From assembly GCA_017479985.1 (NCBI GenBank), contig JAFVBL010000021.1:1390-65389 (forward strand): a stretch of DNA of 64,000 nucleotides, given 5' to 3'. The notes beneath the pieces were generated by a model. That model did not search any database, had not been told where the DNA came from, and saw only the letters and a list, made by a program, of their open reading frames with translations. The first letter of the stretch is position 1, and each line of letters begins with the position of its first letter. Below are positions 1 through 64,000 of this stretch, one piece after another. Position numbers and translations under genes: made by a program. The DNA is from Alphaproteobacteria bacterium (lineage in GTDB: Bacteria; Pseudomonadota; Alphaproteobacteria; RF32; CAG-239).

Positions 1-9231: not shown

Positions 9232-10908
9232 TTATTTCCGACGTAAAAATGACGGGAAATCCAAATCATCACCGGACAAATCCAAATTGTCCGTACCGGT
9301 TCTGCTTTCAATTTCGGGTTTATTCTCTGCAACCGGTTCTTCGTGATTACGTCTGCGGAAACCTAAAACCTTATCCATAAAGCTCAGACGGCTTTCTTCT
9401 TCCGGTTCCAATGTAGGTAACTCCTCAACCGCCGGTTCTTCCGGCTGAATATCTTTAAAAATGCTTGTATCCGTATTATTGAATAAAATCGGTTCATCAA
9501 CGGTTGAAGTCAGATTTTCCAAAGATGTATTGCTTGAAAAGAAATCATCATTCGGCGCCGCGGAATTGAACTCCAAGTCTGCCTTTTCGCTTTCTTCTTC
9601 TTTGCTGTCATTATTCATAATAGCATTAAACAAAGCCGATGCTTGCGGCATTTCCGGCATTTCGCCGGACTTGTCCAACGATGCGAAATCGTTATCCAAA
9701 GAAGTATCCGCAACGGCATCTTGTGCTTGCAATTCTTCAACTTCTTCCGGTTCTTCCGTCACCAGAGACTCCGGCAATTGGTACGCCTCCGGTTCAGGAT
9801 CAAGCGACACGCTTGCAACTGCCGAAAAATCGGCAGCCGGCGCACTGACAGTCGGCACAAAAGAATTATCATCATAACTTTGGTCAATCAAAGACGGTTC
9901 CGGTGTTGCTATCTTTTGTTCATATACGTGTTGTAAACCATCGTTAATTCCGGTCACAACAATAGATACACGGATTTTACCCGAAAGTGCGTCATCATAG
10001 CTCGAACCGAAGATAATGTTTGCATCATCACCGACTTCTTCTTTAATAATATTGGCCGCCTCGTCCAATTCCGGCAACGTAATATCCTGACTGCCGGTAA
10101 TATTGATTAAGACGCCTTTTGCACCCTGCAACGAGCAATCGTCCAAAAGCGGATTGGAAAGAGCCTGATGCGCAGCTTCTCTGGCACGTCCCTTGCCTTC
10201 TGCCTCACCGGTTCCCATAATAGCCTTACCTTTATCTTCCATAATATTTTTAACATCGGCAAAATCAAGGTTAATCAACCCCGGCATCATCATCAAATCC
10301 GTAATTGAGCGAACACCGGAATACAAAACATTGTCCGCCATTTTAAATGCTTCTGAAAGCGTTGTATTTTCATTGGCGATATTAAACAAATTCTGGTTAG
10401 GAATAACAATGATACTGTCAACTTCTTTAATAAAGTTTTCCAGCGACTTTGTGGCAATTTCCATACGTTTTTTACCCTCAAAACTGAACGGCTTTGTCAC
10501 CACACCGACGGTCAGAATACCTTTTTCTTTGGCAATATGAGCCACAACCGGAGCAGCACCGGAACCCGTACCGCCGCCCATACCGGCTGTAATAAACACC
10601 ATATTGACTCCGTCCAAAGCTTCGGCAATTTTTTCCTTCGCTTCTTCGGCTGCCATCTGTCCGATTTCCGGTCTGGCACCGGCTCCCAATCCTTGTGTAA
10701 TTTCCAAACCCAGCTGAATCTTTTTGGTGGCGGAAGAATGAGCCAATGCCTGTGCATCGGTATTAGCCACAATAAAATCGACTCCTTCCAGATTTTGCGC
10801 AATCATATTATTGACGGCATTACCGCCGCCCCCGCCGACACCGATAACGGCAATGCGAGGTTTTAAGTAAGAAACCGCAGTATCTGCTACTCCTAAATTT
10901 ATTGACAT
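9232..10908 (-). CDS. ftsZ: Cell division GTPase FtsZ, with a long alphaproteobacterial-type C-terminal linker
   Basis: [14 protein letters not shown] tubulin signature, NTDAQAL, T7 loop. Start is set at the ATG (MSINLG) that has AAGGAG 9 nt upstream; the first M in the ORF track is a TTG lying inside that SD. Confidence 0.9.
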
Positions 10909-10985
10909 TGTTTCATTCTCCTTCAAATTGACACTGTATGTTAGTGCAAATTTATCGCAAATAAATTAAGTTTTGGTTACCAATT

Positions 10986-12227
10986 TTAAGAATTTTGCTT
11001 AATCCAATTAAATATTTTCGAGAATCTGCCGCCTTCACCGACCGGATGGTTAACCACGCGTTTCGGTTTACGTTCAATATTATTGGTGGCAAACAAAAGC
11101 ATTCCGAGTGCCGTCGAAAAAATCGGATTATTATTGAGTTTATCCGGCACGCCTTGAATATTGCGCGGACCGCCCAAACGAATCTGTTTATCCAAAACAA
11201 GCTTTGCCACTTCGCGAATTCCGACCAACTGACTGCAGCCGCCGGTCAGCACAACACGATGATTTTGCATATTATGCAATCCGTGTGCATCAAGTTTATG
11301 CGCCACCAACTCAAACATTTCTTCAACACGCGGCGCAATAATGCGATTTAAATCCGAACGTTTCATTTGTTTGATTGAACTGTCGTCTTCTTCACCAAGC
11401 GGATAGACATTGATTGTTTCTCGATCGTCATATCCGACTTTGAATGCACAGCCGCTTCTGATTTTCAAATCCTCGGCGTGCGCAAAAGATGTCGTCAGAC
11501 CGTGTGTAATATCGCGCGTGATATTGATTCCGCCGACAGGTATGGTTGAAAAAGCAACCGGAAATCCCCCCTTAAATGTTGCGATACTTGTTGTACCTCC
11601 GCCGATATCGACAATTGTTGCACCGTATTCGCGCTCATCTTCCACCAAACAGGCAATACCGGAAGCATACGCCGTCAGCACTTTTGTATCTATTTGCAAA
11701 CGTGCCGCATCTACAACCGAAGCCAAATTCCGATACACCAAACTCGGATACATTCCGAGCAAAATATTTACCGAAAGTTCTTCGCCGTAAATATCGCGCG
11801 GATCTTTAACATCTTCACCGCCGTCGATTTTATAATTTGTCAGCATACAATGAATAAGCTCGTTGTTGCCGACATTGATTTTTGTCAGCCCTTTTTCCAT
11901 CAGCTTATTCAAATCCGCCTCACCAATCGGTCGGTTGCGTTTAAGCGGAATCGATGCCGTGCGGTTATAGGCCGAAGTTTTATCTCCCGACACATTTAAA
12001 ATCACATTGTTAATACGTTCGTTGGCGCGCTGCTCCGCCGCCTCCACGGCATTGCATACGGAATACGTTGCCTGATTGATATCCGTAATCACACCGTTTT
12101 TGATTCCGTTTGACGCATTATAGCCGTAGCCGGCTATTTCTATTTTTTTATCTTTGTTAACGTGTGCAATAATGCAACATACTTTTGATGAGCCGATATC
12201 CAAAGCGGCAATTGTCGGATGATTCAA
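10986..12227 (-). CDS. ftsA: Cell division protein FtsA
   Basis: Actin-like ATPase motifs (ALDIGSSKV, DIGGGTT); sits between ftsQ and ftsZ. Confidence 0.9.
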   Translation of the reverse strand: MNHPTIAALDIGSSKVCCIIAHVNKDKKIEIAGYGYNASNGIKNGVITDINQATYSVCNAVEAAEQRANERINNVILNVSGDKTSAYNRTASIPLKRNRPIGEADLNKLMEKGLTKINVGNNELIHCMLTNYKIDGGEDVKDPRDIYGEELSVNILLGMYPSLVYRNLASVVDAARLQIDTKVLTAYASGIACLVEDEREYGATIVDIGGGTTSIATFKGGFPVAFSTIPVGGINITRDITHGLTTSFAHAEDLKIRSGCAFKVGYDDRETINVYPLGEEDDSSIKQMKRSDLNRIIAPRVEEMFELVAHKLDAHGLHNMQNHRVVLTGGCSQLVGIREVAKLVLDKQIRLGGPRNIQGVPDKLNNNPIFSTALGMLLFATNNIERKPKRVVNHPVGEGGRFSKIFNWIKQNS

Positions 12228-12256
12228 TTTAACACCTCTGTTATATAATTAAGCGC

Positions 12257-13057
12257 TTAACGGTTTTCGTCCGAAACGTCCAGACGGACAATAACCTTAT
12301 TTTTCAATCTTAAATCAATGAAAGTTAATTTACGTTTAAGAATACCGCGTGTTTTATCTAATTTTACCAATTTTTTCCAAGCGGCGGCAAAATCTTCTTC
12401 CGGCATTTTAACCGTAATTCCTTTTTCCACATCATCAAAAATCAGATTCCACCGGCGGTTTGAAATAAAATTAGCTGCTTTCAGCCGCGCAAACAATTCT
12501 TTATCCTGCTCAACCACTTTCAGAAGCGTATTAAAATGTGCCGGCGCCCCGTCTCCTATAATTTGCAGCAAATTATGTTCCGGTACATACTCGGTTTCGA
12601 TAATTTCTCCATCTTCATCAATCGGATAAAATTCATTTTTGTATTGCCATATTGACTTAACCTTTTTTTCGGCAATACTGATATGAACGGCATTCGGAAA
12701 ATAACGACGCGTAACCACGGCTTTTTTAACCCACGGCAAAGCCTGAATTTCAGCGCATATTTCTTTTAAATCTATTTCCAAAATATTATCGCCGCGTTTT
12801 AATCCGCTTGCCGCAAGAACTTCCGCGGCAGACGTTTTTTCCGCTCCTTCAAGTGTTACATCTTCCAATCCCCAGCCGGCAGTTGCCGTTTTGCTGTAAA
12901 TTTCCGACATCAGCGAATCAATCTGTTTGCCGACCAAATTATGCCGCACGGTAATCACCCCGAGTGTCAGTGCCCAAATAACGCCGAGCAACAGCAAATT
13001 GCCGAGTAAACGATACGGCCAAACCACGGTTTCATATATTTTATTATCCGCAACCAC
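12257..13057 (-). CDS. ftsQ: Cell division protein FtsQ
   Basis: N-terminal TM segment followed by a POTRA-like region; conserved position upstream of ftsA. Confidence 0.75.
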   Translation of the reverse strand: MVADNKIYETVVWPYRLLGNLLLLGVIWALTLGVITVRHNLVGKQIDSLMSEIYSKTATAGWGLEDVTLEGAEKTSAAEVLAASGLKRGDNILEIDLKEICAEIQALPWVKKAVVTRRYFPNAVHISIAEKKVKSIWQYKNEFYPIDEDGEIIETEYVPEHNLLQIIGDGAPAHFNTLLKVVEQDKELFARLKAANFISNRRWNLIFDDVEKGITVKMPEEDFAAAWKKLVKLDKTRGILKRKLTFIDLRLKNKVIVRLDVSDENR

Positions 13058-13059
13058 CT

Positions 13060-13959
13060 TTATTGCTCCCGTCCGACGATTTTCACTTCCGTTTCCAAAT
13101 CAATACCGCTTTTTTGCTTTACGGCTTGTTGAACGGCTCGACACAAATTTTCGACATCTGACGCACTTGTTCCCTCATTATGTAAGAAATTGCAATGTAC
13201 CGCCGACATTTTCGCCTTTCCGAAAACAAACGTATCTCCGCCGGCTTCTTTAATCAGCTTCCAAGCCGCCGTACCCTCGGGATTTTTAAAAGTCGAACCT
13301 GCGGTTTTTATGCCTTGCGGCTGATGCGCTCGACGATATTCTTCATTTTGCGCGATTTGCGCACGCACAACATCAACATCACGCTTTTCAAAGCTCAGAC
13401 ACACTTCAAGTACAATCCAATCTGCCGGAAAATCACTGTAACGATATGCAAAATGAAAATCCTCGTTTGCAACTTCAAACACCCGACCGTTTCCGTCAAT
13501 TACGCGCGCTGAAACCAAAACTTTGCTCATATCCGAACCGAAACAACCGGCATTTGAACGCATTGCACCGCCGAGCGTTCCCGGAATCGAACATAAAAAT
13601 TCCAAACCGCCGAGTCCGTTTGCCGACACAATGTTTTTAAGCGCAAAATTAGAACAACCTGCGCCGCAATAAAGCCTGCTTCCGTCGATTTGACATTGTG
13701 CAAAGTTTTTATCCGACAATTTAATCACCACACCGGCAATACCGCTGTCACGCACCAACAAATTCGATCCGCCGCCGATAACAAAAACATCTGTTTGCGG
13801 ATTTTTTTGACGTATAAATTCCTGTAAATCCGCCTCATCTGCCGGCATAAACATTACATCTGCCGGACCGCCGACATTCAACCACGTATGGCGGCTCAAC
13901 GGCTCTTTTAATTTATACGTGCCGCGTACTTGCGGTAATGCAGTTATATCAGCCGTCAT
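13060..13959 (-). CDS. murB: UDP-N-acetylenolpyruvoylglucosamine reductase MurB
   Basis: FAD-binding domain (LNVGGPADV, VIGGGSNLL). Internal ATG (MTADIT) chosen so the start abuts the ftsW stop; ORF track start is 13995. Confidence 0.85.
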   Translation of the reverse strand: MTADITALPQVRGTYKLKEPLSRHTWLNVGGPADVMFMPADEADLQEFIRQKNPQTDVFVIGGGSNLLVRDSGIAGVVIKLSDKNFAQCQIDGSRLYCGAGCSNFALKNIVSANGLGGLEFLCSIPGTLGGAMRSNAGCFGSDMSKVLVSARVIDGNGRVFEVANEDFHFAYRYSDFPADWIVLEVCLSFEKRDVDVVRAQIAQNEEYRRAHQPQGIKTAGSTFKNPEGTAAWKLIKEAGGDTFVFGKAKMSAVHCNFLHNEGTSASDVENLCRAVQQAVKQKSGIDLETEVKIVGREQ

Positions 13960-13963
13960 AATA

Positions 13964-15094
13964 TCACCCCATATCTTTATCTTCAGACGCCACATTTTGC
14001 CGCGTTATGGCAAGCAACATTCCGATTTCTATCGCACTTGCCAATAATGACGAACCGCCGTACGAAATAAACGGCAAAGTCATACCTTTGGTCGGGATAA
14101 GATGCAACGACGATCCCATATTGACAAATGCCTGAAATCCGATTGATGCCGCCAAACCGACCTCGGCATACATTACAAACAAATTACTTTCTTTCAGCGA
14201 AATCTTCAGTGTGCGAATAACGATAACGGCAAACAATGCAATAATAATCAAACACAGCCACAAACCGTACTCCTCGCCGGCAACCGCAAACACAAAATCG
14301 GTATGCGCATCAGGAATATTAAGCTTAACCGTCCCCTCTCCCGGCCCTTTACCGACGAGATTTCCGTTTTGGAATGCCTGCATTGCTTTATTGATTTGGT
14401 AACTCGTCTCATCACTGCCGTATAAAAATTGATCCACACGTGCGTGAAAGTGCGGATAAACAAAATAAAGCAAAACCATACCGGCCAAACCGCCTATAAC
14501 ACCGAACACAACAATAAACATCGGCAATCCGGCCAAAAAAAGCTGCAAACCGAAAACCGCCGTTGTCAAAATCGTCATACCGATATCCGGCTGCAGCAGC
14601 AACAAACCGGCAACACATACATAAAGAAAAATAGAAATCCACATTCCCGGAAAATAATCATATTTCTTACCGCAATCCAAGAGCCAAGCCGTCACAATTA
14701 TAAAAATCGGTTTCATAAACTCGGACGCCTGCATTGAAAAACCGAACAAACTAATCCAGCGTTTGGCTCCTTTTGTTTCAAACCCCAAAAACATCGTCAA
14801 TACCAGTAATGCCCCGACCACAACAAAGCCGGCAAGCGAAATCTGCCGTATGGTACGTAATTTCAGCATTGAAAGCGCAAAAATCAACACAACCGATGCC
14901 AAAGCATAACATACCTGTTTTTTAACAAACCAAAAATCCTCAACATGGATTGTTCGCGCCACTGCCGGACTTGCCGTAATATCCAGAATGATTCCGATAG
15001 TCAGCAAAGCCAGCGACACAAACAGAATCACTTTATCAATGGTCCATAACCATTTTGAAAAAGCAGTATGACTCCGACGCGAAAAATTCACCAT
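13964..15094 (-). CDS. ftsW: Peptidoglycan glycosyltransferase FtsW (SEDS family)
   Basis: Polytopic membrane protein of the FtsW/RodA family, within the dcw cluster between mraY and murB. Confidence 0.85.
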   Translation of the reverse strand: MVNFSRRSHTAFSKWLWTIDKVILFVSLALLTIGIILDITASPAVARTIHVEDFWFVKKQVCYALASVVLIFALSMLKLRTIRQISLAGFVVVGALLVLTMFLGFETKGAKRWISLFGFSMQASEFMKPIFIIVTAWLLDCGKKYDYFPGMWISIFLYVCVAGLLLLQPDIGMTILTTAVFGLQLFLAGLPMFIVVFGVIGGLAGMVLLYFVYPHFHARVDQFLYGSDETSYQINKAMQAFQNGNLVGKGPGEGTVKLNIPDAHTDFVFAVAGEEYGLWLCLIIIALFAVIVIRTLKISLKESNLFVMYAEVGLAASIGFQAFVNMGSSLHLIPTKGMTLPFISYGGSSLLASAIEIGMLLAITRQNVASEDKDMG

Positions 15095-15115
15095 AGCATT
15101 TACTCCGTTTCTATT

Positions 15116-16162
15116 TTATAAAAACACCAGTGTACCGACCAGCGCCAATATCAATGCCGCTCCCCAAAAGCTGAAGACAACTTTCTTTTCGCTCCAACCG
15201 AGCTGTTCAAAATGATGATGTATCGGCGCCATTTTGAAAAAGCGTCTGCCCGTTTTTTTGAAATAGGCCACCTGAATAATTACCGATACGGTTTCCATAA
15301 CAAAGACACCGCCGACAATCGCCAACAATATTTCACTTTTCGTCATCACGGCAACGGCACCGAGCATTGCCCCCAATGCAAGTGATCCCGTATCTCCCAT
15401 AAACACGCGCGCTTTCGGCTTATTGAAATACAAAAAACCCAAACACGCGCCGACAAGTGCGGCACACACAACGGCAATTTCCGAACAACGCGGGATGTAA
15501 AGCATATTAAAATCAACAGCATCTGCCAAACCGCTGTAATAAGCCACTGCCATAAAAAACGTAAAAGCAACAATCAATAAACCGGACGCCAAACCGTCCA
15601 ACCCGTCACTTAAATTAACCCCGTTTGATGCTCCCGACATCACAATCACCGCAAACGGCACGTACAGCCACGACAGATTGATAAACCAATCCGCAATATA
15701 CGGGATATTCAGCACCGTATTTATTCCGCGCGGAGTCGCCGCCGTAATAATACTTGCCGCCACTGCCGCCGTCAAAAATTGAATAAACAGTTTCATCCCT
15801 GCCGTCATTGCATTTGAGCTTTGGCGTTTGACTTTCCAATAATCATCAACAAAGCCGGTTGCACCATACACAATCAAGACCAACAAACTCACCCAAACAA
15901 AGTGATATGAAATGTTTGCAAACAATAAAATCGCAAAAATCGCCGTTCCCAAAATCAGCAATCCGCCCATTGTCGGTGTTCCTTTTTTGGTCTGTAAATG
16001 GCTCTGCGGACCGTCTTCACGAATCGGCTGTCCCTGTTTTTGCCAACTATGCAAATATTCAATCAGCGGACCACCGCAGACCAAACTCAATACCAATGCT
16101 GTCACAAACGCAAAAAGCATACGAATTTCAACGGATAATCCGATATTTATCAGTGCAAACAT
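15116..16162 (-). CDS. mraY: Phospho-N-acetylmuramoyl-pentapeptide transferase MraY
   Basis: KKGTPTMGG, NLSDGLDGLA, FMGDTGSLALG, APIHHHFE. ATG (MFALIN) with GGAG upstream chosen over the longer ORF-track start. Confidence 0.9.
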   Translation of the reverse strand: MFALINIGLSVEIRMLFAFVTALVLSLVCGGPLIEYLHSWQKQGQPIREDGPQSHLQTKKGTPTMGGLLILGTAIFAILLFANISYHFVWVSLLVLIVYGATGFVDDYWKVKRQSSNAMTAGMKLFIQFLTAAVAASIITAATPRGINTVLNIPYIADWFINLSWLYVPFAVIVMSGASNGVNLSDGLDGLASGLLIVAFTFFMAVAYYSGLADAVDFNMLYIPRCSEIAVVCAALVGACLGFLYFNKPKARVFMGDTGSLALGAMLGAVAVMTKSEILLAIVGGVFVMETVSVIIQVAYFKKTGRRFFKMAPIHHHFEQLGWSEKKVVFSFWGAALILALVGTLVFL

Positions 16163-16303
16163 ATTGTAATCTCCCATATATTTTTTCGGATTGTAATACA
16201 AATATCTAAAATAAATCTTAAAAACACACATTATTATGTTTAAAATTTACGAGAATTTTACTATTATAAAAATATCTTTAATGTCAAGAGAGGTGAAACG
16301 ACT

Positions 16304-17098
16304 ATGAAGAAGATATTTTTATTGCTTGCCGGTGTACTATTGTTTTCCGTATCGTCAAACAATGTGTATGCACAAGCCGAAGATGATGCCACATTCGGTT
16401 TGGATAATGATGACTTTCTGGCTGAAAATACCGGCCTTCCGACCAAACAAACCGAAGCGGAAGCCAAAGCCGTTTTTTCGGAATTTTTGAATCGTTTTGT
16501 AACTGCGGCAACCGCGCGCCCGATTTTAAATGCCGAAAAAGTTTTCTGTTATATAGTTGATTATGCTCCGAGAGACAGTGAAGGATATACGGTCAACGGC
16601 TTGGCGGTCAACGGATATTGCGGAGAACTTTCGAATGACGGACGTACTTTAATCAAAGATGCTCTTCTGAACAACACACTTGCCTTTTCCAAAAGCAAAG
16701 CGGATTGCAAAATCAGTCCTAAAATTCTCTTGCGATATGTTCACGGTATAGACCATACCGATATTTTATTGTCGTCACCGTGCCAATCTTTAACATTCTT
16801 TCACGGTACGGATATTACTTCGGTTAACGCCGCACCAGGGGCAAAAATCGTTGACCAAATCGTCACGGCATACGCCTCGCTGAAAGAAGATTTTTTATCG
16901 CCGGCAATGCTTGGGCAAATGGTCGGCAACGGTATCCCGCAAACACAGGCGCAAAAAGAAATTATACGTAAACAGGCTCCGACCGAAGCACCGCGCAAAA
17001 AATGGAGTGCCGAACCGACTGTTCAATCACAGGAAAACACAACTCAGCCGGAAACGGCACAACAACCGGCAAAATCCGGTTGGAACAAGTTGAAATAG
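16304..17098 (+). CDS. Secreted hypothetical protein
   Basis: Signal peptide MKKIFLLLAGVLLFSVSSNNVYAQA; Q/T/P-rich C-terminus; no recognisable domain. Confidence 0.55.
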   Translation: MKKIFLLLAGVLLFSVSSNNVYAQAEDDATFGLDNDDFLAENTGLPTKQTEAEAKAVFSEFLNRFVTAATARPILNAEKVFCYIVDYAPRDSEGYTVNGLAVNGYCGELSNDGRTLIKDALLNNTLAFSKSKADCKISPKILLRYVHGIDHTDILLSSPCQSLTFFHGTDITSVNAAPGAKIVDQIVTAYASLKEDFLSPAMLGQMVGNGIPQTQAQKEIIRKQAPTEAPRKKWSAEPTVQSQENTTQPETAQQPAKSGWNKLK

Positions 17099-17124
17099 TC
17101 TGCACTGAAAACTTGATTAAAAAA

Positions 17125-17158
17125 ACGACATCACCTATATCATTGATGCCGTTTTTTT
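17125..17158 (+). terminator. Candidate rho-independent terminator after the 16304-17098 gene
   Basis: 9-bp stem with one mismatch (acgacatca / tgatgccgt), 10-nt loop, then TTTTTTT. Confidence 0.4.
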
Positions 17159-17260
17159 AGATAAAGCCGCAAAAAATCCTGTTGATTATTTGTTTTATAC
17201 TTGCCTTCCGTTATAAAACCGATTATCTTAAGGCATATTTAACAATTCGGGACAGGCAAA

Positions 17261-17815
17261 GTGAAAAAAACTTCTGTAATTAAAGCAGCTATGATGTATG
17301 CTGAAGCAATGTATGACAGTACAATAAAAACGGAAAATGTCGAGACATTGTATGATAATGCGCGTACCCTGAAAGCAGCGATTGAAAGCGGTATGAATGA
17401 ATTAAACAAACTTAATAATCCGCTATGGAAGTATGAAAAAAAAGCACAAATTCTGGAATATCTGGCACAGCAATTACCTTTATGCAAAAATATGCTAAAC
17501 ACACTCAAAATATTAGCAAAAAACAACGAATTAAATATTCTTCCTCAAGTATTGAATCAATTTATCCTGTTGTATCAGGATAAACATTATATTGCCGAAG
17601 TTGAGGTTACAACCGTTATGCCGCTCAACGCCTTACAGGAAGACTTGCTTAAAACAAAATTGGCGGCAATATTTCATAAAGAGATACTTTTACATTACAT
17701 TATCAATCCGCAGATTATCGGCGGTTTGGTTATAAAATACGGTACTAATTTTATTGATAATTCCGTAAAGCACAAACTTGATGCTTTGGAACAGCTTATG
17801 AAAGGGACAAAATAG
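17261..17815 (+). CDS. atpH: F0F1 ATP synthase subunit delta
   Basis: 184 aa immediately upstream of atpA; OSCP-like; GTG start. Confidence 0.8.
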   Translation: MKKTSVIKAAMMYAEAMYDSTIKTENVETLYDNARTLKAAIESGMNELNKLNNPLWKYEKKAQILEYLAQQLPLCKNMLNTLKILAKNNELNILPQVLNQFILLYQDKHYIAEVEVTTVMPLNALQEDLLKTKLAAIFHKEILLHYIINPQIIGGLVIKYGTNFIDNSVKHKLDALEQLMKGTK

Positions 17816-19369
17816 ATGTCTGTACAAGCAGATGAAATTTCATCGATTTTAAAAGAAAAAATTGCAGATTTCGACTTATCGTCGGATATGACGGAAGTCG
17901 GCCGCGTATTGTCCGTTGGTGACGGTATTGCACGTGTTTACGGTTTGGATAAAGTCCAGCTTAACGAAATGGTCGAATTTTCAAACGGCACCAAAGGTAT
18001 GGCGCTTAATTTGGAAGAAGACAGCGTCAGTGTCGTACTGTTCGGTTCCGATGAAGATATTAATGAAGGCGATATCGTCAAGCGCACAGATCAAATCGTA
18101 AGCGTACCGGTCGGCAAAGGTTTGCTCGGTCGTGTGGTTGATGCGCTGGGTAACCCGATTGACGGTATGGGCGAAATAACGGCAGAAAAATACAGCACCG
18201 CAGAAATAAAAGCACCGGGTATTATCCCGAGGAAAGGTGTGCATGAGCCGGTACAGACAGGCTTAAAGGTTATCGATTCGCTGATTCCGATAGGTCGCGG
18301 TCAACGTGAGTTGATTATCGGTGACCGCCAAACCGGTAAGACCTCCATCATCATTGACACGATTATCAATCAAAAGCGCACCAATGATGCCGCCAAGAGC
18401 GATAATGAAAAACTGTTTTGCATTTACGTTGCCATAGGTCAAAAACGCTCCTCGGTTGCTCAAGTGGTCAAAACACTGCGTGACTACGGCGCAATGGACT
18501 ATACGATTGTGGTGGCGGCAACTGCTTCCGAAGCAGCACCATTGCAATTTTTAGCGCCTTATGCAGGTACGGCAATGGGTGAATATTTCCGCGACAACGG
18601 TATGCACGCTGTCATCTTTTATGATGACCTCTCAAAGCAAGCGGTCGCCTATCGTCAGATGTCGTTGCTGATTCGCCGTCCGCCTGGGCGTGAAGCATAT
18701 CCCGGCGATGTATTCTATTTGCACTCACGTTTGCTTGAGCGTGCGGCAAAAATGAATCCGAATTACGGCTCCGGTTCACTCACGGCAATGCCGGTGATTG
18801 AAACACAGGCCGGTGACGTTTCCGCCTATATTCCGACCAACGTTATTTCAATTACGGACGGTCAGATTTTCTTGGAAACAGCCCTGTTTTATCAAGGCAT
18901 CCGTCCGGCGGTAAATGTAGGTATTTCCGTTTCGCGTGTGGGTTCTGCGGCACAAATTAAGGCAATGAAACAAGTTTCCGGTTCTATGAAATTGGATTTG
19001 GCGCAATATCGGGAAATGGCGGCATTTGCACAATTTTCTTCAGATTTGGATAAATCAACACGCGCCTTACTTGACAAAGGTTCAAAATTGACCGAACTCT
19101 TAAAACAGCCGGTACATCAACCGATGGCAACCGAAGAAGAAGTGGTCTCGATTTTTGCCGGCGTTCGTGGATATTTAACCAAAGTCAAAGTCGAAAATGT
19201 CAAAGAATTTGAGAAAGCGGCTTTGGATTATATGCACGAAACACATCCGGAATATTTGGAAGAAATTGTTGAAAAACACGTTATTTCACCGGAATTGGAA
19301 ACAAAGTTGGCAGAGTTCTATACAAACTTTACCGAAAAGTATTTGAAATCAACGGAGAAGGCAGCATAA
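17816..19369 (+). CDS. atpA: F0F1 ATP synthase subunit alpha
   Basis: Walker [11 protein letters not shown] and strong alpha-subunit conservation. Confidence 0.95.
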
Positions 19370-20299
19370 ATGGCCGGATTAAAAGAATTACGCACCAGAA
19401 TTGAAGCCATTAAGTCGACGCAAAAAATTACGTCGGCAATGAAAATGGTGGCCGCCTCGCGTTTACGACGCGTGCAAATTCTGGTGGATAAAAACCAAGG
19501 CTATTCGCAAAACCTGCGGCATTCCGCCTTGCGCGTGATGACCGAAATTGAAAACGAAGAAAAAGCAAAAGGCATTAAATATATCCGTCCGCTGATGTTG
19601 CGTACGGCACAAAATCCGCAACATTATAAACTTTGCGTTATCTCGTCCGACCGCGGCTTGTGCGGCGCATATAACAGCAACATTGCAAAAAAAGCAACAC
19701 AGCGAATTCGCGAATTATTACAACAAAACAAAAATATCAGCGTAGAATGTATCGGCAAAAAGGCATACGATACATTAAAACGTACTTTTGCCGGCAGTAA
19801 TATTCGGCTGACCCTTAGCGGCGAAAAACTTAAAACATTGAGCTATACCGAACAGGCAAAGACCGTCGTTATGGATATTTTACGACAATTTCAAGCTAAA
19901 GAATTTGACGTCTGCGAATTTGTGTTTGCCCGTTTTTCTTCTGCCATCAGCAGAACTTTTGTCTGCGAGCAGGTATGCCCGATGGATTTGAATACCGAGC
20001 ATCTTGATGAAGAAGAATTGCAGCTGATTAACCGCTCCGGTCAGGCATTTTATGAATATCTGCCGGATAAACTGACGGTTTTGGAAAATATTTTGCCGAT
20101 TCTGTTTGATGATGACATTTTCAAAATCATCGTCAATTCGGCTGCCTCCGAGCACGGTGCACGTATGACTTCAATGGATAGCGCTACCCGCAATGCAAAA
20201 AATATGATCAGTGATTTGACACTGAAATACAACAGTTTACGACAATCGGCAATCACGACCGAGCTGATAGAAATTATCGCCGGTGCCGAAGCGATTTAA
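19370..20299 (+). CDS. atpG: F0F1 ATP synthase subunit gamma
   Basis: N-terminal MAGLKELRTRIEAIKSTQKITSAMKMVAASRL and C-terminal ITTELIEIIAGAEA. Confidence 0.9.
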   Translation: MAGLKELRTRIEAIKSTQKITSAMKMVAASRLRRVQILVDKNQGYSQNLRHSALRVMTEIENEEKAKGIKYIRPLMLRTAQNPQHYKLCVISSDRGLCGAYNSNIAKKATQRIRELLQQNKNISVECIGKKAYDTLKRTFAGSNIRLTLSGEKLKTLSYTEQAKTVVMDILRQFQAKEFDVCEFVFARFSSAISRTFVCEQVCPMDLNTEHLDEEELQLINRSGQAFYEYLPDKLTVLENILPILFDDDIFKIIVNSAASEHGARMTSMDSATRNAKNMISDLTLKYNSLRQSAITTELIEIIAGAEAI

Positions 20300-20306
20300 G
20301 AGATAG

Positions 20307-21752
<1,446 letters not shown>

Positions 21753-21753
21753 T

Positions 21754-22119
21754 ATGGCTGAGAATATTACACTCAAAATATTCACGCCGGAAAAGACGGC
21801 CATTAACCGCAAGGTATATCGCGTGGTCTTGCCATACGGTACGACAGATTTGACCATTATTGAAGACCGCGCGCCGACTTCACTTATATTACACGACGGC
21901 GCAATGCATATTTTGAATGAAGATAACTCGATTGCCGACACTTATTTTTTGGACGACGGTGTTGTCGACGTGGCGGATAATGTGTGTAAAATCTCGACAC
22001 GTCACATTATTCATCGCTCAAAAATAAGCATTGAGCGTGCGCGTGAGTTATTGACGGAAGAGCCGCAAAACGAGTCGTATTATCAAGCAATTATCGATTA
22101 TCTTGAAAATTTCGAATAA
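21754..22119 (+). CDS. atpC: F0F1 ATP synthase subunit epsilon
   Basis: 121 aa directly after atpD; epsilon fold. Confidence 0.85.
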   Translation: MAENITLKIFTPEKTAINRKVYRVVLPYGTTDLTIIEDRAPTSLILHDGAMHILNEDNSIADTYFLDDGVVDVADNVCKISTRHIIHRSKISIERARELLTEEPQNESYYQAIIDYLENFE

Positions 22120-22194
22120 AAGAAATACTAAGGCTTTGCTCACACGGCATATTTTTTGTTATTTTTACAAGGTTCAATTAAAAATTCTGTTGAA

Positions 22195-22285
22195 GTATAC
22201 ACAAAGAATATGACCGTCACTCTGAAACGAAGGCGAGGAATCCCCTCTCACGCTGTGCGTCCTCGGACGTTATAAAATAGCAATA
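22195..22285. repeat. Partial copy of the dispersed MITE-like repeat family
   Basis: accgtcactctgaaacgaaggcgaggaatcccctctcacgctgtgcg is related to 25885-25950 and 7040-7130. Confidence 0.45.
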
Positions 22286-22397
22286 TAAATACTTTGCGAC
22301 AATTGCACCGCACCGACTGATATTTTTCGGTTCCGCCTCAAAATGACATATTTTGTTTTGTAAAGTACGTTTTCAACAATTTTATTAAATAGAGTGT

Positions 22398-23429
22398 TTA
22401 TTTTAAATTACGTCTGCCATACAATTTCAGTCCAACAGTCAAATATTTCCACTTTTGCCGCCAGAATAAAAATGCCAACAACCGCCGATATACACTCATA
22501 CCGTCGGAAATAAAAATCTTTCGTTGATACAAATCCAAGCACTCCTGATAATATTTCCGCCAATCTCGCACATAATCTTCGCTCTCATAATACGGAGCTA
22601 TGCAGATATAATCAAAGACATGCTGTGAAATCCGCCGATACAATTTTCTTTGCAACGCACTATCTATATTATCAATCCGTTCCGCAGAATACCTCAGTAG
22701 CCGAATATTATCATAAACCATTGTTTCCGTAAGTTTTCGATGAGTTAAGCTCGCTGAATTCTGCCGATATGCTAATAAACGCAATTTCACCCTTGCCACT
22801 TTATGTGCTTGATTAAACAGGCACAGTGAATAAAAAAAATCTTCTACTATAACTCTGAAATCAGTATTGAATCGTAGATTTTCCAACAGTTCTGCTCGAT
22901 ATAGCTTACCCCATACAGCAATATGTATCCGCGGTTTTTGTCGCAAAACAAAGCGTTCAAGAGGTTTTTCATACTCAGATACCCCATATTGTTCATATTC
23001 TTCTAACACATCCAACGTGCTGTTTTCATTACAATTTCCACCTTTGCACCATACAAAATCAGCCTGACTGCGTAACAAAGTTGCCAACATTATTTCCAAA
23101 AACTGCGGATACATCATATCATCTGGATCTAAAAATGCGATATATTGCCCGGTAGCGGCATCCAAACCGACATTGCGCGCCGAAGACACTCCGCCATTTG
23201 GCTTATCTATAACCTTAAATCTCGAGTCGTTTGCTGCATATCGCTGTAAAATTTCGAGTGAATTATCGGTCGAACCATCATTAACCAAAATAGCTTCCCA
23301 ATACGGGTATGTTTGATTTAATAAACTCTGCAAGCTCATATCTAAAAATTTGGCAACGTTATATACCGGAATAATTACCGAAACCATACCGACATTTTCC
23401 GGATTTGCCCCGACTTTATATTTTCTCAT
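22398..23429 (-). CDS. Family 2 glycosyltransferase
   Basis: VSVIIPVYN, NDGSTDNS and a DPDD (DxD) motif. ATG (MRKYKV) with GAAGGA SD is chosen over the TTG at 23444. Confidence 0.8.
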   Translation of the reverse strand: MRKYKVGANPENVGMVSVIIPVYNVAKFLDMSLQSLLNQTYPYWEAILVNDGSTDNSLEILQRYAANDSRFKVIDKPNGGVSSARNVGLDAATGQYIAFLDPDDMMYPQFLEIMLATLLRSQADFVWCKGGNCNENSTLDVLEEYEQYGVSEYEKPLERFVLRQKPRIHIAVWGKLYRAELLENLRFNTDFRVIVEDFFYSLCLFNQAHKVARVKLRLLAYRQNSASLTHRKLTETMVYDNIRLLRYSAERIDNIDSALQRKLYRRISQHVFDYICIAPYYESEDYVRDWRKYYQECLDLYQRKIFISDGMSVYRRLLAFLFWRQKWKYLTVGLKLYGRRNLK

Positions 23430-23451
23430 TCCCGTTTCCTTCAATACAAAA

Positions 23452-23657
23452 AATCCCGCTTTTGGAGAAGCGGGCGGATGTTCAGAAACCGTAATAAGCT
23501 AGATATAAGAACGGCTCGGCTTATTTGGCCGAAAAGCCTTATTCAGCCGACATCCGCCCTTATAGGACAGAAGCCGGCATATAGGATTAAAGTCGCCTAT
23601 GCTGCGACTATCTAGCATTATTAAAGGGTTTCTGACGCCCTGCAGTAGAATCTCACA
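23452..23657. repeat. Left arm of an about 200-bp imperfect inverted repeat; partner at 26190-26390
   Basis: By-eye alignment of this segment against the reverse complement of 26190-26390 shows about 80% identity. Shared blocks: agcgggcggatgttcagaaaccgt, ggctcggcttat, ccttattcagccgacatccgccc, ggacagaagccggcatat, and gggtttctgacgccc. Confidence 0.6.
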
Positions 23658-23860
23658 TACTGCGCTCTAAAGCTAATCTAAAAAATATTTAATGTAAAGA
23701 AAAATTTTTTCATACTCTAACCTTATGAATCTTAGTATTATTTTGCACTCATACACATAAATATTAAATACAATATATTGTTTATTTACTTTTTATTAAT
23801 ACTATATATAGTATATTAAGATTTAGCAAAACAACAAAAAACTTTTGAAGGAGAATAAAA

Positions 23861-24073
23861 ATGACTGTTATCAATTTTAATGATATTGCTTTAACCGACG
23901 CAGAGCGTCAACCGTGCGAAGTGTGGACCCGCGTGATGGGCTATCATCGTCCGGTTTCTGAATTTAATAAAGGCAAAAAGTCTGAGTATTATTCCCGTAA
24001 ATGTTTTGTTGAAGAAAAGGCTGTGCAGCACTTGGATTCTGATACGGAATCTTGCGCTTGTGCCGCAGAATAA
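23861..24073 (+). CDS. Small protein resembling the C-terminal glycyl-radical region of class III anaerobic ribonucleotide reductase (NrdD); stand-alone or gene remnant
   Basis: 70 aa, MTVINFNDIALTDAERQPCEVWTRVMGYHRPVSEFNKGKKSEYYSRKCF... The RVxGY followed by (W/F)NxGKxxE...R pattern matches, from memory, the NrdD glycyl-radical C-terminus. Strong AAGGAG SD and an AT-rich upstream region. Confidence 0.5.
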   Translation: MTVINFNDIALTDAERQPCEVWTRVMGYHRPVSEFNKGKKSEYYSRKCFVEEKAVQHLDSDTESCACAAE

Positions 24074-24100
24074 TTATTTTGAATATTTCATAGAACTCCA

Positions 24101-24133
24101 AAAACTTCCGATTCGCTTATCGGAAGTTTTTTT
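24101..24133 (+). terminator. Rho-independent terminator after the NrdD-like mini-ORF
   Basis: Stem cttccgat / atcggaag, loop tcgctt, then T8. Confidence 0.55.
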
Positions 24134-24155
24134 TATATCTGCCACATTTCCCCTC

Positions 24156-24184
24156 TTGACAATCATTGTATCAATGCATATACT
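24156..24184 (+). promoter_or_regulatory. Near-consensus sigma70-type promoter (TTGACA, 17 nt, TATACT)
   Basis: TTGACA at 24156-24161, a 17-nt spacer, and TATACT at 24179-24184. Confidence 0.55.
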
Positions 24185-24216
24185 GAAAGTTACGAAAATT
24201 TATTATTTTACATACT

Positions 24217-24471
24217 ATGATTCAGAAAAAAAGTGGATTAGGCTTAGCGCTGAAGTTAATTACGGTCAGCTTAGAAAGCGAATCAGAAAATAACAAGACG
24301 ATTCGCACGGGTGTTATTAAACTGCTTGAAAAGAAAATGCACGAGGTAACGTGTATTGAAGCAGAAGAAGTACCGACACTCCGCAAGCAACTGAATCAAA
24401 TTTCCGCGCATGAGCCTGAGGTCGCAGAAAAAGTGGAGCAACTGATTAAAAAGTTCCACCCTAATCTGTAA
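24217..24471 (+). CDS. Small acidic hypothetical protein (84 aa) forming its own promoter-to-terminator unit; could alternatively be a small RNA
   Basis: ORF MIQKKSGLGLALKLITVSLESESENN...KKFHPNL bounded by the promoter at 24156-24184 and the terminator at 24479-24520. No clear SD at the first ATG. Confidence 0.4.
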   Translation: MIQKKSGLGLALKLITVSLESESENNKTIRTGVIKLLEKKMHEVTCIEAEEVPTLRKQLNQISAHEPEVAEKVEQLIKKFHPNL

Positions 24472-24478
24472 AACGTTC

Positions 24479-24520
24479 GGAGCCTGTTATCCTAATAAGG
24501 ATATTCAGGCTCTTTTTTTT
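24479..24520 (+). terminator. Strong rho-independent terminator
   Basis: Extended hairpin ggagcctg-ttatcctaataaggatatt-caggctc followed by T8. Confidence 0.7.
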
Positions 24521-24527
24521 ATCTTGC

Positions 24528-24555
24528 TTGACATTTTCACCCTTTTCGTTAAACT
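24528..24555 (+). promoter_or_regulatory. Candidate promoter for scoAB (TTGACA, 16-17 nt, TAAACT)
   Basis: TTGACA at 24528-24533; a weak -10; AGGAG SD before the scoA ATG. Confidence 0.35.
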
Positions 24556-24580
24556 GAACAACAGATTTTAAGGAGATTCT

Positions 24581-25243
24581 ATGGTCAAGATGATTACGCC
24601 CGCCGAAGCGGTGCAATTTTTCAAAAGCAATCAAACGATTATGGTCGGCGGTTTTTTAAACTGCGGCGTGCCGAATTTGGTGATTAACGAACTTATCAAA
24701 ACGCCGCTGACCGGTTTTACACTTATTTCAAATGATACAGGTGAAGCCGGCATCAATCGCGGACAATTGATTCACGCCGGCAAAATAAAAAAAGCAATCG
24801 TATCACATATCGGCACAAATCCGGAAACCGTGCAACTCTACAACGAGGACAAAATCGAGATTGATTTGCAGCCGCAGGGCTCGCTTGCCGAGCGTATTCG
24901 GGCTGACGGCGCCGGTTTAGGCGGTATTTTAACGCCGGTCGGAATCGGCACCGATATTGAAAAAGGCAAACAAAAAATTTCCGTCTGCAATAAAGAATAT
25001 TTAATTGAAACTCCTCTCCACGCAGACATTGCCGTTGTTTATGCCACTTATGCCGACCGATTCGGCAATTTGGCATTTCACGGTTCAACTCGCAACTTTA
25101 ACGTTTTAATGCCGATGGCGGCGGATATCGTCATTGTCGAAGCAGAGCATATTCTTGATGAGCCGTTGTCGCCGGACGAGGTTGTGGTGCCGGGAATCTT
25201 TACGGATTATCTGATTGACGGAGGCGCGTATGGAATTGACTAA
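24581..25243 (+). CDS. scoA: 3-oxoacid CoA-transferase subunit A
   Basis: MVGGFLNCGVPNLVINEL..., a typical AtoD/ScoA N-terminus, with a subunit B gene immediately downstream. Confidence 0.85.
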   Translation: MVKMITPAEAVQFFKSNQTIMVGGFLNCGVPNLVINELIKTPLTGFTLISNDTGEAGINRGQLIHAGKIKKAIVSHIGTNPETVQLYNEDKIEIDLQPQGSLAERIRADGAGLGGILTPVGIGTDIEKGKQKISVCNKEYLIETPLHADIAVVYATYADRFGNLAFHGSTRNFNVLMPMAADIVIVEAEHILDEPLSPDEVVVPGIFTDYLIDGGAYGID

Positions 25244-25877
25244 AGAACAAACGCAGGAAATTATTGCACGCCGCGTGGCACAAGAATTCAGCAACGGTGA
25301 TGTCGTTACACTCGGTATCGGTTTGCCGACCAAAGCCGTGCGCTATCTGCCGGACGGCGTCAACATTATCGTGCAGTCCGAAAACGGCGTTTTAGGTGTC
25401 GGTGCCTATCAAAACGACACCAACCGCGATTGCCATATCACCAATGCCGGAGGTGTCGGTGTCACGATAAATCCGGGCGGATGCTGTGTCGACAGCTTGA
25501 TGTCGTTTGCGATGATGCGCGGCGGCCATATTGATGTCACGGTTTTAGGAGCCTTGCAGGTAGATGCCGAAGGTAACCTCGCCAACTGGTGTATTCCGGG
25601 CAAGTTCACACCCGGAATGGGCGGCGCGATGGACTTGGTTGTCGGCACCAAACGGCTGATTATCGCGATGGAACATACGGCCAAAGGCGCACCGAAAATC
25701 CTCAAAAAATGCACTCTGCCGCTGACGGTGGCACATAAGGTCAATATGATTATTACCGAAAAAGCGGTGTTTGACATATCACCGCACGGCTTGGTCTTGC
25801 GCGAAATTATGCCGAATTCTTCGCTCGACGACATCAGCACAACAACGGACGCCGATTTTGAGGTAGATTTGAGGTAA
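25230..25877 (+). CDS. scoB: 3-oxoacid CoA-transferase subunit B
   Basis: VTLGIGLPT and a conserved catalytic Glu region ...SENG.... ATG with GGAGG SD, overlapping the scoA stop by 14 nt. Confidence 0.85.
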   Translation: MELTKEQTQEIIARRVAQEFSNGDVVTLGIGLPTKAVRYLPDGVNIIVQSENGVLGVGAYQNDTNRDCHITNAGGVGVTINPGGCCVDSLMSFAMMRGGHIDVTVLGALQVDAEGNLANWCIPGKFTPGMGGAMDLVVGTKRLIIAMEHTAKGAPKILKKCTLPLTVAHKVNMIITEKAVFDISPHGLVLREIMPNSSLDDISTTTDADFEVDLR

Positions 25878-25879
25878 AC

Positions 25880-26035
25880 CCTGAAGAGCAAGCCGGTCAT
25901 TCTGAGCAGACACGTCAGTGTCGTCGCGAAGAATCTCCTTTCTCGCTGTGCAATATATTAAAGTCATACCTCGCACCGCACGGCGTGTCGGTGTGTCAAC
26001 GTATCTGACCTTTGCGTAGCTCCGATTCTATGCTG
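25880..26035. repeat. Short (internally deleted) copy of the dispersed repeat family
   Basis: ccggtcattctgagcag...gaagaatctcctttctcgctgtgcaatatattaaagtcatacctcgcaccgcacggcgtgtc...ggtatctgacctttgcgtagc matches both ends of the 7040-7375 copy. Confidence 0.5.
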
Positions 26036-26189
26036 ATTTCACAAGAATTTGAAGATTGCTTGACGCATTTGGCTAACGCAAAAGCAAGCGATGACTTTAT
26101 TATTTTTTAGCACTGTTACATCAACACGGTGTTGACATTTATTACAAATCCATTTATCGTTAGTGTCAGGTATGGGAGACCATACTTGA

Positions 26190-26390
26190 GGGCGTCAGAA
26201 CCCTGTTCATAAGATTGATTAGTCGCTGGAGCATAAGCGACTTAAAAATATATGCCGGCTTCTGTCCTTTTTTAAAGGGCGGATGTCGGCTGAATAAGGC
26301 TATGCCGAATAAGCCGAGCCGCTTTTTGAATCAATCTTATGACGGTTTCTGAACATCCGCCCGCTTTCTGACGAAAGTGGGTTTTTGTTT
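26190..26390. repeat. Right arm of the inverted repeat; partner at 23452-23657
   Basis: Reverse complement aligns to the left arm at about 80% identity (see the 23452-23657 feature). Confidence 0.6.
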
Positions 26391-26435
26391 TCAACGCAAA
26401 ACTTGCATCTCATATTTAGAACTAAAGGACCACTT

Positions 26436-27911
26436 ATGAAACTGACAAAAATTTCCCCTTTCAACTTACATTTAAAGAACTTATATGCCTTACCTTTTGT
26501 GTTTATATGTATTTTTTTGATATGCGCACGAAAATACGTTTGGAATTATTTTAACACTATGACCGGAGCTGAATTTCTATTTTTCATTCATACTCCAATA
26601 GATGGTGCAGACAAACGTTTAGTTCATATCTTTTTTAATAAATGTGTTCTCAATCCACTGATATACGCTGTCTTGATTTGTTACGCACGGGAAGTCTTTT
26701 TCTTATTAACACAAATATGGAATAAAAAATCTCAGATTTTCAAATTTATTTTTCAAGTGATACAATATATGCGCAGATATTATACTTTTTGGATTATTAT
26801 AATATCTTTACTCGGCTCAGGGTATCTCTTAACAAAATTCAAATTTATCAAAGATATTATAGAGATGCAAAAAGCACCTTACAGTACTTTTTTTGAAGAA
26901 AATTTTGTTCGCCCGAGTGTTCAAAATATATCATTATCTCAGAAAAAAAATTTAATCATTATTGCAGTTGAAAGTCTGGAAAAGACATTTGAAAATAAGA
27001 ATTTTTTTGGCCAATCAATGTTACCGCATCTGGAAAAGCTGGAAACGGAAGGTGTTCAGTTCAATAACTACACAAACGGGTGGAATACAACAAATACTAT
27101 GTCTTTCGTAATGGCTTTATTTGCCGGCGTGCCAAAGAGTTGTAATTATGCGCATCTCATCAACCACCACGGTAATAAAGTTAACCTGTTGAATAACTAT
27201 TATTCTCTCGGTAATTTTTTAAATGAACAAGGATATCAAACCTATGCAATTCAAACTTCAGATGCAAAATATGCCGGTCAGGGACATTTTTTTGAAACCC
27301 ACGGCATACAAAACATCATAGATAAATATTATATAAAAAATCAGTTCAATATCAAAGCTAAAGAAGATGAATGGGGATATAACGATGATATTTTGTTTGA
27401 TACCGCAAAAAAAGTATTGATGCAACGCGAAAATTCCGCACCTTATTTTATGTTTATTCAAACAATTGATTCACACGTCAATTATTTGCCGAATGTCAAA
27501 GACCACAAAAAATTCAAAAACAAATATCACAACATCATATACAACACAAATTTGCAAATTTATAACTTTGTTTTATGGCTGAAAACTCAACCGGATTATA
27601 AAAATACCGTTATTGTGATTTTGGGAGATCATTTAAGAATGGGTAATAATTTCCCGATGCCGAAGAAGCGTCAAAACTATAACCTGTTTTTAAATGTTCC
27701 TGTTCCTCAAAACACAGACCGTACATTTTCTCAAGTTGATTTATTACCAACCGTCTTAGAGGCTTTGGGTGCAAAAGTTGAAAATCATCAACTCGGAATC
27801 GGAATTTCCGTATTTAGCGACAGAGAAACACTGTTGGAAAAATACGGAAACTCACTTGGCAGTCTTCTTGCCAAACGCAGTAAGCTGAACGAAGAATTAT
27901 GGAAATTATAG
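26436..27911 (+). CDS. Membrane-anchored sulfatase-family transferase (alkaline-phosphatase superfamily; LtaS/OpgB/EptA-like)
   Basis: N-terminal TM helices followed by a sulfatase-type domain (IIIAVESLE, GWNTTNTM, DSHVNYLP, VIVILGDH). Codon use is markedly AT-rich (K/N/I/Y/F-rich). ATG (MKLTKISPF) with AAAGGA SD chosen over the ORF-track TTG start at 26385. Confidence 0.7.
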   Translation: MKLTKISPFNLHLKNLYALPFVFICIFLICARKYVWNYFNTMTGAEFLFFIHTPIDGADKRLVHIFFNKCVLNPLIYAVLICYAREVFFLLTQIWNKKSQIFKFIFQVIQYMRRYYTFWIIIISLLGSGYLLTKFKFIKDIIEMQKAPYSTFFEENFVRPSVQNISLSQKKNLIIIAVESLEKTFENKNFFGQSMLPHLEKLETEGVQFNNYTNGWNTTNTMSFVMALFAGVPKSCNYAHLINHHGNKVNLLNNYYSLGNFLNEQGYQTYAIQTSDAKYAGQGHFFETHGIQNIIDKYYIKNQFNIKAKEDEWGYNDDILFDTAKKVLMQRENSAPYFMFIQTIDSHVNYLPNVKDHKKFKNKYHNIIYNTNLQIYNFVLWLKTQPDYKNTVIVILGDHLRMGNNFPMPKKRQNYNLFLNVPVPQNTDRTFSQVDLLPTVLEALGAKVENHQLGIGISVFSDRETLLEKYGNSLGSLLAKRSKLNEELWKL

Positions 27912-27921
27912 AAGATACCCT

Positions 27922-28398
27922 CTACCCCAACGCTGTGCGATAGTGACTGCGCGTAATCGCCATCGCCAGTGCATCAGAAGAGTCGTTGTTTTTCGGCGCA
28001 CAGCCCGGAAGCAGAATCTTGACCATTGTTTCGACCTGCGTTTTTTCGGCACGTCCGACTCCGACCAATGCCTTTTTTACTTTGGTCGGGTCAAATTCAT
28101 AAAGCGGCAGATGATTATGCCCCACCGCCAAAATCACCACCCCGCGCGCCATACTCAATTTAAGAGAAGTTTCCGGATTTTTGTTCAAAAAAGTTTTTTC
28201 GATTGCCGCCTCTTGCGGTTGATAGTTTGCTATAACCTCGTTCAGCGTCGCAAAAATCAGCTCGAGCCTATCCTCTATCGGCATTTTCGGGTCGGTTGGA
28301 ATAAAACCGTCCGCAACGTATTGCAGACGGTTTCCGTTCACTTCTATCACACCCCAGCCGGTCGAGGTCAAACTCGGATCCAAACCCAAGATGCGCAT
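27922..28398 (-). CDS. ruvC: Holliday junction resolvase RuvC
   Basis: MRILGLDPSLTSTGWGVIE... and a C-terminal DSSDALAMAI. Confidence 0.9.
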   Translation of the reverse strand: MRILGLDPSLTSTGWGVIEVNGNRLQYVADGFIPTDPKMPIEDRLELIFATLNEVIANYQPQEAAIEKTFLNKNPETSLKLSMARGVVILAVGHNHLPLYEFDPTKVKKALVGVGRAEKTQVETMVKILLPGCAPKNNDSSDALAMAITRSHYRTALG

Positions 28399-28401
28399 AT
28401 T

Positions 28402-29160
28402 CTATTCTTCTCCGGCAAGCTCAGCCATCACATCGCCGGCAATTTCAGCATTATGATAAACGTGTTGTACGTCTTCATCATCTTCAAGCGCATCAATAAA
28501 GTCCAAAAACTTGCGCGCGGTTTCAGCGTCGGTAATATCCACCTTAACCATCGGTTTCCAATCCAATCGTGATGCCGACGGCGTGCCGTATTTTGCTTCC
28601 AAAGCAGAAGTTACGGCTGACAAATCGTCCGGCAAAGTTTCAATTTCGTGATTCTCATCATCGGTAACAACCTCGTTGGCACCGGCTTCCAAAGCAGCTT
28701 CAAACATTTCATCTCCGCTCGCCACGCTTACCGGATATTGAATATAGCCGATGCGTTCAAAGTTGAACAGCACTGAACCGCTCTCACCCATTTGACCGCC
28801 GCGCTTACCGAAAATCGTGCGCACATTACCGGCCGTGCGATTTTTGTTATCAGTTAAGGCTTCAACAATAACCGAAACCTTATTCGGCGAAAAACCCTCG
28901 TAGCGCATTGAAACGAAATCGGCGCCGCCGGCAACGGTTGTTGCCTTGGCTATTGCGCGTTCAATGTTATCTTTCGGCATACTTTCGGCACGTGCCGCCT
29001 GAATTGCCAAACGCAAGCGCGGATTCTTATCCGGCTCCGGCAAACCGCTCTTGGCCGCCACGGTAATTTCGCGCGCTAATTTGGCAAACACGCGTGCTTT
29101 TTTGGCGTCCTGCGCGCCTTTACGATACATAATATTCTTAAATTGCGAATGTCCTGACAT
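28402..29160 (-). CDS. yebC: YebC/PmpR family DNA-binding transcriptional regulator
   Basis: MSGHSQFKNIMYRKGAQDAKKA... diagnostic N-terminus; classic yebC-ruvC linkage. Confidence 0.9.
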   Translation of the reverse strand: MSGHSQFKNIMYRKGAQDAKKARVFAKLAREITVAAKSGLPEPDKNPRLRLAIQAARAESMPKDNIERAIAKATTVAGGADFVSMRYEGFSPNKVSVIVEALTDNKNRTAGNVRTIFGKRGGQMGESGSVLFNFERIGYIQYPVSVASGDEMFEAALEAGANEVVTDDENHEIETLPDDLSAVTSALEAKYGTPSASRLDWKPMVKVDITDAETARKFLDFIDALEDDEDVQHVYHNAEIAGDVMAELAGEE

Positions 29161-29310
29161 TTTTATCTCCTGAATTTAATCGTCATTTATGCGCTTTTAT
29201 AACTTATTTATCATTATTTTTTCAAGTTTTTTTTGCAAAAAAATCACATTTTTATAAAGCAAAACGACTCGCATCATAAAATACGAGCCGTTTTCACACT
29301 GCAAATACGC

Positions 29311-31839
29311 TTAATTCAAGTGTTCAATCCGCTTTTGCCCCTCGATGAAAATGCCGTGTTCGTTGGCGGAAACATACGCTGTGCCGCCATCTGTGATTAC
29401 CCCGTCAAGCAACATCATTGAGAGCGGATTTTCGAGTTCGCGTACAATCAGCCGCTTTAACGGACGCGCACCAAACTCCGGATTATAGCCGTTTTCAGCA
29501 AACCAATCCCGTGCCCGTTCATCAAGTTTAATCGTGATATGACGTTCACTCAAGCGCTCTTGCAACCGCCCGATTTGAATCGCCAAAATCTGCCGAATAT
29601 CATCTTTTTTCAAAGAATTAAAGATCACAATTTCATCTAATCTGTTTAAAAACTCAGGTTTAAAGAACGCACGCAACGTCGACATCACATCTTGCCGCGC
29701 ATCGGTAATCAAATTAGATGTCAAAATGATGAATGTGTTTTTGAAATCAACCGTGCGCCCCTTACCGTCGGTCAAATGTCCTTCATCAAGCACTTGCAGC
29801 AACAGATTAAATACGTCCGGATGTGCCTTTTCCACCTCGTCAAACAAAATCACCTGATACGGACGCCGCCGCACTGCCTCTGTCAACACGCCGCCTTCGT
29901 CATAGCCGACATACCCCGGAGGTGCACCGATAAGCCGTGCCACCGAGTGCTTTTCCATATATTCCGACATATCAATGCGAATATATGCCCCTTCTTCATC
30001 AAACAAAAACTCCGCCAATGCTTTGGCCAATTCGGTTTTTCCGACACCGGTCGGACCTAAAAACAAAAATGAACCAATCGGACGATTCGGGTCTTTTAAG
30101 CCCGCACGTGAACGCCGCACCGCATTTGCCACCGCCGACAGCGCCGTATCCTGTCCGACCACACGCAACGCCAAATTTTTTTCGAGATTCAACAATTTTT
30201 CACGTTCGCTGCCGACCAGTTTTTCCACCGGAATCCCCGTCCATTTGGAAACGACCGACGCCACCATATCCGGCGTTACGGTTTCAACATCGCTCTTGGT
30301 ATTGTTTTGCATTTGCAACGTTTTCAATCGTTTTTCCATTTCCGGAATTTCTTTATATTGCAACTCACCGGCTTTTTCAAACTCTCCGCTTCTGAGTGCC
30401 TGCTCCATACGGATTCGCGCCGCATCGATTTTTTCGCGCAATGTATTCGCTTCATTCATCGAGCTTTTTTGCATATTCCATTTTTCGGTTTGCTCAGCCG
30501 ATTTCTTTTCAAGTTCGGCAATTTCCTCCTCCAATTTTTGCAAACGCTCAATCGACGCAAAATCTTTTTCTTTACGCAAAGCTTCCCGCTCTATTTTAAG
30601 CTGAATCAGCTTACGGTCGACTTCATCAAGTTCTTCCGGTTTGGAATCCAGTGCCATTTTGAGCTTGCTCGCCGCCTCATCAATCAAATCAATCGCTTTA
30701 TCCGGCAAGAATCTGTCGGTAATATAGCGATTAGACATTGTCGCCGCTGCCACCAATGACGCATCGGAAATTCTGACTCCGTGATGCAATTCATATTTTT
30801 CCTTAATGCCGCGCAGAATTGAAATCGTATCTTCCACATCTGTTTCACCGACATACACCGGCTGAAAACGCCGCGCAAACGCCGCATCTTTTTCAATATA
30901 CTTTTGATATTCTTTCAAAGTTGTTGCACCGATACAATGCAATTCACCGCGTGCCAATGCCGGTTTAAGCAGATTTGAGGCATCCATTGACCCCTCTGAC
31001 GCACCGGCACCGACCACCGTATGCATTTCATCAATAAACAAAATAACCTGACCGTTCGCCGCCTGAATTTCTTGCAATACGCCTTTTAAGCGTTCTTCAA
31101 ACTCACCGCGAAATTTTGCGCCGGCAATCAATGCCCCCATATCAAGTGCCATCAATCGCTTATGCTTTAAAGCATCAGGAACATCACCGTTAATAATTCT
31201 CTGAGCCAATCCTTCAACAATTGCGGTTTTACCGACCCCTGGTTCACCAATCAGAATCGGATTGTTTTTGGTGCGCCGCGACAACACCTGAATAGTGCGC
31301 CGAATTTCCTCATCACGCCCGATAATCGGATCGATTTTGCCCTGTGCCGCCCGTTCGGTATAATCCACCGCAAACTTTTTCAGCGCCTGAAAATTATCTT
31401 CGGCTGTTGCGGAATCTGCCGTGCGTCCTTGCCGCATTCTGTTAATTGCTTCATTGAGCCGTTGCGGATTAACACCGTAATTTTTCTGCATCAATGCTGC
31501 TTGCAACAAACGTTCGACACTCACATATGCATCTTTTGATTTTTTTGCCATATCTTCCGCCGTACCGAGCAGACGCATAAAATCCTGCGATAAATTAAGT
31601 TGCAGATTTTCGCCGTCAACCACCGGTTGCTTTGCCAACTCTTCTTCAACACGCGCCCGCACCGCATTGATATCTGCGCCGGCTTGCGATAACAGATTTG
31701 CCGCCATACCCTCATCATCTTCAAGCATAACTTTAAGTAAATGCACCGGTGTCAAATACGGATTATTACGTTTTGCCGCCAAGGTTTCGGCCTCTTGCAA
31801 ATAACCCTGACTTCTGTCTGTATAATTCTTCAAATTCAT
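29311..31839 (-). CDS. clpB: ATP-dependent chaperone ClpB
   Basis: Two AAA+ modules ([30 protein letters not shown]) with a long middle coiled-coil. ATG ([11 protein letters not shown]) with AAGGAG 10 nt upstream chosen over 31899. Confidence 0.95.
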
Positions 31840-31921
31840 CGTTTTCACACTCCTTATAAAAATTATATAGGGAGCAATTTTTTCAAATGCAATCCGCAAG
31901 CACTTTTTTCAAAATTAAAAT

Positions 31922-34603
31922 TTATGCATATTGTTTTGTTTTTGAAGCAAATGTTTGTTTTTTCTTTATTTTCAGATTTTTAAACTTTGTCGGTACAACT
32001 TTCTTTTCTGCCGCATCAGATTTTTGCTCCACCATACGACGCGCCTTATCCATTTCTTCGCGCACCCCCGAATTATCATCAGCCTGCGGTGCCGACATAA
32101 TAACTTCTTTGGTAAAACCGCCGGAAAGTGACGATGTTTGCTCAGAATGTTCCATTTCTCTCGCCTGTGTTTCGCGTAAAGACATCACAATTTCCTTGGC
32201 CTTATTTTGCAACAAATCAACAGCCTGAGTTAAAAACAGAGAAACTTTGCCGGACGAAATATGCGGCAATGTTGCCAACGGCTGTGTATATTTCGTATTT
32301 ACATTCAAAATTCCCTGTTGTGTCGGAGTCGGTTCTGCTTTTTCGATGTTTAATTTTCGTTTGAGCGCCGCTTGCAAACGGAAAAACTTTCCGGCAAAAT
32401 CGCAATATTCACGCGGTGTTGATGCTTGTTCCATCTGTTTTTTCAAATTGGCGGCAGCCGTGCTTTCCATACTTGTATCAACAGGAATTTTATCTATTTC
32501 CCCTTCGACACGCTGTTGTGTTTGATTCAGCATATACGTATCGTATGCCTGACGATATTCTATTTTTTGCGCCTGTAATTTAACATTTTTCGACAATTCT
32601 GCCGGCTCAAAAACATAACTGTTTAAATCCGCCATCACCGTTATACCGTCTTTAGGCATAATAATCCCCATTACCGCGCGGTCAAAATACCCTTCGACTT
32701 TTCGCCCGTGTGTAATCATTCTGTCCCGATGGATATATTTGGTTCGACACGCCATATCTTTACCGAGATGCAGACGCCCCTTTTCATCCATAGCGTTTTC
32801 ATTGATATGCAACAGCTCATGCACATCTTTATTGATATATAAGATATCTTCATTTATCTTTGTAAAACTCTTTCCGGTCATACGCTCATAATACGAGATA
32901 TTGCTGAGAGGGAAAATATGATGCGCATTACAATCCTTATGCGACTTACCGTGTTGCATATATTCAATGGCGGCATCTTTTTCTTTTTGTGCTCTGTTTC
33001 TGATTGATTCGGCTATTTCCTGATTTGTTTTATGCTGTTTATGACCTTCAAGGGTCAGCGGCAAAGTATATTTCTTCTTAAAATAAGCAAACATTGTCTG
33101 TCGCAGCTCTTTTTCGTGTTTTGCTACCAGATTTTTGAGATATTTCTCTTTGTCCGATGCAATTTCCACACCGTTTTTATTGGCCATTGACTTATAATTT
33201 GTAATTTTGCGCCGATTGATTAAAAACGTAAGATCTTCATATTTCAGATTTGCAACCTCCTGCGGCGGAATTGACATCGCTTTCATTTGTGCAAGCAATG
33301 CCGTTTCCAAAGCCTGAAATTGCGGAATCTGTTTGCATATATTCCAAATTTTATTTTTTTTCAAATTCTTTTCATATTCTTCCGGTGTATAATCCGCCTT
33401 CAGAAAAGCATCTAACTGTTGTTGCTTTTCTTCACTCAGCCCCTGCCGTCCGACTAAATCGCGCATTTTCAAAACATCTCTGACTGCCGCAGAAAGTTGT
33501 TTTTCAGTCGGTTCCAAAATCATGCCGCTCCACGCCGCCCGCATTACTCTGGATTTTGTTTGATCAATTTCGCGCAATTCCAATGCCGTACGCTGAGTTT
33601 CATCTATTGTTGCAATCAACTTCTCTTTGGAAGGGTTTTCCATAAAATCTTTCAGCAATGCCGACATTTTTTGCGTCTCGCTCGGATTAAACTCCTCCAT
33701 ATTTTTACACAAATTAAGAAAAACAGGCAATTTTGTATTATAAAATTCCGGCGGTGTTTGCTCTTGTTGTAAATCCTTTTTCATAAAATAAAGATTATCA
33801 ACAAATTCCGCTTCGTACGGAGGTTCCTGACACCACACCATCCGCATTCCCAATCCGTCCAACGTATTGCTTACAACTTGTTGATTTCGCTCAAAATCGC
33901 CCGCATTGTCTGCTGTAATATTGGTCAGTGTCTCTATTTGCTTTTTCAATGTGTTACGATGTGCACGTGCTTTTTCTGCAGTCGATTGAAAGCTGTACAC
34001 GTGCTTATTTTCAGTCTTTTCTGCCAGATAATACTGCATTTTACGCAGCGCCCCAAACGAAACCTGATCAAATTTTTTGAAACGCTCGCGCTCTTGAAAA
34101 CTTGCATCATCATAAGTTTGTTGCCGTTCGTTATTCTGTAAGAAAGCATCGATTCTTTCAATAAAAGATTGCAATTTTGCCTGCGTTTTTTCATCAATAT
34201 CGCATTCTTTCGGATTTAAAATATCACCGGTCTTCGAATCTTTGGTATCAAACTCTATAAAATCAGCATTTACGACATAATTCTCACCGATATGCGGGAA
34301 TTCCTGACGCAAAAAATTCGGAAATTCCGCCGCCACATCTTGTCTTAATTGTACAATTTCCTGATTGTCCGGCTGTTTATTCTGCCATTTAAGCAATTCA
34401 CGATACACGGAGTTTAAAATATAGCAATAAGACACCTCCCTTGCAACCGGCTCTTCCGAATAATATGCCCCGTCACCGTTCTGCATATTGTTTTCGGCAG
34501 CACTTAAAACCTCGGCATATTTTTGCAACATCGGTGTATTCGCAAGCGCTTCTCCGATTTGCGGCGGCTTTTCTACAAACACATATCGATCATCTATTGC
34601 CAT
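31922..34603 (-). CDS. Large (893 aa) cytoplasmic hypothetical protein with a possible HNH-like His-rich motif
   Basis: No signal peptide; charged and partly coiled. Segment NAHHIFPLSN...NKDVHELLH resembles an HNH (HH...N...H..H) core; this is a weak by-eye call. Lies between the DEAD-like gene and clpB on the same strand. Confidence 0.6.
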   Translation of the reverse strand: MAIDDRYVFVEKPPQIGEALANTPMLQKYAEVLSAAENNMQNGDGAYYSEEPVAREVSYCYILNSVYRELLKWQNKQPDNQEIVQLRQDVAAEFPNFLRQEFPHIGENYVVNADFIEFDTKDSKTGDILNPKECDIDEKTQAKLQSFIERIDAFLQNNERQQTYDDASFQERERFKKFDQVSFGALRKMQYYLAEKTENKHVYSFQSTAEKARAHRNTLKKQIETLTNITADNAGDFERNQQVVSNTLDGLGMRMVWCQEPPYEAEFVDNLYFMKKDLQQEQTPPEFYNTKLPVFLNLCKNMEEFNPSETQKMSALLKDFMENPSKEKLIATIDETQRTALELREIDQTKSRVMRAAWSGMILEPTEKQLSAAVRDVLKMRDLVGRQGLSEEKQQQLDAFLKADYTPEEYEKNLKKNKIWNICKQIPQFQALETALLAQMKAMSIPPQEVANLKYEDLTFLINRRKITNYKSMANKNGVEIASDKEKYLKNLVAKHEKELRQTMFAYFKKKYTLPLTLEGHKQHKTNQEIAESIRNRAQKEKDAAIEYMQHGKSHKDCNAHHIFPLSNISYYERMTGKSFTKINEDILYINKDVHELLHINENAMDEKGRLHLGKDMACRTKYIHRDRMITHGRKVEGYFDRAVMGIIMPKDGITVMADLNSYVFEPAELSKNVKLQAQKIEYRQAYDTYMLNQTQQRVEGEIDKIPVDTSMESTAAANLKKQMEQASTPREYCDFAGKFFRLQAALKRKLNIEKAEPTPTQQGILNVNTKYTQPLATLPHISSGKVSLFLTQAVDLLQNKAKEIVMSLRETQAREMEHSEQTSSLSGGFTKEVIMSAPQADDNSGVREEMDKARRMVEQKSDAAEKKVVPTKFKNLKIKKKQTFASKTKQYA

Positions 34604-34683
34604 ATTTTACCATCCTTTATTATACAACAGTATAACAAAACATTTTCCGATTGTCCAGTATTTTTTGTCGATTTTTTACAAAT

Positions 34684-34718
34684 AACTCGTCTTCCTGTAA
34701 ATTGCAAGAAGACGAGTT
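34684..34718 (-). terminator. Perfect 11-bp stem-loop downstream of the DEAD-like gene (candidate terminator or attenuator)
   Basis: aactcgtcttc-ctgtaaattgcaa-gaagacgagtt; downstream U-tract on the minus strand is weak (auuugu). Confidence 0.3.
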
Positions 34719-34744
34719 GTTAATGTGAATAAGCGACAGTTGTT

Positions 34745-35680
34745 TCAGTCACCTTCCGCCAATTCAACCGCCGTCAGCAAAAACGCCGGTGTATTACGAC
34801 CGAATGTATGATATTTTTTAACCAGATTCAACGCTTCGGCATCTTTACTGCTTTCACGCCGCGATAATGTACGTTTTGCATCATTTTGCAGCGATTTTGC
34901 CTGTTTATTCGCCTTACCTTTTTCCTCTTTTACCATCGAAGACTGCAAATGTTCTTGCTGAACCGAACTTTGCGCTTTTTCATCCGACAATACTGCTTTC
35001 TCCGCCAAATCGGCATTCTTTTCGGCATTTGATACATTTCCATTGCCGACATTGTCTTCACGCACAACTTCTTCCTCGTTTTTATTGATTTTTATTTCTT
35101 CCGGTGTTTGCAAGATTTTATCCAAGATTGACTGCGTTTCTTTTGACCGACGGTTGGTAAAGACAATATTCTGCTTATCCGCCGGCAAAACCGCCAAAAT
35201 CTTTTCCAATTTTTCCAACTGATGCGTCTTTTTAATCAGGTTAATATCGTCCACCACCAAAATATCAATCTGTGATAAATCAATTTTATCTTCATCAAGC
35301 AAGTCCGAAAGCAAATTCGGTGAGGCAATAATCACATTAGCCTCCTGTTCAAAGCTCTCTTCGGATTCCGCAACATCTTCTGCCGAAATTTCGTGATATT
35401 TGTTAAATACGGCGAATCTGTCCGAAACAGCAACAGAAGCCTGAGAACCTGACGTAATAATCAAAATATTGCGTGCTTTTTTCTGCGCCATAATTTCAAT
35501 CAGCGGAAACACATAAGCACACGTTTTACCGCATTTAATCGGTGCAATCGTAAACACATCTTTGCCTGCCAATACGGCCGGAATGACATCGGCCTGCACC
35601 GTTGTCGGTTCTTTTATGCCGGCCTCCTCGATTGCTTGAATTGTCTTATCACTTAAACCCAAATCTCTGAAATTCATCAT
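34745..35680 (-). CDS. Truncated or degenerate DEAD-box helicase-like protein (RecA-like domain 1 only) with a K/E-rich low-complexity tail
   Basis: Q-motif region GIKEPTTVQ. Motif I degenerate (APIKCGKT instead of AxTGSGKT). Ib-like ASPNLL. Motif II VDDI instead of DEAD. Motif III FTN instead of SAT. No helicase domain 2. Starts 6 nt after the ftsH stop. Confidence 0.65.
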   Translation of the reverse strand: MMNFRDLGLSDKTIQAIEEAGIKEPTTVQADVIPAVLAGKDVFTIAPIKCGKTCAYVFPLIEIMAQKKARNILIITSGSQASVAVSDRFAVFNKYHEISAEDVAESEESFEQEANVIIASPNLLSDLLDEDKIDLSQIDILVVDDINLIKKTHQLEKLEKILAVLPADKQNIVFTNRRSKETQSILDKILQTPEEIKINKNEEEVVREDNVGNGNVSNAEKNADLAEKAVLSDEKAQSSVQQEHLQSSMVKEEKGKANKQAKSLQNDAKRTLSRRESSKDAEALNLVKKYHTFGRNTPAFLLTAVELAEGD

Positions 35681-35686
35681 TTTCCC

Positions 35687-37552
35687 CTATACTTCCGGTA
35701 ATGAAACTTTGGTTTGCTTTTCCGGCGGAACCGGCATATATTCGGCACGATTAAGCGGTTTTCCGGCAACAACATCTCTTATTTCATCGCCGGTCAACGT
35801 TTCATATTCCATCAATGCCTGAGCCAAAGCCTCAAGTTCATTATCATATTGTTGTAAAATATCTGTAGCTTGTTTATGAGCTTCGGTTAACAACCGCTTT
35901 ATTTCAGCATCAACCAACCGAGCTGTTTCTTCACTCATATTTTTGTTTTGTGTCACGGCGCGTCCCAAAAACACCTCATTGGAGTTTTCGGCATACAACA
36001 CCGGTCCCAAAACATCGCTCATTCCCCATTCGGTCACCATTGAACGCGCCAAATTCGTTGCTGACAGAATATCACCCGATGCCCCTGATGTTACTTTATC
36101 ATAACCAAACTTCAGCTCTTCACTGGCACGACCGCCCATACAAATCGTCAACCGCGACAACATTTTTGCCCGCGTATACGAATACTGGTCTTTTTCCGGC
36201 AGTTGCTGCACCATACCGAGAGCCCGACCGCGCGGAATAATCGTCGCCTTATGAATCGGATCCGTTTCCGGCACATGTAACGAACATATTGCGTGTCCGG
36301 CCTCGTGATATGCCGTCAGTTTTTTTTCTTCTTCGTCCATTGCCATAGATTTACGTTCATTCCCCATCAAAACCTTATCTTTGGCATTATCAAAATCCGC
36401 AGCCGTAACTTTACGTTTATTGCGCCGCGCAGCCAGCAATGCCGCTTCGTTCACCAAATTAGCCAAATCCGCACCGGAAAACCCTGGTGTTCCGCGCGCC
36501 ACAACTTTCAAATTAACATCTTTGGCCAACGGCACTTTACGCACATGCACTTTCAAAATATCTTCACGCCCTTTTACATCGGGATTATTGACCACCACCT
36601 GACGGTCAAAACGCCCCGGACGCAACAGTGCCGGATCCAACACATCGGGGCGATTGGTTGCCGCAATCAAAATCACATTTTCGTTTGGCTCAAAACCATC
36701 CATTTCAACAAGCAATTGGTTTAAGGTTTGCTCGCGCTCATCATTTCCGCCGCCCAAACCGGCACCGCGATGACGACCGACCGCATCAATTTCATCAATA
36801 AATAGAATACACGGCGAATTTTTCTTTGCCTGCTCAAACATATCGCGTACTCTTGAAGCACCGACTCCGACAAACATTTCCACAAAATCCGACCCCGAAA
36901 TCGAGAAAAACGGTACATCTGCCTCACCGGCCACCGCTTTAGCCAACAAAGTTTTACCCGTCCCCGGAGGGCCGACAAGCAACACACCCTTCGGAATTTT
37001 ACCGCCCAAACGCTGAAACTTCATCGGTTCTTTCAAAAAATCAATAATTTCTTCCAATTCCTGTTTGGATTCATCTGCACCGGCAACATCTTGAAATGTC
37101 ACCTTTTTATTATTTTCAATCAGTCGTGCACGTGATTTTCCGAAACTCAGAGCCTTATTATTGCCGGCATTTGCCTGCCGCATAAAGAAAATCCACACAC
37201 CGACCAACAAAATCATCGGAAACCACGAAATAATGATGCTCCACAGCGTTTCACCCGATGTATCCTGAGGTTTGGCATCGATTTTGACGCCGTTTTCCAA
37301 AAGTGTGTCCACCGTGGTCGGACTATACGGCGCATAAGTCACAAATTTTTTACCGTCCGTTGTCTGACCGGAAATTTCACCACCGCTGATAGAAACATTT
37401 GACACGCGTTTTTCTTTAACGTTATTCATAAACTCAGAAAAGGCTACATCTTCGGCGCCGGCACGCAGTGTCCGATTTTCCGACATTCCGAAAAATGCCG
37501 TCAGCACCAACAAAATAATCACCCAAATCAGAGCATTTTTACCGAATTTCAT
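35687..37552 (-). CDS. ftsH: ATP-dependent zinc metalloprotease FtsH
   Basis: N-terminal TM segment, AAA+ GPPGTGKT, second region of homology, and HEAGH zinc motif. Confidence 0.95.
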
Positions 37553-37940
37553 TTATTTTTCCCATTATCTAAATACTATATTTAAGTAGTCACGATTAAC
37601 GGTATATTAAGGGGTAATTTTTTAAAATACAAGTGTTTTTGCCGACTTTTAGACTGCCTTTTTTATCTTTGCGCACTCAGAATCTTTTTTGAACGGACAA
37701 CTCAATCAACGATTTATGATAACCGCGCTGCCATATATTCGAATCTTTATCCGTATATATAAGTTAATGCCGGCACAAAACCACCGAATTCCAACTTGCG
37801 GTTAGACAGCGACACGGCATAGCGTTGTGTAACATCGCGTTCTTTTTTTTGTGTAAACTCATAATTTTCAACCTTATCTCTGTCGTTGAATTTAAGATTA
37901 TATTTATCAGTAATTGCAAAATTTAACCATAACAAAATAT

Positions 37941-37975
37941 CCCCCTCTGTAGCGTTTCCACGCTACAAAGGGGAA
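37941..37975 (-). terminator. Rho-independent terminator after the small membrane protein gene
   Basis: cccctctgtagcg-tttcca-cgctacaaagggg hairpin, followed on the minus strand by atattttgtt. Confidence 0.5.
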
Positions 37976-37997
37976 TAATCAAAAATCTCAAAAAAGT

Positions 37998-38180
37998 TCA
38001 ATTCAAATGTCGGCGCATCTTTTCTCTGACTTCGGCATCGTGTTTCTTAATCTCACGCTCGGCATTTTTTTCACCGCGCCAACAGAAAAAGATGCCGATG
38101 CTCCCGCCTATGCCCACAGTCGTCACAAACAGCAAGATAAACAATCCGACAAATTTGCCGATTTCAATCAGGACATCCAT
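37998..38180 (-). CDS. Small hydrophobic protein (60 aa), hypothetical
   Basis: One predicted TM helix (FVGLFILLFVTTVGIGGSIGIFF) and a terminator downstream. Confidence 0.35.
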   Translation of the reverse strand: MDVLIEIGKFVGLFILLFVTTVGIGGSIGIFFCWRGEKNAEREIKKHDAEVREKMRRHLN

Positions 38181-38198
38181 ACGTCATCGAGTTTTTGC

Positions 38199-38531
38199 TT
38201 ACACCAAATGTTTCACATACTCTTTGGCATCAACCACCGACAGGCTGTGTCCGATTAAACCTATACTGTATGAAAGCTCTCCGTTTGGACTTTCACACAC
38301 AAAAATCGACATCTGATCGCCGCGGGCAACAGTCTTTTCTTTTGCCAAAACACCCAATTCTTTAATGTTAAGCACAAAGCGCATACGTCTTGCCGGCATC
38401 ACCGTTTCTTCTCTGCCGTCGGGGAGTTTCTGTTCCTGCGACACATCAAGATAAATCACCGCGGTTTCTTCTTCGCAGTTCGGAATAAAGTAGAACGTAT
38501 CCACTGTTCCTGTAAATTTAATTTTTTTCAT
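38199..38531 (-). CDS. Hypothetical protein (110 aa)
   Basis: ORF with MKKIKFTG start; no recognisable motif. Confidence 0.45.
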   Translation of the reverse strand: MKKIKFTGTVDTFYFIPNCEEETAVIYLDVSQEQKLPDGREETVMPARRMRFVLNIKELGVLAKEKTVARGDQMSIFVCESPNGELSYSIGLIGHSLSVVDAKEYVKHLV

Positions 38532-38680
38532 CTGCTTAATTATTTAATAAATGATACATATTGCTCTAATTATAATCTAAAACAGATTGATGATATAAAA
38601 AAATTACTCTAAAGTCAAGTTTTATGCATAAAAAAACGAAACGCCTTAACCCTATAAGGATTAAAGCGTTTTGTTTGATT

Positions 38681-39583
38681 TCAATTCAAAAACAAACGAA
38701 TTTGCCCCAAAAGTCCCGAATGTGCCAATAAAAATTCGGAACACTGTGAAATATGCCTGTTTTTAAAAGCCTGCTCTTTCAGGTATTTCTGATTCTCTTT
38801 ATCCGAGCAATGCGTCCATAAATCTTCCCAATCAACTTTGTCCGGATACTCGGTCAAAAATTTGGGATGGAAACTGTGATTTTTGACAAACACATCGAAT
38901 TGCTGATGTTCCAACAATATATTGTAACGTCTGGAATTGTAGAGTTCATCAATCAGCCCTTTTTGCAGACAATATTCTTCAATTTCCGCACGCGGCAGAA
39001 GTCCGCAGAAACTTCCTCGCTCCAACACCCAATCAGCCAGTCCCTGATCAATCAGATATTTCCAACCGTCTTGATGTTGCACAATATCAAAATACCATTT
39101 TTTGGCCAAACAAAAAGGTGCATATTTTGCAAAATCCACCTTAAGCAATGAGGGATACAGCTCCATTTCTTCGGCAATCTGCGGGGCATTTTGCGCAATC
39201 AAATCAAACCGTTTGCGGTTTTTCAGAACTTGCCACAGCTCAAACCGCACACAATCTTCATCGCTCGGCCAATCCGACGGCAAACCGTCTTGAAATTCCG
39301 GCAGAATAGCCGCCAAATCGGCATCTTCAAAATAGCCTTGAATCCATCTGGGCACATCATCAGAGTCATACACCTCAGCCAGAAGCAACACCTCTTTGAT
39401 AACCGCATCGCTGTAGCCGAAGAACACCATACTTGTCAGCATAAACGCACTGAGCGGCATACCGTCGCGCAAAAGCTGCTTTAATCGCCCGATTTCGGAA
39501 TTTTCGATACAGAACCACGCAATCATATCGTTCTGGTTATCCGAATTGAGTGCGATAATACCTTTAAAATCTTTCATAAGCAA
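38681..39583 (-). CDS. Hypothetical protein (300 aa), Trp/acidic-rich
   Basis: Long ORF, no recognisable domain. Confidence 0.5.
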   Translation of the reverse strand: MLMKDFKGIIALNSDNQNDMIAWFCIENSEIGRLKQLLRDGMPLSAFMLTSMVFFGYSDAVIKEVLLLAEVYDSDDVPRWIQGYFEDADLAAILPEFQDGLPSDWPSDEDCVRFELWQVLKNRKRFDLIAQNAPQIAEEMELYPSLLKVDFAKYAPFCLAKKWYFDIVQHQDGWKYLIDQGLADWVLERGSFCGLLPRAEIEEYCLQKGLIDELYNSRRYNILLEHQQFDVFVKNHSFHPKFLTEYPDKVDWEDLWTHCSDKENQKYLKEQAFKNRHISQCSEFLLAHSGLLGQIRLFLN

Positions 39584-39693
39584 TAATTGTTAAAATCAGT
39601 AATATTTTGATATAATTATAATCTTTCGTGATTATCAACTTATACTTTCCGCACCCAAAAGTCAAGAAATTTTATATCAACCGTTGAGAAAAC

Positions 39694-39721
39694 TTGACAA
39701 CTGTTCTTGTTTTGCTATAAG
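39694..39721 (+). promoter_or_regulatory. Candidate promoter (TTGACA, 16 nt, TATAAG) for the PHP-domain gene
   Basis: TTGACA at 39694-39699 and TATAAG at 39716-39721, followed by GGAGG and a GTG start at 39740. Confidence 0.35.
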
Positions 39722-39739
39722 ATTTCTTTGGAGGATAAA

Positions 39740-40606
39740 GTGCAAAGATTTTCACTGCATACACATACATCGGGATTCGACGGTGAAAATACCGAAGAAG
39801 AAATGCTCCAGCAAGCGGTATCTTTCGGGTGGACGCATCTCGGCTTTTCAAACCACTTTATTGTGCACCCGCACATTAAAGATGCACCGATGTATCAATA
39901 TGCCTTAAAAGGCGGTTATCATAATATTTATTCTTCATCGTTTGACGAAGCAATCGCCAAATTTGCACCGCACTATCAAAAAATAGATGATTTGCGCCGT
40001 CAAACCGGTCTTAAAATTCTGAAAGGTATGGAGGTTGATTTCTTTGCTGCTCCCGAATGGCGCAAAGGTTTCGAACATACTTTGAATATTTTGAAACCGG
40101 ACTATCTCATCGGCTCAGCTCATTTTATCGAATATAAAGATACGCTCTATAACTCTCACGACGTCAAAAACGCCTCTGTCATTGAACAAAATATGCTGTT
40201 GCACCGCTATTGGCAAAACGAACGCGCTGCGGCAAGTTCCGGTTTATTCGATATTATGGCGCACTTGGATTTAATGAAAAAAGTCGGCTTGGGATTGGAG
40301 GAAAAATGGCTCGAAGAAGAACAAAAAACCGTAACTGCAATCCGGAAATCAGGTGTTAAAGTCGAACTTAATACAAGCTATTTCAAATTCGGCAACGAAC
40401 CATATCCGAGTCCGCGTATTATGCGCTTATTGGCAGCAGCAAAAGTTCCTGTTTTGTTAAGCGATGACGCACACGCCGCCGCCCAACTCGGCGGACATTT
40501 TGCCCAAACAGCCGAACTCGCTCACACTTGCGGTCTTTCTTTGCAAAATGAACCGAGATATCCTGCAACCGCGCTGTTTTTTCAAACATCACAGAAAAGA
40601 TATTGA
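39740..40606 (+). CDS. PHP-domain phosphoesterase (histidinol-phosphatase family)
   Basis: HTHTSGFDG (HxH), then downstream His/Glu/Asp metal ligands (NHF, EVDF, SAHF, AHLD, DDAH). GTG start with a GGAGG SD. Confidence 0.7.
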   Translation: MQRFSLHTHTSGFDGENTEEEMLQQAVSFGWTHLGFSNHFIVHPHIKDAPMYQYALKGGYHNIYSSSFDEAIAKFAPHYQKIDDLRRQTGLKILKGMEVDFFAAPEWRKGFEHTLNILKPDYLIGSAHFIEYKDTLYNSHDVKNASVIEQNMLLHRYWQNERAAASSGLFDIMAHLDLMKKVGLGLEEKWLEEEQKTVTAIRKSGVKVELNTSYFKFGNEPYPSPRIMRLLAAAKVPVLLSDDAHAAAQLGGHFAQTAELAHTCGLSLQNEPRYPATALFFQTSQKRY

Positions 40607-40858
40607 CAAAAATCTAAACTCATATTAAACTGACTATGTTTTACGAGTAATTATATTCTATAGTTTTGATTTATTATTATCCGATTAGGGCTTTGGCACT
40701 ATAGGGTGATACAAAAGGTATTTCAGAATTGGTTTTGATTATGTTCGGAGCAGATTGTCTGTCTGGTAACTGCTTCGTGCAGGTATCAAGTTCCCCCAGA
40801 CAATCTTAACAACTTTTGCCTACGAGGAACTGGGCGAGCCTCTCAAATTTTTTATATT

Positions 40859-42235
40859 ATGGCTACAAATGATTCAAAGTCATTTTTTGACTTACCTGTG
40901 ACAACACAACTTTTCTATTTGATTGGATTTCTGTGGACAGTGCAGTTACTTCTGATTTTCAACCCTCTCACGCTTTTCGTGCTGAATATCTTCAAGCCCC
41001 GCTGGGCAAGGAACGTGGCACATTGGAATGAGCTTTACGGAGAGAGTTGGCAGAAGTTCTTTGAGCGACAGGCCAAGAAATGGCCGTGGCACTGGGCAAA
41101 ATGGTGGCACACCTGCGAGGAGATAGGCTGTATGGCTGAAGAGAAGCAGTTGGATTACTACTACAATGTCAGTCACTCAATCAAAACTCTCAACGTGATG
41201 TCTATCAGTACTTCCGCAAAGGTTATAGGCAAAGATTTTGAAGGGTTCAAAGGGTATATGGCAACTGTCAACACTCTAAATGCGATGTCTGTTGCCATTT
41301 CCGCTAAGGATGCATATATCAACATAAGCTGCAATCTTTTTTGCGCCTTTATCCGTGCAAGCATTGAAAAAGACGATATGTCAGCTCTGGGGGATTACCT
41401 CAAGCGCGGAACGCTTCCGAAAGATCAGGTTATGATTTTATCGGAGTATGCTAGACAAAGTACTACGGGCGTTTACCGCAACACTTGGTTAGCGTTGGTT
41501 TTCTACGACTACGTTGAGCGTTGCGGTCTCGGCAAGGATTTACTCAAAAACATCTTAGAGCGTCCAAGTTCTGCCAAATTCAAGGAAGAAGTTGAGAAGC
41601 GTCAGAACATCTACAGTCAGCGTGTGTTTACCAAATCACAGCGCGGCACTAAGCAGACCGATGCATGGCTGCATTTCTGCGGAAAGACCGAGGAAATCTG
41701 CCCACAGGCGCAGATGGAAATGGGACTTGACCAGTATCATGTCTTTCACAAGACCGGCCACACGCTTGATGCCGAGGCAATCCTACACATCTTGAGCCAC
41801 AATTCTGACCGGACAATGGCGCAGTTGATTTTCAAGTATGAGCCGAACTTCGGAATCGCCAATGATGAGGTCAAGGAGTTGATTGATAAGAAGCCGGAGC
41901 TGAAGAGTATCTTCAATGACGCCAATATCGCTTTGATTGAGAAGGATCTGGAACAGCGTATTTGTAACCGTGAAGAGTTGACCGAAGAGCAGATAAACAA
42001 AATGTTTGACTGTCCGAATGCCGGTCAGTTGGTCATTGATTACATCGGTTTTTATCCGTTGCCGCAGAAGTTCCACAAGCGTATGTTGGAATTGGAAACT
42101 GCCGACGGGGTTCTCGGGTACTACCTTATGCAGAGTTGGTTCTCTGAAGATTACAAGCTTGATGCAGACGTTCTTGAAGAATGCAAAAAGCGTGGCCTTC
42201 GTCTTGAACCGGATCCCAAATGGGACGACGATTAA
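40859..42235 (+). CDS. Hypothetical protein (458 aa) with an N-terminal hydrophobic segment; noticeably higher GC than its neighbours
   Basis: N-terminal LFYLIGFLWTVQLLLIFNPLTLFVLNIF and a W-rich WPWHWAKWWH segment. Codon usage is C/G-rich (ctc, cag, ggc) relative to flanking genes; this is a by-eye estimate. Confidence 0.55.
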   Translation: MATNDSKSFFDLPVTTQLFYLIGFLWTVQLLLIFNPLTLFVLNIFKPRWARNVAHWNELYGESWQKFFERQAKKWPWHWAKWWHTCEEIGCMAEEKQLDYYYNVSHSIKTLNVMSISTSAKVIGKDFEGFKGYMATVNTLNAMSVAISAKDAYINISCNLFCAFIRASIEKDDMSALGDYLKRGTLPKDQVMILSEYARQSTTGVYRNTWLALVFYDYVERCGLGKDLLKNILERPSSAKFKEEVEKRQNIYSQRVFTKSQRGTKQTDAWLHFCGKTEEICPQAQMEMGLDQYHVFHKTGHTLDAEAILHILSHNSDRTMAQLIFKYEPNFGIANDEVKELIDKKPELKSIFNDANIALIEKDLEQRICNREELTEEQINKMFDCPNAGQLVIDYIGFYPLPQKFHKRMLELETADGVLGYYLMQSWFSEDYKLDADVLEECKKRGLRLEPDPKWDDD

Positions 42236-42467
42236 CCCTAATCAAACACAAAAGCTGTCGGCGTAAAATCCGGCGGCTTTTTTGTATGTTCAAATCATTA
42301 TCCCTGATTCAACAGATTTTTATAAAAAAATTATTAGAACATACTCAAAGAAATAGGTAAAACATCTTTATACAAGCAAAGATTTTATATTGAAAGATAT
42401 ACTCAATCAAGCCAGATATGACAAGATAGAACTTGCCCCTTTGAGGGAGTGCATCTGATTAAAAGTT

Positions 42468-43397
42468 CTAATCTGCGGTATTACGCCCTTTAAATACACC
42501 GTTTTCATAGCCCTGAATAGCCGGATTCGCGTCTGCTATATCCAAACGTTTAAGTGCCAGTGCCACATATTTACGCTCGCGCTCGATTCCCAAAAAACGT
42601 CTGCCGAGCTTTTTTGCCACCACCGCCGTCGTACCGGAACCGACAAACGGATCAAACACCATATCTCCCGCATTGCTTGAAGCAAGAATCAGCTTGGCAA
42701 TCAATTTTTCGGGCTTTTGCGTCGGATGTTCGGTATTTTCGGGCATAGACCAAAACGGCACGGTAATATCGGTCCAAATGTTAGACGGTGCGGTGTAACG
42801 CATTTTTTGCCCGTCAGTTTCCTGCCAATCTTTCGGTGCCCCTTGCGTGTCACGATACGGTGCCAACACTTTGCGTTGCACTTTTACCGCTTCCAAATTG
42901 AACGTAAATTCATCGGATTTTGTAAAATACCAAATATCCTCAAGACAATTCTTCCAATTATTTGCCGCCGCTCTGCCCTTTTCACGCTCCCACGAAATCC
43001 TATTACGCAATACAAAATACTTGGACGCAACCTCGGGAATCACAAGCGAGCTTTGCCAATCGGAACAAATATACACACTTGCATTCGGTTTCAAAATCCG
43101 TACGGTTTTTGAGAGCCATCGATCGAGCCATTTTTTATATGTCGCCATATCGGTCTGCCGAAACACATTTTTACCGAAGTTTTTGGTCAAATTATACGGC
43201 GGATCGACCACCATCAAATCGGCAAAATTATCCGGCAGATAACGCAATGCGTAAAATGTATCCTGCCAAATAATCCGATTATCAAGTTTCTCAATCTTTT
43301 TTTGCGGTGCAAATTTAACCGCTCGCCGCGCCAACGCCGTTTCTTCCCGCGGTGTCAAAACAATGGTTTTATTTCGCGGCGCCTTATATTCAGTCAC
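42468..43397 (-). CDS. Beta-class DNA methyltransferase (N6-adenine or N4-cytosine); orphan, possibly CcrM-like
   Basis: Motif IV DPPY (LMVVDPPYNL) N-terminal to motif I FDPFVGSGTT; no adjacent recognisable restriction endonuclease. Confidence 0.85.
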   Translation of the reverse strand: MTEYKAPRNKTIVLTPREETALARRAVKFAPQKKIEKLDNRIIWQDTFYALRYLPDNFADLMVVDPPYNLTKNFGKNVFRQTDMATYKKWLDRWLSKTVRILKPNASVYICSDWQSSLVIPEVASKYFVLRNRISWEREKGRAAANNWKNCLEDIWYFTKSDEFTFNLEAVKVQRKVLAPYRDTQGAPKDWQETDGQKMRYTAPSNIWTDITVPFWSMPENTEHPTQKPEKLIAKLILASSNAGDMVFDPFVGSGTTAVVAKKLGRRFLGIERERKYVALALKRLDIADANPAIQGYENGVFKGRNTAD

Positions 43398-43669
43398 GCT
43401 TCTTCACCAAAACGATTGTTAATCAATAAAGTCAAATCATCTATTGCTTTTTGCGCTTCGCTGCCGCTTGCCGTAATCCTGACGGTTGTTCCTTTGGATG
43501 CTGCCAACATCATCAGACTTAAGATAGAACTGCCATCCACTTTTTGACCGTCTTTTTCAACCGTAATTTCGGCATCCGTGTCGGCAATACACTTCACAAA
43601 AGCAGCCGCCGCACGAGCGTGCAATCCTTTTTGATTACAAATTGTCAGTTCTGTTTCAAGCACGCTCAT
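43394..43669 (-). CDS. ptsH: Phosphocarrier protein HPr (NPr-like)
   Basis: ICNQKGLHARAAAAFV (active His) and a GSS region. Confidence 0.8.
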   Translation of the reverse strand: MSVLETELTICNQKGLHARAAAAFVKCIADTDAEITVEKDGQKVDGSSILSLMMLAASKGTTVRITASGSEAQKAIDDLTLLINNRFGEEA

Positions 43670-44073
43670 TTAGAGGTCCCGCCCAACAACATTGAGGCAA
43701 CATTGATATATTTTTTGCCGGCTTCCTGTGCGGCATTTGCACATTCATTCAGCGGCATATCTTTACGCGCCGAAGCAAGCTTAATCAACATCGGCAAATT
43801 CACACCGGCAATCACATCAAAATTACCGTGTTCAATCACCGACATCGCCAAATTTGACGGCGTACCGCCGAACATATCGGTCAGCAACAACACGCCTTTG
43901 CCGGAATCCATTGCCTTGGCCTTTGCCAGAATTTCCTGCCGACGCGCATCCATATCATCTTCCGGACCGATACAGACACAAGATACTTTATCTTGTTTAC
44001 CGACAACGTGCTCCATTGCCGCCAAAAATTCCAACGCCAAATTACCGTGCGTCACAAATACCAAGCCGATCAT
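43666..44073 (-). CDS. PTS EIIA component, mannose family (ManX/PtsM-like)
   Basis: MIGLVFVTHGNLA (active His) and LLLTDMFGGTP. Internal ATG chosen so the start abuts the upstream stop; ORF track start is 44094. Confidence 0.7.
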   Translation of the reverse strand: MIGLVFVTHGNLALEFLAAMEHVVGKQDKVSCVCIGPEDDMDARRQEILAKAKAMDSGKGVLLLTDMFGGTPSNLAMSVIEHGNFDVIAGVNLPMLIKLASARKDMPLNECANAAQEAGKKYINVASMLLGGTSK

Positions 44074-44489
44074 TTTATGATACCGCCCGTCCAAGTTTTA
44101 ACGGCGCCGAAAGATTTAAGCAATTCCTCTTTACTCTTGGCGCGGAAAATTTCATCGGCACGAATACGGCGACCGTTCAATACAATATCTTCCACATTTT
44201 CCACCGCAACGGCATACACACGCACCACGACTTCACCGTGTAATTCGCAAATCATAACGACCTCGGATTCAGCCAAAACATTTTTTGTTTCAGCATCGAT
44301 ATTATCCAAAATAATCGAACGACGCTCATCACGTTTCAGCAACGCGGTTTGTTTGCCGTCAAACTGCAGAATCGGCTCTTGCGGCTCGCCGTCACGTGCA
44401 TCGATAAAAATTGCCAACTCGCCGTATTTATTTTCGATAATTTCAAAAAAGTCCTGCTTTTCCATAAGTGTATAATATTGATTTTCCAT
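44070..44489 (-). CDS. Hypothetical protein (139 aa) occupying the position where hprK usually sits
   Basis: No P-loop; no recognisable motif. Confidence 0.5.
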   Translation of the reverse strand: MENQYYTLMEKQDFFEIIENKYGELAIFIDARDGEPQEPILQFDGKQTALLKRDERRSIILDNIDAETKNVLAESEVVMICELHGEVVVRVYAVAVENVEDIVLNGRRIRADEIFRAKSKEELLKSFGAVKTWTGGIIK

Positions 44490-44584
44490 TGTTCATTCCT
44501 CGAAAAAAAATTATTCCGTTTTGCATACTTTATTACACTTTTTTACAAAAGTAAATCTTAACTTTCGATTATCCAAAAAAATGT

Positions 44585-45010
44585 GATTGGAAACAAAAAA
44601 GACAGCCATTCTTGAATGAACGACAGAGAGAACCGAAAATCTTCTCGCAGAAAAAGACGGTAATTGCGAGGAGTCGAAGACGTCCTTGAACACCCCCCGC
44701 AGAAAAAGACTGTAATTGCGAGGAGCGTCAGCGACGTGGCAATCTCCTGCCAAACAGTGTAGTGTCGTATAAAGATAAAATCATACCCCGCACGATATGG
44801 CGCAATATATTAAAGTCATACCTTGCACGGCACGGCGTGTCCGTCTTGCTACGCTTCGCTTGCTTCAGTCACTCGTTCACTAAATTCGCCTTCACTTTCG
44901 TTTTGGCTCATTAAGTGTCCTTCGCCTGTCGTCCGAAAACAACATTTTGAGGTTGTTTTTGTTCCTCCAGCATCAAGGGGGACTTTATTTTTTGCCCTAA
45001 GGCCGCGCAG
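44585..45010. repeat. Dispersed MITE-like repeat cluster (second near-full-length copy of the 7040-7375 element)
   Basis: 44811-44975 is about 97% identical to 7165-7328; upstream sub-motifs (gacggtaattgcgaggag..., gcaatctcc...acagtgtagtgtcgtataaag) match the family. Confidence 0.6.
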
Positions 45011-45087
45011 CGACGAATGAGATTATCGCGTCGGTTGCATCGCAACCTCCTCATAATGACGATTCTCTTTTTGCATTGTTTTTTGCG

Positions 45088-45310
45088 TCGTGTACAAAGC
45101 AGTATATAAGCCACTTTACCGGCACAACCTCTCTTAAAATCCGGATAGCGTGCGTAAATACGCCGATATTTTTCAACGACGTGTACAAAGCAGTACATAA
45201 GCAAAAAATTTACCGGCACTGACTTGCTAAAAATCCGGATAATGTGCTTAGTACGAAGCTGTTTTTTTGCGCGGTGTACAAAGCAGTACATAAGCAAAAA
45301 AACAGCAAGT
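45088..45310. repeat. Three tandem units of about 90 bp
   Basis: Units begin cgtgtacaaagcagta(t/c)ataagc...ccggca...aaatccggata..gtgc..; the third unit is truncated. Located 3' of accD. Confidence 0.5.
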
Positions 45311-45331
45311 AATAAGCCATTAGACTGATTT

Positions 45332-46186
45332 TTACTTTTTAAGGTGAGATGTCAGAACACGCAACACCTTCACCAACTCCGGCTTCATTTGAGAGCGTTC
45401 AACCACCATATCCACCATACCGTGTTCCAACAGATATTCGGCACGCTGAAAGCCTTCCGGCAATTTTTCGTGAATGGTTTGCTCAATCACACGCGGACCG
45501 GCAAAGCCGATGAGACAACCTTTTTCAGCCATATTGATATCACCGAGCATTGCAAAAGATGCCGACACACCGCCGGTTGTCGGGTCGGTTAAAATAGAAA
45601 TAAACGGCACACCGGCTTCTTTAAGTTCATTCACGGCAGCAGTTGTACGTGCCATTTGCATCAGCGAGAGCATACCTTCTTGCATACGTGCACCACCGGA
45701 AGATGCCACGGTGATAAACGGCTCTTTGTTTTTTAGGGCAGTATGCGCTGCCGTAACGATTCCTTCACCGACGGCCTGTCCCATTGAACCGCCCATAAAA
45801 GAAAAATCTATTGCCGCCACCACACAGGTTATACCGCCGATTTTACCGCGTGCCACCTGAATAGCATCGTTTGTGCCGTTTTTTTTTCGATTGGCTTTCA
45901 ATCTGTCGGTATATTTTTGAATATCCTTAAACTTCAGCGGGTCATCAACAATCGGCGGAAGCGACATCAATGTATATTTGTCGTTATCAAACAAAAGTCG
46001 AAAACGCTTTTCGATATACAAACGCAAATGATGACCGCAAGCCGTACACACATAAAACGATTCTTTGAGCTCGGTAGAAAACAACATCTGATTGCAACTC
46101 GGACAACGTACCCACAGGTTATCCGCAACCTCTTTCGGGGTTGTTTTTTGCATCTTCGGACGAACAATATCTGTCAACCAATTCAT
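45332..46186 (-). CDS. accD: Acetyl-CoA carboxylase carboxyltransferase subunit beta
   Basis: N-terminal Zn ribbon CPSCNQ...CTACGHH and the carboxyltransferase domain. Confidence 0.9.
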   Translation of the reverse strand: MNWLTDIVRPKMQKTTPKEVADNLWVRCPSCNQMLFSTELKESFYVCTACGHHLRLYIEKRFRLLFDNDKYTLMSLPPIVDDPLKFKDIQKYTDRLKANRKKNGTNDAIQVARGKIGGITCVVAAIDFSFMGGSMGQAVGEGIVTAAHTALKNKEPFITVASSGGARMQEGMLSLMQMARTTAAVNELKEAGVPFISILTDPTTGGVSASFAMLGDINMAEKGCLIGFAGPRVIEQTIHEKLPEGFQRAEYLLEHGMVDMVVERSQMKPELVKVLRVLTSHLKK

Positions 46187-46192
46187 AAGCGT

Positions 46193-46591
46193 TTATCCCT
46201 TTTTTGCGCCTTTGAAACCGCGCCACCAACCTGATTTTTTAGCTTTATCGGAAGATTCCGCCTGATTTTTTGCCTTTTCCTGCAATCCGACTATGTCTTG
46301 TTTCAAACCGCTGACGGTTTCATTAAGCTTAGCCTGTTCTTTGTTTAAGACACGATTCGCCTTACGCTGCTGACGCAAATCACGGCGCATCGGCGAATAC
46401 CCGAACCACGCACCGATACGACCTAAAATATAGCCGAAAATCGTGCAGCACGCCAACACCAAATGCGGATTGATAAAATATTCTTTCCACGGCGCAAAGC
46501 TGATACCGTGTTCAGAAGATGTTGCACAACACACAGCCCAAACAGCCGCGGCAACAAACGGCAATATAATCAGATAATGCAGAAATTTCAT
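46193..46591 (-). CDS. Small inner-membrane protein, LapA-like (DUF1049-type)
   Basis: Two TM helices followed by a basic/coiled-coil tail; AAGGAG SD; downstream of ihfB as in many alphaproteobacteria. Confidence 0.45.
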   Translation of the reverse strand: MKFLHYLIILPFVAAAVWAVCCATSSEHGISFAPWKEYFINPHLVLACCTIFGYILGRIGAWFGYSPMRRDLRQQRKANRVLNKEQAKLNETVSGLKQDIVGLQEKAKNQAESSDKAKKSGWWRGFKGAKKG

Positions 46592-46619
46592 TTTTTACTC
46601 CTTTGTTTTTGCGAACAAA

Positions 46620-46898
46620 TCAGGAATTTAAACGTATATGCAATTCCTTACCTGTTTTAAAATGGACAATATTTTTGGAAGGAACTTCCACCTGTTTTTT
46701 ATTTTTAGGGTTAATTGCGATTCGCGGCTTACGTTGACGCACCGAGAAAGCTCCGAAACCGCGGATTTCGACTCTGTCTCCCGCAGCCAAAGCGCTCGTC
46801 AGCTTATCAAACACCACATCGACAATATGGTCAATTTCTTTTAAGGTCAAATTCGGCATTTTTGCCGCAATTCTTTCTACTAATTCAGATCTTGTCAC
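46620..46898 (-). CDS. ihfB: Integration host factor subunit beta (HU/IHF family)
   Basis: TRSELVERIA..., GFGAFSVRQRKPRIAINPKNKKQVEVPSKNIVHFKTGKEL. GTG start with a GAGGA SD. Confidence 0.8.
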   Translation of the reverse strand: MTRSELVERIAAKMPNLTLKEIDHIVDVVFDKLTSALAAGDRVEIRGFGAFSVRQRKPRIAINPKNKKQVEVPSKNIVHFKTGKELHIRLNS

Positions 46899-46979
46899 TT
46901 TATCCTCACACAAAAAATTAAGTTAATTCAAAATTTGTAACATTATTACATCGTTCTTTTTAAGATATCCAGACAATTT

Positions 46980-47639
46980 TTACGATTTTACACAAACATC
47001 GGGGGCACGCAAATACATCGGTTTCGGATAATTAAGTTTATGCGCCTTGTATTTTTCCAGTGCACACGCGGCAATATCGCTTATTGAGGCACTTTTATCC
47101 ATACGAATCGCGTGCAACACCAAGCCGCTCGGCTTATCCAAAAAACGCTCCGCCCCGTCACCGATAAGCGTTACCGCTTTTCCCTTGAGCAGCGGCAAAA
47201 TATCCTCATACGGCAAAGCCTGCGCATCAGACAATTTTTCCAAACGACCGTTAAACAGCTGCACATAAAAATCATCGCGTTTTGTTTCTATAATCACGGC
47301 ATTCAGAGACGAAAGTTCGGATATATCAAGCGAGTGCATATATGCCTCAAATGCCGTCACACCGGTAACGGCCGTTTGCGGCGAAGCCAGCGCAAGTGCC
47401 CGAGCCGCCGCCACCGACGAACGCACACCCGTAAACGACCCCGGTCCGACACAAACGCCGAGTAAACCGATTTGCGCAAACTTCAGATTTCTTTTTGCAA
47501 GCATTTCGGCAATTTGCGGCACCAGAATTTCTGCCTGTCCGAATTCCGCCTGCATCTCAAAGCGGTCAATCACGCGATTTTCATCAAGCAACGCAATATT
47601 GCACCCGCTTGCCGTCGTATCAAATGCTAATGTGTACAT
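46980..47639 (-). CDS. tsaB: tRNA threonylcarbamoyladenosine biosynthesis protein TsaB
   Basis: MYTLAFDTTASGCNIALL... and GPGSFTGVR motifs of YeaZ/TsaB. Confidence 0.8.
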   Translation of the reverse strand: MYTLAFDTTASGCNIALLDENRVIDRFEMQAEFGQAEILVPQIAEMLAKRNLKFAQIGLLGVCVGPGSFTGVRSSVAAARALALASPQTAVTGVTAFEAYMHSLDISELSSLNAVIIETKRDDFYVQLFNGRLEKLSDAQALPYEDILPLLKGKAVTLIGDGAERFLDKPSGLVLHAIRMDKSASISDIAACALEKYKAHKLNYPKPMYLRAPDVCVKS

Positions 47640-47752
47640 TGTCGTTTTTTACCTTTAAAAATTAGGAAATATTTGTTAAAAATAATTGCTTGCTATGTTA
47701 TATAGTATAAAATAAAGCGGAGTGCAAACATTTTTTATCAAATAAAGACCTA

Positions 47753-49423
47753 ATGATGAGTATGGAACTGTTAAAACACATTATCTTATTAAGTATTGTT
47801 GTGGAAACGACAATGATTGTCGTGATTATGGCAATGCAGGTCAAAATATATAAATACCGCCGTAAAATCTATTTTATCAAACGCGACCGCGAACGTTGCA
47901 ATGAAATGCTGTTTTCGGCAAAAGACGGATATTTTTGCTTTGTGTACCCCGACCAAAAGGTCAAAGATAAACAAAAAGATATTGTCGAACGCTGTTCGCG
48001 GCGTCTGGCCGTAATGCTCGGTCTGAAAAACGGTATCGTTTCCTCCTTTGCCAATGTCCTCGACGCGTTCCATAAAGAAGACACGCGAATCTTGAAAAAA
48101 TACATTTCCCTTTTGCAGCAGGAAGGGCACGCTTTTGAGGATATTTTGCGTCTCAAAGACAGTGAACGCCTTGTTTGTGTTTACGGCAGCCGCATTAACG
48201 GCGCAGACGGCAATCATTATTGCGATGCGATATGGTTTCGTGATGTCAGTGCCGAAAACGCAAAAATAACCGCGCTTGAAAATGCCCGTCAATCCGTGCA
48301 AAATGACGTTGCCGAGCTTGAAAATATGATTGACGGTATAAACTACCCGTTGTGGCTTCGCGATGAAAACTTAAATTTAATCGCCGTCAATAAAAAATAT
48401 GTGGAATACAGCGGTGCGGCAAATAAATCCGAGGTTCTGGAAAAAGGTGTCGAACTGACCAACAACAACGGCGATTCCGTCGCCAAAAGAATTGCAACGG
48501 AAGCTCAACTCAGCAAAAAAATACAAAAGAGCCCGTTAAATATGGTGCGCGGAGGTGCACTTTATAATTATGAAATACAGGAAAATCCGTATTTCATTGC
48601 CGATAATTTAGATAAAATCGGCACCGTCGGACTTTTAACAGACCATACGGAATTGGAAAAACTTAAACGCAATTTTAAAGTCAATCAAAACAGCCATCTG
48701 GAAATTTTAGGTACACTCGGCACGGCATTTGCCATTTTTGACGGCAATATGAATCTGTTTTTCTATAATCCGGCGTTTCGCGATTTATGGAATCTTGATA
48801 ACGATTTCCTAGAAAAAACACCGACCTATCCGCAATTTTTAGATACGATTCGCGAACATAAACTCTTACCGCCGGTTCCGGATTTCAAAACTTATAAGGA
48901 AGATGAACAAAGCGTTTTCAAAGGGTTATGGGAAACAAGAGAAGACCTTTTGCATTTGCCTGACGGACGAACGATTCGGCGCTTCCGCACCCCGCACCCG
49001 AACGGCGTAATTTTTGCGTTTGAAGATGTCTCCGACCGTTTGGCGACAATGCGTCGTTTAAATGATTTGACTTCAATGCAACAGTCCATTTTAGATAATT
49101 TGAGCGATTCGGTTGTCATTTTCGGCACCAATCAGCGGCTGAAATTTTACAATCGAGCCTACCTCAAACTCTGGAGCCTTGATTTTGCAAAAATGCAGGA
49201 TGAACCGAAACTCGAAAAGATTCTCAACTATCAAAAACTGTTTTTCTCAAACGTTGCCGATTGGGATATTTTTAAGCAAAGTATGATTTCCAACATCACC
49301 GAAGGCCGAAAATTTGATTTGTTGCGTGATGACAATGTCAATATTTCCGTATCGCCGCTCATCTTCTACGACGGCTCGATAATGATTACATATACGGTCA
49401 AACCGAATAAGGAGAAAAAATAA
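47753..49423 (+). CDS. Membrane-anchored protein with PAS-like sensory repeats; no kinase or other output domain
   Basis: N-terminal TM segment (LLSIVVETTMIVVIMAMQV). Repeated roughly 110-aa segments of the form ...LDNL.D.V..FG.N..L.FYN.A...W... No H-box or ATPase motifs. Confidence 0.55.
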   Translation: MMSMELLKHIILLSIVVETTMIVVIMAMQVKIYKYRRKIYFIKRDRERCNEMLFSAKDGYFCFVYPDQKVKDKQKDIVERCSRRLAVMLGLKNGIVSSFANVLDAFHKEDTRILKKYISLLQQEGHAFEDILRLKDSERLVCVYGSRINGADGNHYCDAIWFRDVSAENAKITALENARQSVQNDVAELENMIDGINYPLWLRDENLNLIAVNKKYVEYSGAANKSEVLEKGVELTNNNGDSVAKRIATEAQLSKKIQKSPLNMVRGGALYNYEIQENPYFIADNLDKIGTVGLLTDHTELEKLKRNFKVNQNSHLEILGTLGTAFAIFDGNMNLFFYNPAFRDLWNLDNDFLEKTPTYPQFLDTIREHKLLPPVPDFKTYKEDEQSVFKGLWETREDLLHLPDGRTIRRFRTPHPNGVIFAFEDVSDRLATMRRLNDLTSMQQSILDNLSDSVVIFGTNQRLKFYNRAYLKLWSLDFAKMQDEPKLEKILNYQKLFFSNVADWDIFKQSMISNITEGRKFDLLRDDNVNISVSPLIFYDGSIMITYTVKPNKEKK

Positions 49424-50346
49424 TGTTTGACGATTCAGAAAGCAGCAAGTTGCCTCAAGCACCGGAAGAAAGCACAGAAGAAAATGCCGAAACGACATCT
49501 TTAGGCAAACGCAACAACAAAGGCTTTGATGACAGTGAACGTCTGACCCTGCGCATTGATGCGTTGGAGGCGGAAAAATATCAGGCAAAAAAAACAAAAA
49601 AAGATCCGAATAAGCTTCCGAAAAATGTCAAAAAAATCAAGACCAAAGTACGTCAGCTTGAGGACGATGATGATGAAGACGAAGATTTAATGGATCACGA
49701 TGTGATTCGTTCTTTGCGTCAGTTGCAAATCAACCAAAACGATGCGTCAAATGCCGATTCTTCGCTTATCAATGCCTTATTTGAAAACGAACGTCAGCAA
49801 ATTATGCAAAATACAAACATAGAAATTTCACGACATCAGGAAAATGCCGGTCGGCAAAACGCGTTGGAACAAGCGGATACAATGTTGCGCAAAGCCGATA
49901 TGAAACGTATGAATACGCAAGAATTTATGAATGAAATGAAAGATGCGATTTATAATCCGAGCAAATTACGCCGTGAAGCTTTGCAAGACCAGATTGCCAA
50001 ACAGATGGGTATTGAAGGAAAAATCGAAAAACGCAGTGAAGGAACGGTTATTGAAGGTGTTAAAAAGGTAAAAGAACTGAGCGGAGACAGGCAGGTTCAG
50101 CAACTTAAAATTGACGATGTTGAAAAAATCGGTGCACAAAAAATGAATCAAAACGAAACGGCCGAGCTTATACTCAAAAAATCCGGACAAACGGCCCGTC
50201 TGGCAGAACTTAAACGCGACGGCAACATTAAACAGGAAAAGCCGCACAGCCAAGAGCACGCGCAAAAAAAGGGCAGCAAGTCGTATTCGGCACAAATGAA
50301 AGAAATACTTAAAGAATCACTCAAGAAAAACGATAAGGCAAGATAA
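49423..50346 (+). CDS. Highly charged low-complexity hypothetical protein (307 aa)
   Basis: ATGA start/stop overlap with the upstream gene; D/E cluster (DDDDEDEDLMDHD) and K-rich stretches. Confidence 0.5.
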   Translation: MFDDSESSKLPQAPEESTEENAETTSLGKRNNKGFDDSERLTLRIDALEAEKYQAKKTKKDPNKLPKNVKKIKTKVRQLEDDDDEDEDLMDHDVIRSLRQLQINQNDASNADSSLINALFENERQQIMQNTNIEISRHQENAGRQNALEQADTMLRKADMKRMNTQEFMNEMKDAIYNPSKLRREALQDQIAKQMGIEGKIEKRSEGTVIEGVKKVKELSGDRQVQQLKIDDVEKIGAQKMNQNETAELILKKSGQTARLAELKRDGNIKQEKPHSQEHAQKKGSKSYSAQMKEILKESLKKNDKAR

Positions 50347-50571
50347 TACTTTATTTTGCCTTAAATATGTTTAAATAGTATAATATATTGTTTATTTCCG
50401 GCACTATTGCGGTTTATTGGACGAGTTTATCTTTCAAACCATTGTCCGTTTCAGAATTGCGTTCGTATTCCGGTTTATTTAATTACCTACACAAAAGAGA
50501 CAAAAATCTTGCATTTTGAAAATTTTTCTGATAATATGAATGGTAGATAGGATATTTTCGGAGAGATTCTG

Positions 50572-51621
50572 ATGTGTGCAAAATATGCAAGTTTGAAAGA
50601 CAGGTTATTGGCTGCTGAGGCGAGTATACGCGGTTTAGATGCGGTGAAAGACAAGTATCTACCGTTGGAACAAGATGGAGTGATATATAATCTCTATAAT
50701 CTGCCGGACGGTTTTGTGATTAAGGGTAATGTGGATTTAATGTTTAAAGGCCTGACAAAACTTCCTGATTTATCAAAGGTGATTGTTAAAGGATATTTTA
50801 CTTGCGGTAGCAATCAATTGACCACATTAGAAGGCGCGCCGCAAAAGGTCGGCAGCGGTTTTTACTGTCATTACAATCACCTGACCACATTGGAAGGTGC
50901 ACCGAAAGAAGTCGGCGGAGAGTTTTATTGCCCGGAGAATAAATTAACATCTTTAAAAGGCGTGCCACAAAAAATAGAGGGTAGTTTTAATTGCTCGGAG
51001 AATCAACTTACTTCATTGGAAGGTGCACCGCAAAAAGTTGGTGGAAATTTTAATTGCTCGGGGAATCAACTTACTTCATTGAAAGGTGCACCGCAAAAAG
51101 TTGGTGGAAATTTTAATTGCTCGTATAATCAGTTGACGTCATTGAAAGGCGTGCCACAAAAAATAGAGGGTAATTTTTATTGTTCTGATAATCAACTTAC
51201 TTCGTTGGAGGGCGCACCGGAAGAAATCAGCGGAGATTTTCACTATGAATATAATCAGCTAACAACCTGGGAGGGAGCACCGCGTGTAGTCGGCGGAGCT
51301 ATTTGGTGCTATGGCAATCAGCTGACTTCTTTGTTTGGTATATCGCAGATGAAAGATGAAAATAATATTTACAGTGATCAGGAAGTCTGCGGAAAATATG
51401 ACCTGTCCGCTTCCGGATTTACGTATGAAGAATTGCTAAATACTTCGCGATATAAGAGCGAAGCTGCGCATCGGAAAATATCCGCAGCGCAACATCAAAC
51501 AGAAGATGTAACGCCGAAAAAAGCAAAAACAGAGCTTAAAATAGAAGCTGATGCGCAAACAGAAATCGTCAGAGCAAAATTTCAGGAATGGTTAAAAAAT
51601 AAAGAATCCGAAAAAAAATAA
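50572..51621 (+). CDS. BspA-type leucine-rich repeat protein, paralog 2 (about 10 repeats)
   Basis: N-terminal LPLEQDGVIYNLYNLPDGFVIKGNVDLMFKGLTKLPDLSKV, then NQLTSLEGAPQKVGGNFNCSxNQLTSLKGAP repeats. GGAGAG SD. Confidence 0.8.
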   Translation: MCAKYASLKDRLLAAEASIRGLDAVKDKYLPLEQDGVIYNLYNLPDGFVIKGNVDLMFKGLTKLPDLSKVIVKGYFTCGSNQLTTLEGAPQKVGSGFYCHYNHLTTLEGAPKEVGGEFYCPENKLTSLKGVPQKIEGSFNCSENQLTSLEGAPQKVGGNFNCSGNQLTSLKGAPQKVGGNFNCSYNQLTSLKGVPQKIEGNFYCSDNQLTSLEGAPEEISGDFHYEYNQLTTWEGAPRVVGGAIWCYGNQLTSLFGISQMKDENNIYSDQEVCGKYDLSASGFTYEELLNTSRYKSEAAHRKISAAQHQTEDVTPKKAKTELKIEADAQTEIVRAKFQEWLKNKESEKK

Positions 51622-51639
51622 ATCACAAGAAAGAGGCCG

Positions 51640-51865
51640 TTATTCTTGGGTATAACAGTGAACCGAGGACCCCGTGCAGAAAGCGCGGTCATCGAATTTA
51701 TTAACATCTGCAAGAATGACGTGTTTTGTTTCTTTTAGTCCTTTATTCCGCCCAAGGTCACCCAATGTCTAAGAACATCGTCACGTCGCTACTCTCCTCA
51801 CGATGACCGTATTTTTCTTTGAGGTCATAATGCAAAGATTGCACAGTTTTTAGGGATATTGCTTC
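51640..51865. repeat. Partial copy of the dispersed repeat family
   Basis: gtcacgtcgctactctcctcacg and tttgaggtcataatgcaaagattgcacag match 7440-7590. Confidence 0.5.
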
Positions 51866-52849
51866 TTATTTTATTTTTTTTGCAATCACAAACTGCGCGC
51901 CGATTTTCATAAACTTATCGGTGCGTTGTTTTTTGAGCTTGTCATAGTTGACTGCTGTCAATTCCTGAAGATTCTGTTTGAGGGCCGTGCGCAAATTTTC
52001 AAATGCTTCATTCGGTTTGCGATGCGCCCCGCCGAGCGGTTCCGGCACAATTTCATCAATAATACCGAGTCTTTTCAAATCTTGTGCCGTCAAATGCAAT
52101 GCCTCGGTTGCTTCCTTTGTTTTATCTGCCGAGCGCCACAAAATAGAAGCACACCCCTCCGGCGAAATAACGGAATAAATCGAATGTTCCAACATCAGCA
52201 CCTTATCGGCAACAGCAATGGCGATTGCCCCGCCGGAACCGCCTTCGCCGATAACGGTCGCAACAATCGGTGTTTTAATTTGCAAACATTTTTCAATAGA
52301 CGAAGCGATAGCTTCCGCCTGCCCTCTGGCCTCGGCATCAACCCCCGGATACGCACCGGCCGTATCAACAAAACTCAATACCGGCAGTTTGAATTTTTCT
52401 GCCATATCCATCAGGCGTTGTGCTTTGCGATACCCTTCCGGTTTGGCCATACCGAAATTATATTTAATTCGTGAATCCAAATCGTTACCTTTTTCTTGCC
52501 CGATAATAACAACCGGCATATTTTCAAACGTACCCAACCCGCAAACCATAGCGGCATCGTCACCAAAACGACGATCGCCGGCAAGCGGTACAAAATCCGT
52601 AATCAGATTTTTAATATAATCCAAACAATGCGGCCGGTTCGGGTGACGGGCAATTTGTGCTTTTTGCCACGGAGTCAAATGGTGATAGACGTGCTCCGTA
52701 TGTGTTTGCAGATGTTTTTGCAACTTTTTTATTTCTTTGCTGACATTTATATTTTCATCTCCGGCAATAGATTGTAAATGCGCAATTTTTTCTTCTATTT
52801 CCACAATTATTTTTTCAAAATCCAGAACATTTGTCTCGTTATCACTCAT
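51866..52849 (-). CDS. accA: Acetyl-CoA carboxylase carboxyltransferase subunit alpha
   Basis: GGAYPGVDAEARGQAEAIA and strong AccA conservation. Confidence 0.9.
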   Translation of the reverse strand: MSDNETNVLDFEKIIVEIEEKIAHLQSIAGDENINVSKEIKKLQKHLQTHTEHVYHHLTPWQKAQIARHPNRPHCLDYIKNLITDFVPLAGDRRFGDDAAMVCGLGTFENMPVVIIGQEKGNDLDSRIKYNFGMAKPEGYRKAQRLMDMAEKFKLPVLSFVDTAGAYPGVDAEARGQAEAIASSIEKCLQIKTPIVATVIGEGGSGGAIAIAVADKVLMLEHSIYSVISPEGCASILWRSADKTKEATEALHLTAQDLKRLGIIDEIVPEPLGGAHRKPNEAFENLRTALKQNLQELTAVNYDKLKKQRTDKFMKIGAQFVIAKKIK

Positions 52850-53076
52850 TTTAACCTCTCTTAATTTTTAGGCAGTTTAACACATTTTTCCAAAATGTTT
52901 AGTCTTTTTTTTAAACTGTTAAATCTTATTTTCCATAACCAGTAAAACATTCCGACAAATAATGTAAAAATATGTTTTAAAACACTTCTCGGGACTTGCA
53001 ATTATTGATAAAGTATGATATAAAGCCGTTATCAATTAAGTTACTTACATATTTTTATCAACTAAATCAAAATGTT

Positions 53077-53418
53077 ATGGAGAAAAATTATGATGTAACC
53101 CTTAAGGGTATTGTATGCGAATGGAATGCCGAAGCAGAGAACGAAGTTCTGGTGACTATTGCAGTTTCCTCGGCGACGATGCACAATCAGCACGGTGCAA
53201 CTTGGAACTTTCCGACCCCGCCGCTGGTACCTGTTACAATCAAATCGGCAAGCCCGTTTTCCGAAGATGAACGGCAAGCCCTGTCAACTCTCGGTACCTT
53301 TGTCGAATTACTGGTGACGGGAACTAAAGACCTGAACTGTGTCGGACTTGCAAGTTTTGCCGTACGAGAAGAACGCCGTCTGGAGGACTTTATGGAAGCC
53401 TTGTTGCTTGTATCCTGA
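53077..53418 (+). CDS. Hypothetical protein (113 aa from the ATG)
   Basis: ORF MEKNYDVTLKGIVCEW...; no SD. ORF track lists a longer 52996 start (my own base count in this stretch was off by one, so the coordinate is taken from the track). Confidence 0.35.
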   Translation: MEKNYDVTLKGIVCEWNAEAENEVLVTIAVSSATMHNQHGATWNFPTPPLVPVTIKSASPFSEDERQALSTLGTFVELLVTGTKDLNCVGLASFAVREERRLEDFMEALLLVS

Positions 53419-53508
53419 GAATTCCCGCTGCACGTATTCCGATTTTAAGAGTAAACCCCGCTGATACACGTATCTGCGGGGTTTTGCTTTTTCTGAAAGG
53501 TCTGCTTT

Positions 53509-53955
53509 TTATTCAATCACCAAAATCAAACTGTCTTTAACATCTTTAACTTTCGCGGTTGCACCTTTTTTAAGCGGTTTTTCCGCATACGCAAGCCAGT
53601 ACGTATCCCCAACCTTGACCTTTGTCTGATTATCGACCACATCTTCGGCCACCGTCACAATGCGACCGACATATTGCTGGGCCGAATCATTGAGGTTGCG
53701 ATATTCCTTCGGTGTTTGCATCTTTTTAAAAATAAAGCGATAAGAAAACCAACCGACAACGGCAAATATTACCGAAAACACGGCAAACCAAACAATTTGA
53801 GTTGAAAGTGCAAAATCTGCAAAATACGTCAGTAAACTCATTGCTATACCGGCAAATCCGAACCAAATCAGATACGTCCCCGGCACAACCAACTCCAAGA
53901 TAGAAAGCCCTAAACCCAAAATAAGCCAGTTTGTTGCATCTGTTTCAAATAACAT
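53509..53955 (-). CDS. NfeD-family membrane protein (partner of the SPFH protein)
   Basis: N-terminal TM helices plus a C-terminal OB-like domain; immediately downstream of the band-7 gene. Confidence 0.7.
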   Translation of the reverse strand: MLFETDATNWLILGLGLSILELVVPGTYLIWFGFAGIAMSLLTYFADFALSTQIVWFAVFSVIFAVVGWFSYRFIFKKMQTPKEYRNLNDSAQQYVGRIVTVAEDVVDNQTKVKVGDTYWLAYAEKPLKKGATAKVKDVKDSLILVIE

Positions 53956-53967
53956 TGCGACCTCCGC

Positions 53968-54879
53968 TTATTTTTTTGATTGTTTCAAACTGCTTTTGGC
54001 GACTTCGGCAATACCGGCAATTGTTCCCATAACCTGCGTTGCATCAACCGGCAGCATCAAAAGCTTTTCATTCGGAGAGGTCACAATTCCTTGCAGAGCA
54101 TCAATATATTTCTGCCCCAAAAAATACGAAAGCGCATTTTGATTGCCTTTTTCAATAGCTTCGGATACAAGGCGGGTTGCGGTTGCTTCCGCTTCTGCCG
54201 AACGTTCGCGTGCTTCTGCTTCGCGGAATGCCGCTTCTTTGCTACCTTCCGCCTCCAAAATAACGGCTTGTTTTTCACCTTCGGCTTTCAAAATTTCTGC
54301 CTGACGCAAACCTTCTGCTTCCAAAATATTGGCACGTTTATCACGTTCGGCCTTCATCTGACGAGCCATTGCATCAATCAGGTCCTTCGGCGGCGTAATA
54401 TCTTTAATTTCGACACGTGTTACCTTAACACCCCACGGAATTGTTGCCACATCAACAACATCGAGCAACAACTGATTGATTTTGTTGCGTTGCGACAGCA
54501 GTTCATCAATTTCCATACTGCCGATAACGGTACGAATATTCGTCATCACCAGATTCATAATAGCATAATCGAGATTTTCCACCTGATATGCGGCTTTAAC
54601 TGCATCTTGAATTTGATAAAACAAAACGCCGTTGACTGTAACCATTGCGTTATCTTTGGTAATAACTTCTTGTGAAGCAACTTCCAAAACCTGCTCTTTG
54701 CGGTTGATTTTTGCCCCGATACTTTCAAAAATCGGAATCAATATGTGAAATCCCGGCTTGAGCGAACGTGTATATTTACCGAAATTTTCAACGGTATATT
54801 CATATCCCTGTTGCACAATAACCACATATTTCATTATAATGGCAAAAACCAACACGGTTAAAACGATTGCGACTTCCAT
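53968..54879 (-). CDS. SPFH/band-7 (stomatin-like) protein
   Basis: Single N-terminal TM segment, SPFH domain, coiled-coil (AERDKRANILEAEGLRQAEILKAEGEKQAVILEAEG). ATG (MEVAIV) with AAAGGA SD chosen over the ORF-track TTG start at 54945. Confidence 0.85.
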   Translation of the reverse strand: MEVAIVLTVLVFAIIMKYVVIVQQGYEYTVENFGKYTRSLKPGFHILIPIFESIGAKINRKEQVLEVASQEVITKDNAMVTVNGVLFYQIQDAVKAAYQVENLDYAIMNLVMTNIRTVIGSMEIDELLSQRNKINQLLLDVVDVATIPWGVKVTRVEIKDITPPKDLIDAMARQMKAERDKRANILEAEGLRQAEILKAEGEKQAVILEAEGSKEAAFREAEARERSAEAEATATRLVSEAIEKGNQNALSYFLGQKYIDALQGIVTSPNEKLLMLPVDATQVMGTIAGIAEVAKSSLKQSKK

Positions 54880-55013
54880 TGTTTTTCCTTTCAAATCATT
54901 TTTCCTGAAGTTAAGGTTATACTTTTTAATATAAGAATCAAGCAAAAAATTTAAATAAAGTAAAAAGCCCTGCCGAATTATGACAGAGCTTTTGTCTGTT
55001 TCAAAGAATAAAC

Positions 55014-58000
55014 TTAACGTGACTGTTGCGCACCTTTGGCCAGTTGCTTCAATGAGTATGAAGCGTTTTTCACTTCTCTGGCAACCGATTGACCGTTTTG
55101 CGCTTTAACAATAAAGTCTTTGCCCGTATCACCGTCGGTTATGGCGGTATAAGTCGTTGCCACACCGTTTTCCTTTGTTTTTAATATACCACGCAGTTTA
55201 TCTGCCTTCTGAGAAACAAAATCCTCACCGGCATTCGGATCAACCACCGCTGTCGGCGAAAGCTTTACGCGGCGATAAGTGGCATATTGCACTGCATCTT
55301 CACTTGCCGTCAGCGGTGTTTTCATACTCATCTTTGCACCGTCAACAGTACGATTCACCGTACCGTCTCTATGACGCACCACCTTAAATTTATGTTCAAC
55401 ACCTGCAGCATCAGTCATTTTACCGGTAATATGATAACCTTTTTGATCAATAACCGCTTTGGCTGCAGCCAATTGAGCTTGTGTCGGATTCTGAAGGTCT
55501 GTCACTCCCGCTTTTTGTAATTCACGTTGTAATGCCACCTGATAAGCATAATTTTCAACATCTGCATTCAAATTACCGGTGCGTGGAATTGTGACATTAT
55601 AATCTTGTTTTTTATGTAAAAAGCTGAAAACACCGGATTGTTTTGCACTGCCGGAAGCGTTTGTTGTTTCCGGCATATGCAGTTCTACCGGTTTCTTGGT
55701 TGGGTCCTGAAGGATATTAACACCTTTCGCCGAAGGTAATTCCGCTTTTTGAATCGGTGCGGTCGGAACAGTATTATTACCGCCGTTGCCGCCATTACCT
55801 TGGTTGAGATGAGAGGCACCGCCATTGCCGTGCGGCGTATAACCGTCACGAAGGTTAATTCGGGCACATTCGGCATCAAAACTCTGACGATTGCCGACAA
55901 AATCTTGCAATTCTTTAGCTTGTTCGGACGAGAAATTTGCCGTTTTGAGATAATCCGCCATTACGCGGCTCGGAATAGCACCGTGACTGGCACGCGGCAA
56001 CTTATTCATCGCATCGTCAAGCCCCATTGCTCTGAGTTTTTCTTCCAAAGCCGTCGGTCCCATTTGGGTGGCATACCACATATCCCCTCCCTTATTGAAA
56101 CTGTCTGCCGGCAAGGTTACGGCTGCTCCACCCTCAGTCAATTCGGCACCGTCAACCGGCTGCATCCCCGGTGCATACGGAACTTTGATATCCGGTTGCT
56201 TCGTAATGTCATTCGGTCCCCATTGTCTGTCTTCCATATTTTCGGTAAAAGATTTATTCGGGTCCCAAGGCTTTCCGCCATTTCCGTTATTTCCGCCATT
56301 ACCTGATGCGGCATTTGAGCCGAAACCGAGCATACTTTTGAGGTTTTGTGTTTGTTCGGCAATAAAATTCTGCGCCGTATCAGTCATAAATATACCACCG
56401 ACAGCCGTACTCAAACCGGCAGCAACGGCCTTGCCCTTAGATGCCTTAATCCGATTGATTAAATTCATTGCGGTTTCTCTGTCTTCCGCCGACATATTCG
56501 GCGCCATTGCTTCCAATTTTGCCATTACTTTTTCGTCACCGTTACGAATAAGCCCCGTCAAATTGCTGACGGCTTGTTTTGCCGGAGATTTATTAAACAA
56601 CTTTCCGAAGATTCCTTTAGCAGGAGCCTCTTGTTCAGGCATATACTTTTGCAAAAGAGCCGTAAGGTCTTTTTTTGCCGCCGATGCTTCGTGATTTGCG
56701 TGGAAATACTGCCCCAAACCTGATGCAGCCGTAATGACACCCGTAACTTTATATTTTGCCAACCCCATAACAGTGGTCTGCACGGCAGCCTGTCCCGCAG
56801 CCTGAGCCCCAATTCCTGCCAGACTTCCCAATGCACCGAATGCCAAAGTACCGGATGCTGCCATAGCACCTGTAAACACGGCAGAAGTTGCAAATAATGC
56901 AGTCTGACGCATAAGATTCATAGCCTCTTCGCGGTTATTGTTCAGATATTTGAAAAATCCGCCGATTGAGCCTTTGCCGTCATTTTGTTCTTTATAAGTA
57001 TTATACGATTTTTTAAATGCACCGGCAAGTTTCCAACCCTGTCTTGCCGTAACCCCAATCGGCCCCAAAGCCACAGCCAAACCTGCCGTCCAAGCAATAT
57101 TTTTAGCACCTTCTTTAACCGCCGCCATCAATTTAGGATGTTTTCCGGTCATTTCTTTTTTCTGTTCGGCCGCACGTGCCGGCGTTTGACTCATATTTGT
57201 TTTGCGCGCCAAACGCGAAGCATACATTGCGTTTTTCTCGGTATAGGCGCAATTTGTTGCCTTATAAATATTGGTTACGACATATTTTGTAAATTGCGCG
57301 GCGTGTTCTTTTTTCTTTTCCGGATCCTGTTGAATATTTTTCCAGTCTTCTTCGGAAAGCTTATTTTCCGTCAAATATTGTTTCAGCCATTTATTGCGTT
57401 CTTCTTCCGAAGCCATAACCTGACGAATGGAAGTATTGACGTTACCCAAAAATTGCGCACTGAGCTCTTCTAATTTTTCGTGATAGCGCGCCAATGCTTT
57501 TTGCTGATCTTCATCAGGCGCCTCAATGGAAAGTTGTGTCAATGCCGCCGTACGTAAGATTTCCAATGTTTCTTTGAGGATTTTCGGCTCTTCTTTGGCC
57601 AATGCCCGAATACCGGCATCTTTACCCAATTCGCTCGGAACAGAATATTTTGCCCCGCTTGTCAAATCCGACCACTTATCCTCATTGGCTTTAACTTGTT
57701 CGGCGCTCGGCAATTCACCGTCCAAACCGTTGGTTTTATCGTAATCGGCAAGTTTTTGTTCCAATTCATCGGCGTGTTCATACTGATATCCCTCTATCCC
57801 GCGCGTCAGAATTTCCACATAGTCTTTGACCATCGGCGCATTATCTTCATCAAGATTTGTTTCCGCTAACTCTTTTTGTGCATATTTTTCAATTTCTTTG
57901 ATTTCTGCCTGACGTTTGTTGATTTCTTCGAGATTCGGATTTTCCTGAGCGGCCAGTCCTTCAATTTCACGCGCCAGATTTTCGCGTTTCATAAACAAAT

Positions 58001-58454
58001 CATACGATGTCATACCATCAAATTTCGAGTTCGGCTGTTCTTGTTCCGGTTGAGGCTGTTCTTGCGAAGGAGATTCTTGCTGAGGCTGTTGCGGTTTCGG
58101 CTGTTCTTCACTCACTTTTTCTTGTTCCGTTTTTTCTTGAGAAGTTTTATCTTCAGAAACTTCCCGCGACGGCTCCTCTTGTGCAGGTTGTTCCTGCTGA
58201 GCTGAATCCAATTCACTGCGTTGCGCCAATTTTTCTTTCTGTGCGGCAATTTTAGAAAGAACCGCATCGCGTTGGCTTTTCGGTAAATTTGCACCGGAAA
58301 TATTCAATAATTCTTCTATTTTAGCCAATGAATCCGCATCATAATCATCAATATTTGACTGTGATACGTTAGACAAGAAGTCTGTCGCACTTTGCGCATT
58401 GCTTGCGGCATCTTCCGCTTTTTGCTTAAATTCCTCATTTGTCATATCAGCCAT
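55014..58454 (-). CDS. Very large (1146 aa) hypothetical protein with an E/Q/P-rich N-terminal region, central paired hydrophobic Gly/Ala-rich segments and Gly/Asn-rich stretches; effector-like
   Basis: ATG (MADMTNEEF) with AAGGAG 7 nt upstream. Central hydrophobic hairpin-like segments (AWTAGLAVALGPIGV; LFATSAVFTGAMAASGTLAFGALGSLAGIGAQAAG). No enzymatic motif recognised. Confidence 0.6.
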   Translation of the reverse strand: MADMTNEEFKQKAEDAASNAQSATDFLSNVSQSNIDDYDADSLAKIEELLNISGANLPKSQRDAVLSKIAAQKEKLAQRSELDSAQQEQPAQEEPSREVSEDKTSQEKTEQEKVSEEQPKPQQPQQESPSQEQPQPEQEQPNSKFDGMTSYDLFMKRENLAREIEGLAAQENPNLEEINKRQAEIKEIEKYAQKELAETNLDEDNAPMVKDYVEILTRGIEGYQYEHADELEQKLADYDKTNGLDGELPSAEQVKANEDKWSDLTSGAKYSVPSELGKDAGIRALAKEEPKILKETLEILRTAALTQLSIEAPDEDQQKALARYHEKLEELSAQFLGNVNTSIRQVMASEEERNKWLKQYLTENKLSEEDWKNIQQDPEKKKEHAAQFTKYVVTNIYKATNCAYTEKNAMYASRLARKTNMSQTPARAAEQKKEMTGKHPKLMAAVKEGAKNIAWTAGLAVALGPIGVTARQGWKLAGAFKKSYNTYKEQNDGKGSIGGFFKYLNNNREEAMNLMRQTALFATSAVFTGAMAASGTLAFGALGSLAGIGAQAAGQAAVQTTVMGLAKYKVTGVITAASGLGQYFHANHEASAAKKDLTALLQKYMPEQEAPAKGIFGKLFNKSPAKQAVSNLTGLIRNGDEKVMAKLEAMAPNMSAEDRETAMNLINRIKASKGKAVAAGLSTAVGGIFMTDTAQNFIAEQTQNLKSMLGFGSNAASGNGGNNGNGGKPWDPNKSFTENMEDRQWGPNDITKQPDIKVPYAPGMQPVDGAELTEGGAAVTLPADSFNKGGDMWYATQMGPTALEEKLRAMGLDDAMNKLPRASHGAIPSRVMADYLKTANFSSEQAKELQDFVGNRQSFDAECARINLRDGYTPHGNGGASHLNQGNGGNGGNNTVPTAPIQKAELPSAKGVNILQDPTKKPVELHMPETTNASGSAKQSGVFSFLHKKQDYNVTIPRTGNLNADVENYAYQVALQRELQKAGVTDLQNPTQAQLAAAKAVIDQKGYHITGKMTDAAGVEHKFKVVRHRDGTVNRTVDGAKMSMKTPLTASEDAVQYATYRRVKLSPTAVVDPNAGEDFVSQKADKLRGILKTKENGVATTYTAITDGDTGKDFIVKAQNGQSVAREVKNASYSLKQLAKGAQQSR

Positions 58455-58658
58455 TTTCGTACTCCTTACAGCTTTACTATTTTTGTCAGTATAACGCACT
58501 TTTTTTCAAAATACAAGCAAAAAATGACAAAATTTTGATATTTTTTTGTTAATATTGTCAAATTATAATGTATTCGGTCAATAATCAGTTTTTTTGCTAT
58601 ACTTTCCTATTTTATATGATATAACAGTTTTAGTTTAAGAGAGGTTAACGGAACACAA

Positions 58659-60206
58659 ATGCAAGCATTAACAAAAAAATTTATATGGCTGTCGGTTTTC
58701 AGTTTTGTCGTATGGAGTATCATACCGATGTTGCGGCTATCTCTTTCAATGGATACGCAAGAGGCAATCGTTTGGGGCAAATACTGTCTTTGGGGAACAA
58801 CCAAGCATCCGCCGTTTTCCGGTTGGATTGCATACACGTGGTATATGCTGTTCGGGCAAAATGACAATGTTATGTACGCACTGAGCCAGATTTTTGTGAT
58901 ACTCGGCGTGGTGTATATCTACAAATTGGCACAATGTTTTTTGAATAAAATTCAATCTGTTATGGCTGCGGCATTGCAATTCGGCATTATTTATTACGGA
59001 TTTTCCGCACCGGAATTCAATGTAAATGTGATTTCGGTCGGATTATGGCCGATGTGCGCTTATTACTTTTGGCGCGGTTACACACAAAACCGTTGGCGCG
59101 ATTGGCTGCTGTTCGGTGTCTTGGTCGGACTTAATTTACTCAGCAAATATGTGGGAGCAATGCTACTCATTGCGCTCGGAATTTTTGCAATTTCAGATAG
59201 AAACACAATCAAGTTAATTAAAAACATTAAAATATACGGTGCGATTTTTACCGCTGTTTTGTTGTTGGCACCGCATCTTTGGTGGCTGTGGCAAAACGAT
59301 TTTGAATCGTTTAATTATATCTCATCGCGCAGTCACGGCGGAGATGTAACTTCTGTTTGGAGGCATATAATTTACCCGCTTAAGTTTTTGGGTGCGCAAA
59401 TATTGTTTGCAACGCCGGCACTTTTGACGTTTGTGTATTTTTGGCGGCGCAATCAAGAAAAAACGGAACTGCCCGCACCGCGCCGCCTAAAATTGCTCAA
59501 AGACCTCTTTATCTCCTTTGCTTGCACCCGAAATGATTCATATAATACTCAAAGTGACGCATCTGCAGCCCGTTTTATTTTCTGCACGGCAATCATTCCG
59601 GTGGCGGTATTTGCAACAATATGCCTTATTACCGGCAATGCGGCAAAAAGTATGTGGGGATTTCCGTGTTTATTTATGTGGGGAACGGCATTGTTTTATT
59701 TTCTCCCGCCAAAAGTCGATGAAAACACCGCCGAGCGTTTTCTGAACATAATGTTTGTCTGGGTTGCATTGTTTGCGTTTGCCTACGGTGTTCAATGCGT
59801 GGTAACAACAAGCCAGCGCTACCGCACCGATGTTCGGCAGGTAGCGGCAACTTTAGAGCAAAAATGGCAGCAACATACCGGCAAACCGCTTGAATATGTC
59901 GGTGCCGACGTATGGTTCGGAGACATTATGGCGCTTTATGCTTCGCACGAGATTAAACCTATGATTTGGATGAAACCAAAAAGCAATCCGTGGTTTAATC
60001 AGGCTGATTTCGAACAAAAAGGGGCGCTTCTGATTGCCTCGGAAAAAGGCGAATATGCAAATTATCAAAAAATGTACGGTAACAGAGTTTCCGCACCGCA
60101 AAAAATGATGCTTGAATTTCAAAACTATTTTGGTAAAACTAAAACAAAAGAAATAATATACGGATTTTATGAACCTTGGGAGGTTGAAAATGCCGAAAAA
60201 GAATAA
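58659..60206 (+). CDS. GT-C family glycosyltransferase, ArnT/PMT-like (GT83/GT39)
   Basis: Polytopic membrane protein with an acidic first periplasmic loop motif (SMDTQEAIVWGK) and a C-terminal soluble domain. Confidence 0.75.
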   Translation: MQALTKKFIWLSVFSFVVWSIIPMLRLSLSMDTQEAIVWGKYCLWGTTKHPPFSGWIAYTWYMLFGQNDNVMYALSQIFVILGVVYIYKLAQCFLNKIQSVMAAALQFGIIYYGFSAPEFNVNVISVGLWPMCAYYFWRGYTQNRWRDWLLFGVLVGLNLLSKYVGAMLLIALGIFAISDRNTIKLIKNIKIYGAIFTAVLLLAPHLWWLWQNDFESFNYISSRSHGGDVTSVWRHIIYPLKFLGAQILFATPALLTFVYFWRRNQEKTELPAPRRLKLLKDLFISFACTRNDSYNTQSDASAARFIFCTAIIPVAVFATICLITGNAAKSMWGFPCLFMWGTALFYFLPPKVDENTAERFLNIMFVWVALFAFAYGVQCVVTTSQRYRTDVRQVAATLEQKWQQHTGKPLEYVGADVWFGDIMALYASHEIKPMIWMKPKSNPWFNQADFEQKGALLIASEKGEYANYQKMYGNRVSAPQKMMLEFQNYFGKTKTKEIIYGFYEPWEVENAEKE

Positions 60207-61167
60207 ATTGGTCAGTATTGTAATTTCCGCCTATAACGAACAGAATAACGTGGCGGAATTGCATAAACAACTCGACAGCGCCTTAAAAAAATGTGACAGC
60301 GTTGATTTTGAATATATTTTTGTTGATGACGGCAGCAAGGATAAAACATACGAAAATTGTCTGAAATTACAAAAAAAAGACACACGCGTCAAAATTGTGC
60401 AACTCAAACGTAATTTCGGACACGAAATCGCAATGACTGCCGGTATGGATTATGCCAAAGGTGACGCCGTGATTTTTATGGATGCGGATTTGCAACACCC
60501 GCCGGTTTATATTCCGCAAATGATTGAAGCGTGGCAAAACGGTAAAGAAATTGTATTAACGAAACGGTTGGATAATGCCGCAACATCAAAACTCTATAAA
60601 CTGTGCGCCAAGGCGTTTTATTATGTGCTGAACCTGCTTTCCGATATGCCGATTATGGAAAGTGCGCCTGATTTCCGCCTGCTTGACCGCAAATATGTAA
60701 ATTTTCTGAAAGGATTTAACGAACAGGACAGATTGTTCCGCGGCTTACTCAGCTGGATTATGCCGCAGGATAATGTTGCGATTATCGATTTTAAGGCACC
60801 GGAACGGTTTAGCGGCGAATCAAAATATAATTTTATTAAGTCACTAAAATTAGCAATCAACAGTATTGTTCAATTTTCGGTTATGCCGCTCAGAATTGCC
60901 ACCGGATTGGGAATTGTTGCGGCAATAATGGCTTTGCTGATGGGCGTGTATGTATTCTTTGAACACTTCTTTTTGCATAATCCGACCCCGGGATATGCCA
61001 CGATTATGGTTACGGTGGTATTTTTGGGCGCGGTGCAACTGATTTGCCTCGGTATCATCGGCGAATATATCGGCAAAATTCATATGGAAGTCAAAAAACG
61101 CCCGTTGTATGTGGCTGATTTTATTGAAAAGAAAGCAAATAGGAATGAGTCTGAAAATCATATTTAA
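60190..61167 (+). CDS. Polyprenyl-phosphate hexose(amine) transferase, GT2 (ArnC/GtrB/DPM1-like)
   Basis: VSIVISAYNEQNN, FVDDGSKD, DADLQHPP (DxD), and two C-terminal TM helices. ATG with GGAGG SD; overlaps the upstream gene by 17 nt. Confidence 0.85.
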   Translation: MPKKNKLVSIVISAYNEQNNVAELHKQLDSALKKCDSVDFEYIFVDDGSKDKTYENCLKLQKKDTRVKIVQLKRNFGHEIAMTAGMDYAKGDAVIFMDADLQHPPVYIPQMIEAWQNGKEIVLTKRLDNAATSKLYKLCAKAFYYVLNLLSDMPIMESAPDFRLLDRKYVNFLKGFNEQDRLFRGLLSWIMPQDNVAIIDFKAPERFSGESKYNFIKSLKLAINSIVQFSVMPLRIATGLGIVAAIMALLMGVYVFFEHFFLHNPTPGYATIMVTVVFLGAVQLICLGIIGEYIGKIHMEVKKRPLYVADFIEKKANRNESENHI

Positions 61168-61993
61168 TGCCGATGATTTCGGTATCAGCCGCGGTGTCAA
61201 TGCGGCGATTGTCGAAGCACATACCAAAGGTATTTTGAACAGCACCAGTTTAATGGTCAACCAGCAGTTTGCCGATGAAGCGGTCGCGGCGGCAAAAAAA
61301 ATGCCGGCTTTGGCAGTCGGACTGCATCTGAATCTGACAAATGAAACACCGGCGGCAAATCCGGCGGAAATTCCGCTTTTGGTCGGAACGGACGGAAAAT
61401 TGAAAAACGGTTTTGTAAATTTGCTGCTGCTCTCAATTTTACATCCGAAAGCTTTTGCCGCACAAACAGAAATCGAGGTGCGCGCACAAATGCAAAAGTT
61501 TACGGCAAACGGGCTGAAACCGACGCATATTGACGGACACCGTCACGTACATTTAATTCCCGAAGTATTTAAAATTGTGCGCAAAATACAAGAAGAATAT
61601 AAGATTCCGCGCGTGCGGACAATGAATGAAAATGCGCTTAATACGATTTTGCAGAACCGATCCAAAAGTTGGCTGTTTGACGGCGGCCTCGTCAAATATT
61701 TTATTTTACGCTTTTTAACGTGGTGGAACGGCTATAAATCCGACGTATATTTTTACACGATTTTATTTACTTGCAAAATTTCGCACGAACAATTTCGGAA
61801 TATACGGATTCCGCGCGGGTATAAAGCCGTTGAAATTATGATTCATCCGGGTTACCCTGATATAGACAAACAAATGCCGGATACAATCTGGGACAAGAAT
61901 ATTCTGTCTGATTGGCGCACTGTAGAATTACAAACTTTGCTTCATAAAGAAGTGCTCAACAATATTCACGAGACGGGAGAAAACAATGATTAA
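61145..61993 (+). CDS. YdjC-family carbohydrate deacetylase (NaxD/ChbG-like)
   Basis: LKIIFNADDFGIS N-terminus and DGHRHVH motif typical of the YdjC family. An alternative ATG lies at 61109. Confidence 0.7.
   Translation: MSLKIIFNADDFGISRGVNAAIVEAHTKGILNSTSLMVNQQFADEAVAAAKKMPALAVGLHLNLTNETPAANPAEIPLLVGTDGKLKNGFVNLLLLSILHPKAFAAQTEIEVRAQMQKFTANGLKPTHIDGHRHVHLIPEVFKIVRKIQEEYKIPRVRTMNENALNTILQNRSKSWLFDGGLVKYFILRFLTWWNGYKSDVYFYTILFTCKISHEQFRNIRIPRGYKAVEIMIHPGYPDIDKQMPDTIWDKNILSDWRTVELQTLLHKEVLNNIHETGENND

Positions 61994-64000: not shown

Follow-up and report, generated by a model that had tools for sequence, protein, structure and literature searches.

In a 64,000-nucleotide stretch of alphaproteobacterial DNA (the window), two AAA+ quality-control genes, ftsH and clpB, flank two unfamiliar genes on the same strand, which raises the question of whether the four form one functional module. 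The explanation that we favour, as reasonably likely, is that two independently conserved pairs have come to lie side by side in one lineage and are expressed as at least three transcription units, rather than forming a single module.

Gene content and predicted transcription units

All four ORFs are present on the minus strand, with intergenic gaps of 6, 141 and 82 nt, exactly as in the original prediction. The ftsH gene (35687-37552, (-); 621 aa) scores 870 bits against TIGR01241 (cut-off 600) and encodes the Pfam domains FtsH_ext, AAA, AAA_lid_3 and Peptidase_M41. It is followed by a short DEAD gene (34745-35680, (-); 311 aa), whose product, here called DEADs, matches Pfam DEAD only, at 61 bits; by X (31922-34603, (-); 893 aa), which has no Pfam or NCBIfam family; and by clpB (29311-31839, (-); 842 aa), which scores 1278 bits against TIGR03346 (cut-off 1232), whereas the ClpV model TIGR03345 stays under its own cut-off. 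The identities first given to ftsH and clpB are thus borne out by above-cut-off matches. The mechanically called clpB ORF begins at TTG 31899, but ATG 31839 is preferred because homologues and the position of the promoter favour it; the range 31840-37552 ends at this start, so that clpB itself lies outside it. Beyond clpB come yebC (28402-29160, (-)) and ruvC (27922-28398, (-)), both assigned from Pfam and synteny. Co-directional genes with short gaps are nothing unusual in bacteria, and the block is not remarkable on that account; conservation of synteny within each pair, ftsH-DEADs and X-clpB, is what exceeds chance expectation.

Promoters and terminators were assigned from consensus and conservation. 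Upstream of ftsH, a promoter-like element (37603-37633, (-); CTTG-N16/18-CCCTTAATATA) is kept in relatives and has RpoH-like features, although these point to a sigma factor less clearly than those of clpB. The gap between DEADs and X holds a terminator-like hairpin (34684-34718, (-)), in which a 14-bp stem is followed by UAUUUGU; its MFE is -20.2 kcal/mol (z = -5.2), and 0/200 shuffles fold as well. A promoter-like element for X follows (34629-34671, (-); TCGACAAAA-N5-TGGACA-N17-(TG)TTATACT). This sigma-70-like sequence, with 10/12 matches in the scan and an extended -10, occurs once in the window and lies upstream of all long and intermediate members of the small, undescribed family of which X is the long form, in five genomic contexts. 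Within the 82-nt gap, about 20 nt from the X stop codon, is an RpoH (sigma-32)-like clpB promoter (31864-31893, (-); ATTGCA-N17-CTATAT), which is kept in 14 distinct loci whatever gene lies upstream, X or not. Its similarity to the rhizobial motif for RpoH, cTTGaa-N16-CgATaT (PMC4167512), suggests that RpoH may recognise it. A terminator-like hairpin 3' of clpB (29259-29295, (-)) is followed by a conserved element upstream of yebC (29217-29241, (-)). Because the 141-nt gap contains both a hairpin and the X promoter, and the 82-nt gap contains the clpB promoter, at least three transcription units are predicted across the ftsH-clpB block, the kind of independent transcription that the original prediction had itself named as speaking against a joint module. 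In such an arrangement clpB would run from its own heat-shock-type promoter, although no terminator is evident after X and read-through from X into clpB is therefore possible.

Two conserved pairs and their juxtaposition

In alphaproteobacterial MAGs from gut and rumen, DEADs is the standard neighbour of ftsH, and in L010-L015 the pair is followed directly by yebC-ruvC, without X or clpB at that place. X adjoins clpB in 9/9 of the X-bearing GTDB species genomes, as well as in additional metagenome contigs, counts that, like all synteny counts here, are not phylogenetically independent, since every locus comes from related MAGs, and some contigs may be misassembled. The X-clpB pair occurs in at least four different flanking contexts, without ftsH or DEADs in the other loci, and in each of two metagenome samples X/clpB and ftsH-DEAD-yebC-ruvC are on different contigs. 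Close relatives of the window, L005, L006, L016 and L017, keep the four-gene order, which is confined to one sub-clade. Both middle genes are lineage-specific, as first proposed. The proposed check for co-occurrence of the two inserted genes in relatives placed DEADs with ftsH and X with clpB, and the two together in one sub-clade only.

The order atpHAGDC-GT-nrdD70-orf84-CoA-transferase in the window marks an apparent ancestral X-clpB site (23861-25877, (+)), from which X and clpB are missing. It lies downstream of atpHAGDC (17261-22119) and comprises nrdD70, a 70-aa gene resembling the NrdD C terminus (23861-24073, (+); from window ORFs and Pfam), orf84 (24217-24471, (+)) and CoA-transferase A/B (24581-25877, (+)). 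In the relatives L008, L061 and L025 the order is atpDC-nrdD70-X-clpB-CoA_trans, and more than 11 loci have nrdD70 immediately 5' of X. We interpret the block as two separately conserved pairs brought side by side by rearrangement. The older home of X-clpB would have been between nrdD70, which follows the atp operon, and the CoA-transferase genes; the window's clade would have seen both genes shift as one unit to the interval between DEADs and yebC, a unit that would include their own promoters and the clpB terminator.

Adjacency to clpB extends beyond the closest relatives of X. In L001, L007, L023 and L024, X stays beside clpB though their relative orientation has changed, and at loci with an inverted clpB the gene is still within 0.7-2 kb of X. 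Two of the four sampled intermediate-clade members, with ~22-25% identity to X, are directly upstream of clpB, whereas L059 and L062 are not near it, nor are any of the 33 short-clade loci. The adjacency would be mainly inherited synteny, with some read-through from X possible and a functional partnership unproven. Linkage that persists through rearrangements could also mean selection, which a reading as inherited synteny underrates.

The original prediction took all four genes for a co-transcribed, lineage-specific stress-response or effector operon joining two AAA+ quality-control machines, which we now regard as improbable. Such an operon would fit the shared direction and short gaps, the RpoH-like motifs upstream of both ftsH and clpB, the order kept in L005, L006, L016 and L017, and the lack of an obvious terminator between X and clpB. 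It is at odds with the restriction of this order to one sub-clade, with the pairs lying at separate loci elsewhere (in two samples on separate contigs), with the strong hairpin and conserved promoter in the 141 nt between DEADs and X, and with the conserved promoter that clpB has of its own in the 82 nt. Somewhat more room must be left for X and ClpB as functional partners, in which selection keeps the two together, whether ClpB remodels, activates or restrains the nuclease or X serves a heat- or proteotoxic-stress function; we consider this possible but doubtful. The presence of X or an X-like gene beside clpB at every long-clade and 2/4 sampled intermediate-clade loci, down to ~22% identity, argues for it, as do the persistence of the adjacency through at least four flanking contexts, including inverted clpB within 0.7-2 kb, the joint relocation of the two genes in the window's clade and the closeness of the X stop codon (~20 nt) to the clpB promoter. 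However, the loci are phylogenetically related and shared ancestry accounts for much of the adjacency, clpB is not near L059, L062 or any of the 33 short-clade loci, and the X promoter is sigma-70-like rather than RpoH-like. We also know of no mechanism that ties ClpB to HNH nucleases.

A short DEAD-box protein behind ftsH

Three parts make up DEADs: a DEAD-box RecA-like domain 1 in degenerate form (Pfam DEAD; residues 26-175, nt 35156-35605), a charged, variable linker and, at the C terminus, the invariant peptide DAEALxLVKKYHTFGRNTPAFLL (nt 34748-34843); a Pfam search found no Helicase_C (domain 2). DEADs keeps the Q motif and GKT P-loop, with motif I reading APxxCGKT, but has VVDDIN in motif II where DEAD is expected, TNR in motif III where SAT is expected, and degenerate forms of motifs Ia and Ib and of the GG loop. 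The protein was thus correctly described at the outset as a degenerate domain 1 that retains GKT and has lost DEAD, SAT and domain 2. Its first 200 residues are colinear with the RecA-like domain 1 of the bacterial DEAD-box RNA helicases RhlE, CshA and CsdA (PF00270 + PF00271), with which it shares the Q motif and P-loop, and partial NCBIfam matches to RhlE2, CshA and RhlE (E 1e-25 to 1e-28, residues 2-205) reach 94-98 bits, far under the cut-offs of 646-925. It differs from these helicases in lacking domain 2, in its degenerate motifs Ia, GG, Ib, II and III, in its unique C-terminal peptide and in its fixed place after ftsH.

The best 120 of about 1000 database matches to DEADs are all 267-320 aa long and carry PF00270 only. 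An alignment of 20 full-length sequences, 57-80% identical, has 113 invariant columns and a mean column identity of 67%. At every locus checked the gene is directly 3' of ftsH, starting 6-9 nt past the ftsH stop codon and preceded by a Shine-Dalgarno sequence. On this view of the family, ftsH would be tightly coupled to a pseudo-helicase gene whose product has lost its RNA-binding motifs. Judged from gene order and conservation, DEADs most likely binds nucleotides but does not unwind, and serves as a partner or regulator co-expressed with FtsH. HflK/HflC and YccA are FtsH-associated modulators, and their likeness to DEADs is an idea only, that of a small FtsH-coexpressed protein that could modulate FtsH; DEADs has no sequence relationship to them and no membrane segments.

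X and its HNH-like motif

X has no match in Pfam, NCBIfam, PADLOC or, by Foldseek, the PDB, and in keeping with the original prediction it belongs to no housekeeping family known to Pfam or NCBIfam. The distribution of the family is narrow and patchy: a search of 5.8 billion proteins returned 12 homologues, and one of 1.84 billion returned 48 representatives. The conserved core (residues 340-700, nt 32504-33586) is helical and was modelled with pLDDT 90 and pTM 0.83, compared with pLDDT 81 and pTM 0.71 for the full-length AF2 model. The last 80 residues form a basic, disordered tail, and such a tail ends every member of the family. Of the initial description of X as a charged cytoplasmic protein, the charge (29% of residues) stands, and no transmembrane segment was found (maximum 19-residue hydropathy 0.92, against 2.43 for FtsH); neither was a signal peptide or a recognisable trafficking domain.

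Within the core is an HNH/AHH-like His-Me-finger motif (32795-32941, (-); residues 555-603), NAHHIFP...INEDILYINKDVHELLHINEN. The HNH-like motif suspected earlier is real: ten residues (D557, N559, H561, H562, N584, N591, H595, H599, E602 and N603) do not vary among 12 homologues. H561, H562, H595 and H599 are also invariant in sub-alignments of 25 and 28 sequences and at least 90% conserved among all 45 family members, yet overall identity is just 14-25%; N584 is nearly invariant in family alignments. The models place the motif on a strand (558-562), a second strand (587-591) and a helix (592-598). Among the 45 members, HNH-clan Pfam matches were sub-threshold (AHH, HNH_2 and Col-Pyo_DNase, 2x each), none reaching the gathering score of any HNH family, and control scans with NCBIfam and PADLOC gave one-off noise only. 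The core is probably a new helical scaffold bearing a His-Me-finger (HNH) site of the AHH/colicin-DNase type, whose active residues would be the HH dyad of a strand, an Asn and the H-x3-H of the next helix. X is most likely a metal-dependent nuclease, and its substrate is probably DNA.

The AHH/LHH/WHH toxins, which have the HNH fold and are associated with SUKH, are defined by an HH dyad and two helix histidines (Zhang, Iyer and Aravind 2011, PMC3113570). X shares with these HNH (EndoVII, His-Me finger) toxins the first-strand dyad, the two helix histidines and the loss of the treble-clef cysteines; the AHH matches at its family's motif (PF14412) are weak, and its short paralogues have a SUKH-type gene 3'. 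Unlike theirs, its motif is not a swappable C-terminal cassette but lies within a conserved ~350-residue helical core without structural match, with about 290 more residues after it, and X has no immunity gene or trafficking domain. Colicin E7/E9 and pyocin S-type DNases (PF21431 Col-Pyo_DNase) likewise combine HH...N...H-x3-H with the absence of zinc-binding cysteines, two X-family members match their model weakly, and X is colicin-like in outline, as a large, elongated, helical protein with a nuclease module. In its spacing, the X motif may resemble that of colicin E9. In contrast, X has no significant sequence or Foldseek similarity to these DNases, and no 3' immunity gene, lysis gene, or plasmid or phage context.

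At each short-clade locus whose downstream sequence is long enough, a homologous 137-152-aa gene is directly 3' of the paralogue, and 6/11 of its members match SUKH families. These short paralogues would be toxin-immunity cassettes, the toxin being neutralised by the SUKH protein. In the window and at most long-clade loci, X lacks an immunity-like gene on its 3' side; the window encodes no SUKH homologue, and hhalign found no SUKH-like part within X. The neighbourhood of X is also free of secretion-system genes, and no phage or plasmid copies were found. The immunity-less long forms most likely work inside the cell, as restrained or specialised nucleases with their own conserved promoter. Intact catalytic residues beside no immunity gene are hard to square with an unrestrained nuclease, which leaves the mechanism incomplete.

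That X is instead an exported antibacterial DNase of the polymorphic-toxin or bacteriocin kind, with immunity encoded elsewhere or unrecognisable and clpB an incidental neighbour, seems unlikely to us. The classic toxin + SUKH-immunity architecture of the short paralogues, the fast evolution of X with its catalytic residues intact, the basic disordered tails and the narrow, patchy distribution are all consistent with export; the missing signal peptide, transmembrane segment, trafficking domain, adjacent immunity gene and SUKH-like part, the lack of secretion-system genes and of phage or plasmid copies, and an HNH module that is constant, not swapped and not C-terminal argue against it. Still harder to credit is that neither middle gene has a meaningful activity, DEADs being a decaying helicase remnant and the X motif non-catalytic or due to chance. 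Degenerate DEAD motifs, the lost domain 2, and an X that reaches no HNH threshold and has no structural match would suit decay, but DEADs remains full-length, with its 113 invariant columns across 20 sequences at 57-80% identity, its invariant C-terminal peptide and its fixed position after ftsH, and the four invariant histidines of X stand out amid 14-25% identity on a confidently predicted strand-strand-helix. Our preferred reading remains that of an intracellular nuclease, and one that evolves much faster than its neighbours: identity is 38-67% for X where it is 82-95% for ClpB and 90-99.6% for YebC.

Gene content and transcription signals of the ftsH-clpB block

All four genes of the block lie on the minus strand: ftsH (35687-37552), DEADs (34745-35680), X (31922-34603) and clpB (open reading frame 29311-31899). 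FtsH and ClpB each exceed curated NCBIfam equivalog cut-offs (TIGR01241, 870 bits vs a cut-off of 600; TIGR03346, 1278 bits vs 1232). DEADs, a 311-aa DEAD-box domain-1-only protein, matches Pfam DEAD alone (residues 26-175), and X, an 893-aa protein labeled hypothetical protein IJ770_03110 ('Alphaproteobacteria bacterium') by NCBI, has no Pfam or NCBIfam match. By its homologues and the position of the promoter, clpB begins with the ATG at 31839, in agreement with the original prediction; the range originally assigned to the block ends there. With this start the gaps are 6, 141 and 82 nt, and the same-strand run described in the original prediction is borne out by open reading frames and profile identities. 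A type VI secretion clpV was considered for clpB and rejected, as the ClpV model scored 815 against a cut-off of 885 and the ClpB model scored above its own. The window is otherwise ordinary chromosome, carrying hflX, ftsZ, the atp operon, CoA-transferase genes, yebC and ruvC. A 1161-aa open reading frame at 55014-58499 (minus strand) had no Pfam match at E ≤ 0.001, nor had those at 38681-39583 (300 aa) and 40859-42235 (458 aa) at E ≤ 0.01.

The signals between these genes speak against the single four-gene operon that had been proposed. The DEADs stop codon is followed by a 14-bp hairpin (34684-34718, minus strand; −20.2 kcal/mol, z = −5.2, with none of 200 shuffled sequences as stable) and then by a conserved promoter-like element for X, TCGACAAAA-N5-TGGACA-N17-TGTTATACT (34629-34671, minus strand). 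A hairpin with a T-run and then this element precede the X-type gene in every locus of the long and intermediate clades of the X family, independently of whether the preceding gene is nrdD70 (a 70-aa gene resembling the NrdD C-terminus), DEADs, yebC or another. A promoter-like element also precedes clpB, ATTGCA-N17-CTATAT (31864-31893, minus strand), which is conserved in 14 distinct loci and is retained where X does not lie upstream. This element resembles the rhizobial RpoH motif cTTGaa-N16-CgATaT (PMC4167512); any sigma-factor assignment is tentative, since sigma-70 and RpoH consensuses were found to overlap in a Sinorhizobium meliloti study (PMC3616915). The CTTG-type motif upstream of ftsH (37603-37633), which has a C-rich −10 region, is suggestive only. 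Past the other end of the block, a hairpin follows clpB (29259-29295, minus strand), and yebC has a highly conserved upstream element, TTTTTGCAAAAAAAACTTGAAAAA (29217-29241, minus strand), that recurs in L010-L017 and L059 and is kept in all contexts, with or without X-clpB. These signals predict that ftsH-DEADs, X and clpB form separate transcription units. The 82-nt gap between X and clpB has no evident terminator, so transcripts of X could read through into clpB. The proposed single module is borne out only in part. By its gap and signals the ftsH-DEADs pair would pass as an operon, which the four-gene unit would not.

Repeated T(T/G/A)GACA hexamers occur throughout the X-family promoters. 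In the long and intermediate clades (window 34629-34671, minus strand; L059, L061, L062 and L025), TTGACAAAA-N4-6-TRGACA lies upstream of the X-like genes, and the short-clade genes of L041 and L048 carry three TAGAC(A/T) copies around −10 (around 5640-5700). The repeats could serve as operator sites of a common regulator or represent tandem promoters; their spacing varies from 12 to 14 nt, and they matched no known regulator motif. At 31850-31874 (minus strand), a palindrome present in all clpB loci, CTCCCTATA-N7-TATAAGGAG, spans the clpB −10 and Shine-Dalgarno sequences. In a read-through transcript from X its CUCC would base-pair with GGAG in the clpB ribosome-binding site, and a transcript from the clpB promoter itself would be without the CUCC. 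The palindrome may shield translation of clpB from upstream read-through or serve as a thermosensor.

Synteny of X and clpB in related genomes

We compared the block with loci of relatives, which come from metagenome-assembled genomes alone and are phylogenetically non-independent; every relative is a rumen or gut assembly. Twelve X homologues were found among 5.8 billion proteins (38-67% identity), and X is present in nine GTDB species genomes. At each of these loci clpB adjoins X, with flanks of four types: (i) atpD-atpC, nrdD70, X and clpB (L008/L022); (ii) nrdD70, X and clpB with other flanks (L004 and L019-L021); (iii) clpB inverted and divergent, with nrdD70, X, a 121-aa gene and gpsA (L001-L003, L007, L018, L023 and L024); and (iv) ftsH, DEADs, X, clpB, yebC and ruvC (the window, L005/L006, L016 and L017). 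The four-gene order is thus confined to one sub-clade. Two metagenome samples each hold a type (iii) contig and a separate contig with ftsH-DEADs-yebC-ruvC. Likewise, three more distant lineages, with DEADs proteins 57-64% identical to that of the window, have ftsH, a 10-20 nt gap, DEADs, yebC and ruvC, with X and clpB absent between DEADs and yebC. Genes for more divergent homologues occupy varied sites. That for P0141 (ca. 22% identity to X) lies in the order atpHAGDC, nrdD70, X-like gene, clpB and CoA-transferase, and that for P0137 in the order X-like gene, clpB and CoA-transferase; the P0139 gene stands between yebC-ruvC and exbBD, and the P0152 gene adjoins adk-secY.

The window itself retains the type (i) arrangement minus X and clpB: atpHAGDC (17261-22119), a glycosyltransferase gene, nrdD70 (23861-24073), the 84-aa gene orf84 and CoA-transferase A/B genes (24581-25877). 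On the simplest reading, X-clpB would have departed from this atp/nrdD70 site and been inserted, inverted, between DEADs and yebC; two nested inversions would yield such a relocation. The relocated segment brings its own transcription signals. For genome scans this is a caution: independent units recently brought side by side can look like a tidy co-directional block, and it takes comparative synteny and conserved promoters in the gaps to tell them apart.

We take the adjacency of X and clpB to be mostly inherited synteny. A true functional coupling between X and ClpB is rather improbable; we give it some weight because the pair persists through several rearrangements, yet the two genes lie apart in two intermediate-clade lineages. 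Literature searches returned no description of a clpB-linked HNH protein. Within the block, X evolves fastest by a wide margin, with 59.5% identity to its L017 counterpart vs 95% for ClpB and 99.6% for YebC.

Several smaller features accompany these sites. At least two lineages show a rearrangement in the DEADs/yebC intergenic region, with X-clpB inserted in the clade of the window and an X-like gene placed divergently to yebC in L059. At the atp site, orf84 (24217-24471, plus strand) fills the place held by X-clpB in other lineages and has a counterpart in L017 (17456-17701, 83% identity). It was rejected as a remnant of X or clpB, having no similarity to either; its promoter, GACAATC-N16-TATACTG, resembles the proximal part of the X promoter. 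The neighboring nrdD70 (plus strand) lies directly upstream of X in L001-L004, L007-L009, L018-L024 and L061 and is 79-93% identical across loci. It matches the extreme C-terminus of NrdD alone (Pfam 530-562 of 562) and contains TRVMGY, which resembles the glycyl-radical site; nrdD70 could encode a stand-alone 'spare-part' glycyl-radical protein. Finally, clpB is broken into three open reading frames in L007 (3681-6078), where X is intact beside it, and ftsH into two in L005 (5066-6950); the splits could be assembly or frameshift errors or real pseudogenization.

The X family and its HNH-like motif

A profile search of 1.84 billion representative sequences recovered 48 X-family proteins in three clades: a long clade that includes X, an intermediate clade (600-900 aa) that shares the N-terminal 'MAxxxRY' region and a short clade (about 400-600 aa). 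Common to the family is a core with RxxFxGxxxxP, W..C.Q.P.F, IPP and D, followed by G...HH, N and H-x3-H, and all members end in a basic disordered tail. X is 29% charged and has no hydrophobic segment, in line with its earlier description as a large charged protein of cytoplasmic type.

The HNH-like motif noted in this protein proved real, with four invariant histidines placed on a predicted strand-strand-helix. Neither H561 nor H562 varies among the 12 close homologues or in sub-alignments of 25 and 28 sequences, and both are conserved in at least 90% of 45 members; N584 is likewise conserved in at least 90%, and H595 and H599 (H-x3-H) are invariant. In AlphaFold2 (AF2) models assigned with DSSP, the HH dyad lies on a predicted strand (558-562), followed by a helical-hairpin insert, a second strand (587-591) and the helix that bears H-x3-H (592-598). 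This order of elements gives a predicted beta-beta-alpha topology, with local pLDDT of 80-98 in the model of the X core. In the HNH fold, strand 1 ends in an HH or DH dyad, in which the first histidine binds the metal and the second acts as general base; the AHH, LHH and WHH derivatives keep the dyad on strand 1 and two metal-binding histidines on the helix, and have lost the cysteines (PMC3113570). The HH...N...H-x3-H pattern of X is the one that defines these derivatives.

Curated-profile support for an HNH assignment of the family is weak but coherent. No curated HNH-clan profile matched X itself. Among 45 family members, the Pfam families AHH, HNH_2 and Col-Pyo_DNase matched two proteins each, with best E-values of 0.0044, 0.0058 and 0.017, respectively, all below gathering scores. 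Positions were checked for two matches, HNH_2 in P0144 and AHH in P0148, and both coincide with the motif. PADLOC and NCBIfam scans of the 45 members, a control for these recurrent HNH-clan matches in Pfam, returned unrelated singletons alone. We infer that X is a metal-dependent nuclease.

Both AF2 models are of high confidence. That of full-length X has a pLDDT of 81 and a pTM of 0.71, from only 12 sequences, and that of the core (340-700) a pLDDT of 90 and a pTM of 0.83, from 25 sequences. Foldseek found no significant PDB match for either; the best BFVD hit of the core, a putative HNH endonuclease, was not significant (E = 0.87). Thus the modeled helical scaffold appears new, as far as the PDB and BFVD searches reach. 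X is a protein apparently absent from Pfam, NCBIfam and PADLOC, and with no Foldseek match in the PDB, that carries an intact nuclease-type site. Among PDB sequences, the profile of the HNH region by itself had no match, and the only match of the whole-family profile, not significant at E = 0.085, aligned X residues ca. 185-200 with the calmodulin-binding segment in helix B of KCNQ1. This invariant segment, LRKMQYYLAEK (window about 34000-34050, minus strand), resembles KCNQ1 helix B VIRRMQYFVAKK, a likeness that is probably due to chance.

A homologous gene of 137-152 aa lies at or overlaps the short-clade stop codon in every locus with enough downstream sequence, and its product matches SMI1_KNR4/SUKH-1 in 6 of 11 sampled members and SUKH_5 or SUKH_6 in others. 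SUKH proteins are immunity partners of HNH-fold toxins (PMC3113570). In a metagenome scan with a five-sequence alignment, none of 33 short-clade loci lay near clpB. By these sequence features, a toxin-immunity-like cassette is a trait of the short clade that X does not share. No SUKH homologue occurs in the window or at X loci, and X and intermediate forms are without such a gene; X is followed, after 82 nt, by clpB, with no immunity gene there. Nor did hhalign comparison of the X family with the SUKH-like small proteins find a fused SUKH-like part in X.

An exported toxin would share the nuclease-type site and the kinship with the short clade. X has no signal peptide, transmembrane segment, trafficking domain or known N-terminal domain, and its HNH module is internal and constant across the family, not a variable C-terminal toxin module. 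We favor an intracellular role as the likelier of the two. Because X persists without an immunity gene, its activity would be restrained or specialized, perhaps by the clade-specific N-terminal domain and the C-terminal helices. A mobile-element origin is not supported, as phage and plasmid collections searched with X by tblastn, and viral contigs searched with the short-clade alignment, gave no matches. The short, SUKH-linked and the immunity-less forms offer a natural comparison for how a toxin nuclease is tolerated or domesticated.

In human-gut short-clade loci (L041 7791-8714; L026 7082-7540), a Zeta-toxin/AAA_33-like kinase gene (E = 5e-10) follows the HNH/SUKH pair. The HNH-like, SUKH-like and kinase genes together suggest a small conflict-gene island.

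The short DEAD-box protein linked to ftsH

DEADs was originally described as a degenerate DEAD-box domain 1 that keeps GKT and has lost DEAD, SAT and domain 2, and both its motifs and its single Pfam match (PF00270) agree. The Q motif and the P-loop APxxCGKT are retained, DDIN replaces DEAD (motif II), TNR replaces SAT (motif III), motifs Ia (PTRELA), GG and Ib (TPGR) are degenerate and the domain-2 motifs are missing, as assigned by colinearity with Pfam and NCBIfam matches and by the DEAD-box consensus. The best NCBIfam scores are 94-98 bits vs cut-offs of 646-925. DEAD-box helicases are defined by DEAD (PF00270) plus Helicase_C (PF00271) and ten conserved motifs (PMC3093544); DEADs falls outside this definition because Helicase_C is missing and its motifs are degenerate.

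The protein has about 1000 matches in a large protein database, the best 120 of which are 267-320 aa long, 58-100% identical and carry PF00270; Helicase_C is absent from these 120 and from DEADs itself. An alignment of 20 sequences shows the N-terminal 200 residues to be near-invariant. The C-terminal 136 residues consist of a charged linker, which varies, and a 30-residue motif, within which the peptide DAEALxLVKKYHTFGRNTPAFLL is invariant; as a query against the large protein database, this peptide returned one fragment and nothing else. Such conservation points to strong purifying selection, and it is too strong for a pseudogene or decaying fragment, which we rejected. In all loci checked, the ftsH-DEADs gap spans 6-20 nt and has a Shine-Dalgarno sequence immediately behind the ftsH stop, with no further signal before DEADs, from which co-expression of the two genes can reasonably be inferred. 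That DEADs is a nucleotide-binding, non-unwinding partner of FtsH is only a hypothesis. The literature searches turned up no half-helicase linked to ftsH. DEADs is conserved across a whole group of alphaproteobacteria that are abundant in gut and rumen but uncultured, and is a candidate accessory factor of FtsH.

Two novelties are real. One is an undescribed family of HNH type that has both toxin-like and immunity-less forms; the other is a conserved half-helicase tied to ftsH. They touch no long-standing open question, and the functions proposed for X and DEADs are putative. The comparisons show directly the history and composition of the block, its conserved signals, the intact HNH-type residues and the SUKH link of the short paralogues. 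By the most far-reaching reading, the X family would be a new His-Me-finger superfamily on an unseen helical scaffold, its long forms, without immunity genes, would be domesticated relatives of toxins neutralized by SUKH and would work with ClpB, and the half-helicase would act as a pseudo-enzyme adaptor through which nucleotide sensing is linked to proteolysis by FtsH. We consider this combination quite unlikely. If true, FtsH and ClpB would each have a dedicated lineage-specific accessory protein, and X might be, for example, a stress-triggered nuclease restrained or activated by ClpB.

For P0053, a 280-aa member of the DEADs family, precomputed database annotation adds a second Pfam family, PF27928, which is not in the Pfam copy scanned here and may already describe the C-terminal region of the DEADs family.

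What the first reader, a model, noticed from the sequence alone, without database searches (positions are those of the whole stretch)
31922..34603. 893-aa orphan protein with a putative HNH-like core
No signal peptide and no known enzymatic motif apart from a His-rich stretch (NAHHIFPLSN...N...DVHELLH). That stretch has the spacing of HNH/His-Me finger nucleases. Large multi-domain proteins carrying an HNH core can be toxins, effectors or defence nucleases.
Basis: inference. Interest (0 to 1): 0.55.

Follow-up and report, generated by a model that had tools for sequence, protein, structure and literature searches.

The report
Divergent HNH nuclease, no immunity gene
This 893-residue protein from an uncultured rumen/gut alphaproteobacterium very probably contains a new, highly diverged HNH-type DNA-cutting domain related to bacterial toxin nucleases, but unlike its shorter relatives it has no protective immunity gene beside it, so its role in the cell is still open.

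Summary
ORF 31922-34603 (-) encodes 893 aa, and no Pfam, NCBIfam, PADLOC, PHROG or PDB-sequence match reaches a curated or significance threshold. The motif HH(561/562)...N584...H595-x3-H599 is real.

It arises in 0.075% of shuffles. Of 17 histidines, only these four are invariant across 49 homologues (14% mean identity).

The HNH reading is supported indirectly:
- The commonest weak Pfam hits in the family are four His-Me-finger families (DUF2380/SitA6, AHH, HNH_2, colicin/pyocin DNase), all sub-threshold. Those located lie on the motif.
- A profile comparison with DUF2380, a proven DNase, gives 71% probability and superposes all four histidines.
- The confident full-length AlphaFold model shows strand, insert, strand, helix.

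The family has only 48 representatives among 1.84 billion proteins, and every labelled member is an uncultured alphaproteobacterial MAG. Short members (359-609 aa) are followed by a SUKH-family gene in 6 of 7 loci, a classic nuclease-immunity pair.

The long form here has no such gene, has its own conserved near-consensus promoter, sits beside clpB in 14 long-form loci (not P0019), and evolves much faster than ClpB. A toxin or effector role is plausible but unproven.

The parts
31922..34603 (-). Complete gene for the 893-aa long-form protein (stop codon 31922-31924)
   Evidence: ORF list. Full-length homologues in 13 further MAG loci. AlphaFold2 full-length model has mean pLDDT 81.2 and pTM 0.71.
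33557..34603 (-). Residues 1-349: N-terminal, mostly helical extension found only in long and mid-length forms (MAIxxRY..., REVSYxYxLNSxYR, WCQEPPYE). Absent from the short forms that are paired with SUKH.
   Evidence: Alignments A1 and A2. The best-matching stretches of remote representatives start at profile positions of about 300-410.
33044..33556 (-). Residues 350-520: helical core shared by the whole family (RAAWxGxI, S371, Y410, WNICxQVPxF, IPP...LxYxD457, HEKELR)
   Evidence: Invariant G360 and D457, and near-invariant R355, S371, Y410, W420 and F429, in the 49-sequence alignment. Most remote hits match best at profile positions of about 350-530.
32795..32935 (-). Residues 557-603: HNH-like (His-Me finger) core. 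Strand 558-562 ends in H561-H562; helical insert 566-585 carries N584; strand 587-591; helix 592-598 carries H595; then H599 and E602. Codons: H561 32921-32923, H562 32918-32920, N584 32852-32854, H595 32819-32821, H599 32807-32809, E602 32798-32800.
   Evidence: Conservation. Secondary structure and pLDDT 82-96 in the full-length model. Sub-threshold Pfam hits to DUF2380, AHH and Col-Pyo_DNase on this stretch. hhalign against DUF2380. Coordinates.
32594..32794 (-). Residues 604-670: small beta-rich domain after the HNH core (six strands, 622-665; RTKY, GY, PKxGI motifs). Present in shortened form in short family members.
   Evidence: DSSP of the model; alignment A4.
32162..32593 (-). Residues 671-814: C-terminal helical region, poorly conserved (mean identity to the window sequence 0.33)
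31925..32161 (-). Residues 815-893: low-confidence (pLDDT below 50 over most of it), predicted-disordered tail whose C-terminal end is strongly basic; the last 30 residues have net charge +9
   Evidence: pLDDT below 50 for 815-849 and 854-893. Family-wide, the last 30 residues average +5.1 against +0.24 per 30 residues in the rest of the protein, and 36 of 49 tails are at least +4.
34629..34657 (-). Near-consensus sigma-70-type promoter of the gene: -35 TGGACA (34657-34652), 17-nt spacer, extended -10 TGtTATACT (34637-34629). It is preceded by an A-tract and TCGACA (34671-34666); SD AAGGA lies at 34617-34613.
   Evidence: Best-scoring site in the scan, 10 of 12 matches with a TG extension. The same block is conserved at nucleotide level in 12 aligned loci, including those whose protein is only about 26% identical. 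Function is inferred, not shown.
34679..34718 (-). Terminator-like hairpin (14-bp stem, dG -20.1 kcal/mol, then TTATTTG) that ends the upstream DEAD-domain gene and separates it from the promoter
   Evidence: Sequence and fold. Analogous hairpins precede the promoter in the other loci.
29311..31839 (-). clpB, immediately downstream and co-directional (probable ATG at 31839, 82 nt after the stop). No minus-strand terminator-like site lies between the two genes. It is a conserved neighbour, not shown to be part of a system.
   Evidence: Pfam. Sequence. Terminator scan. ClpB lies next to the gene in all 14 long-form loci whose flanks contain a ClpB, in two orientations; the most divergent long form (P0019, L022/L023) has none within 5 kb.

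Best explanation
The gene encodes a lineage-specific, mostly alpha-helical multidomain protein of an uncultured rumen/gut alphaproteobacterium. Its most conserved part (residues about 557-603) is a strongly diverged His-Me-finger (HNH) nuclease core of the colicin-DNase / AHH / SitA6 type.

Inferred mechanism, by analogy with colicin E7/E9-type HNH enzymes: H562 at the end of the first strand acts as general base and activates a water molecule. H561, H595 and H599 (H-x3-H on the helix), possibly with E602, hold one divalent metal ion that stabilises the transition state. N584 braces the loop between the strands. The substrate is most probably DNA, cut with little sequence preference. The basic disordered C-terminal tail would add non-specific nucleic-acid affinity or serve as an export signal.

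The protein belongs to a previously undescribed family that so far carries labels only from uncultured Alphaproteobacteria. Short members are encoded as nuclease plus SUKH-family partner cassettes, the canonical toxin-immunity layout. The window protein is the long form. It has gained a roughly 350-residue N-terminal extension, has no immunity gene in cis, in the 64-kb window, or fused to it, and is transcribed from its own near-consensus promoter. It is inherited vertically at a fixed site next to clpB and evolves several times faster than ClpB. I infer that its nuclease is kept harmless to the producer by the extra domains or by export, rather than by a separate immunity protein. It then acts either on foreign or competitor DNA or in a specialised DNA transaction of the cell.

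Shown here: the conserved signature, family membership, gene contexts, the partner's SUKH identity and the promoter motif. Inferred: the fold, catalysis, the substrate, self-protection and the biological role.
For: - Motif and conservation: four invariant His, N584 in 32/34 and E/D602 in 33/34, in a family with 14-24% mean column identity. The motif region is the most conserved segment of the protein, 0.70 against 0.20-0.66 elsewhere.
- Convergent weak hits: among 24,736 Pfam models, the families hit by most of the 49 members are DUF2380 (3 members), AHH (2), HNH_2 (2) and Col-Pyo_DNase (2). The only other family hit twice is PX. The DUF2380, AHH and Col-Pyo_DNase hits were located and lie on the motif; the HNH_2 hits were not located.
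- The best PDB sequence hit of the family profile is the HNH enzyme McrA, aligned at its EVHHVIPLS strand, but E=0.64.
- Profile-profile: the 12-sequence domain against a 26-sequence DUF2380/SitA6 alignment gives probability 71% and E=3.7e-5. It maps H561/H562 onto invariant H147/H148, H595 onto H177 and H599 onto H181. The 34-sequence profile gives 50% and E=1.7e-4 with the same register.
- The DUF2380 protein pMF1.20 degrades plasmid DNA in vitro and is neutralised by its partner (PMC6091211). SitA6 toxin domains are classed as AHH nucleases, PF14412 (PMC8546572).
- Structure: in the full-length model (pLDDT 81, pTM 0.71) the region has pLDDT 82-96 and reads strand 558-562, helices, strand 587-591, helix 592-598.
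- Family context: 6 of 7 short-form loci have an overlapping or abutting 132-138-aa downstream gene. That gene hits SUKH_5 (4 of 6 members, best E=1.3e-5), SMI1_KNR4 (4 of 6) and SUKH_6 (2 of 6). SUKH proteins are the described immunity partners of nucleic-acid-degrading toxins, HNH-fold ones included (PMC3113570, PMC5714182).
Against: - No database match reaches a curated threshold. The best Pfam score is 20.8 bits against a cut-off of 26.3, and the hhalign probabilities of 50-71% fall short of proof.
- For a toxin or effector role of this long form: no SUKH-like gene in the 64-kb window or within +-8 kb (+-5 kb for P0019's loci) in the long-form loci examined, and none fused (hhalign probability 0.1%).
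- There is no secretion-system gene in the window and no known trafficking domain.
- The gene is single-copy, syntenic and vertically inherited, unlike typical polymorphic toxins.
- A near-consensus promoter would be hard to reconcile with an unrestrained DNase.
Confidence: 0.62

Rival explanations
1. The HNH-like module is a domesticated, non-toxic enzyme with a housekeeping role, for example a structure-specific nuclease in DNA repair or recombination, or a factor linked to the ClpB proteostasis system. It would be descended from a toxin-immunity ancestor and would no longer need immunity because it has become specific or tightly regulated. This overlaps the best explanation on the fold and differs on the role.
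For: - Fixed chromosomal position in an FtsH / DEAD / gene / ClpB / YebC / RuvC block.
- ClpB is adjacent in 14 long-form loci despite an inversion, and YebC-RuvC is adjacent in the most divergent long form.
- One copy per genome in 9 species representatives.
- Own near-consensus promoter, conserved across the clade.
- No immunity gene. No hits in PADLOC, PHROGs or viral contigs.
- By analogy, SitA6 toxicity depends on the AAA+ unfoldase ClpA/ClpS (PMC8546572).
Against: - It evolves far faster than its neighbour: 38-43% identity where ClpB is 82-84%, and 60-67% where ClpB is 95%. That is unusual for a core DNA-repair enzyme and more typical of conflict-related proteins.
- The adjacency can be explained by ancestral synteny plus one local inversion.
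- No DNA-repair domain or regulatory box was found; there is no GTTC-N7-GTTC or CTGT-N8-ACAG SOS box upstream.
Confidence: 0.22
2. The four histidines form a structural or regulatory metal (zinc) site without nuclease activity. The domain would serve as a DNA- or protein-binding module, as some His-Me-finger derivatives do (for example the Smad MH1 domain).
For: - Histidine clusters also bind structural zinc.
- No immunity protein is needed.
- Expression appears to come from a strong promoter.
- The domain needs the rest of the protein to be modelled confidently (versus 51), which suggests tight integration.
- The His-Me classification lists groups that lack the catalytic histidine (PMC5714182).
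Against: - The complete catalytic set of colicin-type HNH enzymes is retained and invariant, in long and short forms alike: the general-base His next to a ligand His, the bracing Asn, and H-x3-H.
- Short forms keep an immunity-type partner, which implies real toxicity of the same active site.
- The groups thought inactive in PMC5714182 lack the catalytic His, whereas this family retains it.
Confidence: 0.1
3. H595-E-L-L-H599 is a zincin HExxH motif, and the protein is a metalloprotease.
For: The window sequence literally reads HELLH. E602 could act as a third ligand, as in gluzincins.
Against: - Position 596 is Glu in only 4 of 34 family members; otherwise it is D, R, Q, T, K, F, N, L, H or P. 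The catalytic Glu of zincins is therefore not conserved.
- The invariant HH pair and N584 have no role in zincins.
- No peptidase family appears at the motif among the weak Pfam hits.
Confidence: 0.02
4. The region is a metal-dependent hydrolase or binding site of a fold unrelated to His-Me fingers, and the resemblance to HNH is convergent.
For: All database similarities are below threshold. No fold match was obtained.
Against: Four different HNH-type families and an HNH PDB entry are what recur out of tens of thousands of models. The register of the hhalign match places all four His on invariant His of DUF2380. The predicted secondary-structure order fits beta-beta-alpha.
Confidence: 0.04

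Closest known systems
DUF2380 / TIGR02269 / SitA6 polymorphic toxin lipoproteins of myxobacteria (PF09533), e.g. pMF1.20
   Same: This is the best sequence relative. There are sub-threshold Pfam hits on the motif in 6 of 8 domain cuts. hhalign gives 71% with HHIFP...F..G...H-x3-H in register and all four invariant His superposed. pMF1.20 is a proven DNase neutralised by an adjacent partner (PMC6091211), and SitA6 toxin domains are described as AHH nucleases (PMC8546572).
   Different: [quoted passage not shown] They are delivered by outer-membrane exchange, occur in many copies per genome, often lie on mobile DNA, and always pair with a double-CXXCG immunity gene (PMC12077181, PMC8546572). The window protein is 893 aa and cytoplasmic by sequence. 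It is single-copy and syntenic, has no immunity gene, and shares nothing with SitA6 outside about 40 residues. Its scores stay below the Pfam cut-off.
AHH nuclease toxin domain (PF14412) of the HNH/EndoVII superfamily
   Same: The [A/x]HH start of the motif is followed by a hydrophobic residue and Pro (NAHHIFP). The metal-binding His residues lie on the helix. A weak hit to P0028 (E=0.0044) falls on the motif, and 2 of 49 members hit the family. In the literature the family is associated with immunity proteins in polymorphic toxin systems (PMC3482391, PMC5714182).
   Different: No member reaches the gathering score. AHH domains are C-terminal cassettes of secreted polymorphic toxins, whereas here the domain is internal and followed by about 290 more residues. 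The Ala of AHH is not conserved here (A, G, V, C or I).
Colicin E7/E9 and pyocin S2 DNase domains (PF21431; HNH group 18 in PMC5714182)
   Same: The same HH...N...H-x3-H arrangement. From my knowledge of colicin E9 these are H102, H103, N118, H127 and H131, with H103 the general base and the other three His binding the metal. A weak Pfam hit in P0040 (E=0.025) falls on the motif. These enzymes are likewise nucleases neutralised by a dedicated small protein.
   Different: The spacing is longer: 22 and 11 residues here against 15 and 9 in E9, because of a helical insert. Colicins have receptor-binding and translocation domains, are plasmid-borne and are SOS-regulated; none of that is seen here.
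HNH/WHH/LHH toxin plus SUKH (Smi1/Knr4) immunity gene pairs
   Same: Short members of this family are followed by a SUKH-superfamily gene in 6 of 7 loci. This is the arrangement described for nucleic-acid-degrading toxins (PMC3113570) and for His-Me groups 4 and 11 (PMC5714182).
   Different: The window's long form has no SUKH gene. The short-form cassettes also lie in stable chromosomal sites (Peptidase_M17 ... Sua5) and show no recognisable secretion or trafficking domain.
Tox-REHH (Rehh), a recently described deeply divergent HNH DNase toxin (bioRxiv 10.64898/2026.09.22.753552)
   Same: It is a precedent for an HNH active site hidden in a scaffold that global sequence and fold searches do not recognise. 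It also has a histidine-based metal pocket.
   Different: The conserved set and spacing differ (R46, H52-E53, H102, H121). Rehh is a C-terminal domain of secreted polymorphic toxins with Imm22 and other immunities. No similarity to it was detected or claimed here.

Membership tests
His-Me finger (HNH / beta-beta-alpha-metal) superfamily | Catalytic His at the end of the first beta-strand | tested here: met
   H561-H562 are invariant in 49 of 49 sequences and lie at the end of predicted strand 558-562. That H562 is the general base is inferred by analogy.
His-Me finger (HNH / beta-beta-alpha-metal) superfamily | [quoted passage not shown] | tested here: met
   H595 is invariant and lies in predicted helix 592-598, directly after strand 587-591. 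H599 is invariant four residues later.
His-Me finger (HNH / beta-beta-alpha-metal) superfamily | Beta-beta-alpha three-dimensional fold with the ligands converging on one metal site | tested here: inconclusive
His-Me finger (HNH / beta-beta-alpha-metal) superfamily | Significant sequence or profile similarity to an established member family | tested here: inconclusive
   The best Pfam score is 20.8 bits for DUF2380 (cut-off 26.3). AHH gives E=0.0044, HNH_2 E=0.0058 and Col-Pyo_DNase E=0.017. hhalign against DUF2380 gives probability 71%. McrA gives E=0.64. The results converge but stay below threshold.
His-Me finger (HNH / beta-beta-alpha-metal) superfamily | Metal-dependent nuclease activity | not testable with these tools
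   Requires biochemistry.
DUF2380 / SitA6 (PF09533) | Score above the Pfam gathering threshold over the 187-position model | tested here: not met
   Only model positions of about 83-155 match, at no more than 20.8 bits against 26.3. I do not file it as a member.
DUF2380 / SitA6 (PF09533) | Lipoprotein signal peptide and conserved Cys/Pro/Trp framework (C62, C67, GPWN...W) | tested here: not met
   There is no signal peptide or lipobox. The invariant DUF2380 residues outside the HH/H/H set have no counterpart in alignment A3 or A4.
Polymorphic toxin-immunity system | Immunity gene immediately downstream of the toxin gene | tested here: not met
   In the window, clpB follows after 82 nt. No SUKH-like ORF lies in the 64-kb window or in the long-form loci examined, and none is fused. 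The feature is met for short-form relatives in 6 of 7 loci.
Polymorphic toxin-immunity system | N-terminal trafficking or secretion domain with a variable C-terminal toxin cassette; multiple or mobile copies | tested here: not met
   No known trafficking domain. The nuclease-like core is internal and is the most conserved part. The gene is single-copy and syntenic and is absent from viral contigs.
Zincin metalloproteases (HExxH) | Conserved catalytic Glu in HExxH | tested here: not met
   Glu at position 596 in 4 of 34 sequences.
Known anti-phage defence systems (PADLOC models) | Match to a defence-system protein model | tested here: not met
   No hit for the window protein or for P0028, P0040 or P0033. 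There are only stray weak hits elsewhere in P0017 and P0019.
SUKH superfamily (partner of the short forms; not in the window) | Profile match to SUKH families | tested here: met
   SUKH_5 in 4 of 6 members (best E=1.3e-5), SMI1_KNR4 in 4 of 6 (best E=0.001), SUKH_6 in 2 of 6. A PDB sequence search gave no support.

The most novel reading that the evidence does not exclude
The long form is a toxin-derived HNH nuclease that has been retained as a core, immunity-free gene of a gut/rumen alphaproteobacterial lineage. One reading is a domesticated enzyme whose activity is gated in cis by the roughly 350-residue N-terminal extension, perhaps with the adjacent AAA+ disaggregase ClpB; compare the ClpA/ClpS dependence of SitA6 toxicity. 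The other reading is an exported genotoxin-like effector whose lysine-rich tail acts as a transport or nuclear-localisation signal. Either would be a mode of self-protection or deployment not described for HNH toxins.
Probability: 0.15. Interest if true: 0.7.

Novelty: new variant of a known kind. Interest (0 to 1): 0.45.

Why it matters
If confirmed, this adds an unannotated family to the His-Me-finger nucleases. It has 48 representatives among 1.84 billion proteins, and every record seen is labelled 'hypothetical'. All members that carry a label come from uncultured host-associated Alphaproteobacteria. The family also offers a natural experiment. The same active site occurs in short proteins guarded by a SUKH immunity gene, and in long, fast-evolving, vertically inherited proteins that have no immunity gene and a strong promoter. 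Working out how the long form avoids killing its producer (cis-inhibition, export or acquired specificity) would show how toxin nucleases are tamed or redeployed. In practical terms, the signature HH-x~21-N-x~10-H-x3-H-x2-[E/D] and the alignments made here could seed a family model for annotating rumen and gut MAGs.

Tried and rejected
- **Direct annotation.** Pfam, NCBIfam, PADLOC, PHROGs and PDB sequence searches gave nothing above threshold.
- **Fold searches.** Foldseek with the full-length model returned only long helical proteins at non-significant scores, against the PDB and BFVD.
- **Domain-only model.** The AlphaFold model of residues 525-675 had pLDDT 44.6 and was discarded. I therefore did not spend a fold search on it.
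- **Word-indexed homologue search.** Using the 49-sequence profile returned only the 12 close members, so the remote members could not be used for structure prediction.
- **HExxH metalloprotease reading.** Rejected because the Glu is not conserved.
- **Membership in Tox-REHH.** Rejected on motif pattern and spacing.
- **Fused immunity domain in the long form.** Rejected.
- **Immunity gene elsewhere in the window or in long-form loci.** None found.
- **The 95-121-aa ORF after the P0007/P0011-type long forms.** It is unrelated to the SUKH partner and has no counterpart in the window.
- **Phage carriage.** No relatives of the family or of the partner in viral contigs.
- **SOS, CtrA or GANTC regulatory sites upstream.** No SOS or CtrA site in any of 15 loci, and no GANTC site upstream in the window or 10 other loci; single GANTC sites lie 138-179 nt upstream in four loci.
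- **A regulon defined by the upstream TTGACA...TGGACA composite.** Matches in the window do not exceed chance. The block is best read as an ordinary strong promoter.
- **hhalign of the family profile against single sequences.** pMF1.20 and colicin E9 from memory gave weak results. Only the comparison with a real DUF2380 alignment was informative.
Full report
**1. The observation**

The ORF is exactly as described: 31922..34603 on the minus strand, ATG start, 893 aa. Twelve homologues share the N-terminus MA[IV]xxRY, which confirms the start.

The protein has no signal peptide and no transmembrane segment; the highest 19-residue hydropathy window is 0.92. Nothing reaches a curated or significance threshold in Pfam or PHROGs, and there is no hit at all in NCBIfam, PADLOC or PDB sequences.

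The quoted stretch is residues 559-599. The pattern HH-x(10-30)-N-x(5-15)-H-x3-H occurs in 0.075% of composition-preserving shuffles of this protein.

Conservation is the stronger argument. Of the 17 histidines, only H561, H562, H595 and H599 are invariant, both in the 12 close homologues and in a 49-sequence alignment with 14% mean column identity. Every other histidine is at most 50% conserved. In a 34-sequence domain alignment, N584 is Asn in 32/34 and position 602 is Glu or Asp in 33/34.

The family signature is therefore HH - about 21 residues - N - about 10 residues - H-x3-H-x2-[E/D].

**2. Organism and family**

The identical protein is recorded as hypothetical protein IJ770_03110 of an alphaproteobacterial MAG. 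A scan of one genome per GTDB species found nine loci. All are uncultured Alphaproteobacteria or 'proteobacterium' MAGs, and the source labels shown are mostly rumen, with one copy each.

An exhaustive profile search of 1.84 billion representatives found only 48 proteins at E<=0.001. The few that carry a label are again alphaproteobacterial MAG hypotheticals.

The family splits into two groups:
- **Long and mid-length forms** (about 600-905 aa) share the N-terminal region.
- **Short forms** (359-609 aa) start shortly before the shared helical core (window residues about 350-520), which precedes the histidine motif.

**3. Is the motif an HNH / His-Me finger?**

*Sequence evidence*
- Cutting out the domain and scanning Pfam gives DUF2380 (PF09533) on exactly the motif in 6 of 8 members. 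The best score is 20.8 bits against a cut-off of 26.3.
- Scanning all 49 family members individually, the families hit by most members out of 24,736 are DUF2380 (3), AHH (2), HNH_2 (2) and the colicin/pyocin DNase domain (2). The only other family hit twice is PX; the rest are unrelated singletons.
- The AHH hit in P0028 and the Col-Pyo_DNase hit in P0040 lie on the motif.
- The best PDB sequence hit of the family profile is the HNH enzyme McrA, aligned at its EVHHVIPLS strand, although E=0.64.

*Comparison with DUF2380*
- DUF2380 is the myxobacterial SitA6 toxin family (PMC12077181).
- Its member pMF1.20 nicks and degrades plasmid DNA in vitro and is neutralised by the adjacent pMF1.19 (PMC6091211).
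- SitA6 toxin domains are described as AHH nucleases (PMC8546572).
- I fetched pMF1.20, collected 32 homologues, aligned 26 and ran profile-profile comparisons.
- The 12-sequence domain against DUF2380 gives probability 71% and E=3.7e-5. It places H561/H562, H595 and H599 on the invariant H147/H148, H177 and H181 of DUF2380.
- The 34-sequence profile gives 50% in the same register.

*Structure*
- The full-length AlphaFold2 model is confident (mean pLDDT 81.2, pTM 0.71). Over residues 551-600 the pLDDT is 82-96.
- The order of elements there is strand 558-562 (ending in HH), helices 566-576 and 580-585 (with N584), strand 587-591, then helix 592-598 (with H595), followed by H599.
- This is the order expected for a beta-beta-alpha-metal unit with a helical insert. 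The residue pattern is that of colicin E9 (H102-H103, N118, H127-x3-H131, from my own knowledge).

*What is missing*
- The domain modelled alone was unusable (pLDDT 44.6).
- Foldseek with the full model found no nuclease.

I therefore rate the HNH assignment as likely but not proven.

*Two alternatives tested and rejected*
- H595-E-L-L-H599 reads as a zincin HExxH motif, but Glu occupies position 596 in only 4 of 34 members.
- The recently described Tox-REHH family has a different conserved set and spacing.

**4. Context in the window**

The gene lies in a housekeeping block, all on the minus strand: FtsH, a DEAD-domain protein, the gene, ClpB, YebC and RuvC. Elsewhere in the window are FtsZ/FtsA, ATP synthase subunits, HflX and a DNA methylase, and no secretion system.

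A 14-bp-stem hairpin ends the upstream gene (34718-34679, dG -20.1). It is followed by TGGACA-17 nt-TGtTATACT (34657-34629), the best promoter-like site in the region.

The same block is conserved at nucleotide level in 12 aligned loci, including those whose protein is only about 26% identical. No SOS or CtrA box was found upstream in any of the 15 loci, and no GANTC site upstream in the window; four other loci have one 138-179 nt upstream.

ClpB starts 82 nt after the stop codon, with no terminator-like site on that strand between them.

**5. Comparative context**

ClpB lies next to the gene in all 14 long-form loci whose flanks contain a ClpB. It is either co-directional downstream, as here, or divergent upstream, which a single inversion can explain. 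The most divergent long form (P0019) lies next to YebC-RuvC and has no ClpB within 5 kb.

The protein evolves much faster than its neighbour:

| ClpB identity to the window | This protein's identity |
|---|---|
| 95% | 60-67% |
| 82-84% | 38-43% |
| 75% | about 26-30% |

So this is a vertically inherited, single-copy, fixed-position but fast-evolving gene.

**6. The short forms have an immunity-type partner**

- In 6 of 7 short-form loci, drawn from different subfamilies, a 132-138-aa gene overlaps or abuts the 3' end.
- These six small proteins are one family (for the first pair; E down to 1e-39 against a profile of three).
- They match SUKH_5 (4 of 6 members, best E=1.3e-5), SMI1_KNR4 (4 of 6) and SUKH_6 (2 of 6).
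- SUKH proteins are the described immunity proteins of nucleic-acid-degrading toxins, including His-Me-finger toxins (PMC3113570, PMC5714182).
- This context independently supports a real, potentially self-toxic nuclease activity for the shared active site.
- The seventh locus has two tandem paralogues and no partner.
- The short-form cassettes also sit at stable chromosomal sites (Peptidase_M17 ... Sua5).

**7. The long form has none**

- A profile of the partner finds nothing in the 64-kb window or in the long-form loci examined, which cover +-8 kb (+-5 kb for P0019's loci).
- There is no fused SUKH domain (hhalign probability 0.1%).
- The 95-121-aa ORF that follows some long forms is unrelated to the partner and is absent from the window.
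- Neither the family nor the partner occurs in viral contigs.

**8. Other features**

A basic C-terminal tail is family-wide. The last 30 residues average +5.1 net charge, against +0.24 per 30 residues in the rest of the protein. The window protein's tail is +9, and most of residues 815-893 have pLDDT below 50. Such a tail could bind nucleic acid or act as a transport signal; neither possibility was tested.

**9. Interpretation**

The best-supported reading is a new, divergent family of His-Me-finger nucleases related to the AHH / SitA6 / colicin DNase group. Its short members form nuclease-SUKH pairs.

The window gene is an N-terminally extended, immunity-less variant. The catalytic set is intact and under strict purifying selection while the rest of the protein diverges quickly. 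An enzyme under conflict-type or lineage-specific selection fits this better than a decayed relic.

How the producer tolerates it, and what it acts on, is not established. Candidates are cis-inhibition by the extra domains, export, or acquired specificity.

SitA6 toxicity depends on the ClpA/ClpS unfoldase system (PMC8546572). That is an intriguing parallel to the conserved clpB neighbour, but it is only a lead, because the adjacency can be plain synteny.

**10. Verdict**

- I do not file the protein as a member of DUF2380, AHH or the colicin DNases, because thresholds and defining non-catalytic features are not met. I judge that it works like them.
- Novelty: a new variant of a known kind.
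- Interest is moderate (0.45).

Noticed in passing
window 34745-35680 (-): A 311-aa protein with only the first (DEAD, PF00270) helicase domain at residues 26-175, followed by a long K/E/S-rich low-complexity tail and no Helicase_C domain. It lies between ftsH and the finding. It is conserved as the upstream neighbour in the two closest genomes (L005, L006).
   Followed up: partly
window 55014-58499 (-), 7640-9097 (-), 40859-42235 (+), 38681-39583 (-): Four further sizeable ORFs (1161, 485, 458 and 300 aa) have no Pfam match at the thresholds used. The 1161-aa one is a second large orphan in this window.
   Followed up: no
window 26001-28000 and 22001-24000: Two low-GC patches (0.351 and 0.372, against about 0.44 for the window). 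The first contains a Sulfatase-family gene (26385-27911, +) wedged between CoA-transferase genes and ruvC, so it may have been acquired horizontally.
   Followed up: no
window 34629-34671 (-) and the equivalent positions in L001-L022: The promoter block (A-tract, T[G/A]GACA, 17 nt, TG[C/T]TAnnnT) is more conserved at nucleotide level than the coding sequence it drives, across genomes whose proteins share only about 26% identity. An upstream TTGACA/TCGACA hexamer at variable distance might be a second -35 element or an operator.
   Followed up: partly
L027 2547-5299 (+): Two tandem family paralogues (485 aa and 432 aa, overlapping by 4 nt), both with an intact HH...N...H-x3-H motif. No SUKH partner is present, at the same Peptidase_M17 ... 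Sua5 site where other genomes carry one short form plus a partner.
   Followed up: partly
L001 10444-10809 (+); L004 10658-10945 (+): A conserved ORF of 95-121 aa with no known family follows the long form in the P0007/P0011 clade (97% identical between the two loci). It is unrelated to the SUKH partner and absent from the window.
   Followed up: partly
L001 7669-7881 (+), L004 7671-7883 (+), and the ends of the upstream regions in L003 and L007-L013: A 70-aa NRDD-family gene (glycyl-radical-domain-like, GrcA-type) lies immediately upstream of the long form in most lineages. In the window's lineage the DEAD-domain gene takes its place.
   Followed up: no
window 31840-31921 (-): The 82-nt spacer between the gene and clpB contains CTTGCGG...TTGAAA...CCCTATATAAT, which looks vaguely like a heat-shock (sigma-32-type) promoter. 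The spacings did not fit the consensus as I recall it, and I did not pursue it.
   Followed up: no
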